Position numbers and translations under genes: made by a program. Source: an uncultured candidate division Zixibacteria bacterium (GTDB lineage: Bacteria; Zixibacteria; MSB-5A5; GN15; FEB-12). From it: a stretch of DNA of 64,000 nucleotides. The stretch lies in NCBI GenBank assembly GCA_963735035.1, contig CAVTJJ010000004.1, positions 1,088,001 to 1,152,000 of the forward strand. The letters run 5' to 3'. The notes beneath the pieces were generated by a model that had not been told where the DNA came from, searched no databases, and saw nothing but the letters and a program-made list of their open reading frames with translations. Of the stretch, positions 1 through 64,000 are shown piece after piece (the first letter of the stretch is position 1; each line of letters opens with the position of its first letter).

Positions 1-870
1 TGCAAAGTCCTGTGGTCGCTTCAAGTCGCCGTCGTTGTCGGCCATCCAGGCCAGGTTTACGAGATCACTGTCGGGGGCACACGGTTCCTTGAGATATTGG
101 GCCGGCTGGTATTCCTTGAATCCGCAGAGATCATCGCGACCGTAGTCGGCCTTGCTTATTGGTAGATTGACAAACACATCGGCGTCGATGTAGAGACCAA
201 TGTACACCTGTCGCAGTCGTTCTTCCCCAATGTTCTTGATGTCGCAATCGAACAGCACGAAATCCTGGGCATACGAATACGACCAGGAATAGGAACGCTG
301 GGTAACCTCCACGTTCAGCGGTTGATGGGGCCGATAGTCGAATGCGTCAGGTCGCACACCCGGACAACGATGGCAGGTGTCAGAATAAGTCGCAATGAAG
401 TCCTGCTCCGAGATTGCTCCTTCAAAGCGGGGGCTGGTCGGATCGAGCGTCGAACGGGCGATAAGATTTCCGTACGGGGCTTCTGCCGGATGAAATTCGC
501 TGCTGCGCCCGGAGGCGTCAATTCCGGTAGAAACCAGCGTATCACGCCCCACGACCGCACCCACCCAGAGCGCTCCGGTCGAAAGATAGATCGCGTACGA
601 ACCTTTCGGGTAAACACACATCGAAATGATATGACCGGTAAAACAGTCCCGCGTGAACATGCCATCGTGACCATGGCCGAAATATCCGGCATTGGTGATC
701 GGAAGCGCCAGACGGCCGACATCGTGAATCGACGAACAGTATGAGGGTGACGAGAACAAGGCGCTTCCCTGAGTCCCTCTGGCCCCCCCCGATTGCGCAT
801 TTGCGAGCGTTGTCATACCAAAAAATGCAGCGAGTATGCTGCCAATCGTCTTCGAGGTGAATATCTTCAT
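1..870 (-). CDS. Secreted protein, paralogue of the 947-3640 protein (5' part only; runs off window start)
   Basis: Manual translation from ATG at 870 (alternative 888): MKIFTSKTIGSILAAFFGMTTLANAQ...YCSSIHDVGRLALPITNAG...WVGAVVGRDTLVSTG...EGAISEQDFIATY...EVTQRSYSWSYSYAQDFVLFD...VNLAWMADNDGDL. Open to base 1 and colinear with the neighbouring ORF. Missing from the ORF track because no stop lies in the window. Confidence 0.85.
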   Translation of the reverse strand, partial: MKIFTSKTIGSILAAFFGMTTLANAQSGGARGTQGSALFSSPSYCSSIHDVGRLALPITNAGYFGHGHDGMFTRDCFTGHIISMCVYPKGSYAIYLSTGALWVGAVVGRDTLVSTGIDASGRSSEFHPAEAPYGNLIARSTLDPTSPRFEGAISEQDFIATYSDTCHRCPGVRPDAFDYRPHQPLNVEVTQRSYSWSYSYAQDFVLFDCDIKNIGEERLRQVYIGLYIDADVFVNLPISKADYGRDDLCGFKEYQPAQYLKEPCAPDSDLVNLAWMADNDGDLKRPQDFA

Positions 871-946
871 GGTGCCTGTTTCGGTCATTATGGTGCGGGT
901 GGCCTCAGCGTGAGTACGGTTCGCAGGGCCGGGCAATTCCCGTTCA

Positions 947-3640
947 TCACATGATTAATACGAGTTTGCCGATCTGAGTGTTGCCCGCATCGTCTTCAAC
1001 CGTCCAATAATATAGTCCGGAGACGGCCTGCTGGGAATTGCGGGTTATGATATCCCAGGTGTCGTGAGTGGAAAGCGGGTCGGACGGGTCGAACCGGTGC
1101 TCGATCTCTCGCAGAAGATCACCGTCGAGCGAGAATATCCTGATCAGGCAGTTGGGCGGCAGGTTGGCGAAATGGATTAGGCGAGTGCGATCGACCGGAA
1201 ATCCGGAGCGAACAGGATCTTCGAAACCGCTCTCACGGTAGTCTTCATCCACCCGATACGGATTGGGGTACACGAAGATGTCGAGTTTTCTTGCATCAAC
1301 TTCAGCGCGGCCGGGGAGGGCGTAGGTATTGAGCGGCAATAAAGTGGGGCTCGTCTCCAGGGCTCCGAGACCAGACTTGGGAGAACCATAATCAAAGGCC
1401 GTGACTCCGACCCAGTAAGGTACTGAAGGTAAGAGATTGTCTATGGTCAACTCGTACTCATAGTACTTGATGAACCCCTCCGGCGTCAGATAGATCGAGT
1501 CGGCGCCGTTGGGGAACTGCGCCCGGATGGAATCTGGGTCCAGCACCGTGGGGCGGAGAGCGTCGGGGAAGACTTTCTTTATGTTGGTCGTGGCATTATT
1601 CGGATCGTTACCCAGAATAGAACGGTTGTGATCCTGAGGCACGAAATAGTACACTCGCTCCGGTTCACCGCCGGCCGCCGGAATGATGAGCGGATGGGTG
1701 CGGGTATAACGCTCCGGAAACCAGGTCGAATCAGTGCACGTGTCGGCGTAGAGACAGCGTAATTGCTCGAGCGTGAACGGGCTATGGACCAGCACGAAAC
1801 TGCCGGTGAGCTCGGACCACTCCCAGCGGTTGTAGTCTTCCAGGTCGTAGGAAGCAATCACCGAGTAGCTAAGCAAGCGTTCGTCGCGAGCAATCCAGAC
1901 GCGATATCCTTCAAAATCAAATTCCCGCGAGAAGATGTCCCGGGTAGTTTCCGAAAGAACGCCGTTCCATCTGATCCGTACTCGACCGGTTTCAGGTTCT
2001 ACTCTGAAGCCCCGGACCCGATTCCCGTAGGCATCGGAGATCGAATAGGCGGCCGGGCTGGGTGGCGGGGCGGCTCCTCGAAAATCCGGAACGCCGTCAC
2101 CCTTGCGCCAGACCGTGTCTGCCAGCTCGTACACCCAACGGCACGAAATAGTCGCGGTATCGGGATTGGCAACGGTGTCGATACCCGTATCGCATACCCA
2201 TTCCGAATCTCCCCCCAGGTTGCACAGAGTGAACACTCCGGCGTAACCATCACTGTCGGTGTCCACTCCCGGATTGTCGTACACCCAGTCAGCCCAGGTG
2301 GAGTTGACGCCCAGCGAGTCGAAATTGACACCTTCATACCAACTGTCCGGGTTGTTCGGAAGGTTGGCAAAATTGCTGGGATTCTTGTGGAAGTTCTTCC
2401 CGCACACATAAGCCAGTGAAACGGGCAGAGTCTGCCCCGGATCGATGTCAAACGGTCCAAAGGAGATCAGATAACGGACATCCAAACCGGTCGCCCAGGC
2501 GCCGACCCGATCACGCGGCGGTGGCAGCCAGATACTGTCCATCTCGGTGATTGTCGCGACCCTGGGCTGGTCATAATCTATTTCGCCGTTTCTCAGGAAA
2601 TGATACATGTTGCGATCACCCGAAGGCTGGCCGATGCCACCGGTCCGAAGAGGACGGAAAGTCTTTCTGGCCTGCGGGCCAAATTCGAGCGCCGGATTGG
2701 AGTTTCGAATCCACCAATTGTAGGATACTACCAGGCTGTCGGAAGGAGTGCGGATGATCCGAAGCGCCGCGGCATGAGGGACAGGCGCAAATACCGTGTT
2801 CCTGAGATCGCCGTCGTTGTCCACCGTCCAGGCCAGGTTGACTTCATCGCTGTCGGGCGGGCAGGGTGGTTTCAGATATAGCGCCGGAACCTTCTTCTTG
2901 AATCCGCTCAGATCGTCTTCGTAACCGTTGTCCATATTGGCCAGCGAATGCACGTCGGCGTCCACATAGAAGCCCATGTAGACCTGGCGAAGGCGGTTGT
3001 CGCCGATGTTCTTGATCCCGTAATCCATCAGAATGAAATCCTGAGCGTATGAATACGACCAGGCAAAGGATCTCTGGGTCACCTCTATTCCCAGGGGAAT
3101 GTGAGGTCGGTTATCCAGATAATCGGTACCCATTCCCTCGCAGCGGGTGCAGGTATCAAAATAGACGGCGACAAAATCCTGTTCTGAGACGGCTCCCTCG
3201 TACTCAGGTTTGGCGGGATCAATCGTGGATCGATACCGCATACTGCCTTCCGGGGCTTTGTCAGGATGAAATTCGTGCCCACCCATACCGCAGGTCGAGA
3301 CCAGTGTGTCGCGATCGCGTACGGCGCCTACCCAGAGATCAGCTCCCCACAAGTAGGTGGTAAAGCTACCCTTGGGATATTCACAGGACTTGAGCGTGAG
3401 ATGAGTGAAGCAGTCGGTGTAGCCGCCCAACGACCAACCGTTTCCGAACGATCCGTCGTTGCTGACCGACATGACAATATTGCCAACGTCGTGCTGGGCA
3501 TTACAATAAGCCGGGCCACCGGCGCTTGCCGAGGGAAGTGGGGCGGTGACGTTTTCAAACGACCGGGCTTCTACCAATACTGAGCAGAGTACTACCAGAA
3601 AGGCGGTCAGACTCGAAATGATTCGGGAGGGGTTAGTCAA
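947..3640 (-). CDS. Large secreted protein with C-terminal T9SS-CTD/FlgD-Ig-like domain
   Basis: ORF 947..3706; signal peptide suggests a start near TTG 3640. C-terminus VYPNPY...IRIFSLDGDLLREI...WD...SGLYYWTVE...GKLVLIM resembles a T9SS type-A sorting domain. Several Cys pairs and DxDxDG motifs. Confidence 0.75.
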   Translation of the reverse strand: MTNPSRIISSLTAFLVVLCSVLVEARSFENVTAPLPSASAGGPAYCNAQHDVGNIVMSVSNDGSFGNGWSLGGYTDCFTHLTLKSCEYPKGSFTTYLWGADLWVGAVRDRDTLVSTCGMGGHEFHPDKAPEGSMRYRSTIDPAKPEYEGAVSEQDFVAVYFDTCTRCEGMGTDYLDNRPHIPLGIEVTQRSFAWSYSYAQDFILMDYGIKNIGDNRLRQVYMGFYVDADVHSLANMDNGYEDDLSGFKKKVPALYLKPPCPPDSDEVNLAWTVDNDGDLRNTVFAPVPHAAALRIIRTPSDSLVVSYNWWIRNSNPALEFGPQARKTFRPLRTGGIGQPSGDRNMYHFLRNGEIDYDQPRVATITEMDSIWLPPPRDRVGAWATGLDVRYLISFGPFDIDPGQTLPVSLAYVCGKNFHKNPSNFANLPNNPDSWYEGVNFDSLGVNSTWADWVYDNPGVDTDSDGYAGVFTLCNLGGDSEWVCDTGIDTVANPDTATISCRWVYELADTVWRKGDGVPDFRGAAPPPSPAAYSISDAYGNRVRGFRVEPETGRVRIRWNGVLSETTRDIFSREFDFEGYRVWIARDERLLSYSVIASYDLEDYNRWEWSELTGSFVLVHSPFTLEQLRCLYADTCTDSTWFPERYTRTHPLIIPAAGGEPERVYYFVPQDHNRSILGNDPNNATTNIKKVFPDALRPTVLDPDSIRAQFPNGADSIYLTPEGFIKYYEYELTIDNLLPSVPYWVGVTAFDYGSPKSGLGALETSPTLLPLNTYALPGRAEVDARKLDIFVYPNPYRVDEDYRESGFEDPVRSGFPVDRTRLIHFANLPPNCLIRIFSLDGDLLREIEHRFDPSDPLSTHDTWDIITRNSQQAVSGLYYWTVEDDAGNTQIGKLVLIM

Positions 3641-3922
3641 AGCTCTTATTCTCAATCGCGGACGGGCGGCTGGTATTGGGCATCCTCCAACCGCGCACAC
3701 CGACAAGAAAGGGTCTTCGACCCGGTTTGGTCAAGTTCTATCTATTCTGAGACGGACAGCCGGCCGAATTCGTTGATAGTCTGGATCGACCCACTTGGGC
3801 CATAATCGGCGGCTCTTGGCGCGACTGCGAATCGCACTTGATCCGGGCCCGGCGTAGATATTATCTTCATGTAGCCCAAGCTGAGCGTACTCTGAAGTTC
3901 TTTTCCACGTTAGGAGCTGTTC

Positions 3923-5104
3923 ATGCGACGCTTGATTCTTCTCTCGGTTCTGGTTTGTATCCTTGCGGCGTGTAGCGCCAATGATCCCAACAAGTATATG
4001 TCGTTGCATCGTGACGCCCTGGTGGTCGATTTGCACAGCGATGCCGTCCTCAGGATGATGCAGGGAGCCGATTTCGGTATCCGCGATACGGTCGGGGATA
4101 TGGACCTTCCGCGTCTGCGCGACGGCGGGGTCGATCTGCAGGTAATGGCCTGCTGGATTTCGACCGAGACACCCAAAGCAGAGTGTCGCCCCATGGTTGA
4201 TCAGATGATCGATTCAATCCAGGCCCAGGTTGGTCGCTACGGTGATCAGGCCGGTATTTGTCTGACTGCCGCGCAGGCCGAGAAGATCATCGCGGATAAG
4301 AAGCTGGCTGTCTTCATCGGAATCGAAAACGGTGTGGCGCTCGCCGATGACATAACGAACCTCAAGCATTTCTATGACCGGGGAGTCCGCTACCTGACGC
4401 TGACCCACACCGGCTCAAGCGACTGGTGCATTTCGTCGGCCGATACCGCTCCGGCTTTCCCGGGGCTGACCGATTTCGGCCGGGACGTCGTGCGCAAGAT
4501 GAACGGGCTCGGCATGATTATCGATGTCTCACACGCTTCTCCGTCCGCTGTCGAGGAAGTCCTGAAAACCTCCACCGATCCGGTCATTGCGTCGCATTCG
4601 TGCGTACACGCTCTCTGTCAGCATGACCGCAATCTCACCGATGATCAGATTCGCGCCATCGCCGCCAAGGGAGGCGTGATCGGCATCAATTTCTACAATG
4701 GTTATCTATCACAGGCGTGGAATCTGGCGGCCGATTCACTTTTCAAATTCTACGGACCGACGTTTGATTCTATCGATCAGGTCTATGCCGATGACAAGGC
4801 CAAGCGGCATGAGGCCAAGGGATCGATCATGGCCGAAATCGACCGCGAACTCAAGAAGTGTAATGTCAATGTCGCGACCGTGGTTGATCACATCGATTAC
4901 ATTGCGAAACTAGTCGGTCCTGATTACGTCTGCTTCGGCTCCGATTTCGACGGTGTCTTCAGCCTGCCCGAGGGGCTGAAAGATTGCACTTATGTTCCGA
5001 ATATCACCAAAGAGTTGGTGACGCGAGGGTATTCCGATGAAGATATCCGCAAGATTCTCGGCGGCAACTTTATGAGGGTGTTCAGGAAAGTCTGCGATAG
5101 TTAG
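3923..5104 (+). CDS. Membrane dipeptidase (peptidase M19) lipoprotein
   Basis: Lipobox LAAC; motifs DLHSD, GIENG, YLTLTH, IIDVSH, ASHS, RNLTD, GSDFDG, KILGGN. Confidence 0.92.
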   Translation: MRRLILLSVLVCILAACSANDPNKYMSLHRDALVVDLHSDAVLRMMQGADFGIRDTVGDMDLPRLRDGGVDLQVMACWISTETPKAECRPMVDQMIDSIQAQVGRYGDQAGICLTAAQAEKIIADKKLAVFIGIENGVALADDITNLKHFYDRGVRYLTLTHTGSSDWCISSADTAPAFPGLTDFGRDVVRKMNGLGMIIDVSHASPSAVEEVLKTSTDPVIASHSCVHALCQHDRNLTDDQIRAIAAKGGVIGINFYNGYLSQAWNLAADSLFKFYGPTFDSIDQVYADDKAKRHEAKGSIMAEIDRELKKCNVNVATVVDHIDYIAKLVGPDYVCFGSDFDGVFSLPEGLKDCTYVPNITKELVTRGYSDEDIRKILGGNFMRVFRKVCDS

Positions 5105-6792
5105 GACTTCTGAAGAGCTGCCGGTTTCCGGCGGTCCCGCTCCAGAAGTATCTGGTTGGACGACGAGCGCGATTCGCCCACTGATGTAATGTAGATCGCC
5201 TTCCGGTCATTGACGGGGCAGGCGAACTCACAGGCGCCGCAGCCGGTACACAGTGAAGCGTCAATGTAAGGTCGCTTCACCTTGACCTGCCGCCCGTGAC
5301 TATCGACCGCCACTTCCTCGATGAGATATACAGACTTGGGAGCGGTGGGGCACCATTCTTCACACACTATGCATGGGGTGGCCATCGCCCAGGGGAGGCA
5401 GCGGCCCCGATCAACAAAAGCGGTGCCGATACGATTCGGCGGCGTTTCTTTGTCGCCTACCTTTTGTTGTAGTGTCAGCCTTTGAATCGCTCCGGTCGGG
5501 CAGACCTGCCCGCATAGAGTGCAGGTAGGTTCGCAGTAGCCTATCCTGGCGATTAGATACGGTGTCCAAAGTCCCTCGAAACCGGCCTCAGAGAGAGTGG
5601 GATGCAGGGCATTGTTGGGGCAGACCCGCATGCACTGGCCGCAACGAATACATCGACTCAGAAAATCGCCCTCGGGCTGAGCGCCGGGTGGGCGAATCAG
5701 AATTGCAGACGGATTCACTTCGAACGAGTCGCCCGCGCGAAGCATCGGTATCAACGCGACTCCACCGACAACCGAGGCCACCACTTTGCGCCGGGTCACG
5801 TCGAGTGACGAAGTCCCGGCTGGATTTTCGACCGATGCGATTTGATCGGGGAAGAATTTGAAACTCAGCGAACCTTTGGGGCACGAAGCCTGACAGTTCA
5901 GGCACATGTGACATTCGGCCTGTCGCCAGACGGCTCCGATATCGGGATTGTCTGCTCCCTGACACGATTGCAGGCACAGGTTGCAGTGGTCGCAGTGTGA
6001 GGTGTCCTTCCTCAGTCCGAAAATGGCGTATCGGGAGAAGATGCCCAGCATCGCCCCGAGCGGGCAGATCGCTCGACACCAAAAACGGGTGAACACCCGG
6101 TTGAGCACCAGTATCAAAACGAAAAGCAACCCTATCAACAGTATGCCGTGAAAATGAGCCTGGCGGAAAGTCAGCAGGACCGGTGCAATGAGATCATAGA
6201 AGAATTGTGCCAGCCAGGCCAACGGCAGGATGCCGGTAGATCCTGTCCACGAAACCATGCCAGCCATGGCTGAATGAAAAGCCGGGAGTACTGCCGTGCC
6301 TATCGACCGGGCCAGGAGTGGCAATGGATCCAGAAGTCCGGCCTGCAACGAGCCAAGTACCGCCGCTCCCACACATACAAAGAAGACGTAGTACTTGATG
6401 CGTTGATATGGCCGGTACCGATTGGTCTCCATCTTCCCTTTGCCACGGAAACTTCTTCGTTCAGACTTCACTTCGGAAAGCCAGTGATTCAAGCTTCCGA
6501 GCGGGCAGACCCAGCCGCAGAAGAACCGGCCAATAAATATCGTTGGAATGAGGATTACCAACGACCAGAGCATTCCTTTATAGACAGTCCCGCTGGCCAG
6601 CAGAGCCATCAGAGCGGCCAGTGGATCGAATTCGAGAGCCACTGAAACCGGATAGGGGAGGGTAATCTCAGACGCGCTGGCGCCGCCGAACGAAACTTCA
6701 AAAGTTGTCTTCAGGATCAGCCAGAAGAATATGATGAAGAATATGATTTGAGAGAGGCGACGAAGATTTCTGACGACCCGGATCGTCATCAA
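5101..6792 (-). CDS. Membrane-bound polyferredoxin (NapH/MauN-like fused to NapG/MauM-like 4Fe-4S domain)
   Basis: Multiple TM helices; GRFFCGWVCPLG and RFWCRAICPLG motifs; several CxxCxxCxxxCP motifs; internal TRRK Tat-like segment followed by IRPPGA...FLSRCIRCGQC. Confidence 0.88.
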   Translation of the reverse strand: MMTIRVVRNLRRLSQIIFFIIFFWLILKTTFEVSFGGASASEITLPYPVSVALEFDPLAALMALLASGTVYKGMLWSLVILIPTIFIGRFFCGWVCPLGSLNHWLSEVKSERRSFRGKGKMETNRYRPYQRIKYYVFFVCVGAAVLGSLQAGLLDPLPLLARSIGTAVLPAFHSAMAGMVSWTGSTGILPLAWLAQFFYDLIAPVLLTFRQAHFHGILLIGLLFVLILVLNRVFTRFWCRAICPLGAMLGIFSRYAIFGLRKDTSHCDHCNLCLQSCQGADNPDIGAVWRQAECHMCLNCQASCPKGSLSFKFFPDQIASVENPAGTSSLDVTRRKVVASVVGGVALIPMLRAGDSFEVNPSAILIRPPGAQPEGDFLSRCIRCGQCMRVCPNNALHPTLSEAGFEGLWTPYLIARIGYCEPTCTLCGQVCPTGAIQRLTLQQKVGDKETPPNRIGTAFVDRGRCLPWAMATPCIVCEEWCPTAPKSVYLIEEVAVDSHGRQVKVKRPYIDASLCTGCGACEFACPVNDRKAIYITSVGESRSSSNQILLERDRRKPAALQKS

Positions 6793-7742
6793 GCCACCTC
6801 AAGGTATCCGGCCGCTCTGTAGTCGAGATTGCCAAGGCCGGATTGCGCCGCCAGAACAATGTGCTCGACTGCATCGCCCCTGAGACCGAGGAATTCCGCC
6901 GCCCGCGAGTCGGCGGCGACCAGATCGGTAGCGCACATTACTGTGTTTTCAATCGCGACATCATCGAGGGATCCCCCGGTGGGCCCCCCTCTGAGCAGTA
7001 CGCGGGTGGCATCGACCACCGTTAAGGTCGGTTTGCAGAAAGCGGCCAGATCGACAATCGCCTGATCGATCTGTTGATGCAACTGATTGCGTCGTCCGCC
7101 GATGATGCCGTACAGATTCTTCATCCCAATCGTACAGCGTGACAACGAATGCTGTTTGACAATCGGCATGTTGATAAAACGATCCGTTTCGATGAAACAC
7201 TTCGCCACCGGCCAGCGGGTAAGCACTTTGCCGTTAAGTTCGATCTCGACCAGATCTTCTTCGGCCGGAAGAATTACGCGTGCACCCGCCTTCTCGGCCG
7301 CTTCTCGAATACCGGAGCGAAGAAAACAGCGGCGGGGATCGTTGCAGGTGATATCGGCAACCACAACTTCTTTTGCTCCCGCTTCCAGGCAGAGCCGGAT
7401 CATTTTAGCGACCAGTTCGGGGTTCGTATTGGCCGCCTGGGCGGGGGTACGGTCCCAACCGACATTTGGCTTTATTGTTACCCGTTCTCCCGATTTGACA
7501 AATCTGGAAATGCCACCGATAGCATCCAGCGATGCCAAGAGAGCTTGGCGAGGATCTTCGCGCTTGGCGAGGGTTAGTTTGGGCAACTGCGATGCGGGGT
7601 CGACCTCGAAACTCGCTTTGCGGGCCAAAACCGGCCGGTAAACTATGCTCTCGCGGTTGTGGAATAACCAGCCTGTTCCACCCGTTAGGGCGGCCAGAGC
7701 TGCTGCCTGACCGGTTCTTTTGAGAAATTCACGTCGTTGCAT
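6789..7742 (-). CDS. Tat-exported DUF362 family protein (LarA-like fold candidate)
   Basis: MQRREFLK twin-arginine signal; DUF362 motifs VTIKPN, TNPELV, INMPIVKQH...TIGMKNLYG, VVDA...GGPTGG, DLVAAD. Confidence 0.88.
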   Translation of the reverse strand: MQRREFLKRTGQAAALAALTGGTGWLFHNRESIVYRPVLARKASFEVDPASQLPKLTLAKREDPRQALLASLDAIGGISRFVKSGERVTIKPNVGWDRTPAQAANTNPELVAKMIRLCLEAGAKEVVVADITCNDPRRCFLRSGIREAAEKAGARVILPAEEDLVEIELNGKVLTRWPVAKCFIETDRFINMPIVKQHSLSRCTIGMKNLYGIIGGRRNQLHQQIDQAIVDLAAFCKPTLTVVDATRVLLRGGPTGGSLDDVAIENTVMCATDLVAADSRAAEFLGLRGDAVEHIVLAAQSGLGNLDYRAAGYLEVA

Positions 7743-7901
7743 TACATATTCCGACCGCTTGCTTCGTTTAGAATACTACTGGACTTAGTCTGATGCAAGA
7801 TAGTATATGACGAATAGGTGGAACCTGACATACCATCAATACTGTATTAGTTGAGGTGGACAATAAGAAGCGGACGCGTTTCTAAGAATGGTATTCTGAC
7901 A

Positions 7902-8750
7902 ATGACCGAAACTGAACTGTTAAATGCAAGTGAGCGAAAACTTACCGATTTAAGGGCCCGGCTCAAATCGATGGGGCGGGTTCTAGTTGCCTATTCAGGC
8001 GGCGTGGACAGTGCCTTCCTGCTCAAGGCTGCGGTGGATGAACTCGGCGCCAACACCCTGGCGGTCACGGCTGATTCGCCCACAATCCCGCGTATGGAAC
8101 TCGAAGCGGCAGCCAGTCTGGCGCGCCAACTGGGCGCGAAGCACCTCGTGGTGAAGACCGACGAGATGGCCAACCCCGCCTTTATTGAAAATACTGCCGA
8201 TCGCTGCTACCACTGCAAGACGACCCTGTTTTCGACCCTGACCAACCTGGCGAATGAGAAGGGATTCGGCTGTGTGCTCGAAGGCTCCAATGTCAGCGAT
8301 CTGGCCGACTACCGTCCCGGCATGAAAGCGGTCAAACAATTCAACGTCCGAAGCCCCTTGCGTGAAGTCGGTCTCACCAAAGACGAGATTCGGCTTCTGT
8401 CGAGACAGGCTGGACTTCCGGTGTGGGACAAGCCGGCCGCACCCTGTTTGTCGTCGCGCATCCCGTATGGTTCGCCGATCACTCTGGAGAGACTGCACCG
8501 TATCGAAGCGGCGGAGGGGTTCGTTCGGCAATTGGGCTTCCCGATTCTCCGTGTACGGGATCATGGCCAGGTGGCCCGCATCGAGGTGCCGTCGGTTGAT
8601 ATCACGAAATTGCTCGATCCGGATGTGGCCGCACAAATACAAGAGCGTCTCAAGTTGCTCGGTTTCCAATATGTTACGATCGATATGGCTGGTTTCCGCT
8701 CCGGCAGTATGAATGAGGTGCTGGGGAAGGCGACCGATGGACCGCGCTAG
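7902..8750 (+). CDS. larE: ATP-dependent sulfur transferase LarE (NPN cofactor biosynthesis)
   Basis: PP-loop AYSGGVDS, RCYHCK, DYRPG, SPL, WDKPAAPCLSSRIPYG, RVRDHG, GFRSGSMN. ATG at 7902 is the likely start. Confidence 0.93.
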   Translation: MTETELLNASERKLTDLRARLKSMGRVLVAYSGGVDSAFLLKAAVDELGANTLAVTADSPTIPRMELEAAASLARQLGAKHLVVKTDEMANPAFIENTADRCYHCKTTLFSTLTNLANEKGFGCVLEGSNVSDLADYRPGMKAVKQFNVRSPLREVGLTKDEIRLLSRQAGLPVWDKPAAPCLSSRIPYGSPITLERLHRIEAAEGFVRQLGFPILRVRDHGQVARIEVPSVDITKLLDPDVAAQIQERLKLLGFQYVTIDMAGFRSGSMNEVLGKATDGPR

Positions 8751-9495
8751 CCTCCGTCGACTTCTCGAAGAGGTTCAATCCGGCAAGATGGAAGTCGGCG
8801 CGGCGCTCGAACGTCTCAGGACCTTTCCGAGCGAGGACCTCGGTTTTGCTAAACTAGATACCCATCGGGCCCTTAGGCGCGGCTTCCCCGAAGTGATCTT
8901 CTGTACGGGGAAGACGGTCGAACAGATCGTGACGATTTTCGGGTCGCTCGCTCGTGACGGTCACCAGGTGATGGCCACCAGAGCCGGTGCTGATGTCTTC
9001 GAGGCGGTCAAACAACATCATCCCGGCGCGGTGTACCGGAGCGAAGCGCGAATTGTCCTGGCTTTGGAACCGTTGCCGCCGCGAACGGAAAAGAGGGTGG
9101 CGGTGGTTTCCGCGGGAACATCGGATATCCCGGTCGCCGAAGAAGCTGCAGTCACGGCTGAAGTAATGGGCTGCCCGGTGGACCGGATCTACGATGTCGG
9201 TGTGGCGGGGATTCATCGTCTGCTTGGCGAGCGCGACAAGCTCGCGACTGCCAACGTGCTCATAGTAGTGGCCGGTATGGAAGGGGCGCTGGCGTCGGTG
9301 GTTGGCGGCCTGGTCAGCCGCCCAATAGTCGCGGTACCAACTTCGGTGGGATACGGCGCCAGTTTTGAAGGTCTGGCGGCGCTCCTGGCGATGCTCAACA
9401 GTTGCTCGCCGGGCGTGGCGGTCATGAATATTGACAACGGCTTCGGCGCCGGCTACTTTGCCGCGACTGTCAATCTCGATAAGAACGAATTATGA
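8737..9495 (+). CDS. larB: NPN cofactor biosynthesis carboxylase/hydrolase LarB
   Basis: D..RALRRGFPEVIF..GKT, AGTSDIPVAEEA, DVGVAGIHRL, AGMEGALASVV, PTSVGYG, NSCSPGVAVMNIDNGFGA. Confidence 0.95.
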   Translation: MDRASLRRLLEEVQSGKMEVGAALERLRTFPSEDLGFAKLDTHRALRRGFPEVIFCTGKTVEQIVTIFGSLARDGHQVMATRAGADVFEAVKQHHPGAVYRSEARIVLALEPLPPRTEKRVAVVSAGTSDIPVAEEAAVTAEVMGCPVDRIYDVGVAGIHRLLGERDKLATANVLIVVAGMEGALASVVGGLVSRPIVAVPTSVGYGASFEGLAALLAMLNSCSPGVAVMNIDNGFGAGYFAATVNLDKNEL

Positions 9496-10679
9496 AACTA
9501 CTCTATTTCGACTGCTTCTCCGGCATCAGCGGGGACATGATTCTCGGCGCCTTGATCGACGCCGGTGTTTCTCTGGACAAGCTGAAAGCCGAACTGGCGA
9601 AACTCAATCTCGCCGGATTCTCCATCACGGCCGAGAAGTGTGTCAAGAACGGCATCTCCGGGACGAAGGTGACCGTCCACACCGAAGACCAGAAAGTGCA
9701 TCGCCACCTCAAACATATTCACGAGATAATTGAGCCGAGCGGGCTGTCTGATAAGGCGAAGAAGACCAGCCTCAGAGTATTTCAGACGCTGGCCGAAGCC
9801 GAAGCCAGGATTCACAACACCAGCCCCGAGAAAATTCATTTTCACGAAGTAGGTGCACTCGACGCGATAGTCGATGTGGTCGGTTCAGTGGTAGGGCTGC
9901 AACTTCTGGGCATTGATCAAGTGTGGGCCTCGCCGGTACATGTCGGGACCGGTTTTGTCGACTGCCAGCACGGCCGCATACCTTTGCCGGCACCGGCCAC
10001 AGTCGAAATCCTCAAGGGAACGCCAGTATATTCCACCGGCCTCGACGCCGAATTGGTCACACCTACGGGAGCGGCGTTACTGAAGACTCTGGCCGACAGT
10101 TTCGGGCCGTTGCCTCCGATGCAACTCGAGACTATCGGCTACGGTGCGGGCACACAGGACCTGCCCATTCCGAATCACCTTCGCGTCATAGTTGGAACGA
10201 CGCAAGGTCAATTCGAATTCGATCAGGTCGATTTGATCGAGACCAACATCGATGACATGCCGCCGGAACATCTCGACTACGTTGTCGAACGCTTGATGAA
10301 AGCCGGTGCGCTGGATGTCTCGATGACACCACTGATCATGAAGAAGAGCCGTCCGGCCGTCTGCCTGGGGGTGCTAGTCATGCCGCAGGATACATCGCGT
10401 CTCCTGACAATCATATTCTCAGAAACGACGACTCTGGGTGTGCGCATTCAGAAAGTAGAGCGACGGAAACTCCCGCGTGAGATACGTACGGTGAAGACAC
10501 GTTTCGGCGATATTAGGGTCAAAGTCTCGTGGCTTGAAGGTTCCGTCAGAGACATGTCTCCCGAATATGAAGATTGCCGTCGATTGGCCCTTGAACACAA
10601 TGTACCACTTCATGAGGTCTACCGGGCGGCTAGTCACGCAGCGGAGCAGGAATGGCCGGATGATTCGCGGAAAGGATAG
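9492..10679 (+). CDS. larC: Nickel insertase LarC (single uninterrupted ORF)
   Basis: YFDCFSGISGDMILGAL, HRHL, HFHEVGALDAIVDV, HGRIPLPAPAT, ELVTPTGAA, ETNIDD, MKKSRP, ETTTLGVR, PEYEDC. Confidence 0.95.
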   Translation: MKLLYFDCFSGISGDMILGALIDAGVSLDKLKAELAKLNLAGFSITAEKCVKNGISGTKVTVHTEDQKVHRHLKHIHEIIEPSGLSDKAKKTSLRVFQTLAEAEARIHNTSPEKIHFHEVGALDAIVDVVGSVVGLQLLGIDQVWASPVHVGTGFVDCQHGRIPLPAPATVEILKGTPVYSTGLDAELVTPTGAALLKTLADSFGPLPPMQLETIGYGAGTQDLPIPNHLRVIVGTTQGQFEFDQVDLIETNIDDMPPEHLDYVVERLMKAGALDVSMTPLIMKKSRPAVCLGVLVMPQDTSRLLTIIFSETTTLGVRIQKVERRKLPREIRTVKTRFGDIRVKVSWLEGSVRDMSPEYEDCRRLALEHNVPLHEVYRAASHAAEQEWPDDSRKG

Positions 10680-10683
10680 TCGG

Positions 10684-11584
10684 ATGATTCGCTTCGGTGT
10701 GGTGTTTGGATCAGTGTTCCTCTTGGGCGTGCTTCTCGTTGGATGCGGCGGAACAAAATCTTCTCAGGCCGATGATCTGACAGGATACTTCCCAGACAAG
10801 ATCGACGATAGTCTCCAGAAGACTTCCGAAATCCGTACTTTCGTGGGCGATTCGCTCTGGCAGTACATCGACGGTGGCGCCGAGCTCTATCACACCTACG
10901 GTTTCGTCAAGGTCTCCACCGCGGACTATCGAAGTGGTGGAACGGAACTAGTGCTCGATCTGTACCAGTTCAAGACTCCCGAAGGGGCTTACGGACTCTA
11001 CAGTGCGCTTCGGCCGGATGAGCCATCGCTGGTAACATTGGGGGTAGAAGGGTACGTCACCGGGGCGAGTCTCGAATTTGTTAGTGGTAACATCATGGCA
11101 CGAGTCATGGGGTATGAGGCAACAGAAGCGGTCGGGAAAGCGCTTCGCGCCCTGGCCGGACAGATGGCGAGACGTTCTCCCCGGGACCACCCAGCGCCCG
11201 GCGATGTTTTCACTCTTCCCAGACGATCATGTCGTGGCCAATACCGACAAGATCATTGGCGCTTCGTTCCTGGGGCAATCATTTTTCAACATGATCTACA
11301 CCCGCGACTATCAGTTTGAGAATGAAAAGCTGACGCTGTTTATGGTAACGGATACTGCAGGGGCGGCCTTCGCCAACTGGGTGTTGGCGACAAGCGATGC
11401 CGACAAGGCCGCCGGTAAGGCTACGGGATTGCCGTTCGACGAGAACTACTGTCTCCTGGTGGCCAATAATTTCTACGGCAAGGTTCTCGCCGGTCTACGA
11501 AACGGCAAACTCGCCGGAGTCGTAAACTACAGCGAGCTACATCGCGACTTCATAACTGCCTGGCTCAACAGCCTTACCAAGTAG
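10684..11584 (+). CDS. DUF6599-like lipoprotein (apparent +1 frameshift near 11170)
   Basis: Lipobox LLVGC; motifs LWQYIDGGAELY..YGF and LDLYQFKTPEGAYGLYS. Reading continues in the next frame (DVLPGTTQRPAMFSLFP...SFLGQSFF) to the stop at 11584. Confidence 0.7.
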
Positions 11585-11594
11585 AACTCGCTAA

Positions 11595-12830
11595 TCAACC
11601 GTAGATCAGCTTAAGCTCACCGATCTTTCTCGGAATATTCACCGAGTTTGCACACCGGGCGACACAGGTGTCGCACGATGAACAGGTCTTGACCGACCGG
11701 CGATTGTCTATTTCATCCAGAGTCTGACGTGCAAGCTGAAAGTCGGCGTACTGTACGGCATACATGTGTGTCCGCATCAGGCTGGGGACGTCGGCGTTGC
11801 GTGGACAACTGGCCAGGCACTTGCGGCATTGGCGGCAGAATTCCATACCGAGCGTGATCTGATTGTCGGCCAGAAAACGTGATTCCTCGTCGGTCAGATT
11901 CAGATTACTCGCAATGGGGAAATTGGCCCGAAGGTGATCGAAATTACCTGTGCCCGGAATCGCAGTGCCGACACTTTCATTTCGCAAGACCCATTTGAGG
12001 GCGGCTGAATTGACGACCGTGCCCGGGTACTGTCTGAGCGTTTCCGGATTGGGAAACCGCGCTCCTCCCGCCAGCACTTTCATCGCGATTATGCCCACAC
12101 CGTGCGACGCGGCGTTGGCGATCGCGCCCATCATGGCGGTGTCGGAAGCCATCGTGAAATTGAACGAAGTCAGGATGACATCGTAAATACCTGTCTCGAC
12201 CGCGGCGTTGATGACATTGGCCATGTCCTGATGAGTGGAGAGGCCGACAAACCGCGCCTTGCCTTCCTTCTTCAGCGCTACCAGGGCATCATTAGTGGCC
12301 TGATTCTTAACCGTGGCGGGCTCACGGACATCGTACAACTGCAGAACATCAACGTAGTCCATCTTCAATCGTTTCAGGCTGGCCTGCACGGATGTATCAA
12401 TGGCCGCCTTTACTTTTTCGGGGGCAGTGGCGTTGCGCTGTGGTGGGCCGAAAGCCTTGGTGACGATAATCACTTTGTCGCGAACTTTCATTTGCTGCAT
12501 GACCGCACCGATCATCTGCTCGTTGCGGCCGTAGGCGTAGGTGTCCGACGTATCAAACAGCCTCATGCCGGCGTCATAGCAGGCTTGCACCAATGTCGGG
12601 TCATTGCAGGCTCCCGCGCCCATGCTGACAATCGGCACTTCGATTCCGGACCGTCCCAGCTTGCGGGTGATTGTCTTGCCGGTCGTGGTTGATTTAGGTG
12701 CGGCTTTTTCTTCGGCCCGGACCAAACTGGGAGTGACGGTCGTAAGGCCGGCGGTCGCCAGACCGGCTGTCGCCAGGCTGGCGAGCGAAGTCGTTACAAA
12801 TTCTCTCCGACTGAATTCCTTGTTTTCCAT
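11595..12830 (-). CDS. Tat-exported aldo/keto reductase with C-terminal Fe-S domain
   Basis: SRREFV Tat motif; RKLGRSG..V..VSMG, FDTSDTY, SLKRLKMDYVD, GKARFVGLSTH, IAMKVLAGG; C-terminal CRQCRKCLASCP and CSSCDTCVARC. Confidence 0.88.
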   Translation of the reverse strand: MENKEFSRREFVTTSLASLATAGLATAGLTTVTPSLVRAEEKAAPKSTTTGKTITRKLGRSGIEVPIVSMGAGACNDPTLVQACYDAGMRLFDTSDTYAYGRNEQMIGAVMQQMKVRDKVIIVTKAFGPPQRNATAPEKVKAAIDTSVQASLKRLKMDYVDVLQLYDVREPATVKNQATNDALVALKKEGKARFVGLSTHQDMANVINAAVETGIYDVILTSFNFTMASDTAMMGAIANAASHGVGIIAMKVLAGGARFPNPETLRQYPGTVVNSAALKWVLRNESVGTAIPGTGNFDHLRANFPIASNLNLTDEESRFLADNQITLGMEFCRQCRKCLASCPRNADVPSLMRTHMYAVQYADFQLARQTLDEIDNRRSVKTCSSCDTCVARCANSVNIPRKIGELKLIYG

Positions 12831-12902
12831 TGTATTCAATAACTCCTTTCGGTCATTGGCAGCGTCGTTCGAAATTCTTCTTCGATGTTCAATCGGGAAA
12901 TC

Positions 12903-14528
12903 TCACTTGCTCTCACCTGCGGGTTTGCCCTGCGCGGCAATTTCCTGCTCGAGTCTTTGTATGTTGGCCGGGATGCTGGTCTCGAGTTGCGTGCGCATGG
13001 CCGGCATTAGCTGAGTGTCATTCGGCAAGATCTCCAGAGCTTTCCGGTAGTTAGCCAGGCCGGTTGCCAGATCGCCGCTGGCCGCGCAGGCTTCGCCGTA
13101 ACTGTCCCAGGCGTTGGCTGAAGTAGGCCAGGCGGCTACACCCCACGCGAAGATTTGCACCGCCGATGGCAGGTCGCCGCGCTGCAAGAACTGATAGCCC
13201 AGTTGGGTCCAGGCACCGTCGGCCAGAAGAGGTGTCTCCACAGTGGGAATCTTGAAACTCTCACACAACTCTCTGGCATGTGTAAGGCCGTGGGTTTGTA
13301 TTATATTGAGGAATTGATCTCCGGTCGGGGGGAGGTCCTCCGCATCCCTGCGATAAAACACAGTGCCCTCTCCGACCTGGCCTACGGAGCCGGGTCGAGG
13401 GCCCAACCAGTCAAGGCTGGCTTGATTATCGTTCAACGTGGCGTCGAAAAATCGCCGCAGGTACTCACCAAGGACGGCCTGCGCCTTACTTGCCTCCTCA
13501 ATCGTGCGAGTAGTGTCAATCCCAGCGACGGCGCTGATGATGCCATAGACGCTGAATTCGGCCGGTCTGACCGAAGGTACGTAGGCCGAATAGAGTCGGC
13601 AATAGCGCATCCCACCGTCTGGGTTCGGATCGGGATTTACCACAAATTGGCTTGGCCAGAGCTGAAGCCAGGGAACCCTCATGCGCTTTGGATCATAGCT
13701 GTTGCTCTTGTACAGAGCTGCCCACTCACCGTCACCTACAACTTCCTTACCATGGAGAGTTGCGACCGCATTAACCGCAAAATTCCGCATCTGATGGATA
13801 AATGCCGTAGTGACACCGTAGTTGTATCCGATCAAGCCCAGCTTTTCGGTATTTACGAATTCGAGGCCGCGCATGGTCGCGACCGCCTGCTCCTTGTCGC
13901 GTGTGACAGCTTCGACATCCGATGCTTGTTCGGTAGCGTTGACCGTCGCCCCGCCGACCGTGTGAGTCGTGGCCACTACAAACCCGTGAGTGGCCAGGTA
14001 CTCACAAAGCACTACGTTCTGGTTGTAACCGCCGTTCTCGCTCCCGTGATAAACTATCAGAGGGAAGACCCCTCTCGCCGGGGAAGCGTCACGGATAGCT
14101 CTCAATTCGTAATTCATAATTTGAGAGGCCAATCCCTGGTTGTTGCCGATCCTTGCATATATTGACCCTATGTCGCGATTTTGGAGACTTGACAGTAACG
14201 CGAAGAGTCTCGAATCGGCCGGATATGGGAATGAGTATTCTCCGTAGGTCATGGCCGTGCCGTTTGTGTCGACCGCCGGGTACCAATAACAAATCTGTAT
14301 CGGTCGGGCGGTTTCTCCTTCGATCGGAGTCCCGAAATAGTCTCGTGCCGGTTGAAAAGTCCGCGAGTAGTCAAAGAGCTCGATCGTTTTGAAGCCCACG
14401 CCGTACGGCCCCGGCTCCAATCCACCCCAGAGAGGCGGCTTCTCGCCAAACGTCGATGTCGCCGTCAGCAGGAACGCGAACCCAACGAGCAGCATCGTCT
14501 TACGAACGGTTGCAGTAGATTTGGTCAT
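12903..14528 (-). CDS. Secreted alpha/beta-hydrolase-fold protein with C-terminal TPR
   Basis: Signal peptide; PGPYGVGF, RPIQICYWYPA, FPLIVYHG, EYLATHGFVV; C-terminal TPR (LGYQFL...SANAWDSYGEA...NYRKALE). Confidence 0.75.
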   Translation of the reverse strand: MTKSTATVRKTMLLVGFAFLLTATSTFGEKPPLWGGLEPGPYGVGFKTIELFDYSRTFQPARDYFGTPIEGETARPIQICYWYPAVDTNGTAMTYGEYSFPYPADSRLFALLSSLQNRDIGSIYARIGNNQGLASQIMNYELRAIRDASPARGVFPLIVYHGSENGGYNQNVVLCEYLATHGFVVATTHTVGGATVNATEQASDVEAVTRDKEQAVATMRGLEFVNTEKLGLIGYNYGVTTAFIHQMRNFAVNAVATLHGKEVVGDGEWAALYKSNSYDPKRMRVPWLQLWPSQFVVNPDPNPDGGMRYCRLYSAYVPSVRPAEFSVYGIISAVAGIDTTRTIEEASKAQAVLGEYLRRFFDATLNDNQASLDWLGPRPGSVGQVGEGTVFYRRDAEDLPPTGDQFLNIIQTHGLTHARELCESFKIPTVETPLLADGAWTQLGYQFLQRGDLPSAVQIFAWGVAAWPTSANAWDSYGEACAASGDLATGLANYRKALEILPNDTQLMPAMRTQLETSIPANIQRLEQEIAAQGKPAGESK

Positions 14529-14615
14529 TTGTTTATCCAACCTGATTAAGGGTGCCCTATAGCAACTGAGACGGACGGAACGGACTTCCCGTGCAATCGT
14601 CGATCAGCAAATATA

Positions 14616-16985
14616 CTAATGCTTCGATTCCGAACGCCGCAGGTCTGAAAGCTCGTCATATTTCATAACCAGAGCCGTGGCAACGGTTTTCGTTAGACCA
14701 TTCTTTATCGCCAGACGATACGCTCGCACCGCCAATTCCCGCTGTTTTCTAAACGAGTAGCGGTCGCCCAGGAGCCGCAGTTCGTCGGCGGAAATGTCTT
14801 TCATAGATTCCAGCGCGTTCAAATAGACCACTGAACTGTCAATGCGACCCACAAACAACTGAATTGAGGCCAGTTCAATCAACGCCTCAGACTGCTTTGG
14901 ATCCATCTCAAGAGCTCTTTGAAGATACTTCTCGGCTGTGGCAAACGAAACGTTGGATCGAGCCTGATCCGTATTCACCTGGTCATAACCTTCACTCGCC
15001 CACGCCCGGCCCAGACGGCATAACACCAGCGGATCGTCCGGGTGCAAACTTACCGCTCTGGCAAGATAGTACCGCGACGAATCAGGGAAACTCAACTTCT
15101 CATAAGCGAACGCCATGTTGACGTAGACACGGGACTGCGTACTGTCCAGGCTCAACGCCTGTTTGAGCGGGGCAAGTGCCGAATCAGCTTTGTCGGTTCG
15201 CGTGAGACTTTCACCAATGCGGTTGAGCATTGAATAAGTGAACGGCTGCATCTTGCCGTGGACGATGCGATCGACCCAAAACTGTTCGGTTTCTTTGATT
15301 TCCTCAGTCGAGATTTCGTACTCGCGACGGATGAAGGCGGCCGACTGGTTCGCGACCATACCGTAGTTGAGCGAGAACGATTCCAGATACCACTGTGGCG
15401 GCATGCGGTCGTGAGCCATGTAGCGCATGTGGCGCGGACGCTCTGGATTGCGGGCGATGACATAATCGTTCAGCCCGAACGCATCTAGAATAGCCACCTT
15501 CGGAAACACCCAGCCCGGCACCCCGACCGATTGAAAGGCCGCGATCGGGTGCTCCCCGGCGCCCGGGGGTACATCCATCGACCGAGAGGGATAGTGCTGC
15601 ACCATGAATTCGTAAAAAACCTTGTGCTCCTGATGACGCATGCAGACGTGATGCTCAATCAACCAGAACTGCAGCTCGTCAAATGCGCTCGCGTACCAGC
15701 GGACCGGGGCCGGGAATTCCGGAGCGACTGGGACCCGCATGATCCAGGTATCTCCACGGCCGACATAATCCCGGGTCATAAGCCAGTGCGTCCATTGAAT
15801 AGGCCACGACAACACCACAAAGAACGCCAGCACACAGGCGGCGAGGTAGATGTCGGTGAAAAGTCGATTCAACAACCAGAGCGATGACAAGAATATCAGT
15901 GGAATGAGGTAGCTGAAGACACGGTATTCGAAATGGTCGCCGCCTATCAAGATTGTGTAATACCCTATGTGGGCCACGACAGTGCCAATGATAACCAGCA
16001 GAGCGAAGTGGCGACCAGATTCGCTTTCCTGTGGAGGAAACATCAGGCTGCGCAATGACCGCATCGGTCCAAGCAGCGACCTGCCTTCTCTCCGCTGTCT
16101 ACGGACCCACAGCGCAATTACCCACCCAAGCCCCAGCACCCAAACCCACAGACCGTACTCCAATATGAGTGACGCCAGATAGCGCCATCCGGACTCCGGC
16201 CAGGCAGCCAGATATTTGGCATAGTAGGTATTGGGCAGCCACTCTCCATAGAATGACCGCCGCCAAGCTAGATGAATCACCGGTATTATTACGGGCGAGA
16301 TCGAAATCAGTCGGGACGGCGCGAGCTGGCCCGCCCGCCTGAGTTCCACAAGGCGATGTATTACCAGTACGGCGGTGCTGAGAAGTATCAGCAGGCCGTC
16401 GGGACGGGTCAGATGCGTCAACGCGGCAATCGCTGTCAGTCCGAACAGCCAGAGACTTTCACGACGTTTCGGGAAGACCGCCACGAAGATCCAAAGCGTG
16501 ACGAAAAAATTAAACATCGCCGTTTCCAGGCCGGAACTGGTCCACGCCAGGAAGGTTCGATTGGTAAGTATCCCGAGTAACCCCAGCGACACGAGCAACA
16601 GGCGATAACGCGCCAGACGCTCGTTGAGCGATATCCGCATGAACATCCAAACCGTTAGGAACAGTGTGGCATAAGAAAATACTAGCGCCACGGTATTCGC
16701 GATAGAAGGCGGCTCGGTTCCGAACAGCCGCCAGATACCCTCCATCAGGACGACCCATAAGAAGCTGGTGTAACCTTCGACCGGCCGGAATGGTGGGGGA
16801 TTCCAGACATAACCGTAGCCGAGCAGACTGTTGCTGGCGTACCGGAAAGCAATCATGGCGTCATCGGTCATGAACCAGAAGAGCTTCCACCCCAGATAAA
16901 GTAGTACGGCAGCCAGGGCTACAATTATCGCCAACCAGATGGTTCTCGAATTGTCGCGCAGGCCAGGTTGTTCCGTCATAGTCAT
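14616..16985 (-). CDS. GT-C-type integral membrane glycosyltransferase (AftB-like DD-motif family) with C-terminal TPRs
   Basis: TDDAMIAFRYA.N...G.G.VWN...PVEGYTSFLW, SGLET, LTRPDG, YGEWLPNTYYAK, GGDHFEYR, ILDAFGLND; about 10 TM segments; TPR tail. Confidence 0.75.
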   Translation of the reverse strand: MTMTEQPGLRDNSRTIWLAIIVALAAVLLYLGWKLFWFMTDDAMIAFRYASNSLLGYGYVWNPPPFRPVEGYTSFLWVVLMEGIWRLFGTEPPSIANTVALVFSYATLFLTVWMFMRISLNERLARYRLLLVSLGLLGILTNRTFLAWTSSGLETAMFNFFVTLWIFVAVFPKRRESLWLFGLTAIAALTHLTRPDGLLILLSTAVLVIHRLVELRRAGQLAPSRLISISPVIIPVIHLAWRRSFYGEWLPNTYYAKYLAAWPESGWRYLASLILEYGLWVWVLGLGWVIALWVRRQRREGRSLLGPMRSLRSLMFPPQESESGRHFALLVIIGTVVAHIGYYTILIGGDHFEYRVFSYLIPLIFLSSLWLLNRLFTDIYLAACVLAFFVVLSWPIQWTHWLMTRDYVGRGDTWIMRVPVAPEFPAPVRWYASAFDELQFWLIEHHVCMRHQEHKVFYEFMVQHYPSRSMDVPPGAGEHPIAAFQSVGVPGWVFPKVAILDAFGLNDYVIARNPERPRHMRYMAHDRMPPQWYLESFSLNYGMVANQSAAFIRREYEISTEEIKETEQFWVDRIVHGKMQPFTYSMLNRIGESLTRTDKADSALAPLKQALSLDSTQSRVYVNMAFAYEKLSFPDSSRYYLARAVSLHPDDPLVLCRLGRAWASEGYDQVNTDQARSNVSFATAEKYLQRALEMDPKQSEALIELASIQLFVGRIDSSVVYLNALESMKDISADELRLLGDRYSFRKQRELAVRAYRLAIKNGLTKTVATALVMKYDELSDLRRSESKH

Positions 16986-17007
16986 TCCGGTTAGAATTCT
17001 TCGTCGG

Positions 17008-17036
17008 ATTATACTCATATCGGGGCTGGGGAGCAA
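17008..17036 (-). promoter_or_regulatory. sigma70-type promoter for the glycosyltransferase gene
   Basis: Minus strand TTGCTC-17 nt-TATAAT. Confidence 0.55.
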
Positions 17037-17116
17037 CCGGACTTACGGACCTTGCCAATCAGCCCATTTACACTTATGAATCTGGACGTGTGCCCGCCCG
17101 TTTAGTATTGTAGACC

Positions 17117-18310
17117 ATGCGCCACGCCGTACTGAATCGATTTCATCAGATACGACCCTCATGGGACGGGTCGATCACCGACCCTTTTCTAGTGCCCGAT
17201 ATCACGCCGTTGCATCGTTCGATTGACGGTTATGCGCCTACGCCGCTGATCGAATTGCCTTCCTTGGCTGAGCGTTTAGGTGTGAAGCGAATTCTCGTGA
17301 AAGATGAATCCCATCGATTCGGATTGAAAGCCTTCAAAGCCCTCGGAGCTTCTTACGCCGCCTATCGATTCGTGAGGGAATACCTCGAAAGCAAGGGACG
17401 GCGCTGTCCCGAAGCGAGTGAATTCTATCGCCAGGGCGGGGTCCTGGGCCCGTCGGAATTCACATACTGTACGGCAACCGACGGCAACCACGGCCGTGGG
17501 GTGGCCTGGACTGCGCGGCAGTTGGGACAGCAGGCGGTAATATATATGCCGGCTGGATCAGTCACGGCCAGGGTCGAAAATATCCGCCGGGAAGGTGCTC
17601 GCGTAGTTCTGGTAGATGGCACCTATGACGACGCGGTTCGACAGTGCGCCCACGATGCCCGGACCGAAGGCTGGCAGGTGATCTCCGATACTTCCTGGCC
17701 AGGATACGAACAGATCTCGCGCTGGATCATGGCCGGTTATCTGACTCTGTTCCGTGAGATTGAGGAAGTTCTTCCCGACGCCAAAGTCGATTGTGTCATA
17801 ATTCAAGGCGGGGTGGGGGCGTTGGCAGGAACGGCTGCGTGGTATATTCGTCAATCGTCACCCTGGCCCGAGGCGAAACTTGTCTCGGTTGAACCGGTCG
17901 AGGCGGCCTGCCTTCTGGAATCTATCGATTCGCCGACGGGCGAACCGGTACAAAGCAAAGGTCGACAGGACAGCATCATGGCCGGGCTCAATTGCGGGTA
18001 TCCGTCACCGGCGGCCTGGCCCCTTATTAAGCCGGCTTTTGACCTGTTTCTGGCTGTACTGGACGCGGCCTGTGTACGGGCCATGCGGCAGTACTTCTAC
18101 CCCGTGGACTCGGATCCGAGAATCATATCGGGCGAATCGGGAGCTGCCGGCCTGGCCGCGCTCATGAGTCTCATGCAGGACAAGGCGTTCGAGACTTCCC
18201 GAAAGCAGGTTCGGCTCGGTCCGGAATCCACCGTTCTGTTGGTCAACACCGAGGGAGATACCGATCCGGCCGGGTTTGAGGCCGTTGTAAAGTCTGGCGA
18301 TTCGTGGTGA
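17117..18310 (+). CDS. dpaL: Diaminopropionate ammonia-lyase (PLP-dependent)
   Basis: YAPTPL, KDESHRFGLKAFKALGASYA, ATDGNHGRGVAW, ISDTSWPGY, QGGVG, SIMAGLNCG, SGESGAAGL, NTEGDTDP. Confidence 0.92.
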   Translation: MRHAVLNRFHQIRPSWDGSITDPFLVPDITPLHRSIDGYAPTPLIELPSLAERLGVKRILVKDESHRFGLKAFKALGASYAAYRFVREYLESKGRRCPEASEFYRQGGVLGPSEFTYCTATDGNHGRGVAWTARQLGQQAVIYMPAGSVTARVENIRREGARVVLVDGTYDDAVRQCAHDARTEGWQVISDTSWPGYEQISRWIMAGYLTLFREIEEVLPDAKVDCVIIQGGVGALAGTAAWYIRQSSPWPEAKLVSVEPVEAACLLESIDSPTGEPVQSKGRQDSIMAGLNCGYPSPAAWPLIKPAFDLFLAVLDAACVRAMRQYFYPVDSDPRIISGESGAAGLAALMSLMQDKAFETSRKQVRLGPESTVLLVNTEGDTDPAGFEAVVKSGDSW

Positions 18311-18457
18311 CCGGGATATACAAGTGGGCAAAAATACCGCTTTTCAGGATCGAATAGCGGCTATATCCTTGGGCCATGTTCTACTCGTTCTACAAGAGGT
18401 TGGTCTCATCATTATGATCCGGGTTCCCGCAGCCGGGTCGCTTTATCCCAAGGAGTA

Positions 18458-20470
18458 TTGTCGTTGAATCGCTTCCCCGATAGTCTTGCTACCGAGACCC
18501 CAATGCAAAGCTGCAAAGAGACTTATGAAGCCTCACGTCGCCGGGTGGGCTATGTGCCCCGGTCCGAGGCCGTTTCGGAGACTTATTCAGCCCTGGGTTT
18601 CAAGAGTGGGTTGGAAATCCACCAGCAGTTGCTGACCGCGAAGAAGTTGTTTTGTCATTGTCCGGCCGGACTTTATCAGCACGGTGAGTACGATGCCGAA
18701 GTTGTCCGTCACATGCGCCCGACTCTCAGCGAGATGGGGGAGTACGACGGCACCGCCCTTATGGAAAAGCGCACGCGCAAGACGATCATATATCGCATCA
18801 AGAAAGAAACCGCCTGCACCTACGATATCGATGACACGCCGCCGTTCAAGATTGACCGCACCGCGGTTGATATCGCGTTGGAAGTCGCCCTCATGCTGGG
18901 CTGCAATCTTGTGGGCGAATTGCACGTGGCTCGAAAGCAATATCTCGACGGCAGTATTCCAACCGGATTCCAGCGGACCGGTATCGTTGGAATTGAAGGC
19001 CAGATTCCGCTCAGCCACAAGAAGGTCCGCATCATCCAGCTTAGCATCGAAGAAGATTCCTGCCGGGAAGTCTCCGATATCGGTCATCTCCGGATATACA
19101 CTACCGACCGCCTCGGCATGCCGCTGATCGAGACCGTCACATACCCCGACATGCTTACCCCTGACGAAGTGGCAGAAGCGGCTCACTATCTCCGCCTGCT
19201 GGTAAGAACTTCCGGTAAAGTGCGAACCGGGATTGGCGCTGCCCGCGAAGATGTCAATGTCAGTATCACCGGTGGCACGCGAGTGGAAATAAAGGGCGTT
19301 TCGCACATTCGCTTGATTCCGGAATTGACCCACAACGAAGCTTTCCGGCAAAAGGCGCTTCTGCAAATCAAAGATATCGTCAGGGAGAAGCTGGGCGATC
19401 CCAAGAACTGGAAGGTGAGATCAAAAGAAATCACGCCCGGTCAATTCGAAAGCCTTCCGACCGTCATCTCCGAGCATCTCAAACCGAACGATCATGTGGT
19501 AGCCGTCAATCTCCCGGGGTTCCTGGGTCTGCTCTCGTATTTCACTCAACCGGGGAAGTGCTTCGCGAATGAGATCAGTGAGCGCCTGAAAGTTATTGCG
19601 TGTATCGAAAGACCCAATCTGGTTCATAGCGAATCGGAAGGCTGGTTTGATGATCGTGACGCATCGGAGATCAAACGCCTGCTCAACGCCGGTGACGCCG
19701 ATTCACAGATCGTCTATTGGGGGCCGGCCGACGATATGACTACCGCTACGGAGACGATCGAAGAACGCTGCAAGATGGCTTTCGACGGCGTTCCTAACGA
19801 AACCCGCAAGTCATTCCCCGACGGTACTACCATTTTCGAGCGGGTGTTGCCGGGTCCTGACCGCATGTACCCCGACACGGACTCGGCGCCGATTTCGATT
19901 CCAGCCGAGCATATCGAAACCATCCGAAAGCGCATGGTGAAAGTCCTGCCGGATTGGATCGAGCGGCTTCATCGCTGGAAGGTGCCGGTCGATACGCATC
20001 GCTATTTGATCCGGGGCAATCTGGTTCCGCTTATAGAAAAGATCGCTCTGACTACTGGATGGACTGAGAAGTATGTGGCATTGCTCTTCGGACATACATT
20101 GAAAGGCCTCGAACGTCGTCGGCCACGCGATGAGCGCTTCAAGCCGGAATTGCTCGCGTCACTCTGCGAGACTGTCCAGGCTTGCGGATGCGATCGCGCC
20201 TTGGTGAAAGAAGCGCTGTCGATTCTCTATGACGATATTTCCCGTTCACCCGAGGAAATCGTGAAGACGCTGTACGCTGACAAGCGTTCACTCCCCGACG
20301 CTATTGGCGGTGTGAAGACGCTGTCAGAGGAGTTCGACCGCATCAGTAAATCGCGGCATCCGGAAGCGCGACAGCGCTGGATTGTCGGAGCGCTACGACC
20401 GGCGGTGCTGGGGAAGGCCGATCTTAGACAACTGGCCGAGGCGGTCACCAGGGAGTTGAGTCATGTCTGA
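18458..20470 (+). CDS. gatE: Glu-tRNA(Gln) amidotransferase subunit E (archaeal type)
   Basis: GFKSGLEIHQQL..KKLFCHCP, RPTLSEMGEYD, DDTPP, RKQYLDGSIPTGFQRT, SIEEDSCR, DRLGMPLIE, RTGIGAAREDVNVSITGGTRVEIKGV, an insertion domain, GVPNETR, PGPDRMYPDTD. RBS AAGGAG precedes the TTG. Confidence 0.92.
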   Translation: MSLNRFPDSLATETPMQSCKETYEASRRRVGYVPRSEAVSETYSALGFKSGLEIHQQLLTAKKLFCHCPAGLYQHGEYDAEVVRHMRPTLSEMGEYDGTALMEKRTRKTIIYRIKKETACTYDIDDTPPFKIDRTAVDIALEVALMLGCNLVGELHVARKQYLDGSIPTGFQRTGIVGIEGQIPLSHKKVRIIQLSIEEDSCREVSDIGHLRIYTTDRLGMPLIETVTYPDMLTPDEVAEAAHYLRLLVRTSGKVRTGIGAAREDVNVSITGGTRVEIKGVSHIRLIPELTHNEAFRQKALLQIKDIVREKLGDPKNWKVRSKEITPGQFESLPTVISEHLKPNDHVVAVNLPGFLGLLSYFTQPGKCFANEISERLKVIACIERPNLVHSESEGWFDDRDASEIKRLLNAGDADSQIVYWGPADDMTTATETIEERCKMAFDGVPNETRKSFPDGTTIFERVLPGPDRMYPDTDSAPISIPAEHIETIRKRMVKVLPDWIERLHRWKVPVDTHRYLIRGNLVPLIEKIALTTGWTEKYVALLFGHTLKGLERRRPRDERFKPELLASLCETVQACGCDRALVKEALSILYDDISRSPEEIVKTLYADKRSLPDAIGGVKTLSEEFDRISKSRHPEARQRWIVGALRPAVLGKADLRQLAEAVTRELSHV

Positions 20471-21845
20471 AGCACTTAAGGGATATAAGGGACCCGCCCT
20501 CAAAATGCTGGAGAAGCTGGGCGCATCGGTCTGGGACAACTGTACGGTAAAGACGACCCGCGGCGAGTTTAAAGGAATCGTCCTGCCTCGCTCGGAAAAC
20601 GACGATGACGGTCATCTGGTACTCAAGTTGATCAGTGGATACAATGTCGGGATCGCAGTTGACAGCATCACTTCTATCGACGTCGGTGGCCGAAAGGAAG
20701 CCCACTACAAGATTCCGGAAAAGGAATTCCCGAGTTCACCGAACAAGCCGAACGTGAGGCTGCTCGGCACCGGCGGCACGATTGCCTCGCGGCTTGACTA
20801 TCGCACCGGGGCAGTCATCCCGGCGTTCTCTCCGGGCGAATTGTACGGCGCTGTTCCGGAACTGGCCGACATCTGCAATCTGACCACCGAGAAACTGTTT
20901 GCGGTCTTCAGTGAAAACATGGGCCCGGAGCAGTACAAGAAACTGGCTATTCAAATCGGCCAGGAAATCGAGAAGGGCGTTGACGGCATCGTCATAGGCC
21001 ATGGCACCGATACCATGCACCACACCGCGGCGGCGCTGTCCTTCATGGTGCAGAATTCGCCCGTGCCGATTGTGCTGGTGGGTTCGCAACGGTCGTCGGA
21101 TCGGCCGTCTTCTGATGCCGCCCTTAATCTGATTCATGCCACGAAGACCGCAGCCGATTCGGATATCGCCGAAGTAGTCGTCTGCATGTTCGGACCAACT
21201 TCGGATGAATACGGCCTTCTGCACCGGGGCACCCGGGTGCGCAAGATGCACTCATCGTATCGTTCTACTTTCCGGACGGTCGGAGATATTCCCCTGGCGA
21301 TGGTCAATCGGGAGAAAGTCACGCCGCTGCACGACAACTACAACAAGCGGCGCAACGACCGTAAAGCGACCATTCTTCCGTATTTCGAGGAACGGGTAGC
21401 GATGGTGTACTACTACCCGAATATGCACCCCGACATGATCGATTCGCTGATTCAGAACGGCTACCGTGGGATTATCATCGCCGGCACCGGCCTGGGACAT
21501 ATCAACAAGCCGCTCTATCCAGCTATCGAGCGTGCCGCCGCGGCGGGCATCGCCGTCTACATGACCGTGCAGACCCTGTGGGGATACGTCCACATGTTTG
21601 TATATGACACGGGACGCGATCTTATGGCCAAGGGGATTATCCCGGCGGAGAACATGCTCCCGGAAGTGGCCTATATCAAGCTCGCCTGGGCGCTGGGCCA
21701 GACCGACGATCTCGACAAAGTCAAAGATATTATGCTCACTCCTATCTGCGGCGAAACCACCGAGCGCGAACCGTACAACGGCTACCTGATTCTCCAGGGC
21801 GGCGTACCCGAAGTTGAGGCGTTCTTACATACGATTCACAAGTAA
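20463..21845 (+). CDS. gatD: Glu-tRNA(Gln) amidotransferase subunit D (asparaginase-like glutaminase)
   Basis: GatD N-terminal domain (GIVLPR...LKLISGYNVGI); GTGGTIASRLDYRTGAV, SENM, GHGTDTM, GSQRSSDRPSSDA, HRGTRVRKMHSS, GTGLGH, VYDTGRDL, MLPEVAYIKL.W. Overlaps the gatE stop. Confidence 0.94.
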   Translation: MSEALKGYKGPALKMLEKLGASVWDNCTVKTTRGEFKGIVLPRSENDDDGHLVLKLISGYNVGIAVDSITSIDVGGRKEAHYKIPEKEFPSSPNKPNVRLLGTGGTIASRLDYRTGAVIPAFSPGELYGAVPELADICNLTTEKLFAVFSENMGPEQYKKLAIQIGQEIEKGVDGIVIGHGTDTMHHTAAALSFMVQNSPVPIVLVGSQRSSDRPSSDAALNLIHATKTAADSDIAEVVVCMFGPTSDEYGLLHRGTRVRKMHSSYRSTFRTVGDIPLAMVNREKVTPLHDNYNKRRNDRKATILPYFEERVAMVYYYPNMHPDMIDSLIQNGYRGIIIAGTGLGHINKPLYPAIERAAAAGIAVYMTVQTLWGYVHMFVYDTGRDLMAKGIIPAENMLPEVAYIKLAWALGQTDDLDKVKDIMLTPICGETTEREPYNGYLILQGGVPEVEAFLHTIHK

Positions 21846-21874
21846 CGACGGAGTCTATTCGCGACAGATCGACC

Positions 21875-23010
21875 ATGCCCTGCAATTTTCAATACATAGA
21901 CACCGGGGACGCCCTTGAGGCGCTGGTCAAGCGTTTGGGGTCGGTCGAGAATGTGGCGGTCGATACCGAAGCGGACAGCCTGCATCACTATTATGAGAAG
22001 GTCTGTCTGATACAGCTTACGGTCGATCATGAAACGTACATTGTCGATCCTCTGGTTGAAATGCGGCTTGGCCCATTCCTTGACCTACTGTCCGGAAAGA
22101 GACTCCTGTTCCACGGCGCCGAATATGATCTCCGGATGTTGCGTGCATCCTATGGATTCAAACTCCAGGGCGAGGTCTTTGACACCATGCTCGCCGCGCA
22201 ACTGGTTGAAGGCAAGGCGTGCAGCCTGGTCGCGCTGGCCAAGAGCTATCTCGGAATCGAACTGACCAAACAGAAACAGCGTTCCGACTGGTCGCGCCGT
22301 CCGTTGAGTGACGAGCAATTGGTGTACGCCTGCAATGATACGTGTCATCTGGCCGCGATCACGGCCCATCTGGAAGGCGAGCTGGAAGCGACTGGGCCGT
22401 ATGGACTGGCATCGTGAATCTTGCCGTCGCATGGTGAAGGGCTACCAGTAAGGACAAATCACCGGTCGATCCGCAGCGCGAATGGCGCATCAAGGGCCTG
22501 AGTGAACTCGAACGCCATCAACTCGCGTTCGTGCGGGAAATCTGGTACTGGCGCGAACACGAGGCCCAGCAAGCCGATGTACCTCCGTTCAAAGTCGCCG
22601 GTAATCAGTTGATTCTCGATTTGGCGATGTGGGCTTCGGAAAAGCGGGGTGGTTCGACCACCGCTCGACCCAGGCTTCCGCGCAACTGTGTGGGGGGGAG
22701 ACTGGCCGGCCTTGAAGACGCCATCAAGCGCGCTCGCTACATGCGGGAGCCCGAGTGGCCGCCGCTTCGAACCGGTAATGGGATCATCTTGCCGGAACAC
22801 GGACCCGAAGTTGACCGCCTGCGCGCTGACAGCGCCGTCATTGCCGAGAAGCTGGGCATAGAGGCGTCGTTGCTGGCCTCGCGGCGACAACTCGAGGCGG
22901 TCTCGATTGCCCGCCCCACCACGGCTGCGGCGCTTCAGAAAGCCGGCAGCTTCATGGACTGGCAGACCGAGCTGCTGCTGCCGGTGGTCAAGAAGATATT
23001 TGGTTCCTGA
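21875..23010 (+). CDS. rnd: Ribonuclease D (3'-5' exonuclease + HRDC); two apparent +1 frameshifts (~22390, ~22440)
   Basis: AVDTEADS..HY..KVCLIQL, FHGAEYDL, FDTMLAAQL, SDWSRRPLS..QL.YA.ND. Removing one base at each site gives LGRMDWHRESC...WRIKG...VREIWYWREHEAQQADVPPFKV. Confidence 0.85.
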
Positions 23011-23060
23011 TTCCTAAGCACAAAAAGTACATTCCCTGTCCGGGCGAGTAGAAAGTAAAC

Positions 23061-23306
23061 GTGCCCGGCAGATGCCCACATCTGCCGGGCACCCCATTAA
23101 ATCACCCTTGCCCCACTACGTCACCCTGAGCTTGTCGAAGGGTTACACTCTACCTTAAATGATGCTTCGACCCTTCGGCAAGCTCAGAGCAGGCGTAGCT
23201 AAGCATGACTTTCGGGTGGCAGAACCACCCGCCCAAGGGACGGGGGTTCTGCCCTACGAAGGTCACTCTATTGTACTGTGGCTGGTGGACGTCCTCGTCC
23301 ACCAGC
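23061..23306. repeat. Cluster of REP-like palindromes between convergent rnd and ABC genes
   Basis: Perfect 14-bp hairpin GTGCCCGGCAGATG-CCCA-CATCTGCCGGGCAC (23061-23092); inverted pair CCCTGAGCTTGTCGAAGGG / CCCTTCGGCAAGCTCAGAG (23124-23189); minus-strand GTAGGGCAGAACC...GGTTCTGCC (23216-23257); GTGGCTGGTGGACGTCCTCGTCCACCAGC (23278-23306). Confidence 0.8.
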
Positions 23307-23315
23307 CCGAGCTCT

Positions 23316-25115
23316 CTACGCCTGGCCGACTTCTTCTGCCAATTGATAGCGCCGATATATCTTCGAATACTGACCACCCTGATCGATCAACTCCTTGTGC
23401 GTGCCGGATTCGACAAGACAGCCATCCTCAAGCACATAGATCCGATCAGCCAGTGCTAGCGTGCCCGGTCGATGCGTTATCAGCACCGCCGTCAGTCCGG
23501 GCATGACTTCATGCAGTCGACCCCACAGCGCTGCCTCGGTGTGCGAGTCGAGCGCCGACGTGCAATCGTCCAGCAGGAGAATCTGCGGCTTGCCGACCAG
23601 CGCCCGCGCCAGGGCGAGGCGTTGTTTCTGGCCGCCGGAGAGCATCATACCGTGCGTACCCACCGGAGTATCGAGCCCTTTCGGGAACGATGCGATCTCG
23701 TCTTTCAACTGAGCAATTTCGACCGCCCAGTCAAGAACGTCCTCGCTGATTTCATCACGTCCGAGCAGAATATTATTCCTGATCGTATCGCTGAACAGTA
23801 TCGGCTCCTGTGGAACATAGCCGATCTGTCGCCGCAGGTCTTCGAGACGGAACTGCCGAAGCTCTCGGCCGTCCAGCTTGATGATGCCGCCGCTCGGGTC
23901 GACCAGCCGTGGAATCATGTTCACGAGCCAACTCTTGCCCGAGCCAACCCGTCCCACCAGCGCGACCGTCTGTCCCGCATCGAACTCAAGGCTGACATCG
24001 TTCAGCACCTTCCGTTCCGAAGGCGGAAACGAAAGACTTACCCCACCCAGCGCGATCTGTCCTGCCGGAGTTTCAGTCATTGCCTCGGCGCCGTCATCGC
24101 CGACCATCGCGGGCACATCTTCCATAGCGCGAAGACGATCAATCGACACCGCCGATTGGCGCGACTTGACCAGGAACTGGCCGACATCGAACATCGGGAA
24201 GACCAGCCATGAAACATAGTAGATGAACGTCGCCAGTGAACCGATCGACAAGTTTGACGTGATGACCTTATAGCCGCCCAGAATAAGCACCGTCACCAAA
24301 GCGATCTGCCAGATGTACTGGTACATCGATTCGACTACCGCGGTCAATCGGACTGTCGCTATTTCGGCATTCCGTCGGTCTACCGCCGCCTTTTCGAACT
24401 TCGATTTCTGAGCCTCATTGCGCACGTAAGCTTTCACAACCCGGATGCCGGAAAAGCAGGCTTCCATGACATCGTTGAAGCGCGAGATGCGCGTTTGCAG
24501 ATGTTCGTATCGTTTGTCGAGCGCCGACGAAGTCTTAAAGAAGATGAACACCAGAATCGGCAGCGGTCCTGCCGCCCAGAGTGTCAATCCCGGATCGAGG
24601 CTGATCATCATCAGGGTGATGAAGATGATGTAAAGCGTCGCTTCGTACAGGCGAAAGATACCCGAGCAGGCAAACCAGGACAGTTTCTCTGCAACGTCGT
24701 CGGTCAACCGCGTGACAATATCACCGGTGCGGAACTTATTGAAGAAGTCCGGCCCCTTGGTCGTGATCTGGTCGAACGCCTCCTGGCGGAACTCCCATTC
24801 CAGCCGGCAGTTCATCCAGGCGCGGTTCGACTGCACGAACACGTAGAAGGCGCTGGAGAAGATGCCGATCAGGATGAACGCCACGCCGTAGCTGGTCGCA
24901 GGCGACAGTCCAAACGATGCCCCCACACTGGTGACCCAGCGGGACACCAGGTGATCCGAGACATTTCCCGTACTCAGATTGTCGACCGCGAACCCGAACA
25001 ACTGCGGAACCGTCACGCCGACTATCGCCTGCGCCGGAGTTAGTAGAACAAGAACCGCCAGCACCCAGGGGTGGCGCTTATAGTATTTCCATAACCATTT
25101 TATCTTACTTAGCAT
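23316..25115 (-). CDS. ABC exporter, fused permease/ATPase (MdlA-like half)
   Basis: TM domain plus GRVGSGKS Walker A, LSGGQKQR signature and LLLDD Walker B (degenerate Glu). Confidence 0.92.
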   Translation of the reverse strand: MLSKIKWLWKYYKRHPWVLAVLVLLTPAQAIVGVTVPQLFGFAVDNLSTGNVSDHLVSRWVTSVGASFGLSPATSYGVAFILIGIFSSAFYVFVQSNRAWMNCRLEWEFRQEAFDQITTKGPDFFNKFRTGDIVTRLTDDVAEKLSWFACSGIFRLYEATLYIIFITLMMISLDPGLTLWAAGPLPILVFIFFKTSSALDKRYEHLQTRISRFNDVMEACFSGIRVVKAYVRNEAQKSKFEKAAVDRRNAEIATVRLTAVVESMYQYIWQIALVTVLILGGYKVITSNLSIGSLATFIYYVSWLVFPMFDVGQFLVKSRQSAVSIDRLRAMEDVPAMVGDDGAEAMTETPAGQIALGGVSLSFPPSERKVLNDVSLEFDAGQTVALVGRVGSGKSWLVNMIPRLVDPSGGIIKLDGRELRQFRLEDLRRQIGYVPQEPILFSDTIRNNILLGRDEISEDVLDWAVEIAQLKDEIASFPKGLDTPVGTHGMMLSGGQKQRLALARALVGKPQILLLDDCTSALDSHTEAALWGRLHEVMPGLTAVLITHRPGTLALADRIYVLEDGCLVESGTHKELIDQGGQYSKIYRRYQLAEEVGQA

Positions 25116-26904
25116 TGGCTAACGCTCCATTCGTGTTCTTGTACTGCAGATGGAACAGCTTGGTATAGTAGCCATTCATCAGCAGCAGATCGCTGTGCTT
25201 GCCGCGCTCGACAATCTCGCCGTCGCGGATCACGAGGATCTGATCGACATCGAGAATGGTCGACAGACGATGGGCGATAATCAGCGACGTTCGCCCGGTC
25301 ATCAGCTTGTGCAGCGATTCCTGAATCGCGCGTTCGGTTTCCGGGTCGACTGAGCTGGTAGCTTCGTCGAGCACGAGTATCTCCGGGTCGAACGCCAGAG
25401 CCCGTGCAAACGAAAACAACTGCCGCTCGCCCCGGCTGAAATTGGCGCCCTTCTCGGAAACCTCCGTCTGGTACTTCTGCGGCAGACGTTCGATGAACTT
25501 GTCCGCGGCTACAGTGCGCGCCGCCTCGGCGGTACGTTCGAGCGAGACTCCCTCGGCTTCGAGACTGATGTTTTCCGCCACGCTTCCGGGGAACAGGAAA
25601 ATATCCTGAAGCACCAGCGCAAAACGTTTGCGGAGTTCCGAGACCGCGATTTCGCGAATGTCGATACCGTCGATCGTTATGCGCCCCTTCTGCGGATCAT
25701 AGAAGCGCAACAAGAGGGATATTACGGTACTCTTGCCGCCGCCGGTAACACCCGCGAGAGCCACCCGCTGACCGACCTTGATTTCGAAATTCACATCCTT
25801 CAAGACCCACTGATGGTCATCGCCGTAAGAGAACCAGACGTTCTCAAACCGGATTGATGACTTCATGCCGTTCCATGCCAACGGTCGGGGCGAATCGAGA
25901 ATCTTCGGTTTCGTTTCGAGCAGTGCGAATATCCGCCGCGCGCCGGCTATTCCTTTCTGGAAACTGGACAACTGCTCCGACATGCGGAAGATCGGGTCAA
26001 ACGACCGCCAGACGTTGACCAGAAAGAGCACCATGAGACCGGCCGTCAGTCCAAATTTAGCCCCAAATAGGAGGATCAGGCCGATCTTGATGTATTCGAA
26101 CATAAAGGCGGTATTGAAGAACACGCATACCGCCACGTTGACGAACGCATCCTGGGTAAATTTCGCCTCACTGACCCGATAGAACCGCTTCCGGGCATAT
26201 TCGCCCCGGTGGAATATCTGTATGATAGACATCCCTTGCAGAAATTCGGTGGCGGTCGCAGTCACTTCGGCCATGAGCTTGCGCACGGCCAGAAAGCGGT
26301 GCGAGGTCAGCCGATGGAATATCCAGACCAGCAACGCAATCACCGGGATCAGTGACGCCAGTATTGCCGCCAATCTCCAATTGTAATAGAACAGGACGCT
26401 GTACAGCCCGACCACCAGCAGGAAGTCGGCAATAACCATTAATACAGTGTTGGTGAACAGCATCCGAAGCGATTCGGTGTCGGATTCAACTCGCGCCATG
26501 AGCCGACCGACCGGGTTCCGATCGAAGAACGACACGTCCAGCGACAGGATGTGATCAAACAATCGTCGCTTCAAATCTAACATGAAGTCCTGAGCGATCG
26601 TCTCCAGACGGATGCGTAGCGTATATTGGGCGCCAATGGTCACGATCTGGATGACGGCTATTCCCGCGGCGAGGAATATCAGCCCGCGGACATCTTCGCC
26701 CGCCAGGGGAACGTCTATGGCCCGCTTGAGCAGAATCGGCCACAGCAGCGACAACAGCGTGGCGGCGACCAGAAGAGCCAGGCAGCCGGCCAAGCGCCGA
26801 CGGTGCGGCTGCAAGAGCGGCAGCAGATATCCAATAGCCTTGCGGCCTCCGACTTCGGATGCCGAACCGGTAGTCTTTTCGTCTTCGTAAAAGGAGCTAG
26901 TCAT
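25105..26904 (-). CDS. ABC exporter, fused permease/ATPase (MdlB-like half)
   Basis: TM domain plus GVTGGGKST, FSRGERQL, LVLDEATSSVD, IAHRLST; overlaps its partner, as in a heterodimeric exporter. Confidence 0.92.
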   Translation of the reverse strand: MTSSFYEDEKTTGSASEVGGRKAIGYLLPLLQPHRRRLAGCLALLVAATLLSLLWPILLKRAIDVPLAGEDVRGLIFLAAGIAVIQIVTIGAQYTLRIRLETIAQDFMLDLKRRLFDHILSLDVSFFDRNPVGRLMARVESDTESLRMLFTNTVLMVIADFLLVVGLYSVLFYYNWRLAAILASLIPVIALLVWIFHRLTSHRFLAVRKLMAEVTATATEFLQGMSIIQIFHRGEYARKRFYRVSEAKFTQDAFVNVAVCVFFNTAFMFEYIKIGLILLFGAKFGLTAGLMVLFLVNVWRSFDPIFRMSEQLSSFQKGIAGARRIFALLETKPKILDSPRPLAWNGMKSSIRFENVWFSYGDDHQWVLKDVNFEIKVGQRVALAGVTGGGKSTVISLLLRFYDPQKGRITIDGIDIREIAVSELRKRFALVLQDIFLFPGSVAENISLEAEGVSLERTAEAARTVAADKFIERLPQKYQTEVSEKGANFSRGERQLFSFARALAFDPEILVLDEATSSVDPETERAIQESLHKLMTGRTSLIIAHRLSTILDVDQILVIRDGEIVERGKHSDLLLMNGYYTKLFHLQYKNTNGALANAK

Positions 26905-26960
26905 TTCATTGCCCTTGATAGAAAGTGTAACAACGCTCGGACCGATTCCCGGCGGACAAT

Positions 26961-26998
26961 GAAAAAAGCCCGCCAGGTTCTATCGGACCGTGGCGGGC
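26961..26998 (-). terminator. Rho-independent terminator in the 5' leader of the ABC exporter operon (attenuator)
   Basis: Minus strand GCCCGCCACGGTCC-GATA-GAACCTGGCGGGC-TTTTTT, about 60 nt upstream of the ATG at 26904. Confidence 0.75.
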
Positions 26999-27023
26999 AT
27001 CGCTTTCGCGCTTGGGTGTGTCG

Positions 27024-27098
27024 CTATCCGGACATACCCGTCCCGCCACCCGGTACCAATACCGGCATATTCGAAATACGATTCTGGAGGCTGATCAT
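27024..27098 (-). CDS. Putative leader peptide MISLQNRISNMPVLVPGGGTGMSG
   Basis: 24-aa ORF downstream of AGGAG (27110-27114), overlapping the putative antiterminator GGGTGGCGGG. A tiny MIR* ORF (27095-27106) overlaps its start. Confidence 0.45.
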   Translation of the reverse strand: MISLQNRISNMPVLVPGGGTGMSG

Positions 27099-27172
27099 CG
27101 AATCATATACTCCTGTGCAGCGGGTTAAATATATCTAAAGCTATTTCAGCATTATTCAAATTATTGGGAACA

Positions 27173-27200
27173 AGTATAATTGGCGGCCATTGTTTGTCAA
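27173..27200 (-). promoter_or_regulatory. sigma70 promoter driving the leader + ABC exporter transcript
   Basis: Minus strand TTGACA-16 nt-TATACT. Confidence 0.65.
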
Positions 27201-27323
27201 CACATTTTCTTTGTCCTTTTGACGAGGCTTATCGAATAAGTGCCACTCCAAGTCATTGCGAGTGGAGATGCCCGCCGCGAGGTGGGTGTCGTAGCGCGGC
27301 AATCCCAATTCGACGGTATCGAT

Positions 27324-27356
27324 ACGAGTCGGCAGATGTGGACATCTGCCGGGCAC
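27324..27356. repeat. REP-like palindrome (GTGCCCGGCAGATG family)
   Basis: ACGAGTCGGCAGATGTGGACATCTGCCGGGCAC, nearly identical to copies at 23061, 40488 and 40648. Confidence 0.8.
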
Positions 27357-27486
27357 TTGTACTCCCGTTTCTGTGGCCGGCCCGGCGCGGCGGGTCCCCG
27401 TCTGCCGCTCCAGAAACTGCTTCCGCGAAGTTGCGCGGTTGCCTATGTTTCCAGTCCTGAATTGTGGAAAGCGGAGTATAACGATC

Positions 27487-29844
27487 ATGTTCAATAGTTC
27501 GACTTTGCGATGGCTGTGGCTCGGATTGGTAATAGGTGTTTCTACTGTTACGGTTCGAGCCGAAACCCGTACCTTCCGGGTGGGTTTCTTCGAAGGCGGC
27601 CCTTATGAGGCACACGCTGAATTCAGAAATGCTTTCCGCGCCCAGATTAAAGCCATGACGCCGCCGGGAGTCCAGATTGTCTTCGAGCCGGATGCTTTCT
27701 ATTCGGCGGAATGGAACCGCGAAAAATCGAAGAGCATGGCTCGCGAAATTGCCGCCTTCAAGAACCTTGATCTCATTGTTGCCACCGGTCCCTGGACTGT
27801 GGAAGACCTTCTGGCCGCCGGGTTTGATAGACCCATCGTGGCCGCGTTTCGTTTCGATCCGGTAGCCGAGGGACTGGTGAACGCCAAGGGAAGACCCATT
27901 ATCGACAACCTGACCGTCCGTGTCCGCCCCAAGAAAGTCGAATCTGATTTGCTCTATCTGGCCAACCTGGTTCATCCGGATACGGTGGGGGTCCTGTATT
28001 TCCCGTCGGGCGATGAATCCGCGAAGGCTCTGGATTCGATGCGGGTCATCGGACGCAGACTCGGTTTCGAAATCGTCACGGCACAGGGATTCGACACCGA
28101 CGGCGCGTACGCCTATTTCAAAGCTTATCGGCAGCTGAGCCGAAGCGCTGACGCAGTCTATTTATTACCGCTTTGGGGATGCGAGGGAGAAAAGATCAAG
28201 AGTTTCTATCAAATGATCGAGCGCGATCGGAAGGCCGCTTTCTCTTCGGAAGGAATGTATCATGTGGAGCGCGGCGCGCTCGCGTCGGGCTCGGCCGAGA
28301 CCGCGATGGTCGAGGCGCATCTCCAGGCCTGGAAAGTCATGCGGATCATTCAGGGAATGGTTCCGGCCGATCTGCCGATTACGCTGGACGACGATCCGGT
28401 CCTGACCCTTAACGACCAGGTGGCACGAAGTGTGCAGGTAAGAGTACCGTCGGGGTTGCACTACGACATGGTGGTTGTCGAAGGTCTGATGCCGGACAGT
28501 GTGGAGCGCGTGACCCTGGTCGATGCGATTTCAGTGGCTGTCAACCAGAACCCCGGCTTTCAGGCGACCTATCAGACCATGGCGGCCGCGGGACAGGCTG
28601 CGAAGGAAGCTCGTTCGTCTTATCTGCCTCAACTCGAGTTGAACGGATCGGCGGCATACTTCAACAACAACGCCGTCAACAATGATCCTCGGTATGACAA
28701 CAATCGTCTGCAAGCTCATCTGAGCCTGCGTCAGGACCTGTTTGCGCTCGATGCCATCAGGGACATCCGCACTGCGGCGCTTCAGCGGGATCAGAGCGGT
28801 GTCGATCAGAAACGCGCCCAGCTCGACCTGGAACTGGCCGTCACACTGGCCTATCTTGATCTGGCAGCCGCTGATCGGGAGCGACTTATCGAGCAGGCCA
28901 ACCGGAGCCAGGCGAACGAGTGTCTGGAGATTGCGCGTGTACGCCTGAGTCTGGGCGAGACCGAGGCCGTCGATGTCTGGCGTGCCGAGCAGGAATTGAT
29001 GTCGTCCCTTCAGGCGTTGCGCGCAGTGGAAAGTCGCCGACAAATCGCCAGAACCCTGTTCAACACTCTGCTTGGACGGCCGCCTGACTATCCCTTTGTC
29101 GCTGACCTGGGGCAATTCTCAGACGAGCGATTTGCTAACGAGCAATCTCTCATTGAGCAGCTCACCGGAAGCTCTGCGAAACGTGAGAGACTCAACCAGC
29201 TCATTGATAGCCTGGCGTCCGCTAATAGTCCCGAGGCGAAAGCATCGGACCTCGACGTTGCCGTACAGAAATCACAACTTTCTCGCACCAACGCCGGTTT
29301 CTGGCCCCGTATCGGTTTCTTCGCCGATTTCGGTGTGACCGATCAGTTGTCCGACAAAGTGGGGTACGATGAAGCCAATCCGAGTTGGACGATCGGTGCC
29401 GAAATCAAGCTGCCGCTCTTTCTCGGTGGGCGACGTCTGCACGAACGGAGCCGGATGCGGCTGCTGATCGATCAAGAGACTTTCAAGAAGGATCAGGTTT
29501 CATTCGAGACGGTCGCAAGAGTCCGAGTGGCGCTTGAGAAGGCTTTGAGCAGCGCCGATGAATTCGCGCCCGCCGCGCGGGCGGATGAGCTCGCCAAACA
29601 GGTTTATCCCGAAATGATTTCGCGTTATTCGAACGGGGAGGAACGAATGACGGATTTGCTTGACGCGATTCGAACTGATCGTGAGGCATCTCTTCGGGCC
29701 GTGACCGCTCAGATCAACTATTATAGAGCGGCGGCAGAGGCTGTACGGGCCGCTGGAATCTCGACCTACGAGTCGGGGAAGAACGCTTTTGACGAAATGA
29801 TACGTGTGTTGGCGTCGATCACACCCCAACCAGCGAAGCAATGA
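27487..29844 (+). CDS. Periplasmic substrate-binding-like domain fused to a TolC-family outer membrane efflux protein
   Basis: Signal peptide; N-terminal ~330 aa resemble an ABC substrate-binding domain (DLIVATG, ADAVYLLP, VERGALAS, LTLNDQVARS); C-terminal OEP repeats (TLVDAISVAVNQNP, ARSSYLPQL, AYLDL, FWPRIG, LPLFLGG). Confidence 0.8.
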   Translation: MFNSSTLRWLWLGLVIGVSTVTVRAETRTFRVGFFEGGPYEAHAEFRNAFRAQIKAMTPPGVQIVFEPDAFYSAEWNREKSKSMAREIAAFKNLDLIVATGPWTVEDLLAAGFDRPIVAAFRFDPVAEGLVNAKGRPIIDNLTVRVRPKKVESDLLYLANLVHPDTVGVLYFPSGDESAKALDSMRVIGRRLGFEIVTAQGFDTDGAYAYFKAYRQLSRSADAVYLLPLWGCEGEKIKSFYQMIERDRKAAFSSEGMYHVERGALASGSAETAMVEAHLQAWKVMRIIQGMVPADLPITLDDDPVLTLNDQVARSVQVRVPSGLHYDMVVVEGLMPDSVERVTLVDAISVAVNQNPGFQATYQTMAAAGQAAKEARSSYLPQLELNGSAAYFNNNAVNNDPRYDNNRLQAHLSLRQDLFALDAIRDIRTAALQRDQSGVDQKRAQLDLELAVTLAYLDLAAADRERLIEQANRSQANECLEIARVRLSLGETEAVDVWRAEQELMSSLQALRAVESRRQIARTLFNTLLGRPPDYPFVADLGQFSDERFANEQSLIEQLTGSSAKRERLNQLIDSLASANSPEAKASDLDVAVQKSQLSRTNAGFWPRIGFFADFGVTDQLSDKVGYDEANPSWTIGAEIKLPLFLGGRRLHERSRMRLLIDQETFKKDQVSFETVARVRVALEKALSSADEFAPAARADELAKQVYPEMISRYSNGEERMTDLLDAIRTDREASLRAVTAQINYYRAAAEAVRAAGISTYESGKNAFDEMIRVLASITPQPAKQ

Positions 29845-29882
29845 TGTAGACCGAATCGGGCTTGATATTGCTGGGCTCTTGG

Positions 29883-30533
29883 TTACCTGAGGAACTCGAC
29901 CCAGAACATCCAGAAATGGGCCGCCGCCACAACAACGCAAAGCGATATTCGGGCCAGCTTCAGGCTGGCCCGATCTTTGAACGGGGTCACCGTCTCACCG
30001 TGCCACAATCGCAGGAAGTTGCGCGCATACACAACCAGCGAAGCTATCCACAGAACCGTCACAATCGGCGTCATGAGTGAGATGCTGAAGTCAAATCGGA
30101 TCATGTGAGCCCCCAGCAGCACGACTAGTGACGCGAAGGCCCATTTGCCGGTCAGATTCGACGGCAGGGTCAGGTTACGACGCGCTCGGATAAGAAGAGC
30201 GCCGCCGATCAGAATGAGAAGATCCCGGCCTATGACCAGAGCCGCCAGCCACCAGGGGAAGTCGCGGAAAAATATCAGACCGACTACCAGAAGGGCTGCA
30301 AAGAGTTTATCCGCTACCGGGTCGAGGGCGATGCCGATCGGGGTGACCTGCTTCATGCGCCGGGCCAGATATCCGTCCAGGCCGTCAGTGATGGCCGCCA
30401 GAATCACCAGTCCAATGGCTGCTCCCGTAGCCCAGTTCTCCGGTCGCCACAGCAGATAACATACGAACGGGGCAAGGGCCACCCTCGACAGGCTGAACAA
30501 ATTGGGCAAGTAGCGCAATTCTCGAAGGTTCAT
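29883..30533 (-). CDS. CDP-alcohol phosphatidyltransferase (PgsA/cardiolipin synthase-like)
   Basis: LPNLFSLSR, TDGLDGYLARR...T.IG..LDPVADK, GRD, GKW; start placed at MNLRE (30533). Confidence 0.88.
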   Translation of the reverse strand: MNLRELRYLPNLFSLSRVALAPFVCYLLWRPENWATGAAIGLVILAAITDGLDGYLARRMKQVTPIGIALDPVADKLFAALLVVGLIFFRDFPWWLAALVIGRDLLILIGGALLIRARRNLTLPSNLTGKWAFASLVVLLGAHMIRFDFSISLMTPIVTVLWIASLVVYARNFLRLWHGETVTPFKDRASLKLARISLCVVVAAAHFWMFWVEFLR

Positions 30534-30635
30534 GTTCGGTTTTTCGGGTACGATCATTCTTCGGCTAACGTACAACTTCAAATGCTGTCGTGCAACTTGA
30601 TCAATCCCGTGCAGACACTTGCTGATGAATTGGCG

Positions 30636-30693
30636 AAAACAGATTCGGGCAGCCCGAATGTCCACAGGGATAGACAAACACGGCTGCCCGAAT
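30636..30693 (-). terminator. Hairpin downstream of tRNA-Glu (terminator-like)
   Basis: Inverted repeat ATTCGGGCAGCC (30643-30654) / GGCTGCCCGAAT (30682-30693), followed on the minus strand by CTGTTTT. Confidence 0.45.
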
Positions 30694-30699
30694 ACCTTT

Positions 30700-30772
30700 T
30701 AGCGGTACGGGGAATCGAACCCCGGTTTGATGGCTGAGAACCATCCGTCCTAGGCCACTAGACGATACCGCC
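30700..30772 (-). tRNA. tRNA-Glu(CTC); CCA not encoded
   Basis: Minus strand GGCGGTATCGTCTAGTGGCCTAGGACG-GATGG-TTCTCAG-CCATC-AAAC-CGGGG-TTCGATT-CCCCG-TACCGCT-A: full cloverleaf, anticodon CTC. Confidence 0.95.
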
Positions 30773-31345
30773 GATTCAATGCGCAATGCTAAAGGGTAGC
30801 ATCGGCCAACATGATCACACATTCCTCAAATACTGTCAAGCTAATTTAATGTATTGGCCCACAAGACGTTACGGCGACAATCTTAGGTAATACTATGACT
30901 GCTAAAGGCTTACTTGGGACTCTTTTTTCCACATTTTTTTTGATCCAGGTGGCAAATGTGAGACAACAAGACCTCCTATTGCATCGGCCATATTGGCGGT
31001 TGCGTGTGCCATTTAGGCTTATTTTCTGAATCTTCGGCTTAAGCTAATCTGGTCTATCCCAATGCGAGCAACAGGTTATGACGACCAACTCACACCCAAT
31101 CTGTTGCGTCGAATATCGGCGGACGCACCAAATGAGCACTGGTCGGGTTATTCAGATATGTGTGAACGGATCGCTGATACACGCCCAACACCGGATTACT
31201 GTGTGTCAGACCAAGAATTGGATTCCTGGTCGCAGTCAGGTCCCGCGTGTGGGAAAAGCGCCAGCAATCGCCCGGCCTTTTTAGTTTTCGCGCCGTCGGG
31301 CCGCCTCTATATTCCAATTCAGAACAAGCAGGCGATGGAGGATTG

Positions 31346-33853
31346 ATGCCGAAAAGCCGCACTACTCGCACCAGAACGCTACGTGAACTTACTGCCAAAG
31401 AGCTCGAATACACGGTCAGTTATGCGCCGGGGAAAAAGGCCGGCTCCGATGATTTCGAAGCGTGTGAAGATATTATCGGCCAACAGCGAGCTATCGACGC
31501 CATCCGGGTCGGTCTGGCCGTCCACAGCCGGGGCTACAACATTTTTGTCACCGGTGTCGCCGGTACCGGCCGTACGGCTACTATCAGCCTTCTGCTCAAA
31601 CAGCTCGAGCACGACGATCCGAGGTTGTCTGACGTTTGCTACGTCAACAATTTTCGCAAAGTCGACAATCCGCTGGTGTTGACTTTTCCGGCCGGTGACG
31701 GCAAGCACTTCAAGAAAGACATGGAGTACCTGATTCATTCACTCCGCAAGGTGGTCCCCAAAATATTCATGTCCGAGGATTATAAGGACCGTCAGAACCG
31801 GGTAATGCGCGAATTCGAGAATCGGCAGAAGGAGCTAATCGGGGTATTCGAAGGCCGGTTGAACGTGGCCGGGTTCGTGATGGTCCAGATTCAGGGCGCC
31901 AACTCGGTACGCAATGAGATTCACCCCTTGATTGACGGTGAACCGGTTTCGATCGAGCGGATCGAGCGTCTGACGAAAGAAGGGAAATTCGCCGAGGCGC
32001 GTCTCGACGAACTTCGGCGCGCCTGGGACAGCCTGCGTCGCGATTTCGACGGTACCACCATAGAATCTAAGAAGATCAGCGCCAAGCTGGAAGACGCGCT
32101 GGAGAAGTTGAACCATTCGCTGGTGGCCCCGTTGGTCGCGGACAAGATCAATTTGCTCAAGCGACGTTACCCCGATGCCAGAGTTGTCGGCTACCTCGAG
32201 GACGTGGACAACGCGTTGATGAGCGATCTGGATCGATTCCTCGAAGCGCGGCCGCGACGGGGCGAGGAAGATGCCCCGGCTTTTCGCAAGCAGGAGCCTT
32301 TTGAAGAATTCTCGGTCAATCTGATCCTGGACAACTCCGAGACGCAAGGGGTGCCGATTGTTATCGAGAAATCCCCTTCCTATAAGAACCTATTTGGCTC
32401 TCTGGAGCGCGTAGTAGACCGGTTCGGGTACTGGCGCACCGATTTTACCCGAATCTTTAGCGGCTCGCTTCTCCGCGCCAGCGGCGGGTATCTGGTCATG
32501 AACGCGACCGATGTCTTTACCGAGCCGGGCGTATGGGTGTTTCTGAAACGGGCGATCCGCAACGGCGAGCTCGAAATTGCCGCCTACGATCCATTCTCGA
32601 TGATGGCCGGTTCGGGGATCAAACCGGAACCGATTCCCCTGAACGTCAAAGTCGTGTTGATCGGCGATTCCAATATCTACAACATTCTCTGGCATTACGA
32701 CGACGATTTCAAGAAGATCTTCAAAATCAAAGCCGAGTTTGACACTGTAGTGCCGTTCGACCACGGCAGTATGGACAACTACTATGGTTTCATCGCGCGC
32801 CTGGTGCGCGATGAAAATCTGCCCTCGCTGGATCTTTCGGGCATGCACGCGGTGGTCGAATACGGCCGACGCCTGGCGGGACACCGCGACAAGCTCAGCG
32901 TCCGGTTTACGCCGGTCGCGGACATTATTCGTGAAGGATCGTTTTTCGCTCGGCAGCGGAAAGCCAAACAGATCTCCCGGCGTGATATCCAGGAAGCGGT
33001 CGTGAATCGCCGCCGCCGTCTCAATCTGATCGAAGACAAAGTCCAGGAAATGTATGATCACGAAATGCTCCTGGTCACGACCACCGGCAAGGCGGTCGGG
33101 CAGATTAACGGTCTGGCCGTGTATTCATCGGGTGAGTATCCGTTTGGACGTCCGGCTCGAATAACGGTCAACACATCGCTTGGCAAGGCCGGGATTATTA
33201 ATATTGAGCGTGAAGCCGATCTGTCCGGGCCGCTGCATACCAAGGGAGTGGCGATTCTGGCCGGCTACTTCCGCCAGATGTTCGCCCAGGACAAACCGCT
33301 CTCGATGTCGGCTTCGATCTCATTTGAACAGTCGTACTCCGGGGTTGACGGCGATTCGGCATCATCAACAGAGATTTACGCCATTCTCTCCTCTCTGACC
33401 GGACTGCCTATCAAGCAGAGTATCGCCGTCACCGGGTCGGTCAATCAGAAGGGCGAGATTCAACCTATCGGCGGTGTGAATGAAAAGATCGAAGGTTTCT
33501 TTGACGTATGCAAAAGCCGCCGTCTCACCGGAAGTCAGGGTGTAATCATTCCCTGGCAGAACGTGCAGGACCTGCTACTTCGCCCGGATGTTATCGATGC
33601 CGTCAAGGCCGGCAAGTTTCATATCTATCCGATCAAGACGGTGGCGGAAGGCATTGAGATTCTCACCGGCGTGCCGGGAGGGAAACGTCTCGTGCGCGGA
33701 GGCTTCACACCTAAATCGGTCTTCGCTTTGGCCGATGAGAAGCTGCGACAGATGGCGTTGGATTTCGAGCGTTTCGGTCGACCACCTTCAGGCAAGGACA
33801 AGAAGAACAATCGCGGCAAGAAGGCGGGCAACGGAAACAACAACGACGATTGA
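31346..33853 (+). CDS. Lon-like protease (LonC/AAA_32 type)
   Basis: IIGQQRA, GYNIFVTGVAGTGR, CYVNNF, coiled-coil insert, GSLLRASGGYL, PEPIPLNVKVVLIG, VGQINGL, FEQSYSGVDGDSAS (Ser), IGGVNEKIEGFF (Lys). RBS GGAGGA before ATG 31346. Confidence 0.92.
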   Translation: MPKSRTTRTRTLRELTAKELEYTVSYAPGKKAGSDDFEACEDIIGQQRAIDAIRVGLAVHSRGYNIFVTGVAGTGRTATISLLLKQLEHDDPRLSDVCYVNNFRKVDNPLVLTFPAGDGKHFKKDMEYLIHSLRKVVPKIFMSEDYKDRQNRVMREFENRQKELIGVFEGRLNVAGFVMVQIQGANSVRNEIHPLIDGEPVSIERIERLTKEGKFAEARLDELRRAWDSLRRDFDGTTIESKKISAKLEDALEKLNHSLVAPLVADKINLLKRRYPDARVVGYLEDVDNALMSDLDRFLEARPRRGEEDAPAFRKQEPFEEFSVNLILDNSETQGVPIVIEKSPSYKNLFGSLERVVDRFGYWRTDFTRIFSGSLLRASGGYLVMNATDVFTEPGVWVFLKRAIRNGELEIAAYDPFSMMAGSGIKPEPIPLNVKVVLIGDSNIYNILWHYDDDFKKIFKIKAEFDTVVPFDHGSMDNYYGFIARLVRDENLPSLDLSGMHAVVEYGRRLAGHRDKLSVRFTPVADIIREGSFFARQRKAKQISRRDIQEAVVNRRRRLNLIEDKVQEMYDHEMLLVTTTGKAVGQINGLAVYSSGEYPFGRPARITVNTSLGKAGIINIEREADLSGPLHTKGVAILAGYFRQMFAQDKPLSMSASISFEQSYSGVDGDSASSTEIYAILSSLTGLPIKQSIAVTGSVNQKGEIQPIGGVNEKIEGFFDVCKSRRLTGSQGVIIPWQNVQDLLLRPDVIDAVKAGKFHIYPIKTVAEGIEILTGVPGGKRLVRGGFTPKSVFALADEKLRQMALDFERFGRPPSGKDKKNNRGKKAGNGNNNDD

Positions 33854-33957
33854 CGTGTGTAGCGACTGCGTCGCTCCGATCGCACCGGGCCAAAACACAT
33901 TTTCCCCTTGACTTATTTGCGAGTGGAGCTTTGTTTCATTCGAACCAAAGAGGTTCA

Positions 33958-34017
33958 ATGCGCAAAGCTAACGAGATCAGTGTCGTCGGTGATTCACTTG
34001 AGCGATCAATCTCTTAG
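33958..34017 (+). other. Possible small transcript (19-aa sORF MRKANEISVVGDSLERSIS or structured sRNA)
   Basis: TTGACT at 33908, GAGG before the ATG, internal pairing GCTAA-CGAGAT...ATCTC-TTAGC, terminator immediately after. Confidence 0.3.
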
Positions 34018-34019
34018 CA

Positions 34020-34060
34020 AAAATAAGGCGCGGCCTTGATTCAGCCGCGCCTTTTCTATT
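34020..34060. terminator. Bidirectional rho-independent terminator
   Basis: AAAAAT-AAGGCGCGGC-CTTGATTCA-GCCGCGCCTT-TTCTATT between convergent genes. Confidence 0.8.
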
Positions 34061-34114
34061 GTGCAATTACTCTTGTATGACTCGTTGCACTTCGAATAAC
34101 ACCTCTTGTCTCGA

Positions 34115-37100
34115 TCAAAAATCCGCGCCGAATGAGAAATAGTGGGTGGGGTGGGCGCTGACCGTATTAAAGTCGGTCGCCCAGGCAACGTCATAGCGCA
34201 GCAGTGCGAAACCGAACAAGTTGACTCGCATGCCCCAGCCGAATCCGGTCTTGATGTCGTTGAGGCGGCTGACACCATTCTCCTTAACCCGCCCCTTGAA
34301 TTTGTCCCCGTACCAGGCCGAGCCGATATCGGTGAACAGCGCGCCGGTGATATTGCTCAGTAAAATCGGCAGAGGATACTTCATGGCGAAATACTGTACG
34401 AGCGGGAAGCGCAGCTCCCAGTTGATCAAGCCGTAGCGGTCGCCGGAGAGGCCGTAGTTTTCCCAACCGCGCAATGGCGTAATGACGTCGGAGAAATATA
34501 GATTCTCGACATCATAGACCTTGGGTTCAAGCGTGCGGTTGCCGAGCCAGTTGGTGGTGCCGCCGAGAAAATACAGTTTCGGTGTGTGGCCGAATGAGGC
34601 ACCGCCGCTGAAGCGAAGCGCCATCGATACCGTACTGGCAATGTGCCAGTATTTGCGGTAATCGAAACCGGCGGAATAGAAGCTGATACCGTTATTGTCA
34701 AACAGGTCGTTGCCGCCATCGAGAGTAAATTTCACTCTCCGTCCGTTCATCGGCGCGGTATAGCCCCACAGGACGTTGTCGAAAACGTACGAACCTGAGA
34801 CACTGGTTATTCGCGAACTGCGGTTGGGACGAGGGTCGCCCAGATCGCGATCGTAGTACTTGCGGTCGATGAATACTTCGCCCAGCGATGCTTCCAATCG
34901 GCTGAAGGTGGAAAACGGGCGAGAGGCGAATCCCTGTATACCGTAGAAACGATCGGAGAACAGAAAGTTGTAAGAATCCACGTAGTAGTTCTTGGTGTGG
35001 AACCCACCCACCCCCAGACTCGTCCGATGAGTATTGTTGAAATAGAATGACTGAATGAACGACTGATCGAGGCTGTTGACAAAATCAGTAGCGACATACA
35101 CCTGATGGTCACCGACATAGTCCGAGAAGAGAAAGACCGTCTGGCCGCGTACGCCGAAGAACGTGTCGTAGGTGAAGCCGCCCCCCACAAAATCGGTCGT
35201 CAGTCTGGCCTTGTAGCGATTGACGGTGTATTCGCCGCTGGGCAGCCGGGAAGGAATCGAGTCAAACGCGGCCGGTTCTGCTCGACGCCAGTTGGCCTGG
35301 GAGCTGTCGCGGTCCTTTTTGACATCCTGTAGGACTGAATCGAGTGCGATTTCATCGGCGCTCGCGACCCGCACAAACTCGTCGTTATATATCCCGGTCT
35401 TGGTCTCTGTCTTAGTCGTATCGGTCTTGGTCGGAGGAGTTGCCGCGACAGCCGAAGTAGTGTCCGTCAGGCTGGTATCCGTCGAGGCCGTCAAAGCCGT
35501 GTCCTGAGGCGGAATTATGGTAGCGACGGAACTGGTGTCGACCGTTATCACGCTAACAGTGTCAACCTTCACAGAATCGGCTGCGGCTATCGCGCCTGAC
35601 TTGGTCGAGTCTGCTTTCGCGACTGGTCCGGCCTGCGATTCTTCCTTGGGCGGCTCGGGAATATTGTATTTGCCCTGGACGAAATCCGTCTCGGCCAGAA
35701 CGCCGTTATTGCCCGCGGGCACCAGATTCTCGAGCATGAAGATATCAAAGGCGCCCTTATAGAATGCGGAGAACGCAATCTTTCCTCCGGTGGGCGCCCA
35801 GCAAATGTGTCGCACTCCGGTCAGGATATCGGTCACCGCGTAATAGCGCGTCGAATCAAGTGACCCGACATAGATATTGTCGATCCCGTTTCGATTGGAA
35901 ATAAAGGCTATCCTGGTGCCGTCTGGGGATACCATAGGCTGATGGTTTTGTCCGGGCCCCACATTAACCGGCCGAAGGTTGGTGCCGTCCACATTGACCC
36001 GAAACAGATTGTACATGCCGTACTGGAAGTCACCGGACAAGAGTGTGTCGGCCGGATTCGTCTTCGCGTGGCCCTGCTTATTGCCTACGATATTCGCCGG
36101 ATGCGGCCGATCGGACGAGAATACTATCTCGGCGGAATTTGGCAGCCACGACGGCTCCACATCGTCGTAACGGTCTTCGGTTATCCGGCTGATCTGGTCG
36201 GTGTCTACATGGTAGATGTAGATGTCCCGGGTGGGCCCATCGAGCGCCGAGAAGGCAACCATTTTCCCGTCGGGTGACCAGGACGGATCGGTAACGTTCT
36301 GATAGTTGAAGCGACGTTTCAGATATACGTCGCCGTTCGAGACTTTGACGAAGAAGAGCGATTCCTTGCCGTTGGACTTGGCCACGAATACGATGTTGTT
36401 GCCGTCGGGCGAAAACGACATCCCCGACACGTAGGCATGAAGCGATTCCAGGTCGCCCGAGCGCTCCGCGTGAACCAGGCGCTTGATTAGCTTGCCGTCG
36501 TAGGGTGAGATCAACACGATTTCGGTGTAGTCGGATTTGTCGGTGAAGATCGCGATCTCTTCGCCACCCGGAGCGAAGGCCGGCTTCTCGTTGAAATAGG
36601 AACCGTCCTCGCGGGCCTTCGTCAGTTGTTTGCCGACTTCGTTGGCTTCTTTCAAAGTGGCAATCGACGGCCAGTAGCGCCGTTTCATTTCCTTGGAGAA
36701 ACCCTCCCAGAAATCCTTTTCCTCAACTCCGAGCACCGCTTTCAAAGTCTTGCTCATGGTGAGGAGGATCTTGCCCTTCTGGATGATCTTGTAGATTTTG
36801 TCCTCACCGTATTTGTCGGCGATATACTTCACCATCGCCTGACCCTGTCGGTAGGCGAAGTAGTTGTATTCGAGATATTCCGGAGGCACCAGGTAGTTGT
36901 TGATCGTGGCGTCCCGCATAAACATGTCGGAATTGTAGTCCCAGCCGTGATTCGATGAATATTCGGCATACCCTTCAGAATACCAGGTCGGGAGATCAAA
37001 GAATCTCTGACGGGATATTATCGAGGAGAAGTTGGTTCCGAAGAGCATGTTGTGAATTACCGCATGGGTCAATTCGTGGTGAAGCACATGACGGAAATCC

Positions 37101-37483
37101 TCATAGGATCCGGTAAACGGGACGGCGATACGATTCTTGAAAGGTTCCGTGAACCCGCCGATCCCCTCGCTCAACATGCCTGAGATAATGTTGGTCTGCT
37201 GCATCTCGTTCTGAGAGTTGTAGAGAAACACCGGGACACGATTCTGGAGATTGTAGTTCAATTGGGCCGAGACCTCTTTGTAGGAGGACTCCAATACGTC
37301 AGCGGCGAACTTGGCTACGGAATAGGCGCCCGCGTAGAAATAGATGTCGAAATGGCGCGTCTGGATGTAACTCCACTCGAAGTCACGGTAGCGGACCTTG
37401 TTCTGGCCGAAGTAGGTTTCCTGAGCTCCGACCGTCGCTGCAAACATTACTAACGCTACTACCATCACCAGGACTTTTCGCAT
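34115..37483 (-). CDS. Outer membrane protein: zincin-like peptidase domain + PD40/TolB beta-propeller + Omp85-like barrel
   Basis: Signal peptide; YFGQNKVRY, HHELTH (HExxH) with W..EG.AEY; repeated P.FSPDG/WSPDG; Thr/Asp-rich linker; C-terminal LRG...ELRFP...FTDIGSAW...GFGWGMR...YFSFGADF. Confidence 0.85.
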   Translation of the reverse strand: MRKVLVMVVALVMFAATVGAQETYFGQNKVRYRDFEWSYIQTRHFDIYFYAGAYSVAKFAADVLESSYKEVSAQLNYNLQNRVPVFLYNSQNEMQQTNIISGMLSEGIGGFTEPFKNRIAVPFTGSYEDFRHVLHHELTHAVIHNMLFGTNFSSIISRQRFFDLPTWYSEGYAEYSSNHGWDYNSDMFMRDATINNYLVPPEYLEYNYFAYRQGQAMVKYIADKYGEDKIYKIIQKGKILLTMSKTLKAVLGVEEKDFWEGFSKEMKRRYWPSIATLKEANEVGKQLTKAREDGSYFNEKPAFAPGGEEIAIFTDKSDYTEIVLISPYDGKLIKRLVHAERSGDLESLHAYVSGMSFSPDGNNIVFVAKSNGKESLFFVKVSNGDVYLKRRFNYQNVTDPSWSPDGKMVAFSALDGPTRDIYIYHVDTDQISRITEDRYDDVEPSWLPNSAEIVFSSDRPHPANIVGNKQGHAKTNPADTLLSGDFQYGMYNLFRVNVDGTNLRPVNVGPGQNHQPMVSPDGTRIAFISNRNGIDNIYVGSLDSTRYYAVTDILTGVRHICWAPTGGKIAFSAFYKGAFDIFMLENLVPAGNNGVLAETDFVQGKYNIPEPPKEESQAGPVAKADSTKSGAIAAADSVKVDTVSVITVDTSSVATIIPPQDTALTASTDTSLTDTTSAVAATPPTKTDTTKTETKTGIYNDEFVRVASADEIALDSVLQDVKKDRDSSQANWRRAEPAAFDSIPSRLPSGEYTVNRYKARLTTDFVGGGFTYDTFFGVRGQTVFLFSDYVGDHQVYVATDFVNSLDQSFIQSFYFNNTHRTSLGVGGFHTKNYYVDSYNFLFSDRFYGIQGFASRPFSTFSRLEASLGEVFIDRKYYDRDLGDPRPNRSSRITSVSGSYVFDNVLWGYTAPMNGRRVKFTLDGGNDLFDNNGISFYSAGFDYRKYWHIASTVSMALRFSGGASFGHTPKLYFLGGTTNWLGNRTLEPKVYDVENLYFSDVITPLRGWENYGLSGDRYGLINWELRFPLVQYFAMKYPLPILLSNITGALFTDIGSAWYGDKFKGRVKENGVSRLNDIKTGFGWGMRVNLFGFALLRYDVAWATDFNTVSAHPTHYFSFGADF

Positions 37484-37545
37484 GACACGCAGCCTTTTTT
37501 CAGTTGACGTTTCCTTGACCCGATCGTTCAGGCGAGTCGCCGCGA

Positions 37546-38808
37546 TCAAGCCTTGACTCTCTCAATATCGGCTCCCAGGCGGGCGAACTGTTCCTCGATC
37601 CGGTAATACGCCCGGTCGAGATGATACACGCGTGACAATTCAGACCGGCCGTGGGCAGCCAAACAAGCCAGAGCAATCCCTGCTCCGGCCCTTATATCAG
37701 GTGCCATAACCGCGGCGCCCTGGAGTCGTTCCACGCCGTTTATGATGCCTTCGCCGCCCGAGGCGTTTATGTCGGCGCCCAGACGACGGAATTCCATGGC
37801 ATGGGCGAATCTATCTACGAAAACAGTGTCTCTGATATGAGAGGTTCCCGACGCTACGGCGCAGGCGGCCGATATACAGGCCTGCAAATCGGTCGGAAAT
37901 CCGGGAAAGGGGAAGGCCGTAACGTTGGTTGCGGTCAGTCGTTTCGGGGCTTTGACCACAAAACTCTCTTTGCGATATTCGATCGTACAGCCCATTTCGA
38001 CCAACTTGTGGAACACGACCGTGAGTTGATCGGCCGGGACGCCGGAAATTTCCAGTTGCCCGCCCGTAACTGCTGCGCCAATGGCAAACGTTCCCGCCAC
38101 CAGACGGTCTCCCGATACAGTATAGTCAGTCGCTTTCAGTTTTTTTACCGGTTCAATCGTGATTTCCGGTGTCCCGGCGCCGTAGACCTTGGCTCCGGCG
38201 GCGTTCAGGAAATTGGCCGTGTCGACCACTTCCGGGTCGCAGGCGGCATTCGTGATGATCGTGCGTTTCTTGGCCATCACAGCGCCGTACAGCAAGTTTT
38301 CCGTGCCGGTGTGGGAAGGTTTATCGAAATAGACCGACCCACCTGCCAGTGGTTTCCCCTTGGCGATCACATAGCCGCCCTCTTCGGTGACCGTCGCTCC
38401 GAGAGCCGCGAAGCCTTTTATGTGATAATCGACCGGCCGCGAACCGAGGACACACCCGCCGGGGAGCGATACTCGCGCCTCGCCCAAACGGGCCAGCAGC
38501 GGTCCCAGCACTAGGAACGAGCCCCGCATTTTGCACATCAGGTCGTACGGAGCGGTGGTCTCAGTAAGCTTTTCGGCGTTGATCGTGACAATTCGTGTCT
38601 TGCCGTCGTAGGTCACTTTCGCGCCGATATATTCCAGCATTTTTGACAGGGTATAGATGTCCTGGAGAGGCGGGACATTTCTGATGATCGTTTCCCCTTT
38701 GTCGATGAGCAGGGTGGCGGCGAGAATCGGAAGCGCCGCGTTCTTGGAACCATCAACCTTGATCTTGCCCTTGAGCACCGTTGGGCCGTTAATAACGAAC
38801 TTATCCAT
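37546..38808 (-). CDS. murA: UDP-N-acetylglucosamine 1-carboxyvinyltransferase
   Basis: MDKFVING, GSKNAALP, MRGS, SLPGGCVLGSRPVD (active-site Cys), AACDPEV, PFPGFPTDLQ, DIRAGA, HLDRAY. Confidence 0.96.
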   Translation of the reverse strand: MDKFVINGPTVLKGKIKVDGSKNAALPILAATLLIDKGETIIRNVPPLQDIYTLSKMLEYIGAKVTYDGKTRIVTINAEKLTETTAPYDLMCKMRGSFLVLGPLLARLGEARVSLPGGCVLGSRPVDYHIKGFAALGATVTEEGGYVIAKGKPLAGGSVYFDKPSHTGTENLLYGAVMAKKRTIITNAACDPEVVDTANFLNAAGAKVYGAGTPEITIEPVKKLKATDYTVSGDRLVAGTFAIGAAVTGGQLEISGVPADQLTVVFHKLVEMGCTIEYRKESFVVKAPKRLTATNVTAFPFPGFPTDLQACISAACAVASGTSHIRDTVFVDRFAHAMEFRRLGADINASGGEGIINGVERLQGAAVMAPDIRAGAGIALACLAAHGRSELSRVYHLDRAYYRIEEQFARLGADIERVKA

Positions 38809-39006
38809 GTCGTTCCTTTGTATTGCGAGTGATCGGGAATGTTCCCCGGCGCCGACGAAACTACGCCCGGCAGGCACACCTCCACCCACTAATTTCCCCA
38901 AAAGTGACCACTGGAAGCAAACTAAAGATTAATTGGATGGGCACTGGCGCAACAGAGTTAGGTCGCGTCAATGGAAAAACAATCCCACCGTTGGGTGGGT
39001 ACTGTA

Positions 39007-39570
39007 TCAGGCGGGTGGCTCTTCGGTCACCATCTCGGCGGGTTCATCGACCATTTCAAACGATTCCCGCACCCGGAGGAAGAACTCAATCGCTTCGCCC
39101 TGACAGAAATCAACCACCGTCCACGGGAGCCGCACGAACCGACCGCGCGAATAGACCAGCGCCAGTTCCGCGAAGACCCCGTCGCGAAGGTAGATGCGAT
39201 GGTTGTATTCCCGGTGGGTCGCCATGATGAGGTTGTCGGGGGTCAGAATGCCGGGGTCGATGTTGACCGTGCGAAAAGCGTAGTCCTGGACCAGGTCGCC
39301 GAACTGATTTTCGACTTTATGACAGGCCGCCTTGATTTCCGGCAGCCGGTCGCGCTCGACCAGACGCTCGAACGAATAGAACCGACGTTGCAGGCCGCTT
39401 CCCATTTCTTCGGTGTACTTGTCCGAAGTGTAAGCCAGTTCCATGGTTTCGCACTGGACCCGGCCGAACTGTTTTTCGAGCAACTTGAGCGCGTCGGCGA
39501 GACCGTCGAGGGAGTTGTAGATGATGGAGACGACGAGGCGTCCTTTGGGAGGTTTTTGAATCCGTGCCAT
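39007..39570 (-). CDS. DUF4416 family protein
   Basis: Y.EEMG.GL.RRF.SFE.L, R.VNIDPG, LIMATH..Y.HRIYL..GVFAEL.L.Y, LPWT..D. Confidence 0.8.
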   Translation of the reverse strand: MARIQKPPKGRLVVSIIYNSLDGLADALKLLEKQFGRVQCETMELAYTSDKYTEEMGSGLQRRFYSFERLVERDRLPEIKAACHKVENQFGDLVQDYAFRTVNIDPGILTPDNLIMATHREYNHRIYLRDGVFAELALVYSRGRFVRLPWTVVDFCQGEAIEFFLRVRESFEMVDEPAEMVTEEPPA

Positions 39571-39665
39571 GGGGTGAGAGATACGCGGGGGAGGGGCCGA
39601 TGCGCAACAAAAACTCAGGGTGGAAGCGGATTTTGCGGGGGTGGGGGCAACAAACGATTTCGCCT

Positions 39666-40208
39666 TTATCGGCTCTTCCACTCCGTCCGCACCACCGAAA
39701 ACAACATCAAATCCCGCCAGCGACCACGATGCTTGATCCGTTTGCGTTCCGTCCCCTCATAAGTGAATCCGCACTTCTCCAAGACCCGCACTGACGACCC
39801 ATTCCCCTCGAACACATGCGCCTGAACCCGCATCTGCTTGAGGTCCTTGAATGCTACCCGAAGCGCCAATTTCACTGCTTCGGGCACGATCCCGCGACCA
39901 CGATATGACTGTCCGAGCCAATATCCCAACTCCACACAGCAATGTTTCCGGCTGATAACTTCCAGACCGATCCCGCCGATAAATTCGCCCGTCGACGGGT
40001 CCTCCAGCGCGTAATGATACGCCTCACCTTTGCGCCAGAACTTCGCCGACCGTCGGATAAATTCATGAGCTTCGCCCGGACCGTACGGGTACGGTATGAA
40101 TGTATTGCGAGCGACGGTGATATCGTTGGCGTGGCGGGCGATGTCGATGAAATCGGTGTGTCGAATCCGTCGAAGATTGACCAGGTGTCCCTGTACTTGC
40201 TCGATCAT
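39666..40208 (-). CDS. GNAT family N-acetyltransferase (RimJ/RimL-like)
   Basis: IPYPY, FIGGIGL, ELGYWLG...GRGI..EA, N..S.RVLEKCGF.YEG. Confidence 0.88.
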   Translation of the reverse strand: MIEQVQGHLVNLRRIRHTDFIDIARHANDITVARNTFIPYPYGPGEAHEFIRRSAKFWRKGEAYHYALEDPSTGEFIGGIGLEVISRKHCCVELGYWLGQSYRGRGIVPEAVKLALRVAFKDLKQMRVQAHVFEGNGSSVRVLEKCGFTYEGTERKRIKHRGRWRDLMLFSVVRTEWKSR

Positions 40209-40327
40209 GGGGTCTATGATATTGCGCAGTTTGTTTCACGGCAAGGCACAAAACGGTGTGCCGTCGGGCTGCGCTATCCGTGGGCGGCACACGTCCTAGT
40301 TCGTACCGTGCCCCTTCTCTTTTGATC

Positions 40328-40680
40328 GGCAGGGTTCCAACCCTGCCGCACGTTTTCCGGCAGGCGCTGAGGCCTGCCGATTGAAATAGATGCGGTGTCG
40401 GGTTGCTCACGCCTCGCTTCGCGAAGCGTTCGTGAACCCGAATTACCAATTCATCGACCGCGGTCAGGCAGAGGCGCCTGGCTGCACACGAGCCGGCAGA
40501 TGTGGGCATCTGCCGGGCACGGCACTATGGGTGCCCCGCCTGAAGCGGGGCAAGACAGAAAAGGTCCATGACGAGGTGCCGTCGGGCGTCTCTGCCCGAC
40601 GGTTGGTGACAGGTCATCTGCGGTCAGGCAGAGGCACCTGGCTGCACAAGAGCCGGCAGATGTGGACATCTGCCGGGCAC
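40328..40680. repeat. REP/BIME-like mosaic with a 61-nt direct repeat
   Basis: 40460-40520 and 40620-40680 differ at 3 positions (GCGGTCAGGCAGAGGCRCCTGGCTGCACAMGAGCCGGCAGATGTGGRCATCTGCCGGGCAC). Extra hairpins at 40328 (GGCAGGGTT/AACCCTGCC), 40357 and 40579 (CCGTCGGGC/GCCCGACGG). Confidence 0.8.
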
Positions 40681-40809
40681 ATTCACGGCATGCAGGGCGA
40701 TGCCTGCGAGACTCCTGACCGTACGATACCCACCCAAAACGACCGTTTGACTAAGGCCCACCATTCCCCGTATATTCCACGGCGTAACAAGGTTACCAAG
40801 GAGCCAGGA

Positions 40810-42466
40810 ATGCCGCCGAAATCCGTCAAAGCTGCGCGAGGTCTCAAGATCTCCTGTAAGGGTTGGGCCCAGGAAGCCGCCCTCCGCATGCTTAATAACA
40901 ATCTCGACGCCGAAGTCGCCGAAAAGCCAAAAGAACTGATCATCTACGGCGGTTCCGGCAAAGCGGCCCGCAACTGGCAGTGCTACGACGCCATCGTCAA
41001 GTCGCTCAAGTCGCTCGGTAACGACGAAACGTTGCTGGTACAATCCGGCAAACCGGTTGGCATTTTTCGTACGCACGAGTACGCTCCCCGCGTTTTGATT
41101 GCCAACTCGCATCTGGTACCGAAATGGGCGACCTGGGAGAACTTTCGCGACCTTGAAGACCGAGGGCTGATCATGTACGGCCAGATGACCGCCGGAAGCT
41201 GGATTTACATTGGCACCCAGGGGATTATCCAGGGGACCTACGAGACCTTCGCCGCCATCGCCGACCAGCATTTCAAAGGTGACCTGACCGGACGCTGGAT
41301 CCTGACCGGTGGTATGGGGGGGATGGGTGGCGCCCAGCCGCTCGCAGGCACCATGGCGGGAGCATCGATCTTGTGTGTCGAAGTCGATGAAGCGCGGATC
41401 GACCGTCGCGTCAAAATCGGTTATTGCGACATCAAAGTGAAAGCGCTGGACAAAGCCCTCAAGCTGGTCAAAGAGCACGCCAAATCAGGCGAGCCGATCT
41501 CAATTGGTCTGGTAGGCAATTGCGCTGAAATATTCCCAGAAATCTACCGTCGTGGGATTATTCCCGACATCGTCACCGATCAAACTTCGGCCCACGATGA
41601 ACTAAACGGTTACGTTCCCGAACGATTGACAATTCAAGAGGCCGGGCATCTTCGCAAGAACAATCCCAAAGGGTATATCGCACGTTCCTTCGAGTCGATG
41701 GTCAAACATTGCGACGCGATGGTGAAGTTTCTTCGGGCCGGTTCGATCGTATTCGACTACGGCAACAACCTGCGCGGACAGGCGGAAACCGGTGGCTTGA
41801 AGACCGCTTTTTCGTACCCCGGTTTTGTCCCGGCGTATGTTCGCCCGTTATTTTGCGAAGGTCGCGGCCCGTTCCGCTGGGTGGCGTTGTCGGGCGATCC
41901 CAAAGATATAGCCGTTACCGACGAGAGTCATCCTGTCGACTTTCAAGAAGAACAAGTCACTTGTTCGCTGGATAAACAAGGCGCGCGAACGGATTCCGTT
42001 CCAGGGCCTTCCGGCTCGCGTCTGCTGGCTCGGTTACGGCGAGCGGGCAGAGTTCGGTGACATTATCAACACGTATGTCAAGAACGGCAAGATTTCGGCT
42101 CCGGTTGTCATCGGCCGGGACCATCTCGATTGCGGCTCGGTGGCGTCGCCGTATCGCGAGACCGAGGGCATGCTCGACGGTTCCGATGCTATCGCCGACT
42201 GGCCGCTCCTTAACGGCCTGCTCAACACGGCGTCGGGGGCAAGTTGGGTGTCGATACACCACGGCGGCGGAGTCGGGATTGGTCTGTCGATTCATGCCGG
42301 AATGGTGATTGTCGCCGACGGCACGAAAGAGATGGGGGATCGACTCAACCGGGTGCTGACTAACGATCCGGGAACGGGTGTGATGCGCCATGCCGACGCC
42401 GGATACAAAGACGCCCGGGCGTTCGCTAAGAAGCACAAAGTGAAGATCCCGATGGCGGGAAAGTAG
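40810..42466 (+). CDS. hutU: Urocanate hydratase (apparent +1 frameshift near 41925)
   Basis: [67 protein letters not shown]; next frame continues [16 protein letters not shown]...[18 protein letters not shown]...HHGGGVGIG...RHADAGY. Confidence 0.93.
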
Positions 42467-42490
42467 CCGCTCAGTCAGCAATCTGTTCGG

Positions 42491-42576
42491 GTGGCTGGTG
42501 GACGTCCTCGTCCACCAGCTTCGGGCGTGAAGAAGCGGAGCCATGGTGTTGGCGCACGAGGACGTACGCCAACCAC
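42491..42576. repeat. Inverted REP doublet (REPIN-like)
   Basis: GTGGCTGGTGGACGTCCTCGTCCACCAGC (identical to 23278-23306) faces an inverted relative, minus-strand GTGGTTGGCGTACGTCCTCGTGCGCCAAC; both share the core ACGTCCTCGT. Confidence 0.8.
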
Positions 42577-42653
42577 GTCAGTGGCGTAGCGGCAGGTAAC
42601 TTGCCGCTCCAGTTTATGTTTGACCCTTTGCACTATCGCCGTATATTCCCCCA

Positions 42654-43922
42654 ATGCCACGTGAGAAGAAAGCCACACTCTTAATCAATAATATCGGTCA
42701 GTTGATTACCATGGCCGGACCGGTACCGCGCACCGGCGCTTCCATGAACGACCTGGGTCTGTTCGAAAACGGCGGCGTGGCGGTAGCCGGCGAAGAAATC
42801 CTGGCGGCCGGACCCTGGGAAGAAGTCCAGGGGAAGGTCCAGCTTTCGGAAGGGTGTCGAGTAATTGATGCCGGCGGGGGATTGGTGACGCCCGGTCTGA
42901 TCGACCCGCACACGCATCCGGTTTTTGCCCGCACCCGCGAGCGGGAATTCGAGATGCGGGCCCAGGGCAAGTCGTACATGGAAATCGCGCAGAGCGGCGG
43001 TGGTATTCGGTCCTCGGTCCGCGATTTGCGCGCTGCCGATTCGGAGACACTCAGGAAACACACCCGGCAGGTTCTCGACCGCATGCTGGCTCACGGCATC
43101 ACGACGGTCGAAGCAAAATCCGGCTACGGTTTGTCACTCGAGGCTGAAGTCAAATCACTCGAAGTAATTCGCGATCTCAACCAGGTACACCCCATCGATC
43201 TGGTCCCGACTTTTCTCGGCGCCCACGAAGTTCCCGACGAATATCGCAAAGACCGCGAAGAGTACATCCGCATTATTGTCGAAGAAATGATTCCGGCGGT
43301 CGCCAAGCAGGAACTGGCCGAGTACTCGGATATCTTCTGCGAAGTCGGCGTGTACAGTGTCGAAGAATCACGGGGTATCCAGCAGGCGGCACTCGATGCC
43401 GGTCTGAAACTCCGTTTTCACGCCGATGAGTTGGCCGGTACGGGCGGTTCCGAGTTGGCCGCCGAGATGGGCGCGACTTCGGCCGACCATATTGTCTATA
43501 TTTCTGATGTTGGCATTAAAGCTCTGGCCCAGTCGGGTACAGTTGCGGTACTGCTTCCGGGGACGACTTTTTCACTGGGCGGGACCAAATACGCGCCGGC
43601 CCGAAAGCTGATAGAGGCCGGGGCGACCGTGGCGTTGTCCACCGATTGCAACCCGGGTTCAAGCTATACTGAATCGCTGGCAATCATAATCTCGCTGGCG
43701 GTGCTGCAATTGAAAATGACCACGGCCGAGGCATTGTCCGCCGTGACCGTCAACGCGGCCGCCGCGGTCGACCGGGCCGGCAAGATCGGCCGTCTCGTGC
43801 CGGGGCTCCTGGCCGATCTGGTCGTCTGGGACATGGCCGATTATCGGGAACTCCCGTATCATTACGGTGTCAACCTGGTTTCGAAAGTCGTCAAACGGGG
43901 CAAGGTTGTGGTCGAGCTCTGA
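42654..43922 (+). CDS. hutI: Imidazolonepropionase
   Basis: PGLIDPHTHPVF, SYMEIA..GGGI, EAKSGYGL, TFLGAH, DIFCE, HADEL, SADH, STDCNPGSS. Confidence 0.95.
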   Translation: MPREKKATLLINNIGQLITMAGPVPRTGASMNDLGLFENGGVAVAGEEILAAGPWEEVQGKVQLSEGCRVIDAGGGLVTPGLIDPHTHPVFARTREREFEMRAQGKSYMEIAQSGGGIRSSVRDLRAADSETLRKHTRQVLDRMLAHGITTVEAKSGYGLSLEAEVKSLEVIRDLNQVHPIDLVPTFLGAHEVPDEYRKDREEYIRIIVEEMIPAVAKQELAEYSDIFCEVGVYSVEESRGIQQAALDAGLKLRFHADELAGTGGSELAAEMGATSADHIVYISDVGIKALAQSGTVAVLLPGTTFSLGGTKYAPARKLIEAGATVALSTDCNPGSSYTESLAIIISLAVLQLKMTTAEALSAVTVNAAAAVDRAGKIGRLVPGLLADLVVWDMADYRELPYHYGVNLVSKVVKRGKVVVEL

Positions 43923-43964
43923 ACGACGGAACGTGAACGCGGCTCGCGGGTTTAAGATATAACG

Positions 43965-44465
43965 ATGCGCACTTACCGAGGAGTCATCATGACGGTGTTG
44001 GTACTGGCTTCGAGCCTGATGCCGGTAGCCTGTGGGGTGTACTCTTTCAATTCCAGGGGCAAATCCGATACCTCGACTTTGGCCGTTGAGCCGTTCGAAA
44101 ACCAGACCACCCAGTACGATCTGGCCGACCGGATGACCGAGGCCGTGGTGGATGCTTTCATCACCGACGGCACCATGAAGGTCGTCCCTCCGGATGTAGC
44201 GCAAGCGCTGCTGGTGGGCAAGCTGACGCGGTATGAGCGGGTGGCCCACGAGTTTGACCAGAACGATCAGGTTTCGAAATACAAAGTCATTGTCGGGGTT
44301 GATGTCGCGCTCAAGAACCCCAAAGATCAAAGCGATATCTGGACGATTCAATTGACGCTGGACGGAATTTACGACGCCGTAAGTCAGACCGAAGAAGATG
44401 GACAGCTGCTGGTGGCCGGGCAGCTAGTCGAGGCGGTTTTGAACAAAACGACCAAATCTTGGTGA
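43965..44465 (+). CDS. lptE: LptE-family lipoprotein
   Basis: Lipobox VAC-GVYSF; TLAVEPFENQT, LADRMTEAV, A.LL.GKLT.Y; C-terminal W typical of FCB-type LptE. Confidence 0.7.
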   Translation: MRTYRGVIMTVLVLASSLMPVACGVYSFNSRGKSDTSTLAVEPFENQTTQYDLADRMTEAVVDAFITDGTMKVVPPDVAQALLVGKLTRYERVAHEFDQNDQVSKYKVIVGVDVALKNPKDQSDIWTIQLTLDGIYDAVSQTEEDGQLLVAGQLVEAVLNKTTKSW

Positions 44466-44537
44466 GGAGAAAGTCGATCGAATCCAATTGCTATCGGTGA
44501 AACGACTTGATATCCTAACTCAGGAGCGACGACAAAG

Positions 44538-45496
44538 ATGCAGATTTCCAGATTGAATATGGCGGTTCTGTTGACCGTTCTCACCCTGATCAACGGTGCC
44601 CGCGATGGTATACGGCAAGACCATCAATTCCGGCGCCGGGACCAGTGCGTTTCTCGTTCTTGAAAATCAATGTGGGCGCGCGCTCGGTGGCCATGGGGGG
44701 CGCGTTCACCGGTCTGGCCGACGATGAAACGTCGCTGTACTACAATCCGGCCGGCATAATTTCGTTTGAAGAGTCCCGGTTCATCGCCGAGTACAACAGT
44801 TACATTGCCGATCTTCAGTCAGGTTTCGCCGGATATATTCATCCTATTTCCGACAGCAAGGCGATCGGTTTGCAGATTTCATATCTGAATTACGGCGACT
44901 TCATTCAGACCGATCGTTCCGGCAATATCGAAGGTACTTTCGGGGGCGGCGATCTGATGGTGGCCGGAAGTTTTGCTTTCCGTCACGGCTATTACTTTTC
45001 CGCCGGAGCGACCGCGAAGTTGATATACGAGAAGATTCAGGATTTTTCGTCCACAGGCATAGCAATGGACCTGGGGCTGCGATATGCCGGTGATCGCAAT
45101 CGATACTCCGCCGGTCTCATGATTCAGAATATCGGCTCCCAGTTGTCCAGTCTGGGGACCGGCGAAAGCGACGCGTTGCCGACTACCGTTCGTATCGGTG
45201 GCTCAGCTCGGCCGCCCGGATTAAATACCGTCTTTACGAGTGATTTGATTCTGCCGTTCGACAACGATGCCCTGGTGGCGGTCGGCGCCGAATATTTCAA
45301 GCTCGATCCGCTCTTTCTTCGAATGGGCTGGAACAGTTTTGGTTCCAACTACCGGACTCAGTATGCCAGCGCCGGTGCGGCGGGAATGTCATTTGGTATC
45401 GGTCTTCGCTATCGGACCATGCAATTTTCCTACGCCTTTTCACCGGCGGCCGATTTGGGTGATTCTCACCGTGTGACTCTCACCGGAGGATTCTAG
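44538..45496 (+). CDS. PorV/PorQ-family beta-barrel protein (two apparent +1 frameshifts, ~44594 and ~44652)
   Basis: Repaired N-terminus MQISRLNMAVLLTVLTLI-TVPAMVYGKTINSGAGTSAF-SFLKINVGARSVAMGGAF...YYNPAG...LNYGD...DLGL...LPTTVRIG...DLGDSHRVTL. Confidence 0.8.
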
Positions 45497-45499
45497 GCG

Positions 45500-45968
45500 A
45501 TGTTTCGCGTGAACACTGTTTCAGCAATTACGCTGCTCGGTTTGATCGTCATCGGGCTGCTAGCCAATGGTTGTGGCGGTGGTGTCCGATATGACTGACC
45601 CTCGTAAGGTAGTAATTTCCTTGTTCGGCGCCATGGAGAAGAACGACGAAGCTGCATTGACACATCTTCTGGACTTGCCGGAGTTGATGCGTAACAGCCA
45701 GAAAGATTACGCCATTCAGCAGGACCAGGCCCGTGTTTTTACCAATCCTGAAGAAATTCTCAAAGACCTGACCGGTGATGGTGAGACGAAAAAAGTCTGG
45801 TTCGCTCATCAGCGGATTGTCGCCAATTCACGCATTACCGGCGAGACCGCCTCGGTGGAAGTTACTTTCATCGACAAGGCAGCTTCGCGCGGATATCGTA
45901 CCCTGTTCGGGTTGCACCTCAAGAACGGCGAATGGCGCATCTACTCGTTCAAGACGGTATCTGAATAG
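45500..45968 (+). CDS. Small lipoprotein, NTF2/DUF4878-like (apparent +1 frameshift near 45585)
   Basis: ATG 45500 gives signal MFRVNTVSAITLLGLIVIGLLANGC; next frame continues SDMTDPRKVV...GETASVEVTF...L.LKNGEWRI. Confidence 0.6.
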
Positions 45969-46090
45969 AACAACTACCCGCCGATCTTCAGCAAACGTCA
46001 CAATAATCCGGCTCTGAGGACGAGTTCTTGGGCGCATCCTTTATCCCCTGAACTCATACCAACTCCGCTTTTGGGCCGCCCAACAAGCTA

Positions 46091-46119
46091 TTGACTTCGG
46101 GGGGCGAAGAGCCTACCAT
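46091..46119 (+). promoter_or_regulatory. sigma70 promoter of the aspS operon
   Basis: TTGACT-17 nt-TACCAT. Confidence 0.6.
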
Positions 46120-46203
46120 ACCCGGCGCTATGAGCAAGTCGTGTGCGGCCTCAATCTTTGGCGAAATCGGCCGATAAACCTATAAATTACAGGAAGTTAA
46201 GGC

Positions 46204-48043
46204 TTGACTGTGCCTCCGTATTCCGAACTTAAACGCACTCATACCTGTGGCCAACTCAGAGCCGCCGACGTTGGTGTTGAAGTGCGCCTCAACGGCTGGG
46301 TTAACAGCAACCGTCACCTTGGCGGACTGCTCTTTATAGATCTTCGCGATCGGTACGGTCTGACCCAGGTCCTGATAGACCCCAAGACGCTCGATCCACA
46401 GATGTTGTCAGAGGCCGAGCGTTCCCGCCACGAGTTTGTCGTGGCCGTGGCCGGTACCGTGCGCCTTCGGCCTGAAGGAACCACCAACCCCGGCATGCCG
46501 ACTGGAGAAGTCGAATTAGTCTGTCGCCAGTTCCACATTCTCTCAGAGTCGAAAACGCCACCGTTTGAGATCGAAGACGAATCCAGCGCCAAAGAGTTGT
46601 TGAGACTCGAATATCGTTATTTGGATTTGAGACGCCGCCCGCTTCAGGAAGCTCTCAGAATCCGTCACGAGGCGACCCAGATTATCCGTCAGTACATGGA
46701 CAAGGCCGGATTCTACGACATCGAAACGCCGCTGCTGATTCGCTCCACTCCGGAAGGCGCCCGTGACTACGTCGTGCCGAGCCGTATCCAGAAGGGAAAA
46801 TTCTACGCCCTGCCGCAGTCGCCGCAGCTCTTGAAGCAGATCCTGATGATTTCGGGCTTTGACAAGTACTACCAACTGGCCCGCTGTCTGCGCGACGAGG
46901 ATCTCCGCTCCGACCGCCAACCGGAACATACTCAGTTGGACATGGAGATGTCTTTCGTTACGCCGGAAGATGTCTGGAATGTTATCGAAGGGGTCATAGT
47001 CGAACTGTACGGAAAGCTACTTGGGGCAACAATACCGCGTCCATTCCCGCGTTATGAATATTCTGAAGTGATCGCTCGCTGGGGTATCGACAAACCGGAT
47101 CTTCGGTTCGGAATGGAAATTGTCGACTTGACTGAAATCGCTGGGCAGAGCGAGTTCAAAGTGTTCAAGGATAACGTTGCGGGTGGAGGGGTAGTCAAAG
47201 GCATAGTACTCGAAGGCGGCGGTTCATACAGTCGCAAGCAAATTGACGATCTTACGGCGCTGGCCAAGGAAAACGGCGCGGGTGGCCTGGCCTATGTCCT
47301 GCGCGCTTCCGACGGCGACAAATCGCCCATTCTGAAATTCATCGGCGATTCTATCAAAGACCGTCTGATCGAAAAAGCCGGGGTCAAACCGGGCGACGCT
47401 CTGTTCATTATCTCGGACAAGCGTCTCAAGACGGAAATGATTTTGGGCCAGCTCAGACTTCATCTGGGACGTGAACACGGCCTGATCAAGGCGAATGACT
47501 ATCGTGTCCTGTGGGTCACGAATTTCCCCTTGTTTGAATTCGACGAGGCGACCGGACGCTTCAATGCCATGCATAACATCGTTTCACATCCGGTCGAAGC
47601 AGATTTGCACATGATCGACGAAGGCTTTCATACTTCGTTGCCCGGTACAAGTCCGGACCATCCGTGGCGTCGGGCCCGCGCATCGCAGTATGATATAGTC
47701 ATAAACGGTTGGGAAATCGGTTCCGGCGGACAGCGAATCAATCGACGTGAATTGCAGGAGCAAGTGCTTGCGATCCTGGGCATCGATAAGCAACGGGCCG
47801 ACCGCATGTTTGGATTTCTGCTTAGGGCGCTCGAATACGGCGCCCCGCCTCACGCCGGTGTGGCATTGGGTGTGGATCGACTTGGTAGCCATGATCTGTG
47901 GTCGGAGTTCGATCCGCGACGTTATCGCGTTTCCCAAGACCACTAATGCATCATCGCTCATGGACGACGCTCCATCATATTTGGATCCGGAGCAGCTTGA
48001 GGAACTCGGTCTTATAGTCAAAGAGGAGCCGCCGAACAGGTAG
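46204..48043 (+). CDS. aspS: Aspartate--tRNA ligase (apparent +1 frameshift near 47883)
   Basis: [57 protein letters not shown] insert, [12 protein letters not shown]; next frame gives [18 protein letters not shown]. Confidence 0.95.
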
Positions 48044-48046
48044 CTT

Positions 48047-49030
48047 ATGAATCTGGACGAGCAAGACAGGAAAACGGTCGTAGTCGACCTCCACGGAGTG
48101 GATCAGAGACTGTTGTTCGGGCAGAACGACATGTTTCTTCGCGCCATCGAGACTCGTTTTGTCGCCAACATAGTCGCCCGGGGAGATCGTGTGACAGTGG
48201 AGGGAGACCCGCACGAAGTCGATCTCGTGGTGCGTTTGCTTCAGGACCTGGTAACACGCACGCGGACGGGGGATCACATTACCGATCAATACCTGAACTA
48301 TGCGATTTCGATGGTGCGCGAGAACGGTCGCGGGCCGGCCGCTGATATCGCTACTGAAGCGCTGTTGACCAGCGCCCTCAAGAAAGTCATCAAGCCGAAA
48401 ACGGTCGGGCAGACTCGCTATGTCGAGACGGTCGATCACAACGATATCGTATTTTCCATCGGCCCCGCCGGCACCGGCAAGACTTATCTGGCCTGCGCTA
48501 TGGCGGTGGCGGCGCTGAAGAGCAAGCGGGTCAACCGGGTCGTCTTTACCCGTCCGGCAGTCGAAGCCGGGGAGTCGCTGGGATTTCTCCCTGGTGACGT
48601 TCGCGCCAAGGTCGATCCATACCTGCGTCCGGTGTACGACGCTCTCTATGATATGCTGCAACCGGACAAGATTCGCAATCTGCTCGAGATCGGTGTGATC
48701 GAAATTGCTCCGCTCGCTTTTATGCGCGGGCGGACGCTCAATGAAGCGTTTGTCGTGCTCGACGAAGCTCAGAACTGCACCCAGGCTCAGATGAAGATGT
48801 TTCTGACCCGCATCGGCGAGAACTCCAAGGCTGTTATCACAGGCGATATCACGCAGATCGATCTGGCGGACCGTAAGGATTCAGGTCTGGTGAGGGTGCA
48901 GGGAGTACTGAAGAACATTCCAGGAATCGAGTTTGTTTATCTGACCGAGAAAGACGTCGTGCGCCATCATCTGGTGCAGAAGATCATAAAAGCGTACGAA
49001 CGATACGAAAAATCCAAACGGAAGAGTTAA
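48047..49030 (+). CDS. phoH: PhoH-like ATPase
   Basis: GPAGTGKTYLA, RPAVEAGESLGFLPGD, APLAFMRGRTLN, DEAQN, TGDITQIDL, DVVRH. Confidence 0.95.
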   Translation: MNLDEQDRKTVVVDLHGVDQRLLFGQNDMFLRAIETRFVANIVARGDRVTVEGDPHEVDLVVRLLQDLVTRTRTGDHITDQYLNYAISMVRENGRGPAADIATEALLTSALKKVIKPKTVGQTRYVETVDHNDIVFSIGPAGTGKTYLACAMAVAALKSKRVNRVVFTRPAVEAGESLGFLPGDVRAKVDPYLRPVYDALYDMLQPDKIRNLLEIGVIEIAPLAFMRGRTLNEAFVVLDEAQNCTQAQMKMFLTRIGENSKAVITGDITQIDLADRKDSGLVRVQGVLKNIPGIEFVYLTEKDVVRHHLVQKIIKAYERYEKSKRKS

Positions 49031-49051
49031 GGCGACAAGGACGCTCGCCCC

Positions 49052-51295
49052 ATGTTTACGTTTCTGCTGAGAGTGAAGCGCCGTATTCGGCGCCTCTTGA
49101 AGGTGCAAACCGAGGCACGTCAGGCCCAGGCCGTGACGCTTCGGTCGCGTACTTTGCGGTATTTGATGCTGGTACTCGCGGCGGTGACGATTAGCGTCTT
49201 TTATCCCGGTGAAATCTTCTACGACCCGCTCGATATGCCTCGCCAGGGTGAGATTGCCCGCGAGGATGTCACGGCTCCTTTCCCCATAACCATTCTCAAG
49301 AGCGAACAGCAGGTCAGGGAAGAGCGGGAGCAGATTCGGCGCTACACACCGTTCGTGCTGGATCGTGATACCCAGGTGGTGGCTGAAGCCGTCGACCGTC
49401 TCCGTCAGTTTGCTGATCTAGCTTCATCTTTGCGTCGTCATGCGAACGCCTCACGAGTGGGGCAGCGGTCGGATTTTCTCGATTCACTGACCAACGCTTT
49501 CCCCGGCCTCGGCCAGACCGCACTGGTCAAGGCTATCGATACCGACGTCAATTTCAAAGAATTGGCTGGCCGCTTGAGCGCCATATACCGCGAGCAAATA
49601 TATCGGGTCGGCGTCATGGCGGACATCGAGGCGCTCCCCCGCTACGGCAACCCGGCGGTGTCGGTTCGGGAAGGTGATCGCGAAAGCCAGTATGATCGCT
49701 CGCGCATCCTGGATATCAGCCTGGCGAATGCGCGTCTCACGACCGTTTTGAATCGCATAGCGGTCGATTCTGCGCTGGATGTCGACTTCTACTACAACGT
49801 AGGCAAGTGCTTTATTCTCCCCAATCTCACGGCCAATCCGGTGGAGTATGCGCGCCGGGTCGACGAGGCCCTGGGGCATATCTCTCCCGTTCTGAAGGAA
49901 ATCAACGCCGGCGACATAATTGTGTCGGTGCGCCAGAAAGTGACGGCCGAGCAGGAAGAAATTCTCAAGGAAATGGTCCAGATGATGCGACGGGAGGAGG
50001 CCGGTCGTGGCTGGTGGATTCCACTCATGCCGGTACTGGCCCGTTTCATTCTCGTGTTAGCCGCGCTTGCGGCGCTCTATTTGTTCCTGAAATATTTCCG
50101 GCCGGATGTGGCCAAGTCGAACCCCAAACTGCTGGCCATTTTCCTGGTCTTCGGTTTTCAGATATTTCTCGTGTTTCTGCTTGATAAGTTGGGACCGCAT
50201 TCGATCTACATCTATCCCGTCGCAGTGCTACCCGTGATGATTACGATTCTGTTCGACTCGGAAATAGGCATCCTGTCGACCTTCGTTCTGGCTATACTTC
50301 TGGGGATAATGCATCGATTCAGCTTCTCGCTGACTCTGGTAACGGCGGTGGTGGGATATGTCGGCTGCCTGACTTCGAGCAAAGTACGCAAGCGATCCGA
50401 TTTCTATCGCATCATGCTTTCAATCATACTGTCATACATCTTGCTGATTCTGGTGGTTGAGAAGCTGAAGCTCACCCCGAACGACGAGATGATCGTGGAA
50501 ATGGTGTACGGCGTGGTAGTGGGCGCGCTCTCTGTGATACTGGTGACGGGTGTGCTTCCGGTATTTGAATCGCTCTTCGGGATAACCACCGACACAACTC
50601 TGCTGGAACTCTCCGACTTGAATCATCCGCTCTTGCGTCGTCTCTCGATCGAGGCCCCGGGAACCTATCATCATTCGATTTCGGTGGGGAATCTGTCAGA
50701 ATCGGCGGCCGAAGCAGTCGGAGCCAATGCGCTACTGGCGCGGGTGGGCGCATACTACCACGATATCGGCAAAATCGAAGTGCCGGAATATTTCGTGGAA
50801 AATCAGTTCAGCGTACGCTCGAAACACGACGCCCTGACCCCGTCAATGTCGGCCATTATTCTTTCTTCGCACGTCAAGAAAGGCCGCATGCTGGGTGAGG
50901 AAGCGGATATACCCGACGATGTACTGAATTTTATCGAAGAGCACCACGGCACGATCGTGATGGAATATTTCTACAGTCGGGCGCGCGAACACGAAGGCGA
51001 TTCGGTCGACATTAACAAATTCCGGTATCCGGGGCCGAAGCCTCAGACGAGGGAAACCGGTATTGCCATGTTGGCGGACGCGGTCGAAGCAGCCAGTCGA
51101 ACGCTGGACGATCCCAAGCCGGCCCGGATTGACGCCCTCATACAGCGAATCATCAATGCCCGCTTCCAGTCGGGCGAACTCGACGAGTGCCCGCTGACCC
51201 TGCGCGATCTGGCCGGCATTCGAAAAGCCTTCACCCAGGTGTTGATTGCCGCCTTCCATCATCGTGTAAAATATCCCGGCGATCCGAAAGGTTAG
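49052..51295 (+). CDS. 7TM-HD (HDIG) phosphodiesterase, PgpH-like cyclic-di-AMP phosphodiesterase
   Basis: N-terminal TM, large extracytoplasmic domain, 7 TM; LLELSDLNHPLL, APGTYHHS, YYHDIGK, YFVENQ, EHHGT, FRYPGPKP, MLADAVEAA. Confidence 0.9.
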   Translation: MFTFLLRVKRRIRRLLKVQTEARQAQAVTLRSRTLRYLMLVLAAVTISVFYPGEIFYDPLDMPRQGEIAREDVTAPFPITILKSEQQVREEREQIRRYTPFVLDRDTQVVAEAVDRLRQFADLASSLRRHANASRVGQRSDFLDSLTNAFPGLGQTALVKAIDTDVNFKELAGRLSAIYREQIYRVGVMADIEALPRYGNPAVSVREGDRESQYDRSRILDISLANARLTTVLNRIAVDSALDVDFYYNVGKCFILPNLTANPVEYARRVDEALGHISPVLKEINAGDIIVSVRQKVTAEQEEILKEMVQMMRREEAGRGWWIPLMPVLARFILVLAALAALYLFLKYFRPDVAKSNPKLLAIFLVFGFQIFLVFLLDKLGPHSIYIYPVAVLPVMITILFDSEIGILSTFVLAILLGIMHRFSFSLTLVTAVVGYVGCLTSSKVRKRSDFYRIMLSIILSYILLILVVEKLKLTPNDEMIVEMVYGVVVGALSVILVTGVLPVFESLFGITTDTTLLELSDLNHPLLRRLSIEAPGTYHHSISVGNLSESAAEAVGANALLARVGAYYHDIGKIEVPEYFVENQFSVRSKHDALTPSMSAIILSSHVKKGRMLGEEADIPDDVLNFIEEHHGTIVMEYFYSRAREHEGDSVDINKFRYPGPKPQTRETGIAMLADAVEAASRTLDDPKPARIDALIQRIINARFQSGELDECPLTLRDLAGIRKAFTQVLIAAFHHRVKYPGDPKG

Positions 51296-51301
51296 ACCTC
51301 T

Positions 51302-51736
51302 ATGGAATTGAAAATCTATAAAGAGATACCGGCCCGACTGCCGTCCCAACAGCTTCAGGAACTTTTTGGCAGAGTAGTTCGCTCCGAAGGGAAAAGTCGC
51401 TGGGCGGCGCACGTGAACCTGATTGTCTGCTCCGACGCCCGTATTGCCAGCCTCAATCAACGGTTTCGCGGGATCGACCGCCCCACCGATGTCCTTTCTT
51501 TCAACCTGGATTCCCCGGAAGAAGCGGGTGACACTTTCGGTGAGATCTATATCGCCTGGCCGTATATTCGTCGTCAGGCGGCCGGACTGGGACGGGGACT
51601 CCATGAAGAATTTCTGCTACTGGTTTGTCACGGTCTTCTGCACCTTTTCGGACACGATCACGACATGCCGGCGCGCGAAGCGGCCATGTTCAAGCGGCAA
51701 GCCCGCTATCTCAAATCCGGCAAGGGAAGGAACTGA
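51302..51736 (+). CDS. ybeY: rRNA maturation endoribonuclease YbeY
   Basis: LN..FRG.D.PTDVLSF, GEIYI, HGLLHLFGHDH. Confidence 0.93.
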   Translation: MELKIYKEIPARLPSQQLQELFGRVVRSEGKSRWAAHVNLIVCSDARIASLNQRFRGIDRPTDVLSFNLDSPEEAGDTFGEIYIAWPYIRRQAAGLGRGLHEEFLLLVCHGLLHLFGHDHDMPAREAAMFKRQARYLKSGKGRN

Positions 51737-51742
51737 CGGCTC

Positions 51743-53008
51743 GTGGTATCCCTGCTTTGTCTGATCGTGATTATCTGGTGCTATGTCACCGCCTACATCG
51801 TCTCGGTGTACGCGTCCGCGATCTATATTGATCCTGAAGAAGTGTCGGAGCTGTTTCCCGGCCTCTCGCATAGACGTCGTCAGGCCTTGATGCGGCTCGT
51901 TGGCGACCCCCGCGCCTTTGTTCAGATAGCCACGATATATCGATACTTCGCCCTGGTGGTAGTGGTGGGGGCGACGATTCTATTGACCGAACAGACTGTA
52001 GGCAAATACTCCGGATATTACCAATGGTTCACTCTGCTGATGGTCTGGGTTCTCTTTGTGCTGGTGGCAGAATTTCTGCCCCGACGAGCTTCACGCGGGC
52101 CGGTCAATCGAAGAATGGTCCGCTGGCTATGGTTGATCAGTCTTCTGCGTCTCTTGCTGCACCCGTTTGTAGCAGTCTATCGCAGAGGGTTGCTCCGGAC
52201 AAATGGCGATCGTCAGGTCACCGAGGACGAGAAGGAAGAGATTGTCGAACGCGCCATCGAGACTCTGGCCGAGCAGGCTGGAATCGGCGAGACCATTGTC
52301 GAAGAAGATGAGAAGGAAATGATCGGCCAGATATTCCGGCTCGACCAGACCACGGTGAGGGAGATAATGTCGCCTCGAATCGATCTGGTTGGGATCGACA
52401 AGACCTCACGTTTTGCCGACATCCAGGACCTGGTGCGTCGGGACGGCCATTCGCGCTATCCGGTCTACGAGGGTTCGATCGACAAGATCATCGGCATTTT
52501 GTACGTCAAGGACCTTTTCAATAATCTGCCCAAACCGGGCGAAGAATTTGTGATTACCGATTATCTGCGGCGACCGTTTTTTGTGCCGGAAACCAAAGTC
52601 ATCGGAGATCTCCTGCGCGAATTTCGCGCGCGCAAGCTTCATGTAGCAGTGGCGGTTGATGACTACGGTGGCGTAGCAGGACTCGTGAGTCTCGAAGATA
52701 TTCTTGAAGAAATCGTCGGTGAGATTCAAGACGAGCACGACAGCGAGTCCGAGGAATTTAGTCGCCAACCCGACGGTAGCCTGGTAGTCGACGCCGGCAT
52801 GCGGCTGGAAAAGCTCCAGGAGGTTCTCGGAACCGAGTTTGAGCAGGACGAGCATGCGACGGTCGGAGGTCTCATCTACGATCTGGTGGGCTCGGTACCT
52901 GAGCCTGACCAGGAAGTCTGGTGGCATCGCATTAGATTCCATATACTTAAGCTCGACGGCCAGAGGATTCTCTTGGTTCGCGTCAGCTACCCATCAAAGC
53001 CTGTCTGA
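51743..53008 (+). CDS. Hemolysin/CorC-family CNNM-CBS-CorC protein
   Basis: TM region, VREIMSPR, HSRYPVY, GILYVKDL, VDDYGGVAGLVSLEDILEEIVGEIQDEHD, TVGGL. Confidence 0.9.
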   Translation: MVSLLCLIVIIWCYVTAYIVSVYASAIYIDPEEVSELFPGLSHRRRQALMRLVGDPRAFVQIATIYRYFALVVVVGATILLTEQTVGKYSGYYQWFTLLMVWVLFVLVAEFLPRRASRGPVNRRMVRWLWLISLLRLLLHPFVAVYRRGLLRTNGDRQVTEDEKEEIVERAIETLAEQAGIGETIVEEDEKEMIGQIFRLDQTTVREIMSPRIDLVGIDKTSRFADIQDLVRRDGHSRYPVYEGSIDKIIGILYVKDLFNNLPKPGEEFVITDYLRRPFFVPETKVIGDLLREFRARKLHVAVAVDDYGGVAGLVSLEDILEEIVGEIQDEHDSESEEFSRQPDGSLVVDAGMRLEKLQEVLGTEFEQDEHATVGGLIYDLVGSVPEPDQEVWWHRIRFHILKLDGQRILLVRVSYPSKPV

Positions 53009-53049
53009 TCTCACCCCCGGCGCAGCTTGTGCGCCTCGTAAAATACTGC

Positions 53050-53078
53050 TTGACACAGTGATAGGGATATCCTATCAT
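53050..53078 (+). promoter_or_regulatory. sigma70 promoter with overlapping palindromic operator-like site
   Basis: TTGACA-17 nt-TATCAT; inverted repeat TGATAGG-GATAT-CCTATCA (53059-53077) covers the spacer and -10. Confidence 0.7.
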
Positions 53079-53193
53079 TCCAATGGCAGAATATGCGTTT
53101 AAATCGACTCGCACTTAGTTCCCGTTTACGTAGTTTTGAAATGTAGGAAGGTATATTCGGGACGGAGTGTGAGTGGATCATAGGAGACGTTGT

Positions 53194-53466
53194 ATGGGCA
53201 GTAAGGTATTGTTAGTTGTGGCTGCAATGTTGGTGCTCCTAATCGTTGGTCTGACGTCCGGTCCCGCTTTCTCCGGGGAACATCCATGGGATTCTGATCG
53301 CACAGGTGGCGGGTCAGGTACCACGACAGGTGTTACTCATGACACTGTAACCGTAGTTGGGACAGACACTATGACTATCAACGGTAGCAGCACACCGACC
53401 ACAGTAGTGGCCCCCGGCTGGACCGTGATTGTTCAGGCCGTGTGGTCTGCAATGATGACCAGGTAG
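53194..53466 (+). CDS. Small secreted protein/pro-peptide (signal peptide, then GEHPWD, then Gly/Thr-rich tail)
   Basis: RBS AGGAG at 53182; MGSKVLLVVAAMLVLLIVGLTSGPAFS|GEHPWDSDRTGGGSG...; has its own promoter. Confidence 0.75.
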   Translation: MGSKVLLVVAAMLVLLIVGLTSGPAFSGEHPWDSDRTGGGSGTTTGVTHDTVTVVGTDTMTINGSSTPTTVVAPGWTVIVQAVWSAMMTR

Positions 53467-53565
53467 CTTCCCGACTATGGCGGGTCAATGTGGAGAGCAA
53501 AAGTCAGTTGCCGGCCCGCGACGAAAGGACGACTGCTAAACAAGAACCTTTAGATCTTAAACGAC

Positions 53566-56505
53566 ATGGGCACAACCTCACTGAACTATGTCTTGGATCA
53601 CCGTCTATTGCTGATTGAGGAGCTTCTGCTCCAGCGGAAATATGACGAGGCCAGGAAGGGCCTGGCTAATCTTCGAGAATCTGATTTCGAAGCTGACGAT
53701 ACACAACACGGTCTGTACCTGTCATTGTCTGCCGATATCGCATTCCTCGACGGTGAATATGAGAATTCTCTTGAACTAGGTTTGAAAGCGGCCCGGCTGC
53801 TGGCCGGTTCGCCGCACCATCGCCAATACGGGCGCACCCTCCATGTATTATCAAAGACTCACTGGGCGGAGGGCAATTTCAAGAAGGCTGAAGAAAAGGC
53901 TTACGACGCTATGGCGTCGTATCGTCGGGCCAGCGACAGCGCCGGTCAGGTCAGTGTTCTGAACGAACTGGCCCACATTGCTTTCATGCGCTCCGATTTT
54001 AAGGCCGCCACCGCTTTTCTGGATGAAGCGGTGACTCTGGCCGAGAATCATTCCGCCAAAGCAGCGATGCTCGCCGGCAACGCCGGTCGTATTCGCACGC
54101 TCCAGGGTGAGTGGGCTCGCGCCGAGCAGGATATCAAATCTTCTCTGCAATATTATACTTCGACCGGCGATGAGACCTCTGCGGCCAGCGCACTGCTCTC
54201 GCTGGGTTATTTGCATCTGCGAAAGAGGGAATTCGTCTTCGCCGACGGGTGTTTTGAGAAAGCCCGTGAAATCATTGAACGCCTCGGTCTGAAGCGTCCG
54301 AGAGTATATCATCGCAAATATGCCGGTGAACTTGCTTTCGAAAAAGGCGATTTCTACCGGGCCAAGGCGCTTCTGAGCGAGGCCTACCGTGAGGCCACGC
54401 AACTTGCGCCGGAGTCGGCTCTGGTAACTCAGGCCGGCAGGCGGCTTGCCGAAGTGGAACTGGCACTGGACAATGTTGATTCGGCATCGAAATTCGCTCA
54501 CAAGACCCTCGAATTGGCTTTGAAGATTGGTGAAACCGCTGAAATTGGGCAGGCACGACGGGTTATCGCCGCCGTGTTCGCAGCGCGCTCGGGTTGGGAT
54601 GAGGCGTTTCGAAGTGGTCGCGAGGCTGTTGAAGTGGCTCGCGCAGCCGGTGACCCGATTGATCTGGCTCGTACCCTGCTGGCGTTGGCCGATATAATGG
54701 TACAAGCCGGCTCGGATGATTATGATCAGGTGAGTGGTCTCTATGACGAGGCGGCCAGGATGTTCCGTCGCTTTGACTTGCCCTTCTGGTTCGCCGAAGC
54801 AGGTTATCAGGCCGGTACGTGGGCCTGTCGCCATGGACGACTTTCCCAGGGATTCAAGCTTCTGAGTCGATCGGAAAAGGTCTTCTCGGAACTCGCTGAA
54901 ACCAGCAAAGTGCGCCGGGTGGGGCAGTACCTGACAGCGATCGCTGATCAGGCCGTGGCTCTTTCCGTGTCCGACGACAACCAGTTCAAATTGTTCGGCA
55001 AATTGATCAATCCGGCCGAACTTACCGATCTGAATTCCGGCGCGATGGATGATCTAGTCGACATATTGCGTCGGCGCACCGGAGCGGACCGCGTAGTGGT
55101 CGTCAGTCCTGACCTTGACGCTACCTCTCTGGTGTCTTCCGAACCCATGACGCCTCAGAAAATGACATTATTCATCGAAGGTTTCCGTCGATTGTTGGGT
55201 CAGGAGATTTCCACAATCAAGCCTACGCTTATGCTGGACTGCCGTCGCGATCCCTACGTAGCGGAGTTGTTTGCGGATTCGCTAGATGTCATCGCCAGCG
55301 TACTGGTGGTACCGTTCAAGATGGGCGACGGCTGTGTCAGCTTCATCTATCTCGATCGTGTCGCTGCTGACAATCGCCTGAATCCTTTCGATCAGGACGC
55401 TCTCAATTTCGCGGTAGGATTTTCGGATGTGGTGGCCTTCAAGTCGGCCGAGTTGCAGAGGCGGAAACTCCTCGAGGACAACCGTCGCCTCAAGGCTCAG
55501 ATAATGATGGAAGCGGCGTTTCCGAACATACTTACGCGAAACCACGAGATGCTTCAGATTCTCGATCAGGTCCGGCAGGTTATTGACTCCAATATCTCGA
55601 TAAGCATCCAGGGACCTACCGGAAGCGGCAAGGATTTGCTGGCCCGGGCGATTCATTACAACTCAAAACGGCGCGACAAACGCTTTATCTCCGTAAACTG
55701 CGCCGCTCTGCCGGAAACTCTTTTGGAATCAGAACTCTTTGGATATCGCAGGGGCGCCTTCACCGGAGCGGATCGTGACAAGCCGGGGCTTTTTGAGGAA
55801 GCCGACGGCGGCACGTTCTTCCTTGACGAAATCGCCGATATGCCTTTGAGTGTCCAGGCCAAGATTCTTCGGGTGTTGGAAGAGAAGGAACTGGTTCGTC
55901 TGGGCGAAAGCACACCGCGCAAGGTGGACGTTCGGATTGTCTCGGCTACCAATAAAGACCTCAAGCTGGAGATGGAAGAACGACGCTTCCGCCAGGACTT
56001 GTATTTCCGTCTGGCGGCGCTGACATACCGTTTGCCGGCGCTATCCGACCGTCGCGAGGATATCCCGTTGCTGGTCGAACATTTTGTTCAGGGGAGTGGC
56101 AAGAGGATTTCTCCTGAGGCCATGCAGTACCTGGTGGCGTATGATTGGCCGGGCAACGTCCGCGAACTGGACAACGAAATCAAGAAACTGATTCTGCTCG
56201 CCGGCTCGTCTGAAGTCATCCCATCCGACATTCTCTCGACCAAGATCGTTGCGGAGAACCGTTCGAAATCGCTCAACAGGCCGGGGAGCGACATTTCGTC
56301 GGGCTATGCGGTAGAGTTTGATGCCCAGCATTCGCTTTACGATTTTCTCGCGCAGCATGAGCGGCAGTTCATAGTCAGGGCTCTCAAGGAGCGCAACGGG
56401 GTCAAGAAACACGCTGCGGCCCTCTTGAATATCCCCGAATCGTCACTCCGACTCAAGATCAAGGAATATAATATCGATCTGGATCGCCTCGACGCGATTA
56501 ACTAA
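53566..56505 (+). CDS. sigma54-dependent transcriptional activator with N-terminal TPR array and GAF-like domain
   Basis: About 450 aa of TPR-like helices, a GAF-like segment, GPTGSGKD, NCAALPETLLESELFG, GAFTGA, FLDEI, RFRQDLYFRL, WPGNVREL, Fis-type HTH. Confidence 0.93.
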   Translation: MGTTSLNYVLDHRLLLIEELLLQRKYDEARKGLANLRESDFEADDTQHGLYLSLSADIAFLDGEYENSLELGLKAARLLAGSPHHRQYGRTLHVLSKTHWAEGNFKKAEEKAYDAMASYRRASDSAGQVSVLNELAHIAFMRSDFKAATAFLDEAVTLAENHSAKAAMLAGNAGRIRTLQGEWARAEQDIKSSLQYYTSTGDETSAASALLSLGYLHLRKREFVFADGCFEKAREIIERLGLKRPRVYHRKYAGELAFEKGDFYRAKALLSEAYREATQLAPESALVTQAGRRLAEVELALDNVDSASKFAHKTLELALKIGETAEIGQARRVIAAVFAARSGWDEAFRSGREAVEVARAAGDPIDLARTLLALADIMVQAGSDDYDQVSGLYDEAARMFRRFDLPFWFAEAGYQAGTWACRHGRLSQGFKLLSRSEKVFSELAETSKVRRVGQYLTAIADQAVALSVSDDNQFKLFGKLINPAELTDLNSGAMDDLVDILRRRTGADRVVVVSPDLDATSLVSSEPMTPQKMTLFIEGFRRLLGQEISTIKPTLMLDCRRDPYVAELFADSLDVIASVLVVPFKMGDGCVSFIYLDRVAADNRLNPFDQDALNFAVGFSDVVAFKSAELQRRKLLEDNRRLKAQIMMEAAFPNILTRNHEMLQILDQVRQVIDSNISISIQGPTGSGKDLLARAIHYNSKRRDKRFISVNCAALPETLLESELFGYRRGAFTGADRDKPGLFEEADGGTFFLDEIADMPLSVQAKILRVLEEKELVRLGESTPRKVDVRIVSATNKDLKLEMEERRFRQDLYFRLAALTYRLPALSDRREDIPLLVEHFVQGSGKRISPEAMQYLVAYDWPGNVRELDNEIKKLILLAGSSEVIPSDILSTKIVAENRSKSLNRPGSDISSGYAVEFDAQHSLYDFLAQHERQFIVRALKERNGVKKHAAALLNIPESSLRLKIKEYNIDLDRLDAIN

Positions 56506-56525
56506 GATCGATTCGAAAATCGATT

Positions 56526-56553
56526 GCGCCCCGTCCGACGGGGCGCTTTTTTT
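56526..56553 (+). terminator. Rho-independent terminator
   Basis: GCGCCCCGT-CCG-ACGGGGCGC-TTTTTTT. Confidence 0.85.
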
Positions 56554-56557
56554 GTCT

Positions 56558-57355
56558 ATGTCAGTTCTCCAGTCGTTCTGTCACTATGCTGCCGACCCCT
56601 GGTTCAATATGGCTTTCGACGAGGCCATGCTGGAGGAAGTCGATCAATGTCCCGAGAAGATTATTATTCGTCTGTATACTTGGGAGCCGGGTGCGATCAC
56701 GATCGGTGTGAACCAGCAGGTAGAACGAGCCGTGCGACTTGAGAATCTCGGTGATACCCCCTTGCTCCGGCGGATCACCGGCGGACGCGCTGTCTACCAC
56801 GATGTTTCCGAACTGACTTACGCCATAGCCCTGAATTTGGAGAATCCCGATCTCGCTGGTTGGCGCCCTTCGGTGAGTAGCGTGTACCTTCGCCTGGCCG
56901 AAGGACTGCGTCTGTTTCTCGACAGGTTAGGTCGACCGACGCAAATTGTGCGACGTGGTGTCGGCGAAAATCCCCAGCGGGCTGATTACATTACGGCACC
57001 ATGTTTTGAATCTGCTGCCCGCTACGAACTGACCTTTGCCGGAGCGAAACTGCTGGCTTCAGCTCAGCGGCAAGCCGGCTCGGCAATCTTGCAGCACGGC
57101 TCAATCAAGCTCCACGGGGCGGTGGTTCATCCGGCTCTGCGGGGAGGTGTTACGATTTCTGAACATGCCCATCAAGCGATTGAGCAAGAACGCCTTGAAG
57201 AGTTTTCCACACAGTTCATCGAGACTTTGGGTGGGTGGTTTGGAGTGGAAATGTTTGATCGCACAACAGCCACACCGTCCCTTCACCGCCTGGGTGCTCG
57301 TCTGGCAATGATTCGTTCTGATCCCTTGGGCAAGCGCATTCCTGTTGAACGCTGA
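56558..57355 (+). CDS. Lipoate-protein ligase A / LipM-like octanoyltransferase
   Basis: NMAFDEAML, RLYTW, RRITGGRAVYH, ELTY, PCF, KLLASAQ, LQHGSI. Confidence 0.88.
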   Translation: MSVLQSFCHYAADPWFNMAFDEAMLEEVDQCPEKIIIRLYTWEPGAITIGVNQQVERAVRLENLGDTPLLRRITGGRAVYHDVSELTYAIALNLENPDLAGWRPSVSSVYLRLAEGLRLFLDRLGRPTQIVRRGVGENPQRADYITAPCFESAARYELTFAGAKLLASAQRQAGSAILQHGSIKLHGAVVHPALRGGVTISEHAHQAIEQERLEEFSTQFIETLGGWFGVEMFDRTTATPSLHRLGARLAMIRSDPLGKRIPVER

Positions 57356-57424
57356 GCCCCTAATGTCAGTCTATAACACAGATACCGTAAAGGTCGGAAT
57401 GTCCGGCCCTGCGCAAGAATTCGC

Positions 57425-57454
57425 TTGACTTGCCAGTTCGGGAGAGCCTATTTT
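57425..57454 (+). promoter_or_regulatory. sigma70-like promoter with ~220-nt 5' leader before the TonB-dependent receptor
   Basis: TTGACT-18 nt-TATTTT; RBS AGGAGG at about 57666. Confidence 0.45.
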
Positions 57455-57679
57455 CAAAGGTTAGTTTGTATGGTGTGTTGGTTTGGCGTAACCGTAAGTG
57501 AATGTGGAGGTTGGCGGAAATTATCCGGCACTCGAGAGTCGCTTCGCCCTTCCCGCAGAGGTTACATATAGGACAAATGGTAAGTTACAATTGCAGGCAT
57601 CAGTGGGTTCACGACTTGGCCCGCCGGCTTTTCTGGCGCACCGGTGCTTGAGCGTTTTGTGGTTTAGGAGGAAGAGCTA

Positions 57680-60600
57680 ATGGCTGGGATTGGCAAAAGG
57701 CTGCTCGCATGTATTTTGTTGGCAACGATGGCATTGCTGCTCTTGTCAACTTACTCTTTTGCTGGCACCACCGGACAGATCAAAGGACGGGTCGTCGACG
57801 AGTCCGGCAAACCTGTGATCGGAGCTTCGGTGCTGATCGTAGGAACCACTCAGGGCGCCATGACCGATGTGGACGGGAATTTCCAGGTCCTGCGTGTAGA
57901 TCCGGGAACATATGTTCTGCGCATATCGAGCGTGGAATATACCACCGTCGAGGTCACGAATGTCATCGTCAAGATTGATGAGACTTTCGAAGTCAATCAG
58001 AAGATGGCGGCCAAGGGTGCCACCGACATTAACAAGACCATCACGGTGGAAGGCACCCAGGACATTCTGGACAGATTCGTTACTGACAGCCGTGTGGTAA
58101 TAAGCCAGGAAGCGATCAGGCAGCGTCCGGTGCTTACCGTTGACAACTTGCTGGAGCAGGTGGCGGGTGTCCGTACCACGGCCGAAGGCGAAGTGTTCGT
58201 GCGTGGCGGTCGCGCCGGTGAAGTGGCGTACATCGTTGACGGTGTCCCGATCGGCGATCCGCTCGGCAGCGGTCGCGGTCAGATCGGCGCCTCGCTCTCA
58301 CTGGTGTCAGGTTCGATTGCCGAAATTCAGGTCATCAAGGACGGTTTCGATCCTGAATATGGCAATGCCCTTTCAGGTATTGTCAATATTCGCAGTTTCA
58401 CCGGCGACAAGAACAACACGCGAATGGAACTGCAGTGGATCACCGACGACTTCGGCAACCGGAGTCTCAACAAGTATTCTCGCAATTCCGATTACTTTCA
58501 GGCGACTCTTTCCGGTCCGGACCCGCTGATAAGTGACAAGCTTCTGCCGGCTATGGGACTGAACTTCCTCAAGGATCAGGAGTTTACCTACTTCCTCTAT
58601 GCCAGCGTGGACAAGAACGACGGCATCTACAAGATGCAGGATTACAATACTCCGACGACTGTGCGGAAGTGGCCTACTTTCGGCATTCTCGGCTTTGATG
58701 TGCCGGAACGCCTCAAGAACAATTACCACGTCGAGTCCAATTTTAAGTTCCGTCCGCGTCAAAACCTGAAGTTCGTACTTTCATATAAGAAGTACGTTAA
58801 CAAGATAACGCTTTTCTCCCGCAGCGAATGGGCCTATCGATATTCGAATTCTACGGCTCCAATTTACAACCAGGACTGGTATACGCTGTCTCTCGAAACC
58901 ACGCATTCGGTTTCGCGAAACATGAACTATGAGCTGATCTTCTCAATCTACAACGAAAAGAACAGCGAAAAACCTTCCGACCCCAATCATCCGGGCACGA
59001 CCCTTGATCCGTACGATATGTATACCGATGCCGGTTGGGAAACCTTTCAGGATAACAACGGCAACGGTGTTTACGATCCCCCGGAACCGATCATCAATCT
59101 GTTTGGTGACACCGCCAACTACGGCACCGGTTTCAACGGTCCGGCCTATACTTTCGGAGAGAACAACAGTTACACGAACCAGCAGGGCGGAACGCCCATC
59201 CGGAGCAATTTCCGTTTCAATAATAACGGTGTCATAGACAACCTTGAAGGTGAGCCGTTTATCGACCTCAACGGAAACGGTGTCTGGGATCGGGGCGACT
59301 ATTTGAACGATCGCAACGGCAATGGCATTCTCGACAGCGACCGTCGTCCGACCGTCCAAACGCCCAGTGCCGAACCGTTCGTTGACGGTGACTCGATCAT
59401 CGGCGAACCGTTTGTCGATCTAAACTACAATGGTGTGTACGAACCGCGCATAGATGTGTTCTTTTTCGACGCTGATCCTGCCAGAAATCAGGATCTAAAT
59501 TACAACGGCATATACGACGGCCCCAATTCTCCCTGGACCCCGGGCGTGCCTTTCCTGGATCGTGACGGCGACGGATTGTACGACTACCCTAACAATGTCT
59601 ACGATCCGGGTGAGCCGTTCACCGACGTTAACGGCAATGGCAAGTATGACTACGGCGGCTCGAGTACTTTTCTGGAGCCGGGGACTTATGCTTCCGGTTT
59701 TGTCTGGTCGGAGCAGACCGTTCGGCGAATTCGCGGCGAAGTAAAACTGACGCGCCAGATGAATCGCCACGAGGTCAAGGCCGGTTTCTTCTTGCAACGA
59801 GAGCAGTTGTATCAGGGAGAGATTACCAACCCATATTTGCAGTACAATGGTCGTCCGGACTATAGTAACCCCTACTCGACTCGCGGCCTTTTCCGCGATT
59901 TCTATCGGTACGATCCGATCTCCGGAGCCGTCTATGCTCGTGATAAGATCGAATACGGTTCGATGGTGGCGTCGCTCGGTCTGCGCTGGGATTTCTTCCT
60001 GCAGGATACGAAGGATCTGGCGCGGGCGCTCAAGAGTGATGACCGCGGCGGTAAGATTCTGGGTGATCGGCAGCAGTTTGCTCCAAGAATTGGATTCTCT
60101 TATCCGATTTCCGACAAGGCCAAAGTGTACTTCAACTATGGTCACTTCTTCCAGTTGGCCGGTCTATACACGATGTACAAGCGCAATACTATCAGTGCCG
60201 ACCAGAACAACGTTCTGGGTAATCCCAACTTGAATTATCAGAAGACGATTCAGTATTCGTTCGGCATTAAGTACGCTATGAATGAGAGCTATACTATTGA
60301 CGCCCAGGGGTACTTCAAGGACGAGTTTGACAAGATCAACGCCGGTAACATTTACGAAGGCGAGCTGGTGCGGCAGCAGTATCTCAACAAGGACTATGGA
60401 CGCAGCCGCGGATTTGAAGTCACGCTGGAGCGCTCCGGCGGCGGCCTGGTCAACGGCAACATCAGTTACACCTACGCTTTCGCGTTCGGCAAGGATTCGA
60501 AGTCGGCCGAGCAGTTCAACCGGGACCTGGAGTCGCGTGAGGCTTTGACCGAGTCTCCCATGAACGAGGACATCCGCCACACCGTCAAGGCTGCGGTTAC

Positions 60601-61033
60601 TATCGACATGCCGTCAACGGTTAAGCCGAGACTCTTTGGTGTCCCCATTCTAAACGGCTGGAGTCTGGCTATTGAGGGTCTGGTTGAGAGTGGCGCGCCA
60701 TATACTCCGTCCAGCACTTTCCCCGGTCTGGCTGGTTCGACTACCTCACCGCAAAAGAATTCGATGCGTTTCCCGATGACCGCGGCGTTCGATATCCGTT
60801 TTACGAAAGACTTCGGACTGGCGGGGCTCGACTGGAAAGGCATCCTCTGGGTTGAGAACCTGTTCAATCGGCGCAACGTGGTGGCCCTGGCGGGCGATCC
60901 GAGTTCCACCGGACGAGCTGACACCAATCAGAACATTAACGGAGTCGTGTATGGCGGCTCAGAGTTCGACAAGAATCCCTATAACTGGGGTTATGGTCGC
61001 CAGATCCGGCTCGGTATTCAAGTGAGCATATAG
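57680..61033 (+). CDS. TonB-dependent receptor with CarboxypepD_reg-like N-domain and a large Ca-binding repeat insert
   Basis: AGTTGQIKGRV.D..G.P.IGASV, plug VRGGRAGEVAYIVDG, GFDPEYGNALSGIVN, barrel (GLRWD, PRIGFSYPI, YFNYGHFFQ, GNPNL, ENLFN, RQIRLG); insert with repeated EPFxDxNxNGxxD. Confidence 0.9.
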   Translation: MAGIGKRLLACILLATMALLLLSTYSFAGTTGQIKGRVVDESGKPVIGASVLIVGTTQGAMTDVDGNFQVLRVDPGTYVLRISSVEYTTVEVTNVIVKIDETFEVNQKMAAKGATDINKTITVEGTQDILDRFVTDSRVVISQEAIRQRPVLTVDNLLEQVAGVRTTAEGEVFVRGGRAGEVAYIVDGVPIGDPLGSGRGQIGASLSLVSGSIAEIQVIKDGFDPEYGNALSGIVNIRSFTGDKNNTRMELQWITDDFGNRSLNKYSRNSDYFQATLSGPDPLISDKLLPAMGLNFLKDQEFTYFLYASVDKNDGIYKMQDYNTPTTVRKWPTFGILGFDVPERLKNNYHVESNFKFRPRQNLKFVLSYKKYVNKITLFSRSEWAYRYSNSTAPIYNQDWYTLSLETTHSVSRNMNYELIFSIYNEKNSEKPSDPNHPGTTLDPYDMYTDAGWETFQDNNGNGVYDPPEPIINLFGDTANYGTGFNGPAYTFGENNSYTNQQGGTPIRSNFRFNNNGVIDNLEGEPFIDLNGNGVWDRGDYLNDRNGNGILDSDRRPTVQTPSAEPFVDGDSIIGEPFVDLNYNGVYEPRIDVFFFDADPARNQDLNYNGIYDGPNSPWTPGVPFLDRDGDGLYDYPNNVYDPGEPFTDVNGNGKYDYGGSSTFLEPGTYASGFVWSEQTVRRIRGEVKLTRQMNRHEVKAGFFLQREQLYQGEITNPYLQYNGRPDYSNPYSTRGLFRDFYRYDPISGAVYARDKIEYGSMVASLGLRWDFFLQDTKDLARALKSDDRGGKILGDRQQFAPRIGFSYPISDKAKVYFNYGHFFQLAGLYTMYKRNTISADQNNVLGNPNLNYQKTIQYSFGIKYAMNESYTIDAQGYFKDEFDKINAGNIYEGELVRQQYLNKDYGRSRGFEVTLERSGGGLVNGNISYTYAFAFGKDSKSAEQFNRDLESREALTESPMNEDIRHTVKAAVTIDMPSTVKPRLFGVPILNGWSLAIEGLVESGAPYTPSSTFPGLAGSTTSPQKNSMRFPMTAAFDIRFTKDFGLAGLDWKGILWVENLFNRRNVVALAGDPSSTGRADTNQNINGVVYGGSEFDKNPYNWGYGRQIRLGIQVSI

Positions 61034-61069
61034 TCTGGAAGAGATTTGATGAGCATAAACGAGGTAGAC

Positions 61070-62080
61070 ATGTTAACGCAACCAGGTCGGACATTCCGAC
61101 GCCTTCGATCCGGGCATGGGTCAGCAATGATCCTGTCCTTGTTACTCGCAGCCTTGGTTGTTTCCCTGACGCCCGCGGGTGTTTACGCTCAGGCGAAGGT
61201 CGGCACGACCGGAGCTCAGTTCCTGGAACTGGGTGTCTCGGCACGATCTATGGGAATGGCGGACGCTTTTGCGGCCGTGGCTAGCGACGTGTCGGCGGTG
61301 TATTACAACCCGGCCGGACTGACGTCGCTGCTGGGAACAGAGGTGATGGCAACTTACATTGATATGCCGGCCGATGTTCAGTACGGCTTTGCGGGCGTCG
61401 GTTTTCCGCTCGAATCCGTAGGCGGTGTGTTGGGTGTGGGAATATATGCCCTTACATCGGGCTCGATGATAGAGCGTACCTACGAGAGCGGCGTGGACTA
61501 TCCCGCCGAGGGAAAATTAGGCACCGGTCGGACGTTCGCCTGGAACGACCTGGCAGTCTCGGTCGGATATGGACGGTATCTCACCGACCGTTTCTCGCTC
61601 GGCTTCACGGTCAGGTACATCGGTGAATACGTGCATGACTATACGGCCAGCAGTTGGTCGGCCGATGTCGGTACCTGTTACAACACCGGTTATCACAATT
61701 TCAAGCTCGCTATGGCGATCACCAATTTCGGACCTGACTTGAAATTCATCGAGAAGCCTGCGCCTCTGCCGATCAATTTCAAGTTCGGCGGTTCGATCAA
61801 TGTCATCGACGGCACCAACCATGTGTTGACACTCGTTGCCGAGGGTTCGCACCCATCCGACAACCTGGAGAAGTACAACGCCGGTATGGAGTATCTCTTC
61901 ATGGACCGGTTTGCACTGCGCGCCGGGAGCCGGTTCAACTATGACGTTGACGGCTTGACCTTTGGCGCCGGGCTGCGCTTGCCGTACGGCGAGGACGGAC
62001 AGATCACTTTCGATTATGCCTATCAGGATTTCGGCATACTCACTGAAGTGCACCGATTCTCGATCGGTTTTGCATTTTGA
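61070..62080 (+). CDS. PorV/PorQ-family beta-barrel protein
   Basis: AKVGTTGAQFLELGVSARSMGM, YYNPAGL, LTDRFSLG, NFGPD, LP..FKFG, HPSDN.E, DYAYQDFG.L..VHRFS. Confidence 0.88.
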   Translation: MLTQPGRTFRRLRSGHGSAMILSLLLAALVVSLTPAGVYAQAKVGTTGAQFLELGVSARSMGMADAFAAVASDVSAVYYNPAGLTSLLGTEVMATYIDMPADVQYGFAGVGFPLESVGGVLGVGIYALTSGSMIERTYESGVDYPAEGKLGTGRTFAWNDLAVSVGYGRYLTDRFSLGFTVRYIGEYVHDYTASSWSADVGTCYNTGYHNFKLAMAITNFGPDLKFIEKPAPLPINFKFGGSINVIDGTNHVLTLVAEGSHPSDNLEKYNAGMEYLFMDRFALRAGSRFNYDVDGLTFGAGLRLPYGEDGQITFDYAYQDFGILTEVHRFSIGFAF

Positions 62081-62098
62081 TAGGCTAAAGGCGGAAAC

Positions 62099-64000
62099 AT
62101 GAAAACATCGAAATTAATCATTATAGTTCTGGCGCTCGGCGCTCTGGCGTTGTCGGCTCTCTGGATTGGCGGTTGCGCCAAGAAACTGGAGGGTACCGCC
62201 TATGAAAACGAGAAACCGATCGTATGGTTCGTGAACGTTCCTCCGGAAGGTGCCCGTTCGTCGGTAAATCCGATCATCAACTGGTATGGGCAGGATCGCG
62301 ACGGACAGATCAATTTCTTCCGGTATATCGTTATCCGGGAGTCCGACTTGGGTGTCACGCTGGGAAAACCTTCGGATTGGAATCCACTCTCCGAGCCGCT
62401 CAGCGAGACTGAGATGCAGACTTTCGTCAATGATCACTTGGCGAATATTTCGGACACTCTCTGGACTCGTCTTCTGGTGCGGGCCGATTCGGTCGATCCG
62501 CACACGAGCAACATCATTCCGATGTCGGCTCAAATCGACAATCCGGTACTTACTTTTGTGCCGCAGTTTGTTTTCGTGCAGGCTTTCGATGAGAAAGGGC
62601 TTGGCTCTGATATCGTCTACCGTCGCTTCCTGCGCAATGACAATCCTCCGGCGACCCGTATCGTTGGCTTCATTGACGGTGTAGCGTTCATTAATGCCGC
62701 CGTTCCAACCGGCCCGGCGACGGGAGTTCGCATAAGATGGTCGGGCAGTGATGTAATCGACTATCCCTCTGAAGCACCGCCATTTGAATTCGAGTGGAAA
62801 TTGTTCGGACCGTACACTCAGGCGCAATACGACCACATACTTGACTTTTCCATGCGCGGGCCTTTCTTGAAGAAAGTGTTTGTGACAAACGATGCCCGGG
62901 TGTTCAAGTTCTACGAACCGGCTGTCACCATAACTGATACTATCTGGAATACTGAGCACACGGCCGAAGATTCGATCATTACGTACTTGCAGGGGACTAT
63001 ACTGGTCGTTTGTGACACTACGTTCTCGGGCGGTATCGAGACGGAGCACTGCGACACGATTCTCATCGATACTGTACCCGGTAGCAACATTTACGGCAAT
63101 GTCGATACCCTGCTTCAAGTGTGGGATGAAGTTTTTGACACGAGTTCTTACTATATCGTAGCGGACAGTTCTCACGACGAGTTCGGCAACAACTGGACGA
63201 CCGAGTTGAGTGACTCCATATATGACGTATACAAGGATCACCCCGCCGATACGACTCAGGCCGGCAAGTACATCTTTGTTATCCGCAGTCGCGACGATGC
63301 CAAGGTGCCGGATTTGACCCCCGCTTTCAAGGGGTTTACGGTCATTAATCCCCAGCATGAGCGGGATATCTTGGTTGTTGACTGGCTGCCGACGGGTGTC
63401 GAAAACAGAGCCAAGTATAACTCATCAAAGGGCTATTGGAATGCGGCTATTGCGAATTGGATGAGCGTCGATTCAGTCCCGATAGTATATTCTGCCGCGA
63501 TCGATTACCACCACATTGGAGACTACAATAACTACCCCGAAGAAATATTGATTGGCCTCCTGAAACATAAGGTTGCAGTCATGATTCAGGACGGCGCCGG
63601 AGGCGGTACTTGGGGTGCTCAGGGACCAATGACCAGATCGGTGTACACTGCTCTACAGTCTGGCGTGAATATCTGGGTTGCTATGCGTGTGCCTCTTGGG
63701 AATTATGCTTGGAATTCGCCTCGTGCTACTGACATTGCCAACGGCGATTACCAGTACTTCTTCGGAGTGCAGCAAATTGCTTTCCCCGGCTGGGGCAGCT
63801 ACTTGTTGGGAACTCCTCTGGGGGTCCCGCGTGTTGAAGATTTTGTTGGGGCGCTGTCGCTTGACAAGGACCAATGGCCTGATCTGTCGGTAGATACAAC
63901 TCTGCTTAGAATTCGCTATGTGTGGGAACCTGATTCTTCTACTACTGGAATTCTTTCAGGGTGGGGAGACGCCACTCTCTTCCCGTGCTATCCATACAGA
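62099..64000 (+). CDS. Large lipoprotein (3' end beyond window)
   Basis: Manual translation from ATG 62099: MKTSKLIIIVLALGALALSALWIGG|CAKKLEG...NEKPIVWFVNVPP...INWYGQDRDG...VQAFDEKGL...NDNPPATRI...WSGSD...RSRDDAKVPDLTPA. Open to the window end, so absent from the ORF track. Confidence 0.85.
   Translation, partial: MKTSKLIIIVLALGALALSALWIGGCAKKLEGTAYENEKPIVWFVNVPPEGARSSVNPIINWYGQDRDGQINFFRYIVIRESDLGVTLGKPSDWNPLSEPLSETEMQTFVNDHLANISDTLWTRLLVRADSVDPHTSNIIPMSAQIDNPVLTFVPQFVFVQAFDEKGLGSDIVYRRFLRNDNPPATRIVGFIDGVAFINAAVPTGPATGVRIRWSGSDVIDYPSEAPPFEFEWKLFGPYTQAQYDHILDFSMRGPFLKKVFVTNDARVFKFYEPAVTITDTIWNTEHTAEDSIITYLQGTILVVCDTTFSGGIETEHCDTILIDTVPGSNIYGNVDTLLQVWDEVFDTSSYYIVADSSHDEFGNNWTTELSDSIYDVYKDHPADTTQAGKYIFVIRSRDDAKVPDLTPAFKGFTVINPQHERDILVVDWLPTGVENRAKYNSSKGYWNAAIANWMSVDSVPIVYSAAIDYHHIGDYNNYPEEILIGLLKHKVAVMIQDGAGGGTWGAQGPMTRSVYTALQSGVNIWVAMRVPLGNYAWNSPRATDIANGDYQYFFGVQQIAFPGWGSYLLGTPLGVPRVEDFVGALSLDKDQWPDLSVDTTLLRIRYVWEPDSSTTGILSGWGDATLFPCYPYR

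Follow-up and report, generated by a model that had tools for sequence, protein, structure and literature searches.

What connects a small protein that apparently leaves the cytoplasm with a sigma-54 activator encoded directly downstream of it? The question is raised by a two-gene unit in 64,000 nucleotides of DNA from an uncultured bacterium of the candidate division Zixibacteria (we call this whole stretch the window). To our knowledge, Gram-positive bacteria are the only ones for which it is textbook knowledge that cytoplasmic receptors with repeat domains read peptide signals. The known inputs of sigma-54 activators are phosphorylation, small molecules and partner proteins, and we know of none that senses a dedicated gene-encoded peptide. 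A sequence-only reading of the window had proposed that the unit is an RRNPP-like signaling module. Here we describe by computation the gene pair, its motif, domains, promoter and DNA sites, a predicted interface between the two products, and covariation across that interface. We put the probability that the two genes form a cognate ligand-receptor pair, working as a whole by the mechanism set out below, at roughly 50%.

The two genes, the promoter with the palindrome in its spacer, and the terminator all lie where the sequence-only reading had placed them (Table 1), and the unit is bounded as it had described, by a promoter with 11 of 12 matches at the 5' end and a strong terminator at the 3' end. 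The genes are separated by 99 nt, and no terminator-like site was found on the + strand between them. The gene pair and the motif in the small protein are beyond chance, as they recur in 45 of 46 loci.

Table 1. Features of the two-gene unit (positions are those of the window)
Feature	Position	Strand	Description
Operator-like palindrome 1, GGCGCA-N5-TGCGCC	53019..53035	+	core CGCA-N5-TGCG at 53021-53033; starts 29 nt 5' of the -35 hexamer
Sigma-70-type promoter, TTGACA-17-TATCAT	53050..53078	+	11/12 matches; preceded by conserved TAAnATAnTGC
Spacer palindrome, TGATAGG-N5-CCTATCA	53059..53077	+	lineage-specific; not a conserved operator
Operator-like site 2, GGCA-N5-TGCG	53085..53097	+	directly after the -10 hexamer, over the expected transcription start
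Ribosome-binding site, AGGAG	53182..53186	+	7 nt before ATG 53194
Small exported-protein gene, 90 aa	53194..53466	+	predicted signal peptide aa 1-27; motif GEHPWDSD aa 28-35
Sigma-54 enhancer-binding protein gene, 979 aa	53566..56505	+	TPR-GAF-AAA+(GAFTGA)-HTH_8
Predicted motif-binding groove of the TPR array, aa 97-329	53854..54552	+	from co-fold interface, conservation and covariation
Intrinsic terminator	56526..56553	+	9-bp stem with 8 GC pairs at 56526-56546, then T7; closes the two-gene unit

The translation of the first gene gives, in order, MGSKVLLVVAAMLVLLIVGLTSGPAFS, GEHPWDSD, a Gly/Thr-rich stretch and a short hydrophobic end, which bears out the earlier description of a 90-aa product with a signal peptide ending in AFS, then GEHPWD and a Gly/Thr tail. 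Cleavage predicted between AFS and GE would leave GEHPWDSD at the mature N-terminus; signal peptides were called from sequence features only, with no dedicated predictor. The hydropathy of the N-terminal 15 residues is at least 1.6 in all 45 small proteins, most family members have Ser at -1 and a small or aliphatic residue at -3, and the threshold for a second membrane-grade segment is reached in only 2 of the 45, one of which is an artefact of the regular expression. The mature part is acidic (median net charge -8), with an acidic Gly/Thr linker that carries a conserved D-T-h-x-h element, followed by a short aromatic/hydrophobic C-terminal segment. The small protein matches no family in Pfam or NCBIfam, and its public relatives, predicted by gene callers, are all named 'hypothetical'. 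Mean column identity among 45 sequences is 19%. The Pro-Trp-acidic core of the HPW-like motif is kept, with W invariant and P present in at least 90%. Thus, the small protein diverges rapidly everywhere except in the motif. In other families, 1-20 residues lie between the predicted cleavage site and the motif, which rules out a requirement for a free N-terminus at a set distance.

The coupling of a small signal-peptide ORF to activator homologues, on which the sequence-only reading had staked its proposal, is conserved. Across the order, 45 of 46 loci have a small same-strand signal-peptide ORF with an x-[HND]-P-W-acidic motif upstream of the activator. Within the family, 28 of 29 loci show such a motif ORF, with its N-terminal hydrophobic segment, before the activator, and so do all 16 loci from three other families of the order. 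Such an ORF is also upstream in 10/10 orthologue-length matches from ten further families of the phylum. The sensor region of the activator is present in 257 of the 285 genomes of the phylum. Paralogous activators each carry their own small gene; in one such cassette of the source genome (G000:C4:314488-317124), the stop of the small gene and the start of the activator gene overlap. In the literature, we found no paper describing an arrangement of an exported Trp-acidic protein with a TPR-sigma-54 activator.

The second product has the architecture first read from its letters, that is, a long TPR array, a GAF-like domain and a GAFTGA-containing AAA+ domain with an HTH, and no receiver domain was found in a Pfam search. 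The Pfam matches are TPR_12 (6 stretches), TPR_MalT, Sigma54_activat (PF00158, 2.5e-67), AAA_lid_14 and HTH_8 (2.6e-8), and the best profile match among solved structures is NifA (3.1e-67). NCBIfam scores are far under every equivalog cut-off. The domains run from a TPR superhelix (aa 12-468) through GAF (494-624), a linker helix (610-644), AAA+ (656-819) and lid (828-901) to HTH_8 (928-968). Both GAFTGA and the Walker A sequence GPTGSGKD are readable in the translation, and no N-terminal hydrophobic segment is visible there. An AlphaFold model of aa 1-645 (pLDDT 89.8) has 24 helices over aa 12-468, and the best structural neighbors of the sensor region in Foldseek are the TPRs of LGN/Pins, TONSOKU and OGT. 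Within the full-length protein, the GAF assignment is borderline (19.3 bits, cut-off 22.4). We consider it confirmed because the domain alone scores 23.3 bits (same cut-off), 33 of 45 orthologues have a GAF match, and the model of aa 485-645 (pLDDT 89) has the GAF domains of DosS/DosT, CodY and PDE as its top Foldseek matches. Orthologues keep the HTH stretch IPESTLRLKIKQY nearly unchanged, and the paralogue has a different one. The source genome contains rpoN (Sigma54_DBD, 3.2e-58, at G000:C4:989986-990459) and 18 strong Sigma54_activat matches.

Co-folding of the motif with the TPR domain, an idea already present in the sequence-only reading, placed the motif in the groove and passed its controls. 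With the small protein supplied in its mature form only, residues 28-35 were the only confident partner interface, located in the TPR groove (median ipSAE 0.61 from runs of 0.61, 0.39 and 0.67; best control 0.00). The runs share at least 33% of contacts, and the partner has a pLDDT of ~36, making its own fold uncertain. The calibration counts behind this mark, with 116 of 157 solved complexes and 2 of 215 mismatched pairs reaching it, apply only roughly here, because our own alignments were used. The interface is enriched for conserved TPR positions (11/36 vs 74/460, p=0.018), among them the invariant N172, S284, Q289, E323 and E326; the groove-forming part of the array also contains invariant G127.

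One predicted contact, between TPR position 179 and motif residue 3 (residue 30 of the small protein), covaries. Asp at motif residue 3 is accompanied by Arg at position 179 in 19/19 pairs, and Arg occurs with any other residue in 0/89. Two cases among the first 45 pairs had suggested the rule, which was then tried on 63 new pairs, in which Arg was found in 17/17 Asp pairs and 0/46 non-Asp pairs. On the tree each state changes 7 times, and the 5 independent pairs on supported branches all go in the same direction (sign test, p=0.0625). Leu at 179 accompanies His at motif residue 3 in 52/71 pairs and Asn in 0/13. Two genomes (G219 and G199) each hold both Asp/Arg and His/Leu cassettes. From the co-fold and the covariation, we consider it probable that the motif binds the TPR groove, and this single residue pair appears, from the sequence comparisons, to set specificity.

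We postulate the following mechanism for a cognate pair. The Sec-type signal peptide of the small protein would be cut, leaving the Trp-acidic motif at or near a new N-terminus. A motif-bearing fragment would then return to the cytoplasm, possibly via OPT-family transporters, and dock in an extended conformation in the concave groove formed by approximately repeats 3-8 of the activator's TPR array. The occupied groove could act through the GAF domain and the long linker helix on the AAA+ ring and so switch sigma-54-dependent transcription. The sigma-70 promoter would drive the operon, the activator's own invariant HTH probably binds the flanking CGCA-N5-TGCG sites in autoregulation, and the same site upstream of a conserved sigma-54 promoter ~100 kb away would mark a candidate output. 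Of these steps, we infer export, cleavage, fragment release, re-entry, the sign of the effect on the ATPase, and the protein that binds the DNA sites.

The weak point of the ligand-receptor reading is topology, as the predicted location of the ligand is outside the inner membrane and that of the receptor inside. The source genome encodes four OPT and one POT peptide transporters. An Opp-type binding protein (PF00496) was not found in this genome, which is 96.9% complete, and the cassette has no linked processing protease or dedicated exporter. In addition, the motif is nearly the same across the whole phylum and across paralogues, unlike diversifying pheromones. We put the odds that what binds is a fragment that has been exported and has come back at a little short of even.

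Export of FlgM frees sigma-28, and by analogy the activator might instead bind the motif of small protein that is still in the cytoplasm, with Sec export then removing the small protein. The circuit would report export capacity or time its own expression, with no re-import. This would solve the topology without an importer, in keeping with the failure to find an Opp-type binding protein, and co-transcription of the two genes across a short gap free of terminators fits it, as does the stop/start overlap in the paralogue, by which the partners would be made together. The motif directly follows the signal peptide, and its conservation among paralogues and throughout the phylum is what one would expect of an intracellular handle and not of a pheromone; the co-fold and covariation results fit equally well. 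However, this reading would leave unexplained why a signal-peptidase-type site (Ser at -1, small residue at -3) is kept immediately before the motif, and why the exported part retains the D-T-h-x-h element and aromatic segment. A signal peptide beside the bound motif may also clash with the groove. We regard export-coupled control as rather unlikely.

It is also conceivable that the two products never meet. The small protein would then be a periplasmic or surface factor, or a metal-binding peptide, that is merely co-expressed with the activator, and the TPR and GAF domains would sense something else. In favor of this, the mature protein is acidic and low in complexity and carries His, Glu and Asp close to its N-terminus, and the import route is putative. 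Furthermore, GAF domains usually bind small molecules, and the top structural matches here include haem- and nucleotide-binding GAFs in Foldseek. However, without contact the Asp-Arg covariation, with its several independent changes, would be difficult to account for, the motif alone forms the interface in a co-fold that passes its controls, and every paralogous activator has a small gene of its own. We consider a role confined to the envelope improbable. Lastly, the small ORF is short, of low complexity and outside any Pfam or NCBIfam family, so that one could take it for a chance reading frame within an extended 5' leader of the activator gene. This idea is barely credible and already contradicted by conservation, since frame, signal peptide, motif and GGAGG ribosome-binding site are kept in 45/46 loci, in contrast to the nucleotide sequence of the leader, and homologues are predicted by gene callers in public data.

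If the pair is a ligand and its receptor, what does it control? In an alignment of 28 family loci, CTTGACA and TAnnnT of the promoter, the GGAGG before the small ORF, and palindrome 1 are conserved; palindrome 1 is at the same offset in 41 of 45 loci. Site 2 likewise keeps a constant position in 39 of 45 loci, 35 nt downstream of where TTGAC starts. Although it looks like a sigma-54 -24/-12 element, its spacing falls 2 nt short and its GG lacks conservation. The palindrome that the sequence-only reading took for an operator-like site (TGATAGG-N5-CCTATCA) did not hold up as a conserved site: its 7/7 pairs occur only in the window, with a mean of 2.9/7 across 43 loci, where the excess over chance amounts to one T/A pair. 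The conserved operator-like elements are the two CGCA-N5-TGCG sites flanking the promoter.

No sigma-54 promoter adjoins a window-type cassette in any of 46 loci. We also found nothing that connects the unit to the TonB-receptor/PorV operon, earlier suggested as its target: there is no sigma-54 site at that operon in the window, and the other loci, whose flanks are too short for a verdict, did not show this neighbor. A conserved sigma-54 promoter, TTGGCGTGATTCTTGCA, is located ~100 kb away (G000:C4:1241232), with a CGCA-N5-TGCG site 297 nt upstream. Strict sites upstream of this promoter number 8 in 13,800 nt, compared to 0 in the other 53,757 nt of the same loci; they are present at 8 of 23 loci overall and at 5 of 20 outside the genus (binomial p about 1e-6). 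This promoter is a candidate output of the activator, linked to it by one short motif.

Taken together, the exported protein and the activator suggest an undescribed ligand-receptor switch, in a pair that is kept throughout an uncultured diderm phylum, frequently as multiple copies within one genome. We speculate, tentatively, that Zixibacteria have several insulated peptide channels per cell, in which every exported Trp-acidic pro-protein might give rise to a short peptide that moves out of the cell or the periplasm, comes back, and is recognized by a cytoplasmic TPR-sigma-54 activator of its own, with the pair of motif residue 3 and TPR 179 setting the channel and conserved non-coding loci behind sigma-54 promoters as the output. 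Such channels would extend RRNPP-like peptide communication beyond monoderm bacteria for the first time, and would be the first case of its coupling to sigma-54. A true ligand-receptor pair would represent a new input class for sigma-54 regulation and a compact, re-programmable peptide-receptor module, and one would have to ask how, in a diderm cell, a cytoplasmic receptor learns of a peptide that is made outside the inner membrane. Binding could be tested with a synthetic octapeptide and one purified domain, with no need to culture the organism.

The unit resembles several known systems in part. RRNPP(A) systems are described as peptide quorum-sensing pairs of Bacillota and their phages and plasmids, including Rap-Phr, NprR-NprX, PlcR-PapR, PrgX and AimR-AimP (PMC10075063). 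The Zixibacteria unit shares with them an adjacent small pro-peptide gene with a signal peptide and a cytoplasmic receptor with TPR-type repeats (the groove peptide here being a prediction), as well as several paralogous pairs per genome and a specificity-determining contact. In contrast, the host belongs to a diderm phylum, and the records of relatives are Zixibacteria, Zixiibacteriota or GN15 rather than Bacillota. In place of an N-terminal HTH or a phosphatase, the output stage is a GAF-AAA+ sigma-54 activator carrying a Fis-type HTH_8 at its C-terminus, and the motif is at the N-terminal rather than the C-terminal end of the mature part and is conserved phylum-wide, far more than usual pheromones. 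An Opp-type binding protein was not found in the Zixibacteria genome, and secretion and re-import are steps that we infer. The activator is not a recognizable homologue of Rap, NprR, PlcR, PrgX or AimR. In the profile search of solved structures, LGN, kinesin light chain and designed TPRs rank above RapF, which appears (E 2.6e-4) among generic TPR matches; the best 50 Foldseek matches of the sensor region include no RRNPP chain.

The domain order GAF-AAA+(GAFTGA)-HTH_8, together with rpoN in the genome, is that of GAF-type bacterial enhancer-binding proteins such as NifA, NorR and FhlA, from which the Zixibacteria activator differs by a TPR superhelix of ~470 residues before the GAF and a small exported partner gene upstream. 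A W-acidic motif is a Trp flanked by acidic residues. The TPR domain of kinesin light chain binds W-acidic cargo motifs (PMC6214655), and kinesin light chains are among the profile matches of the sensor region (e.g., 3zfw_A, E 1.9e-4). In both cases a TPR groove reads, or here is predicted to read, a short linear motif with one Trp flanked by Asp or Glu. However, kinesin light chain is eukaryotic and serves cargo recruitment rather than transcription, and the similarity is at the level of the generic TPR repeat. The closest counterparts are the phylum's own paralogous cassettes, which have the same small-protein design with an HPW motif and the same TPR-AAA+-HTH activator. In those cassettes, the activator is TPR-only, about 750-825 aa, and the sigma-54 promoter is adjacent; the orthologue group of the window, which has no such adjoining promoter, is set apart by its extra GAF, a different, near-invariant HTH, and CGCA-N5-TGCG sites of its own.

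The small protein and the activator are encoded in a compact two-gene unit, flanked by a CorC/CBS-type gene (end 53008) and a lipoate-ligase-like gene (start 56552). The promoter, small ORF, activator ORF and terminator described in the sequence-only reading are all present as placed, and the plus strand of the 99-nt intergenic gap contains no terminator-like site. Within the family the flanks are kept: short flanks from 45 other loci show the lipoate-ligase-like gene 25 times and the CorC gene 18 times. In other families the flanking genes differ, and the small ORF and activator remain paired. A nearby TonB-receptor/PorV operon had also been proposed. The TonB-dependent receptor is there, but the 344-aa protein encoded next is borderline for both FadL/TodX (28.8 bits, cut-off 29.7) and PorV (27.1 bits, cut-off 27), and the PorV label is therefore weak.

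Positions of the two-gene unit and of the other elements discussed. Bare numbers are window positions; G000 is the source genome and C4 the contig that carries the window, at G000:C4:1088001-1152000.
Feature	Position	Strand	Remarks
Long open frame	27373-29844		ABC_sub_bind (aa 109-360) and outer-membrane efflux OEP domain (aa 384-568)
Sigma-54-like match TGGCACGAAGTGTGCA	28421		inside the long open frame
Site 1	53019-53035		operator-like palindrome
Sigma-70-type promoter, TTGACA-17-TATCAT	53050-53078	+	11/12 positions matched
Site 2	53085-53097		operator-like palindrome
Small-ORF start	ATG 53194	+	leader of ~110 nt, then AGGAG, then ATG
Small ORF	53194-53466	+	90 aa
Activator ORF	53566-56505	+	979 aa; 99-nt gap after small ORF
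Terminator	56526-56553	+	9-bp GC-rich hairpin and T7; end of unit
Operator-like match GACGCAAATTGTGCGAC	56938-56954		~430 nt after activator stop
TonB-dependent receptor	57680-61033		CarboxypepD_reg domain
Receptor and 344-aa protein	57680-62080
Paralogous cassette	G000:C4:314488-317124	-	3489-6124 of locus L008
Sigma-54 promoter TGGCACAGCCCTTGCT	C4:314268	-	~220 nt behind the 757-aa paralogue
Distant operator-like site	G000:C4:1240935		297 nt upstream of TTGGCGTGATTCTTGCA
Distant sigma-54 promoter TTGGCGTGATTCTTGCA	G000:C4:1241232
Distant locus (L161, L163)	G000:C4:1240935-1241430		~89 kb past window end
Operator-like match ATCGCACTATATGCGCC	G000:C6:415542		~110 nt upstream of an OPT-family gene

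The small protein opens with a basic residue, then a hydrophobic stretch of 20 residues and a junction between PAFS and GE. The motif GEHPWDSD leads into an acidic stretch rich in Gly and Thr, and the C-terminal end is short and hydrophobic. Signal-peptidase sites follow the -3/-1 rule; the junction is of signal-peptidase type, and export and cleavage remain predictions. Among 45 small proteins, the N-terminal segment is membrane-grade in all 45 and the remainder in just two, one of them a regex artefact, which rules out, for this orthologue group, a two-membrane-span hairpin with a cytoplasmic basic tail touching the TPR. Past the motif, the median net charge is -8. The hydrophobic segment is preceded by basic and followed by acidic residues, from which the positive-inside rule of membrane topology predicts a motif outside the inner membrane. 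Gly-Glu-His at a mature N-terminus is an ATCUN-type motif, a metal site; this reading was ruled out too, as the His is often replaced by Asn, Asp, Gln, Leu or Tyr and the motif is not N-terminal in other families. The small protein belongs to no Pfam or NCBIfam family, and the 17 database relatives found by profile search are all unnamed or 'hypothetical'.

The pair is widely conserved. Of 285 genomes of the phylum, 257 have a match to the sensor region of the activator (aa 1-645, TPR and GAF) at E<=1e-10, and none of the 107 in the window's family lacks one; the relatives' records are titled Zixibacteria, Zixiibacteriota or GN15, and some were labelled otherwise by depositors. A small ORF with the motif accompanies the activator in 28 of 29 family loci (activator identity 56-75%; the single miss has just 52 nt of upstream contig), in all 16 loci from three other families of the order (40-50%) and in all ten orthologue-length matches from ten further families (open frames of 947-993 codons; 34-40% identity in the best segment). 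At every positive locus the small ORF is on the same strand as the activator and has an N-terminal hydrophobic segment with the Trp-acidic motif just after it. Both the small signal-peptide ORF beside activator homologues and its motif, whose conservation the sequence-only reading had proposed to check, are kept. The small proteins diverge rapidly except in the motif (mean column identity 19%); a weak D-[TS]-h-x-h element recurs, as does an aromatic segment. Within the motif, W is invariant and P is present in at least 90%.

Apart from its added TPR array, the activator is an ordinary GAF-class sigma-54 enhancer-binding protein (bEBP). Pfam finds Sigma54_activat (2.5e-67), AAA_lid_14, HTH_8 and TPR_12 (six stretches) and finds no receiver domain; the translation has an intact GAFTGA and an intact Walker A. 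The GAF domain is marginal in the whole protein, lies above the Pfam cut-off when taken alone and is matched in 33 of 45 orthologues; the structures closest to a confident model of aa 485-645 are GAF domains. The model of aa 1-645 (pLDDT 89.8) has 24 helices, an unbroken array at 12-468, then the GAF fold and a long helix (610-644) into AAA+. The TPR array, GAF-like domain, intact AAA+/HTH and lack of a receiver that had been read from the translation are thus confirmed by Pfam and the models.

Co-folding places the motif in the TPR groove, the arrangement that had been envisaged. With the sensor region and the mature small protein (aa 28-90) as input, each with an alignment of 45, the median ipSAE was 0.61 (runs 0.61, 0.39 and 0.67) versus 0.00 for the best of three controls; contact agreement between runs was at least 33% and partner pLDDT ~36. 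Of 157 solved complexes 116 reach this mark, and of 215 mismatched pairs 2 do; these counts are rough for this run because the analysis used its own alignments. The partner's confident interface is residues 28-35, exactly GEHPWDSD, and the receptor contributes the concave face of repeats ~3-8 (residues 97-329). Residues at least 90% conserved make up 11 of 36 at the interface versus 74 of 460 in the TPR array (p=0.018), and G127, N172, S284, Q289, E323 and E326 are invariant interface residues of the receptor. The model supports, rather than proves, binding of the motif in the groove.

The strongest evidence for the predicted contact comes from sequence covariation. Position 179 of the TPR array, a predicted contact of residue 30 (the third motif residue), tracks that residue; it was chosen among 16 tabulated interface positions, not by blind ranking of all 460 TPR columns. 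In the first 45 pairs, on which the rule was formed, position 179 is mostly Leu with His in the motif, never Leu with Asn (7/7) and Arg with Asp (2/2). A further 106 loci gave 89 pairs, 63 of them new (the held-out set), for a total of 108. Among the new pairs Asp occurred with Arg in 17 of 17, and Arg with a non-Asp residue in 0 of 46; over all 108, the counts are 19/19 for Asp-Arg, 0/89 for Arg otherwise, 52/71 for His-Leu and 0/13 for Asn-Leu. Two motif letters need a remark: that of locus L021 is a regex artefact and is truly His, and that of L061 was assigned by eye. On a FastTree phylogeny of the TPR columns with column 179 left out, each state changes 7 times. The five phylogenetically independent pairs on supported branches agree in direction (sign test p=0.0625), and so do all seven when every branch is counted. 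Asp/Arg pairs are found in the window's family, two other families of the order, a distant family and the TPR-only paralogues, and Asp/Arg cassettes coexist with His/Leu cassettes in single genomes (G219 and G199). The repeated origin of a charge-complementary pair at a predicted contact would be difficult to account for if motif and groove did not meet, and we consider binding of the motif in the TPR groove well supported.

Our best reading, to which we assign a probability of about 0.5, is that the exported small protein and the activator form a ligand-receptor switch. The small protein would be exported and give rise to a motif-bearing fragment that occupies the TPR groove and there gates the GAF-AAA+ activator; the operon would be self-regulated through site 1 and site 2, and the activator would drive at least the distant sigma-54 promoter. 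The route by which the fragment would reach the activator is not well supported. An Opp-type binding protein was not found in the genome (96.9% complete), which has four OPT transporters and one POT transporter. The main rival is export-coupled control, in which the activator holds the unexported precursor and export takes that precursor away; we think this rather unlikely. A purely envelope-located small protein that makes no contact with the activator is very improbable, being hard to reconcile with the covariation of motif residue 3 and position 179.

The proposed ligand-receptor switch would include self-regulation of the operon, and the DNA upstream of the small ORF is consistent with this. 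An alignment of 260 nt from 28 family loci has the conserved blocks, 5' to 3', CGCA-N5-TGCG; TAAnATAnTGCTTGACA; TAnnnT 17 nt on; [AG]GCA-N5-TGCG right after the -10 hexamer; and GGAGG, with an unconserved leader between the last two. Across the order, site 1 is at a fixed offset in 41 of 45 loci and site 2 in 39, the two being 64-65 nt apart, and four loci of one family (f2, L046-L049) have a third site of this type 14 nt upstream of site 1. The palindrome in the promoter spacer (TGATAGG-N5-CCTATCA), which the sequence-only reading called operator-like, is perfect in the window only and is not a conserved operator. Site 2 resembles a sigma-54 element but was ruled out as a sigma-54 promoter, with a spacing that falls 2 nt short and a GG that is unconserved. 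Orthologues share an almost invariant HTH stretch, GVKKHAA..LNIPESTLRLKIKQY, from which the paralogue differs. A near-invariant HTH and an invariant site fit autoregulation and suggest that the activator acts through site 1 and site 2; another regulator could bind them instead. A regulon defined by the exact motif was ruled out: CGCA-N5-TGCG occurs 56 times in the genome, close to chance expectation. Its 10-base form has two copies, the second inside a coding region. No sigma-54 promoter was found in or beside the cassette, either in the window or in any of 46 loci; the one strong sigma-54-like match in the window, TGGCACGAAGTGTGCA, lies inside a long ORF that joins ABC_sub_bind and OEP domains.

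A candidate output, suggested by sequence comparison, is the distant sigma-54 promoter, which we regard as a lead. The genome encodes rpoN and 18 activators. Among the four best genome matches of an operator weight matrix built from 80 sites is one in a 620-nt intergenic region upstream of TTGGCGTGATTCTTGCA, which is followed by TTGACT-N17-TATATT, ~170 nt of conserved non-coding DNA with a T-run at its end, and the gene of an exported protein. In the two other genomes of the genus the promoter is perfectly kept, with one CGCA-N5-TGCG upstream in each (at -335 and -170). The promoter pattern (<=2 mismatches) occurs in 83 of 160 order genomes, far more often than the reversed control. We fetched 33 such loci, dropped 10 in which the match fell outside a stricter regex and kept 23; a strict site lies within 600 nt upstream in 8 of these and a one-base variant in 7 more. 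Those 8 strict sites fall in 13,800 nt upstream, versus 0 in the remaining 53,757 nt of the same loci, and outside the genus 5 of 20 loci have one (binomial p ~1e-6, kin not being independent). Conservation downstream extends to both promoters of the tandem (sigma-54 and sigma-70) and to a TTACTAC...TTACTGC element; the sigma-54 promoter is kept in many genera. RNAalifold gave no consensus structure for 17 sequences of the conserved stretch behind the promoter, and an Rfam search of it returned nothing above chance. The third-best matrix match, GACGCAAATTGTGCGAC, lies inside the lipoate-ligase-like gene and may be due to chance. Another, ATCGCACTATATGCGCC, precedes one of four OPT-family oligopeptide transporter genes, with no promoter-like partner element seen nearby.

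A paralogous cassette in the same genome encodes a 120-aa predicted exported protein with GDHPWGDD and a 757-aa TPR-AAA+-HTH activator that has no GAF; the stop of the first gene and the start of the second overlap. Behind this activator is a sigma-54 promoter, TGGCACAGCCCTTGCT; the ORF that follows encodes, as judged by eye, a putative microcompartment-shell (BMC) protein. TPR-only paralogues (~750-825 aa) have a motif-bearing small ORF at 7 of 13 judgeable loci. One more, ahead of a 787-aa paralogue (L062, G280:C36), has a small exported ORF with HPVGDD for HPWGDD, the sole Trp-less variant seen. Cassettes also occur in public records titled Ignavibacteriales, Calditrichota or Acidoferrum by depositors (L087, L088, L091 and others), with activators 45-50% identical to those in Zixibacteria-titled records.

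Full-text literature searches, in which subscription journals are largely uncovered, gave no account of a sigma-54 activator that pairs a TPR sensor with an exported peptide. New here are the GAF-bearing orthologue group, the residue-level covariation, the conserved operator pair and the candidate distant output. The comparison with RRNPP systems drawn in the sequence-only reading holds for the design, in which a pro-peptide gene neighbours that of a cytoplasmic TPR receptor, the peptide lies in the receptor's groove (here predicted by co-folding) and paralogous pairs are insulated. It fails for receptor homology, output domain, Opp and host. The best structural neighbours of the TPR array are the long peptide-binding superhelices of LGN/Pins, TONSOKU, OGT and APC subunits, and a profile search returned the same neighbours and kinesin light chains, with RapF only at E 2.6e-4; the receptor is thus no recognisable RRNPP homologue. 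Kinesin cargo adaptors carry a W-acidic motif (PMC6214655). Such a motif has a Trp flanked by acidic residues, and the groove predicted here, which would read one Trp in an acidic setting, is reminiscent of it.
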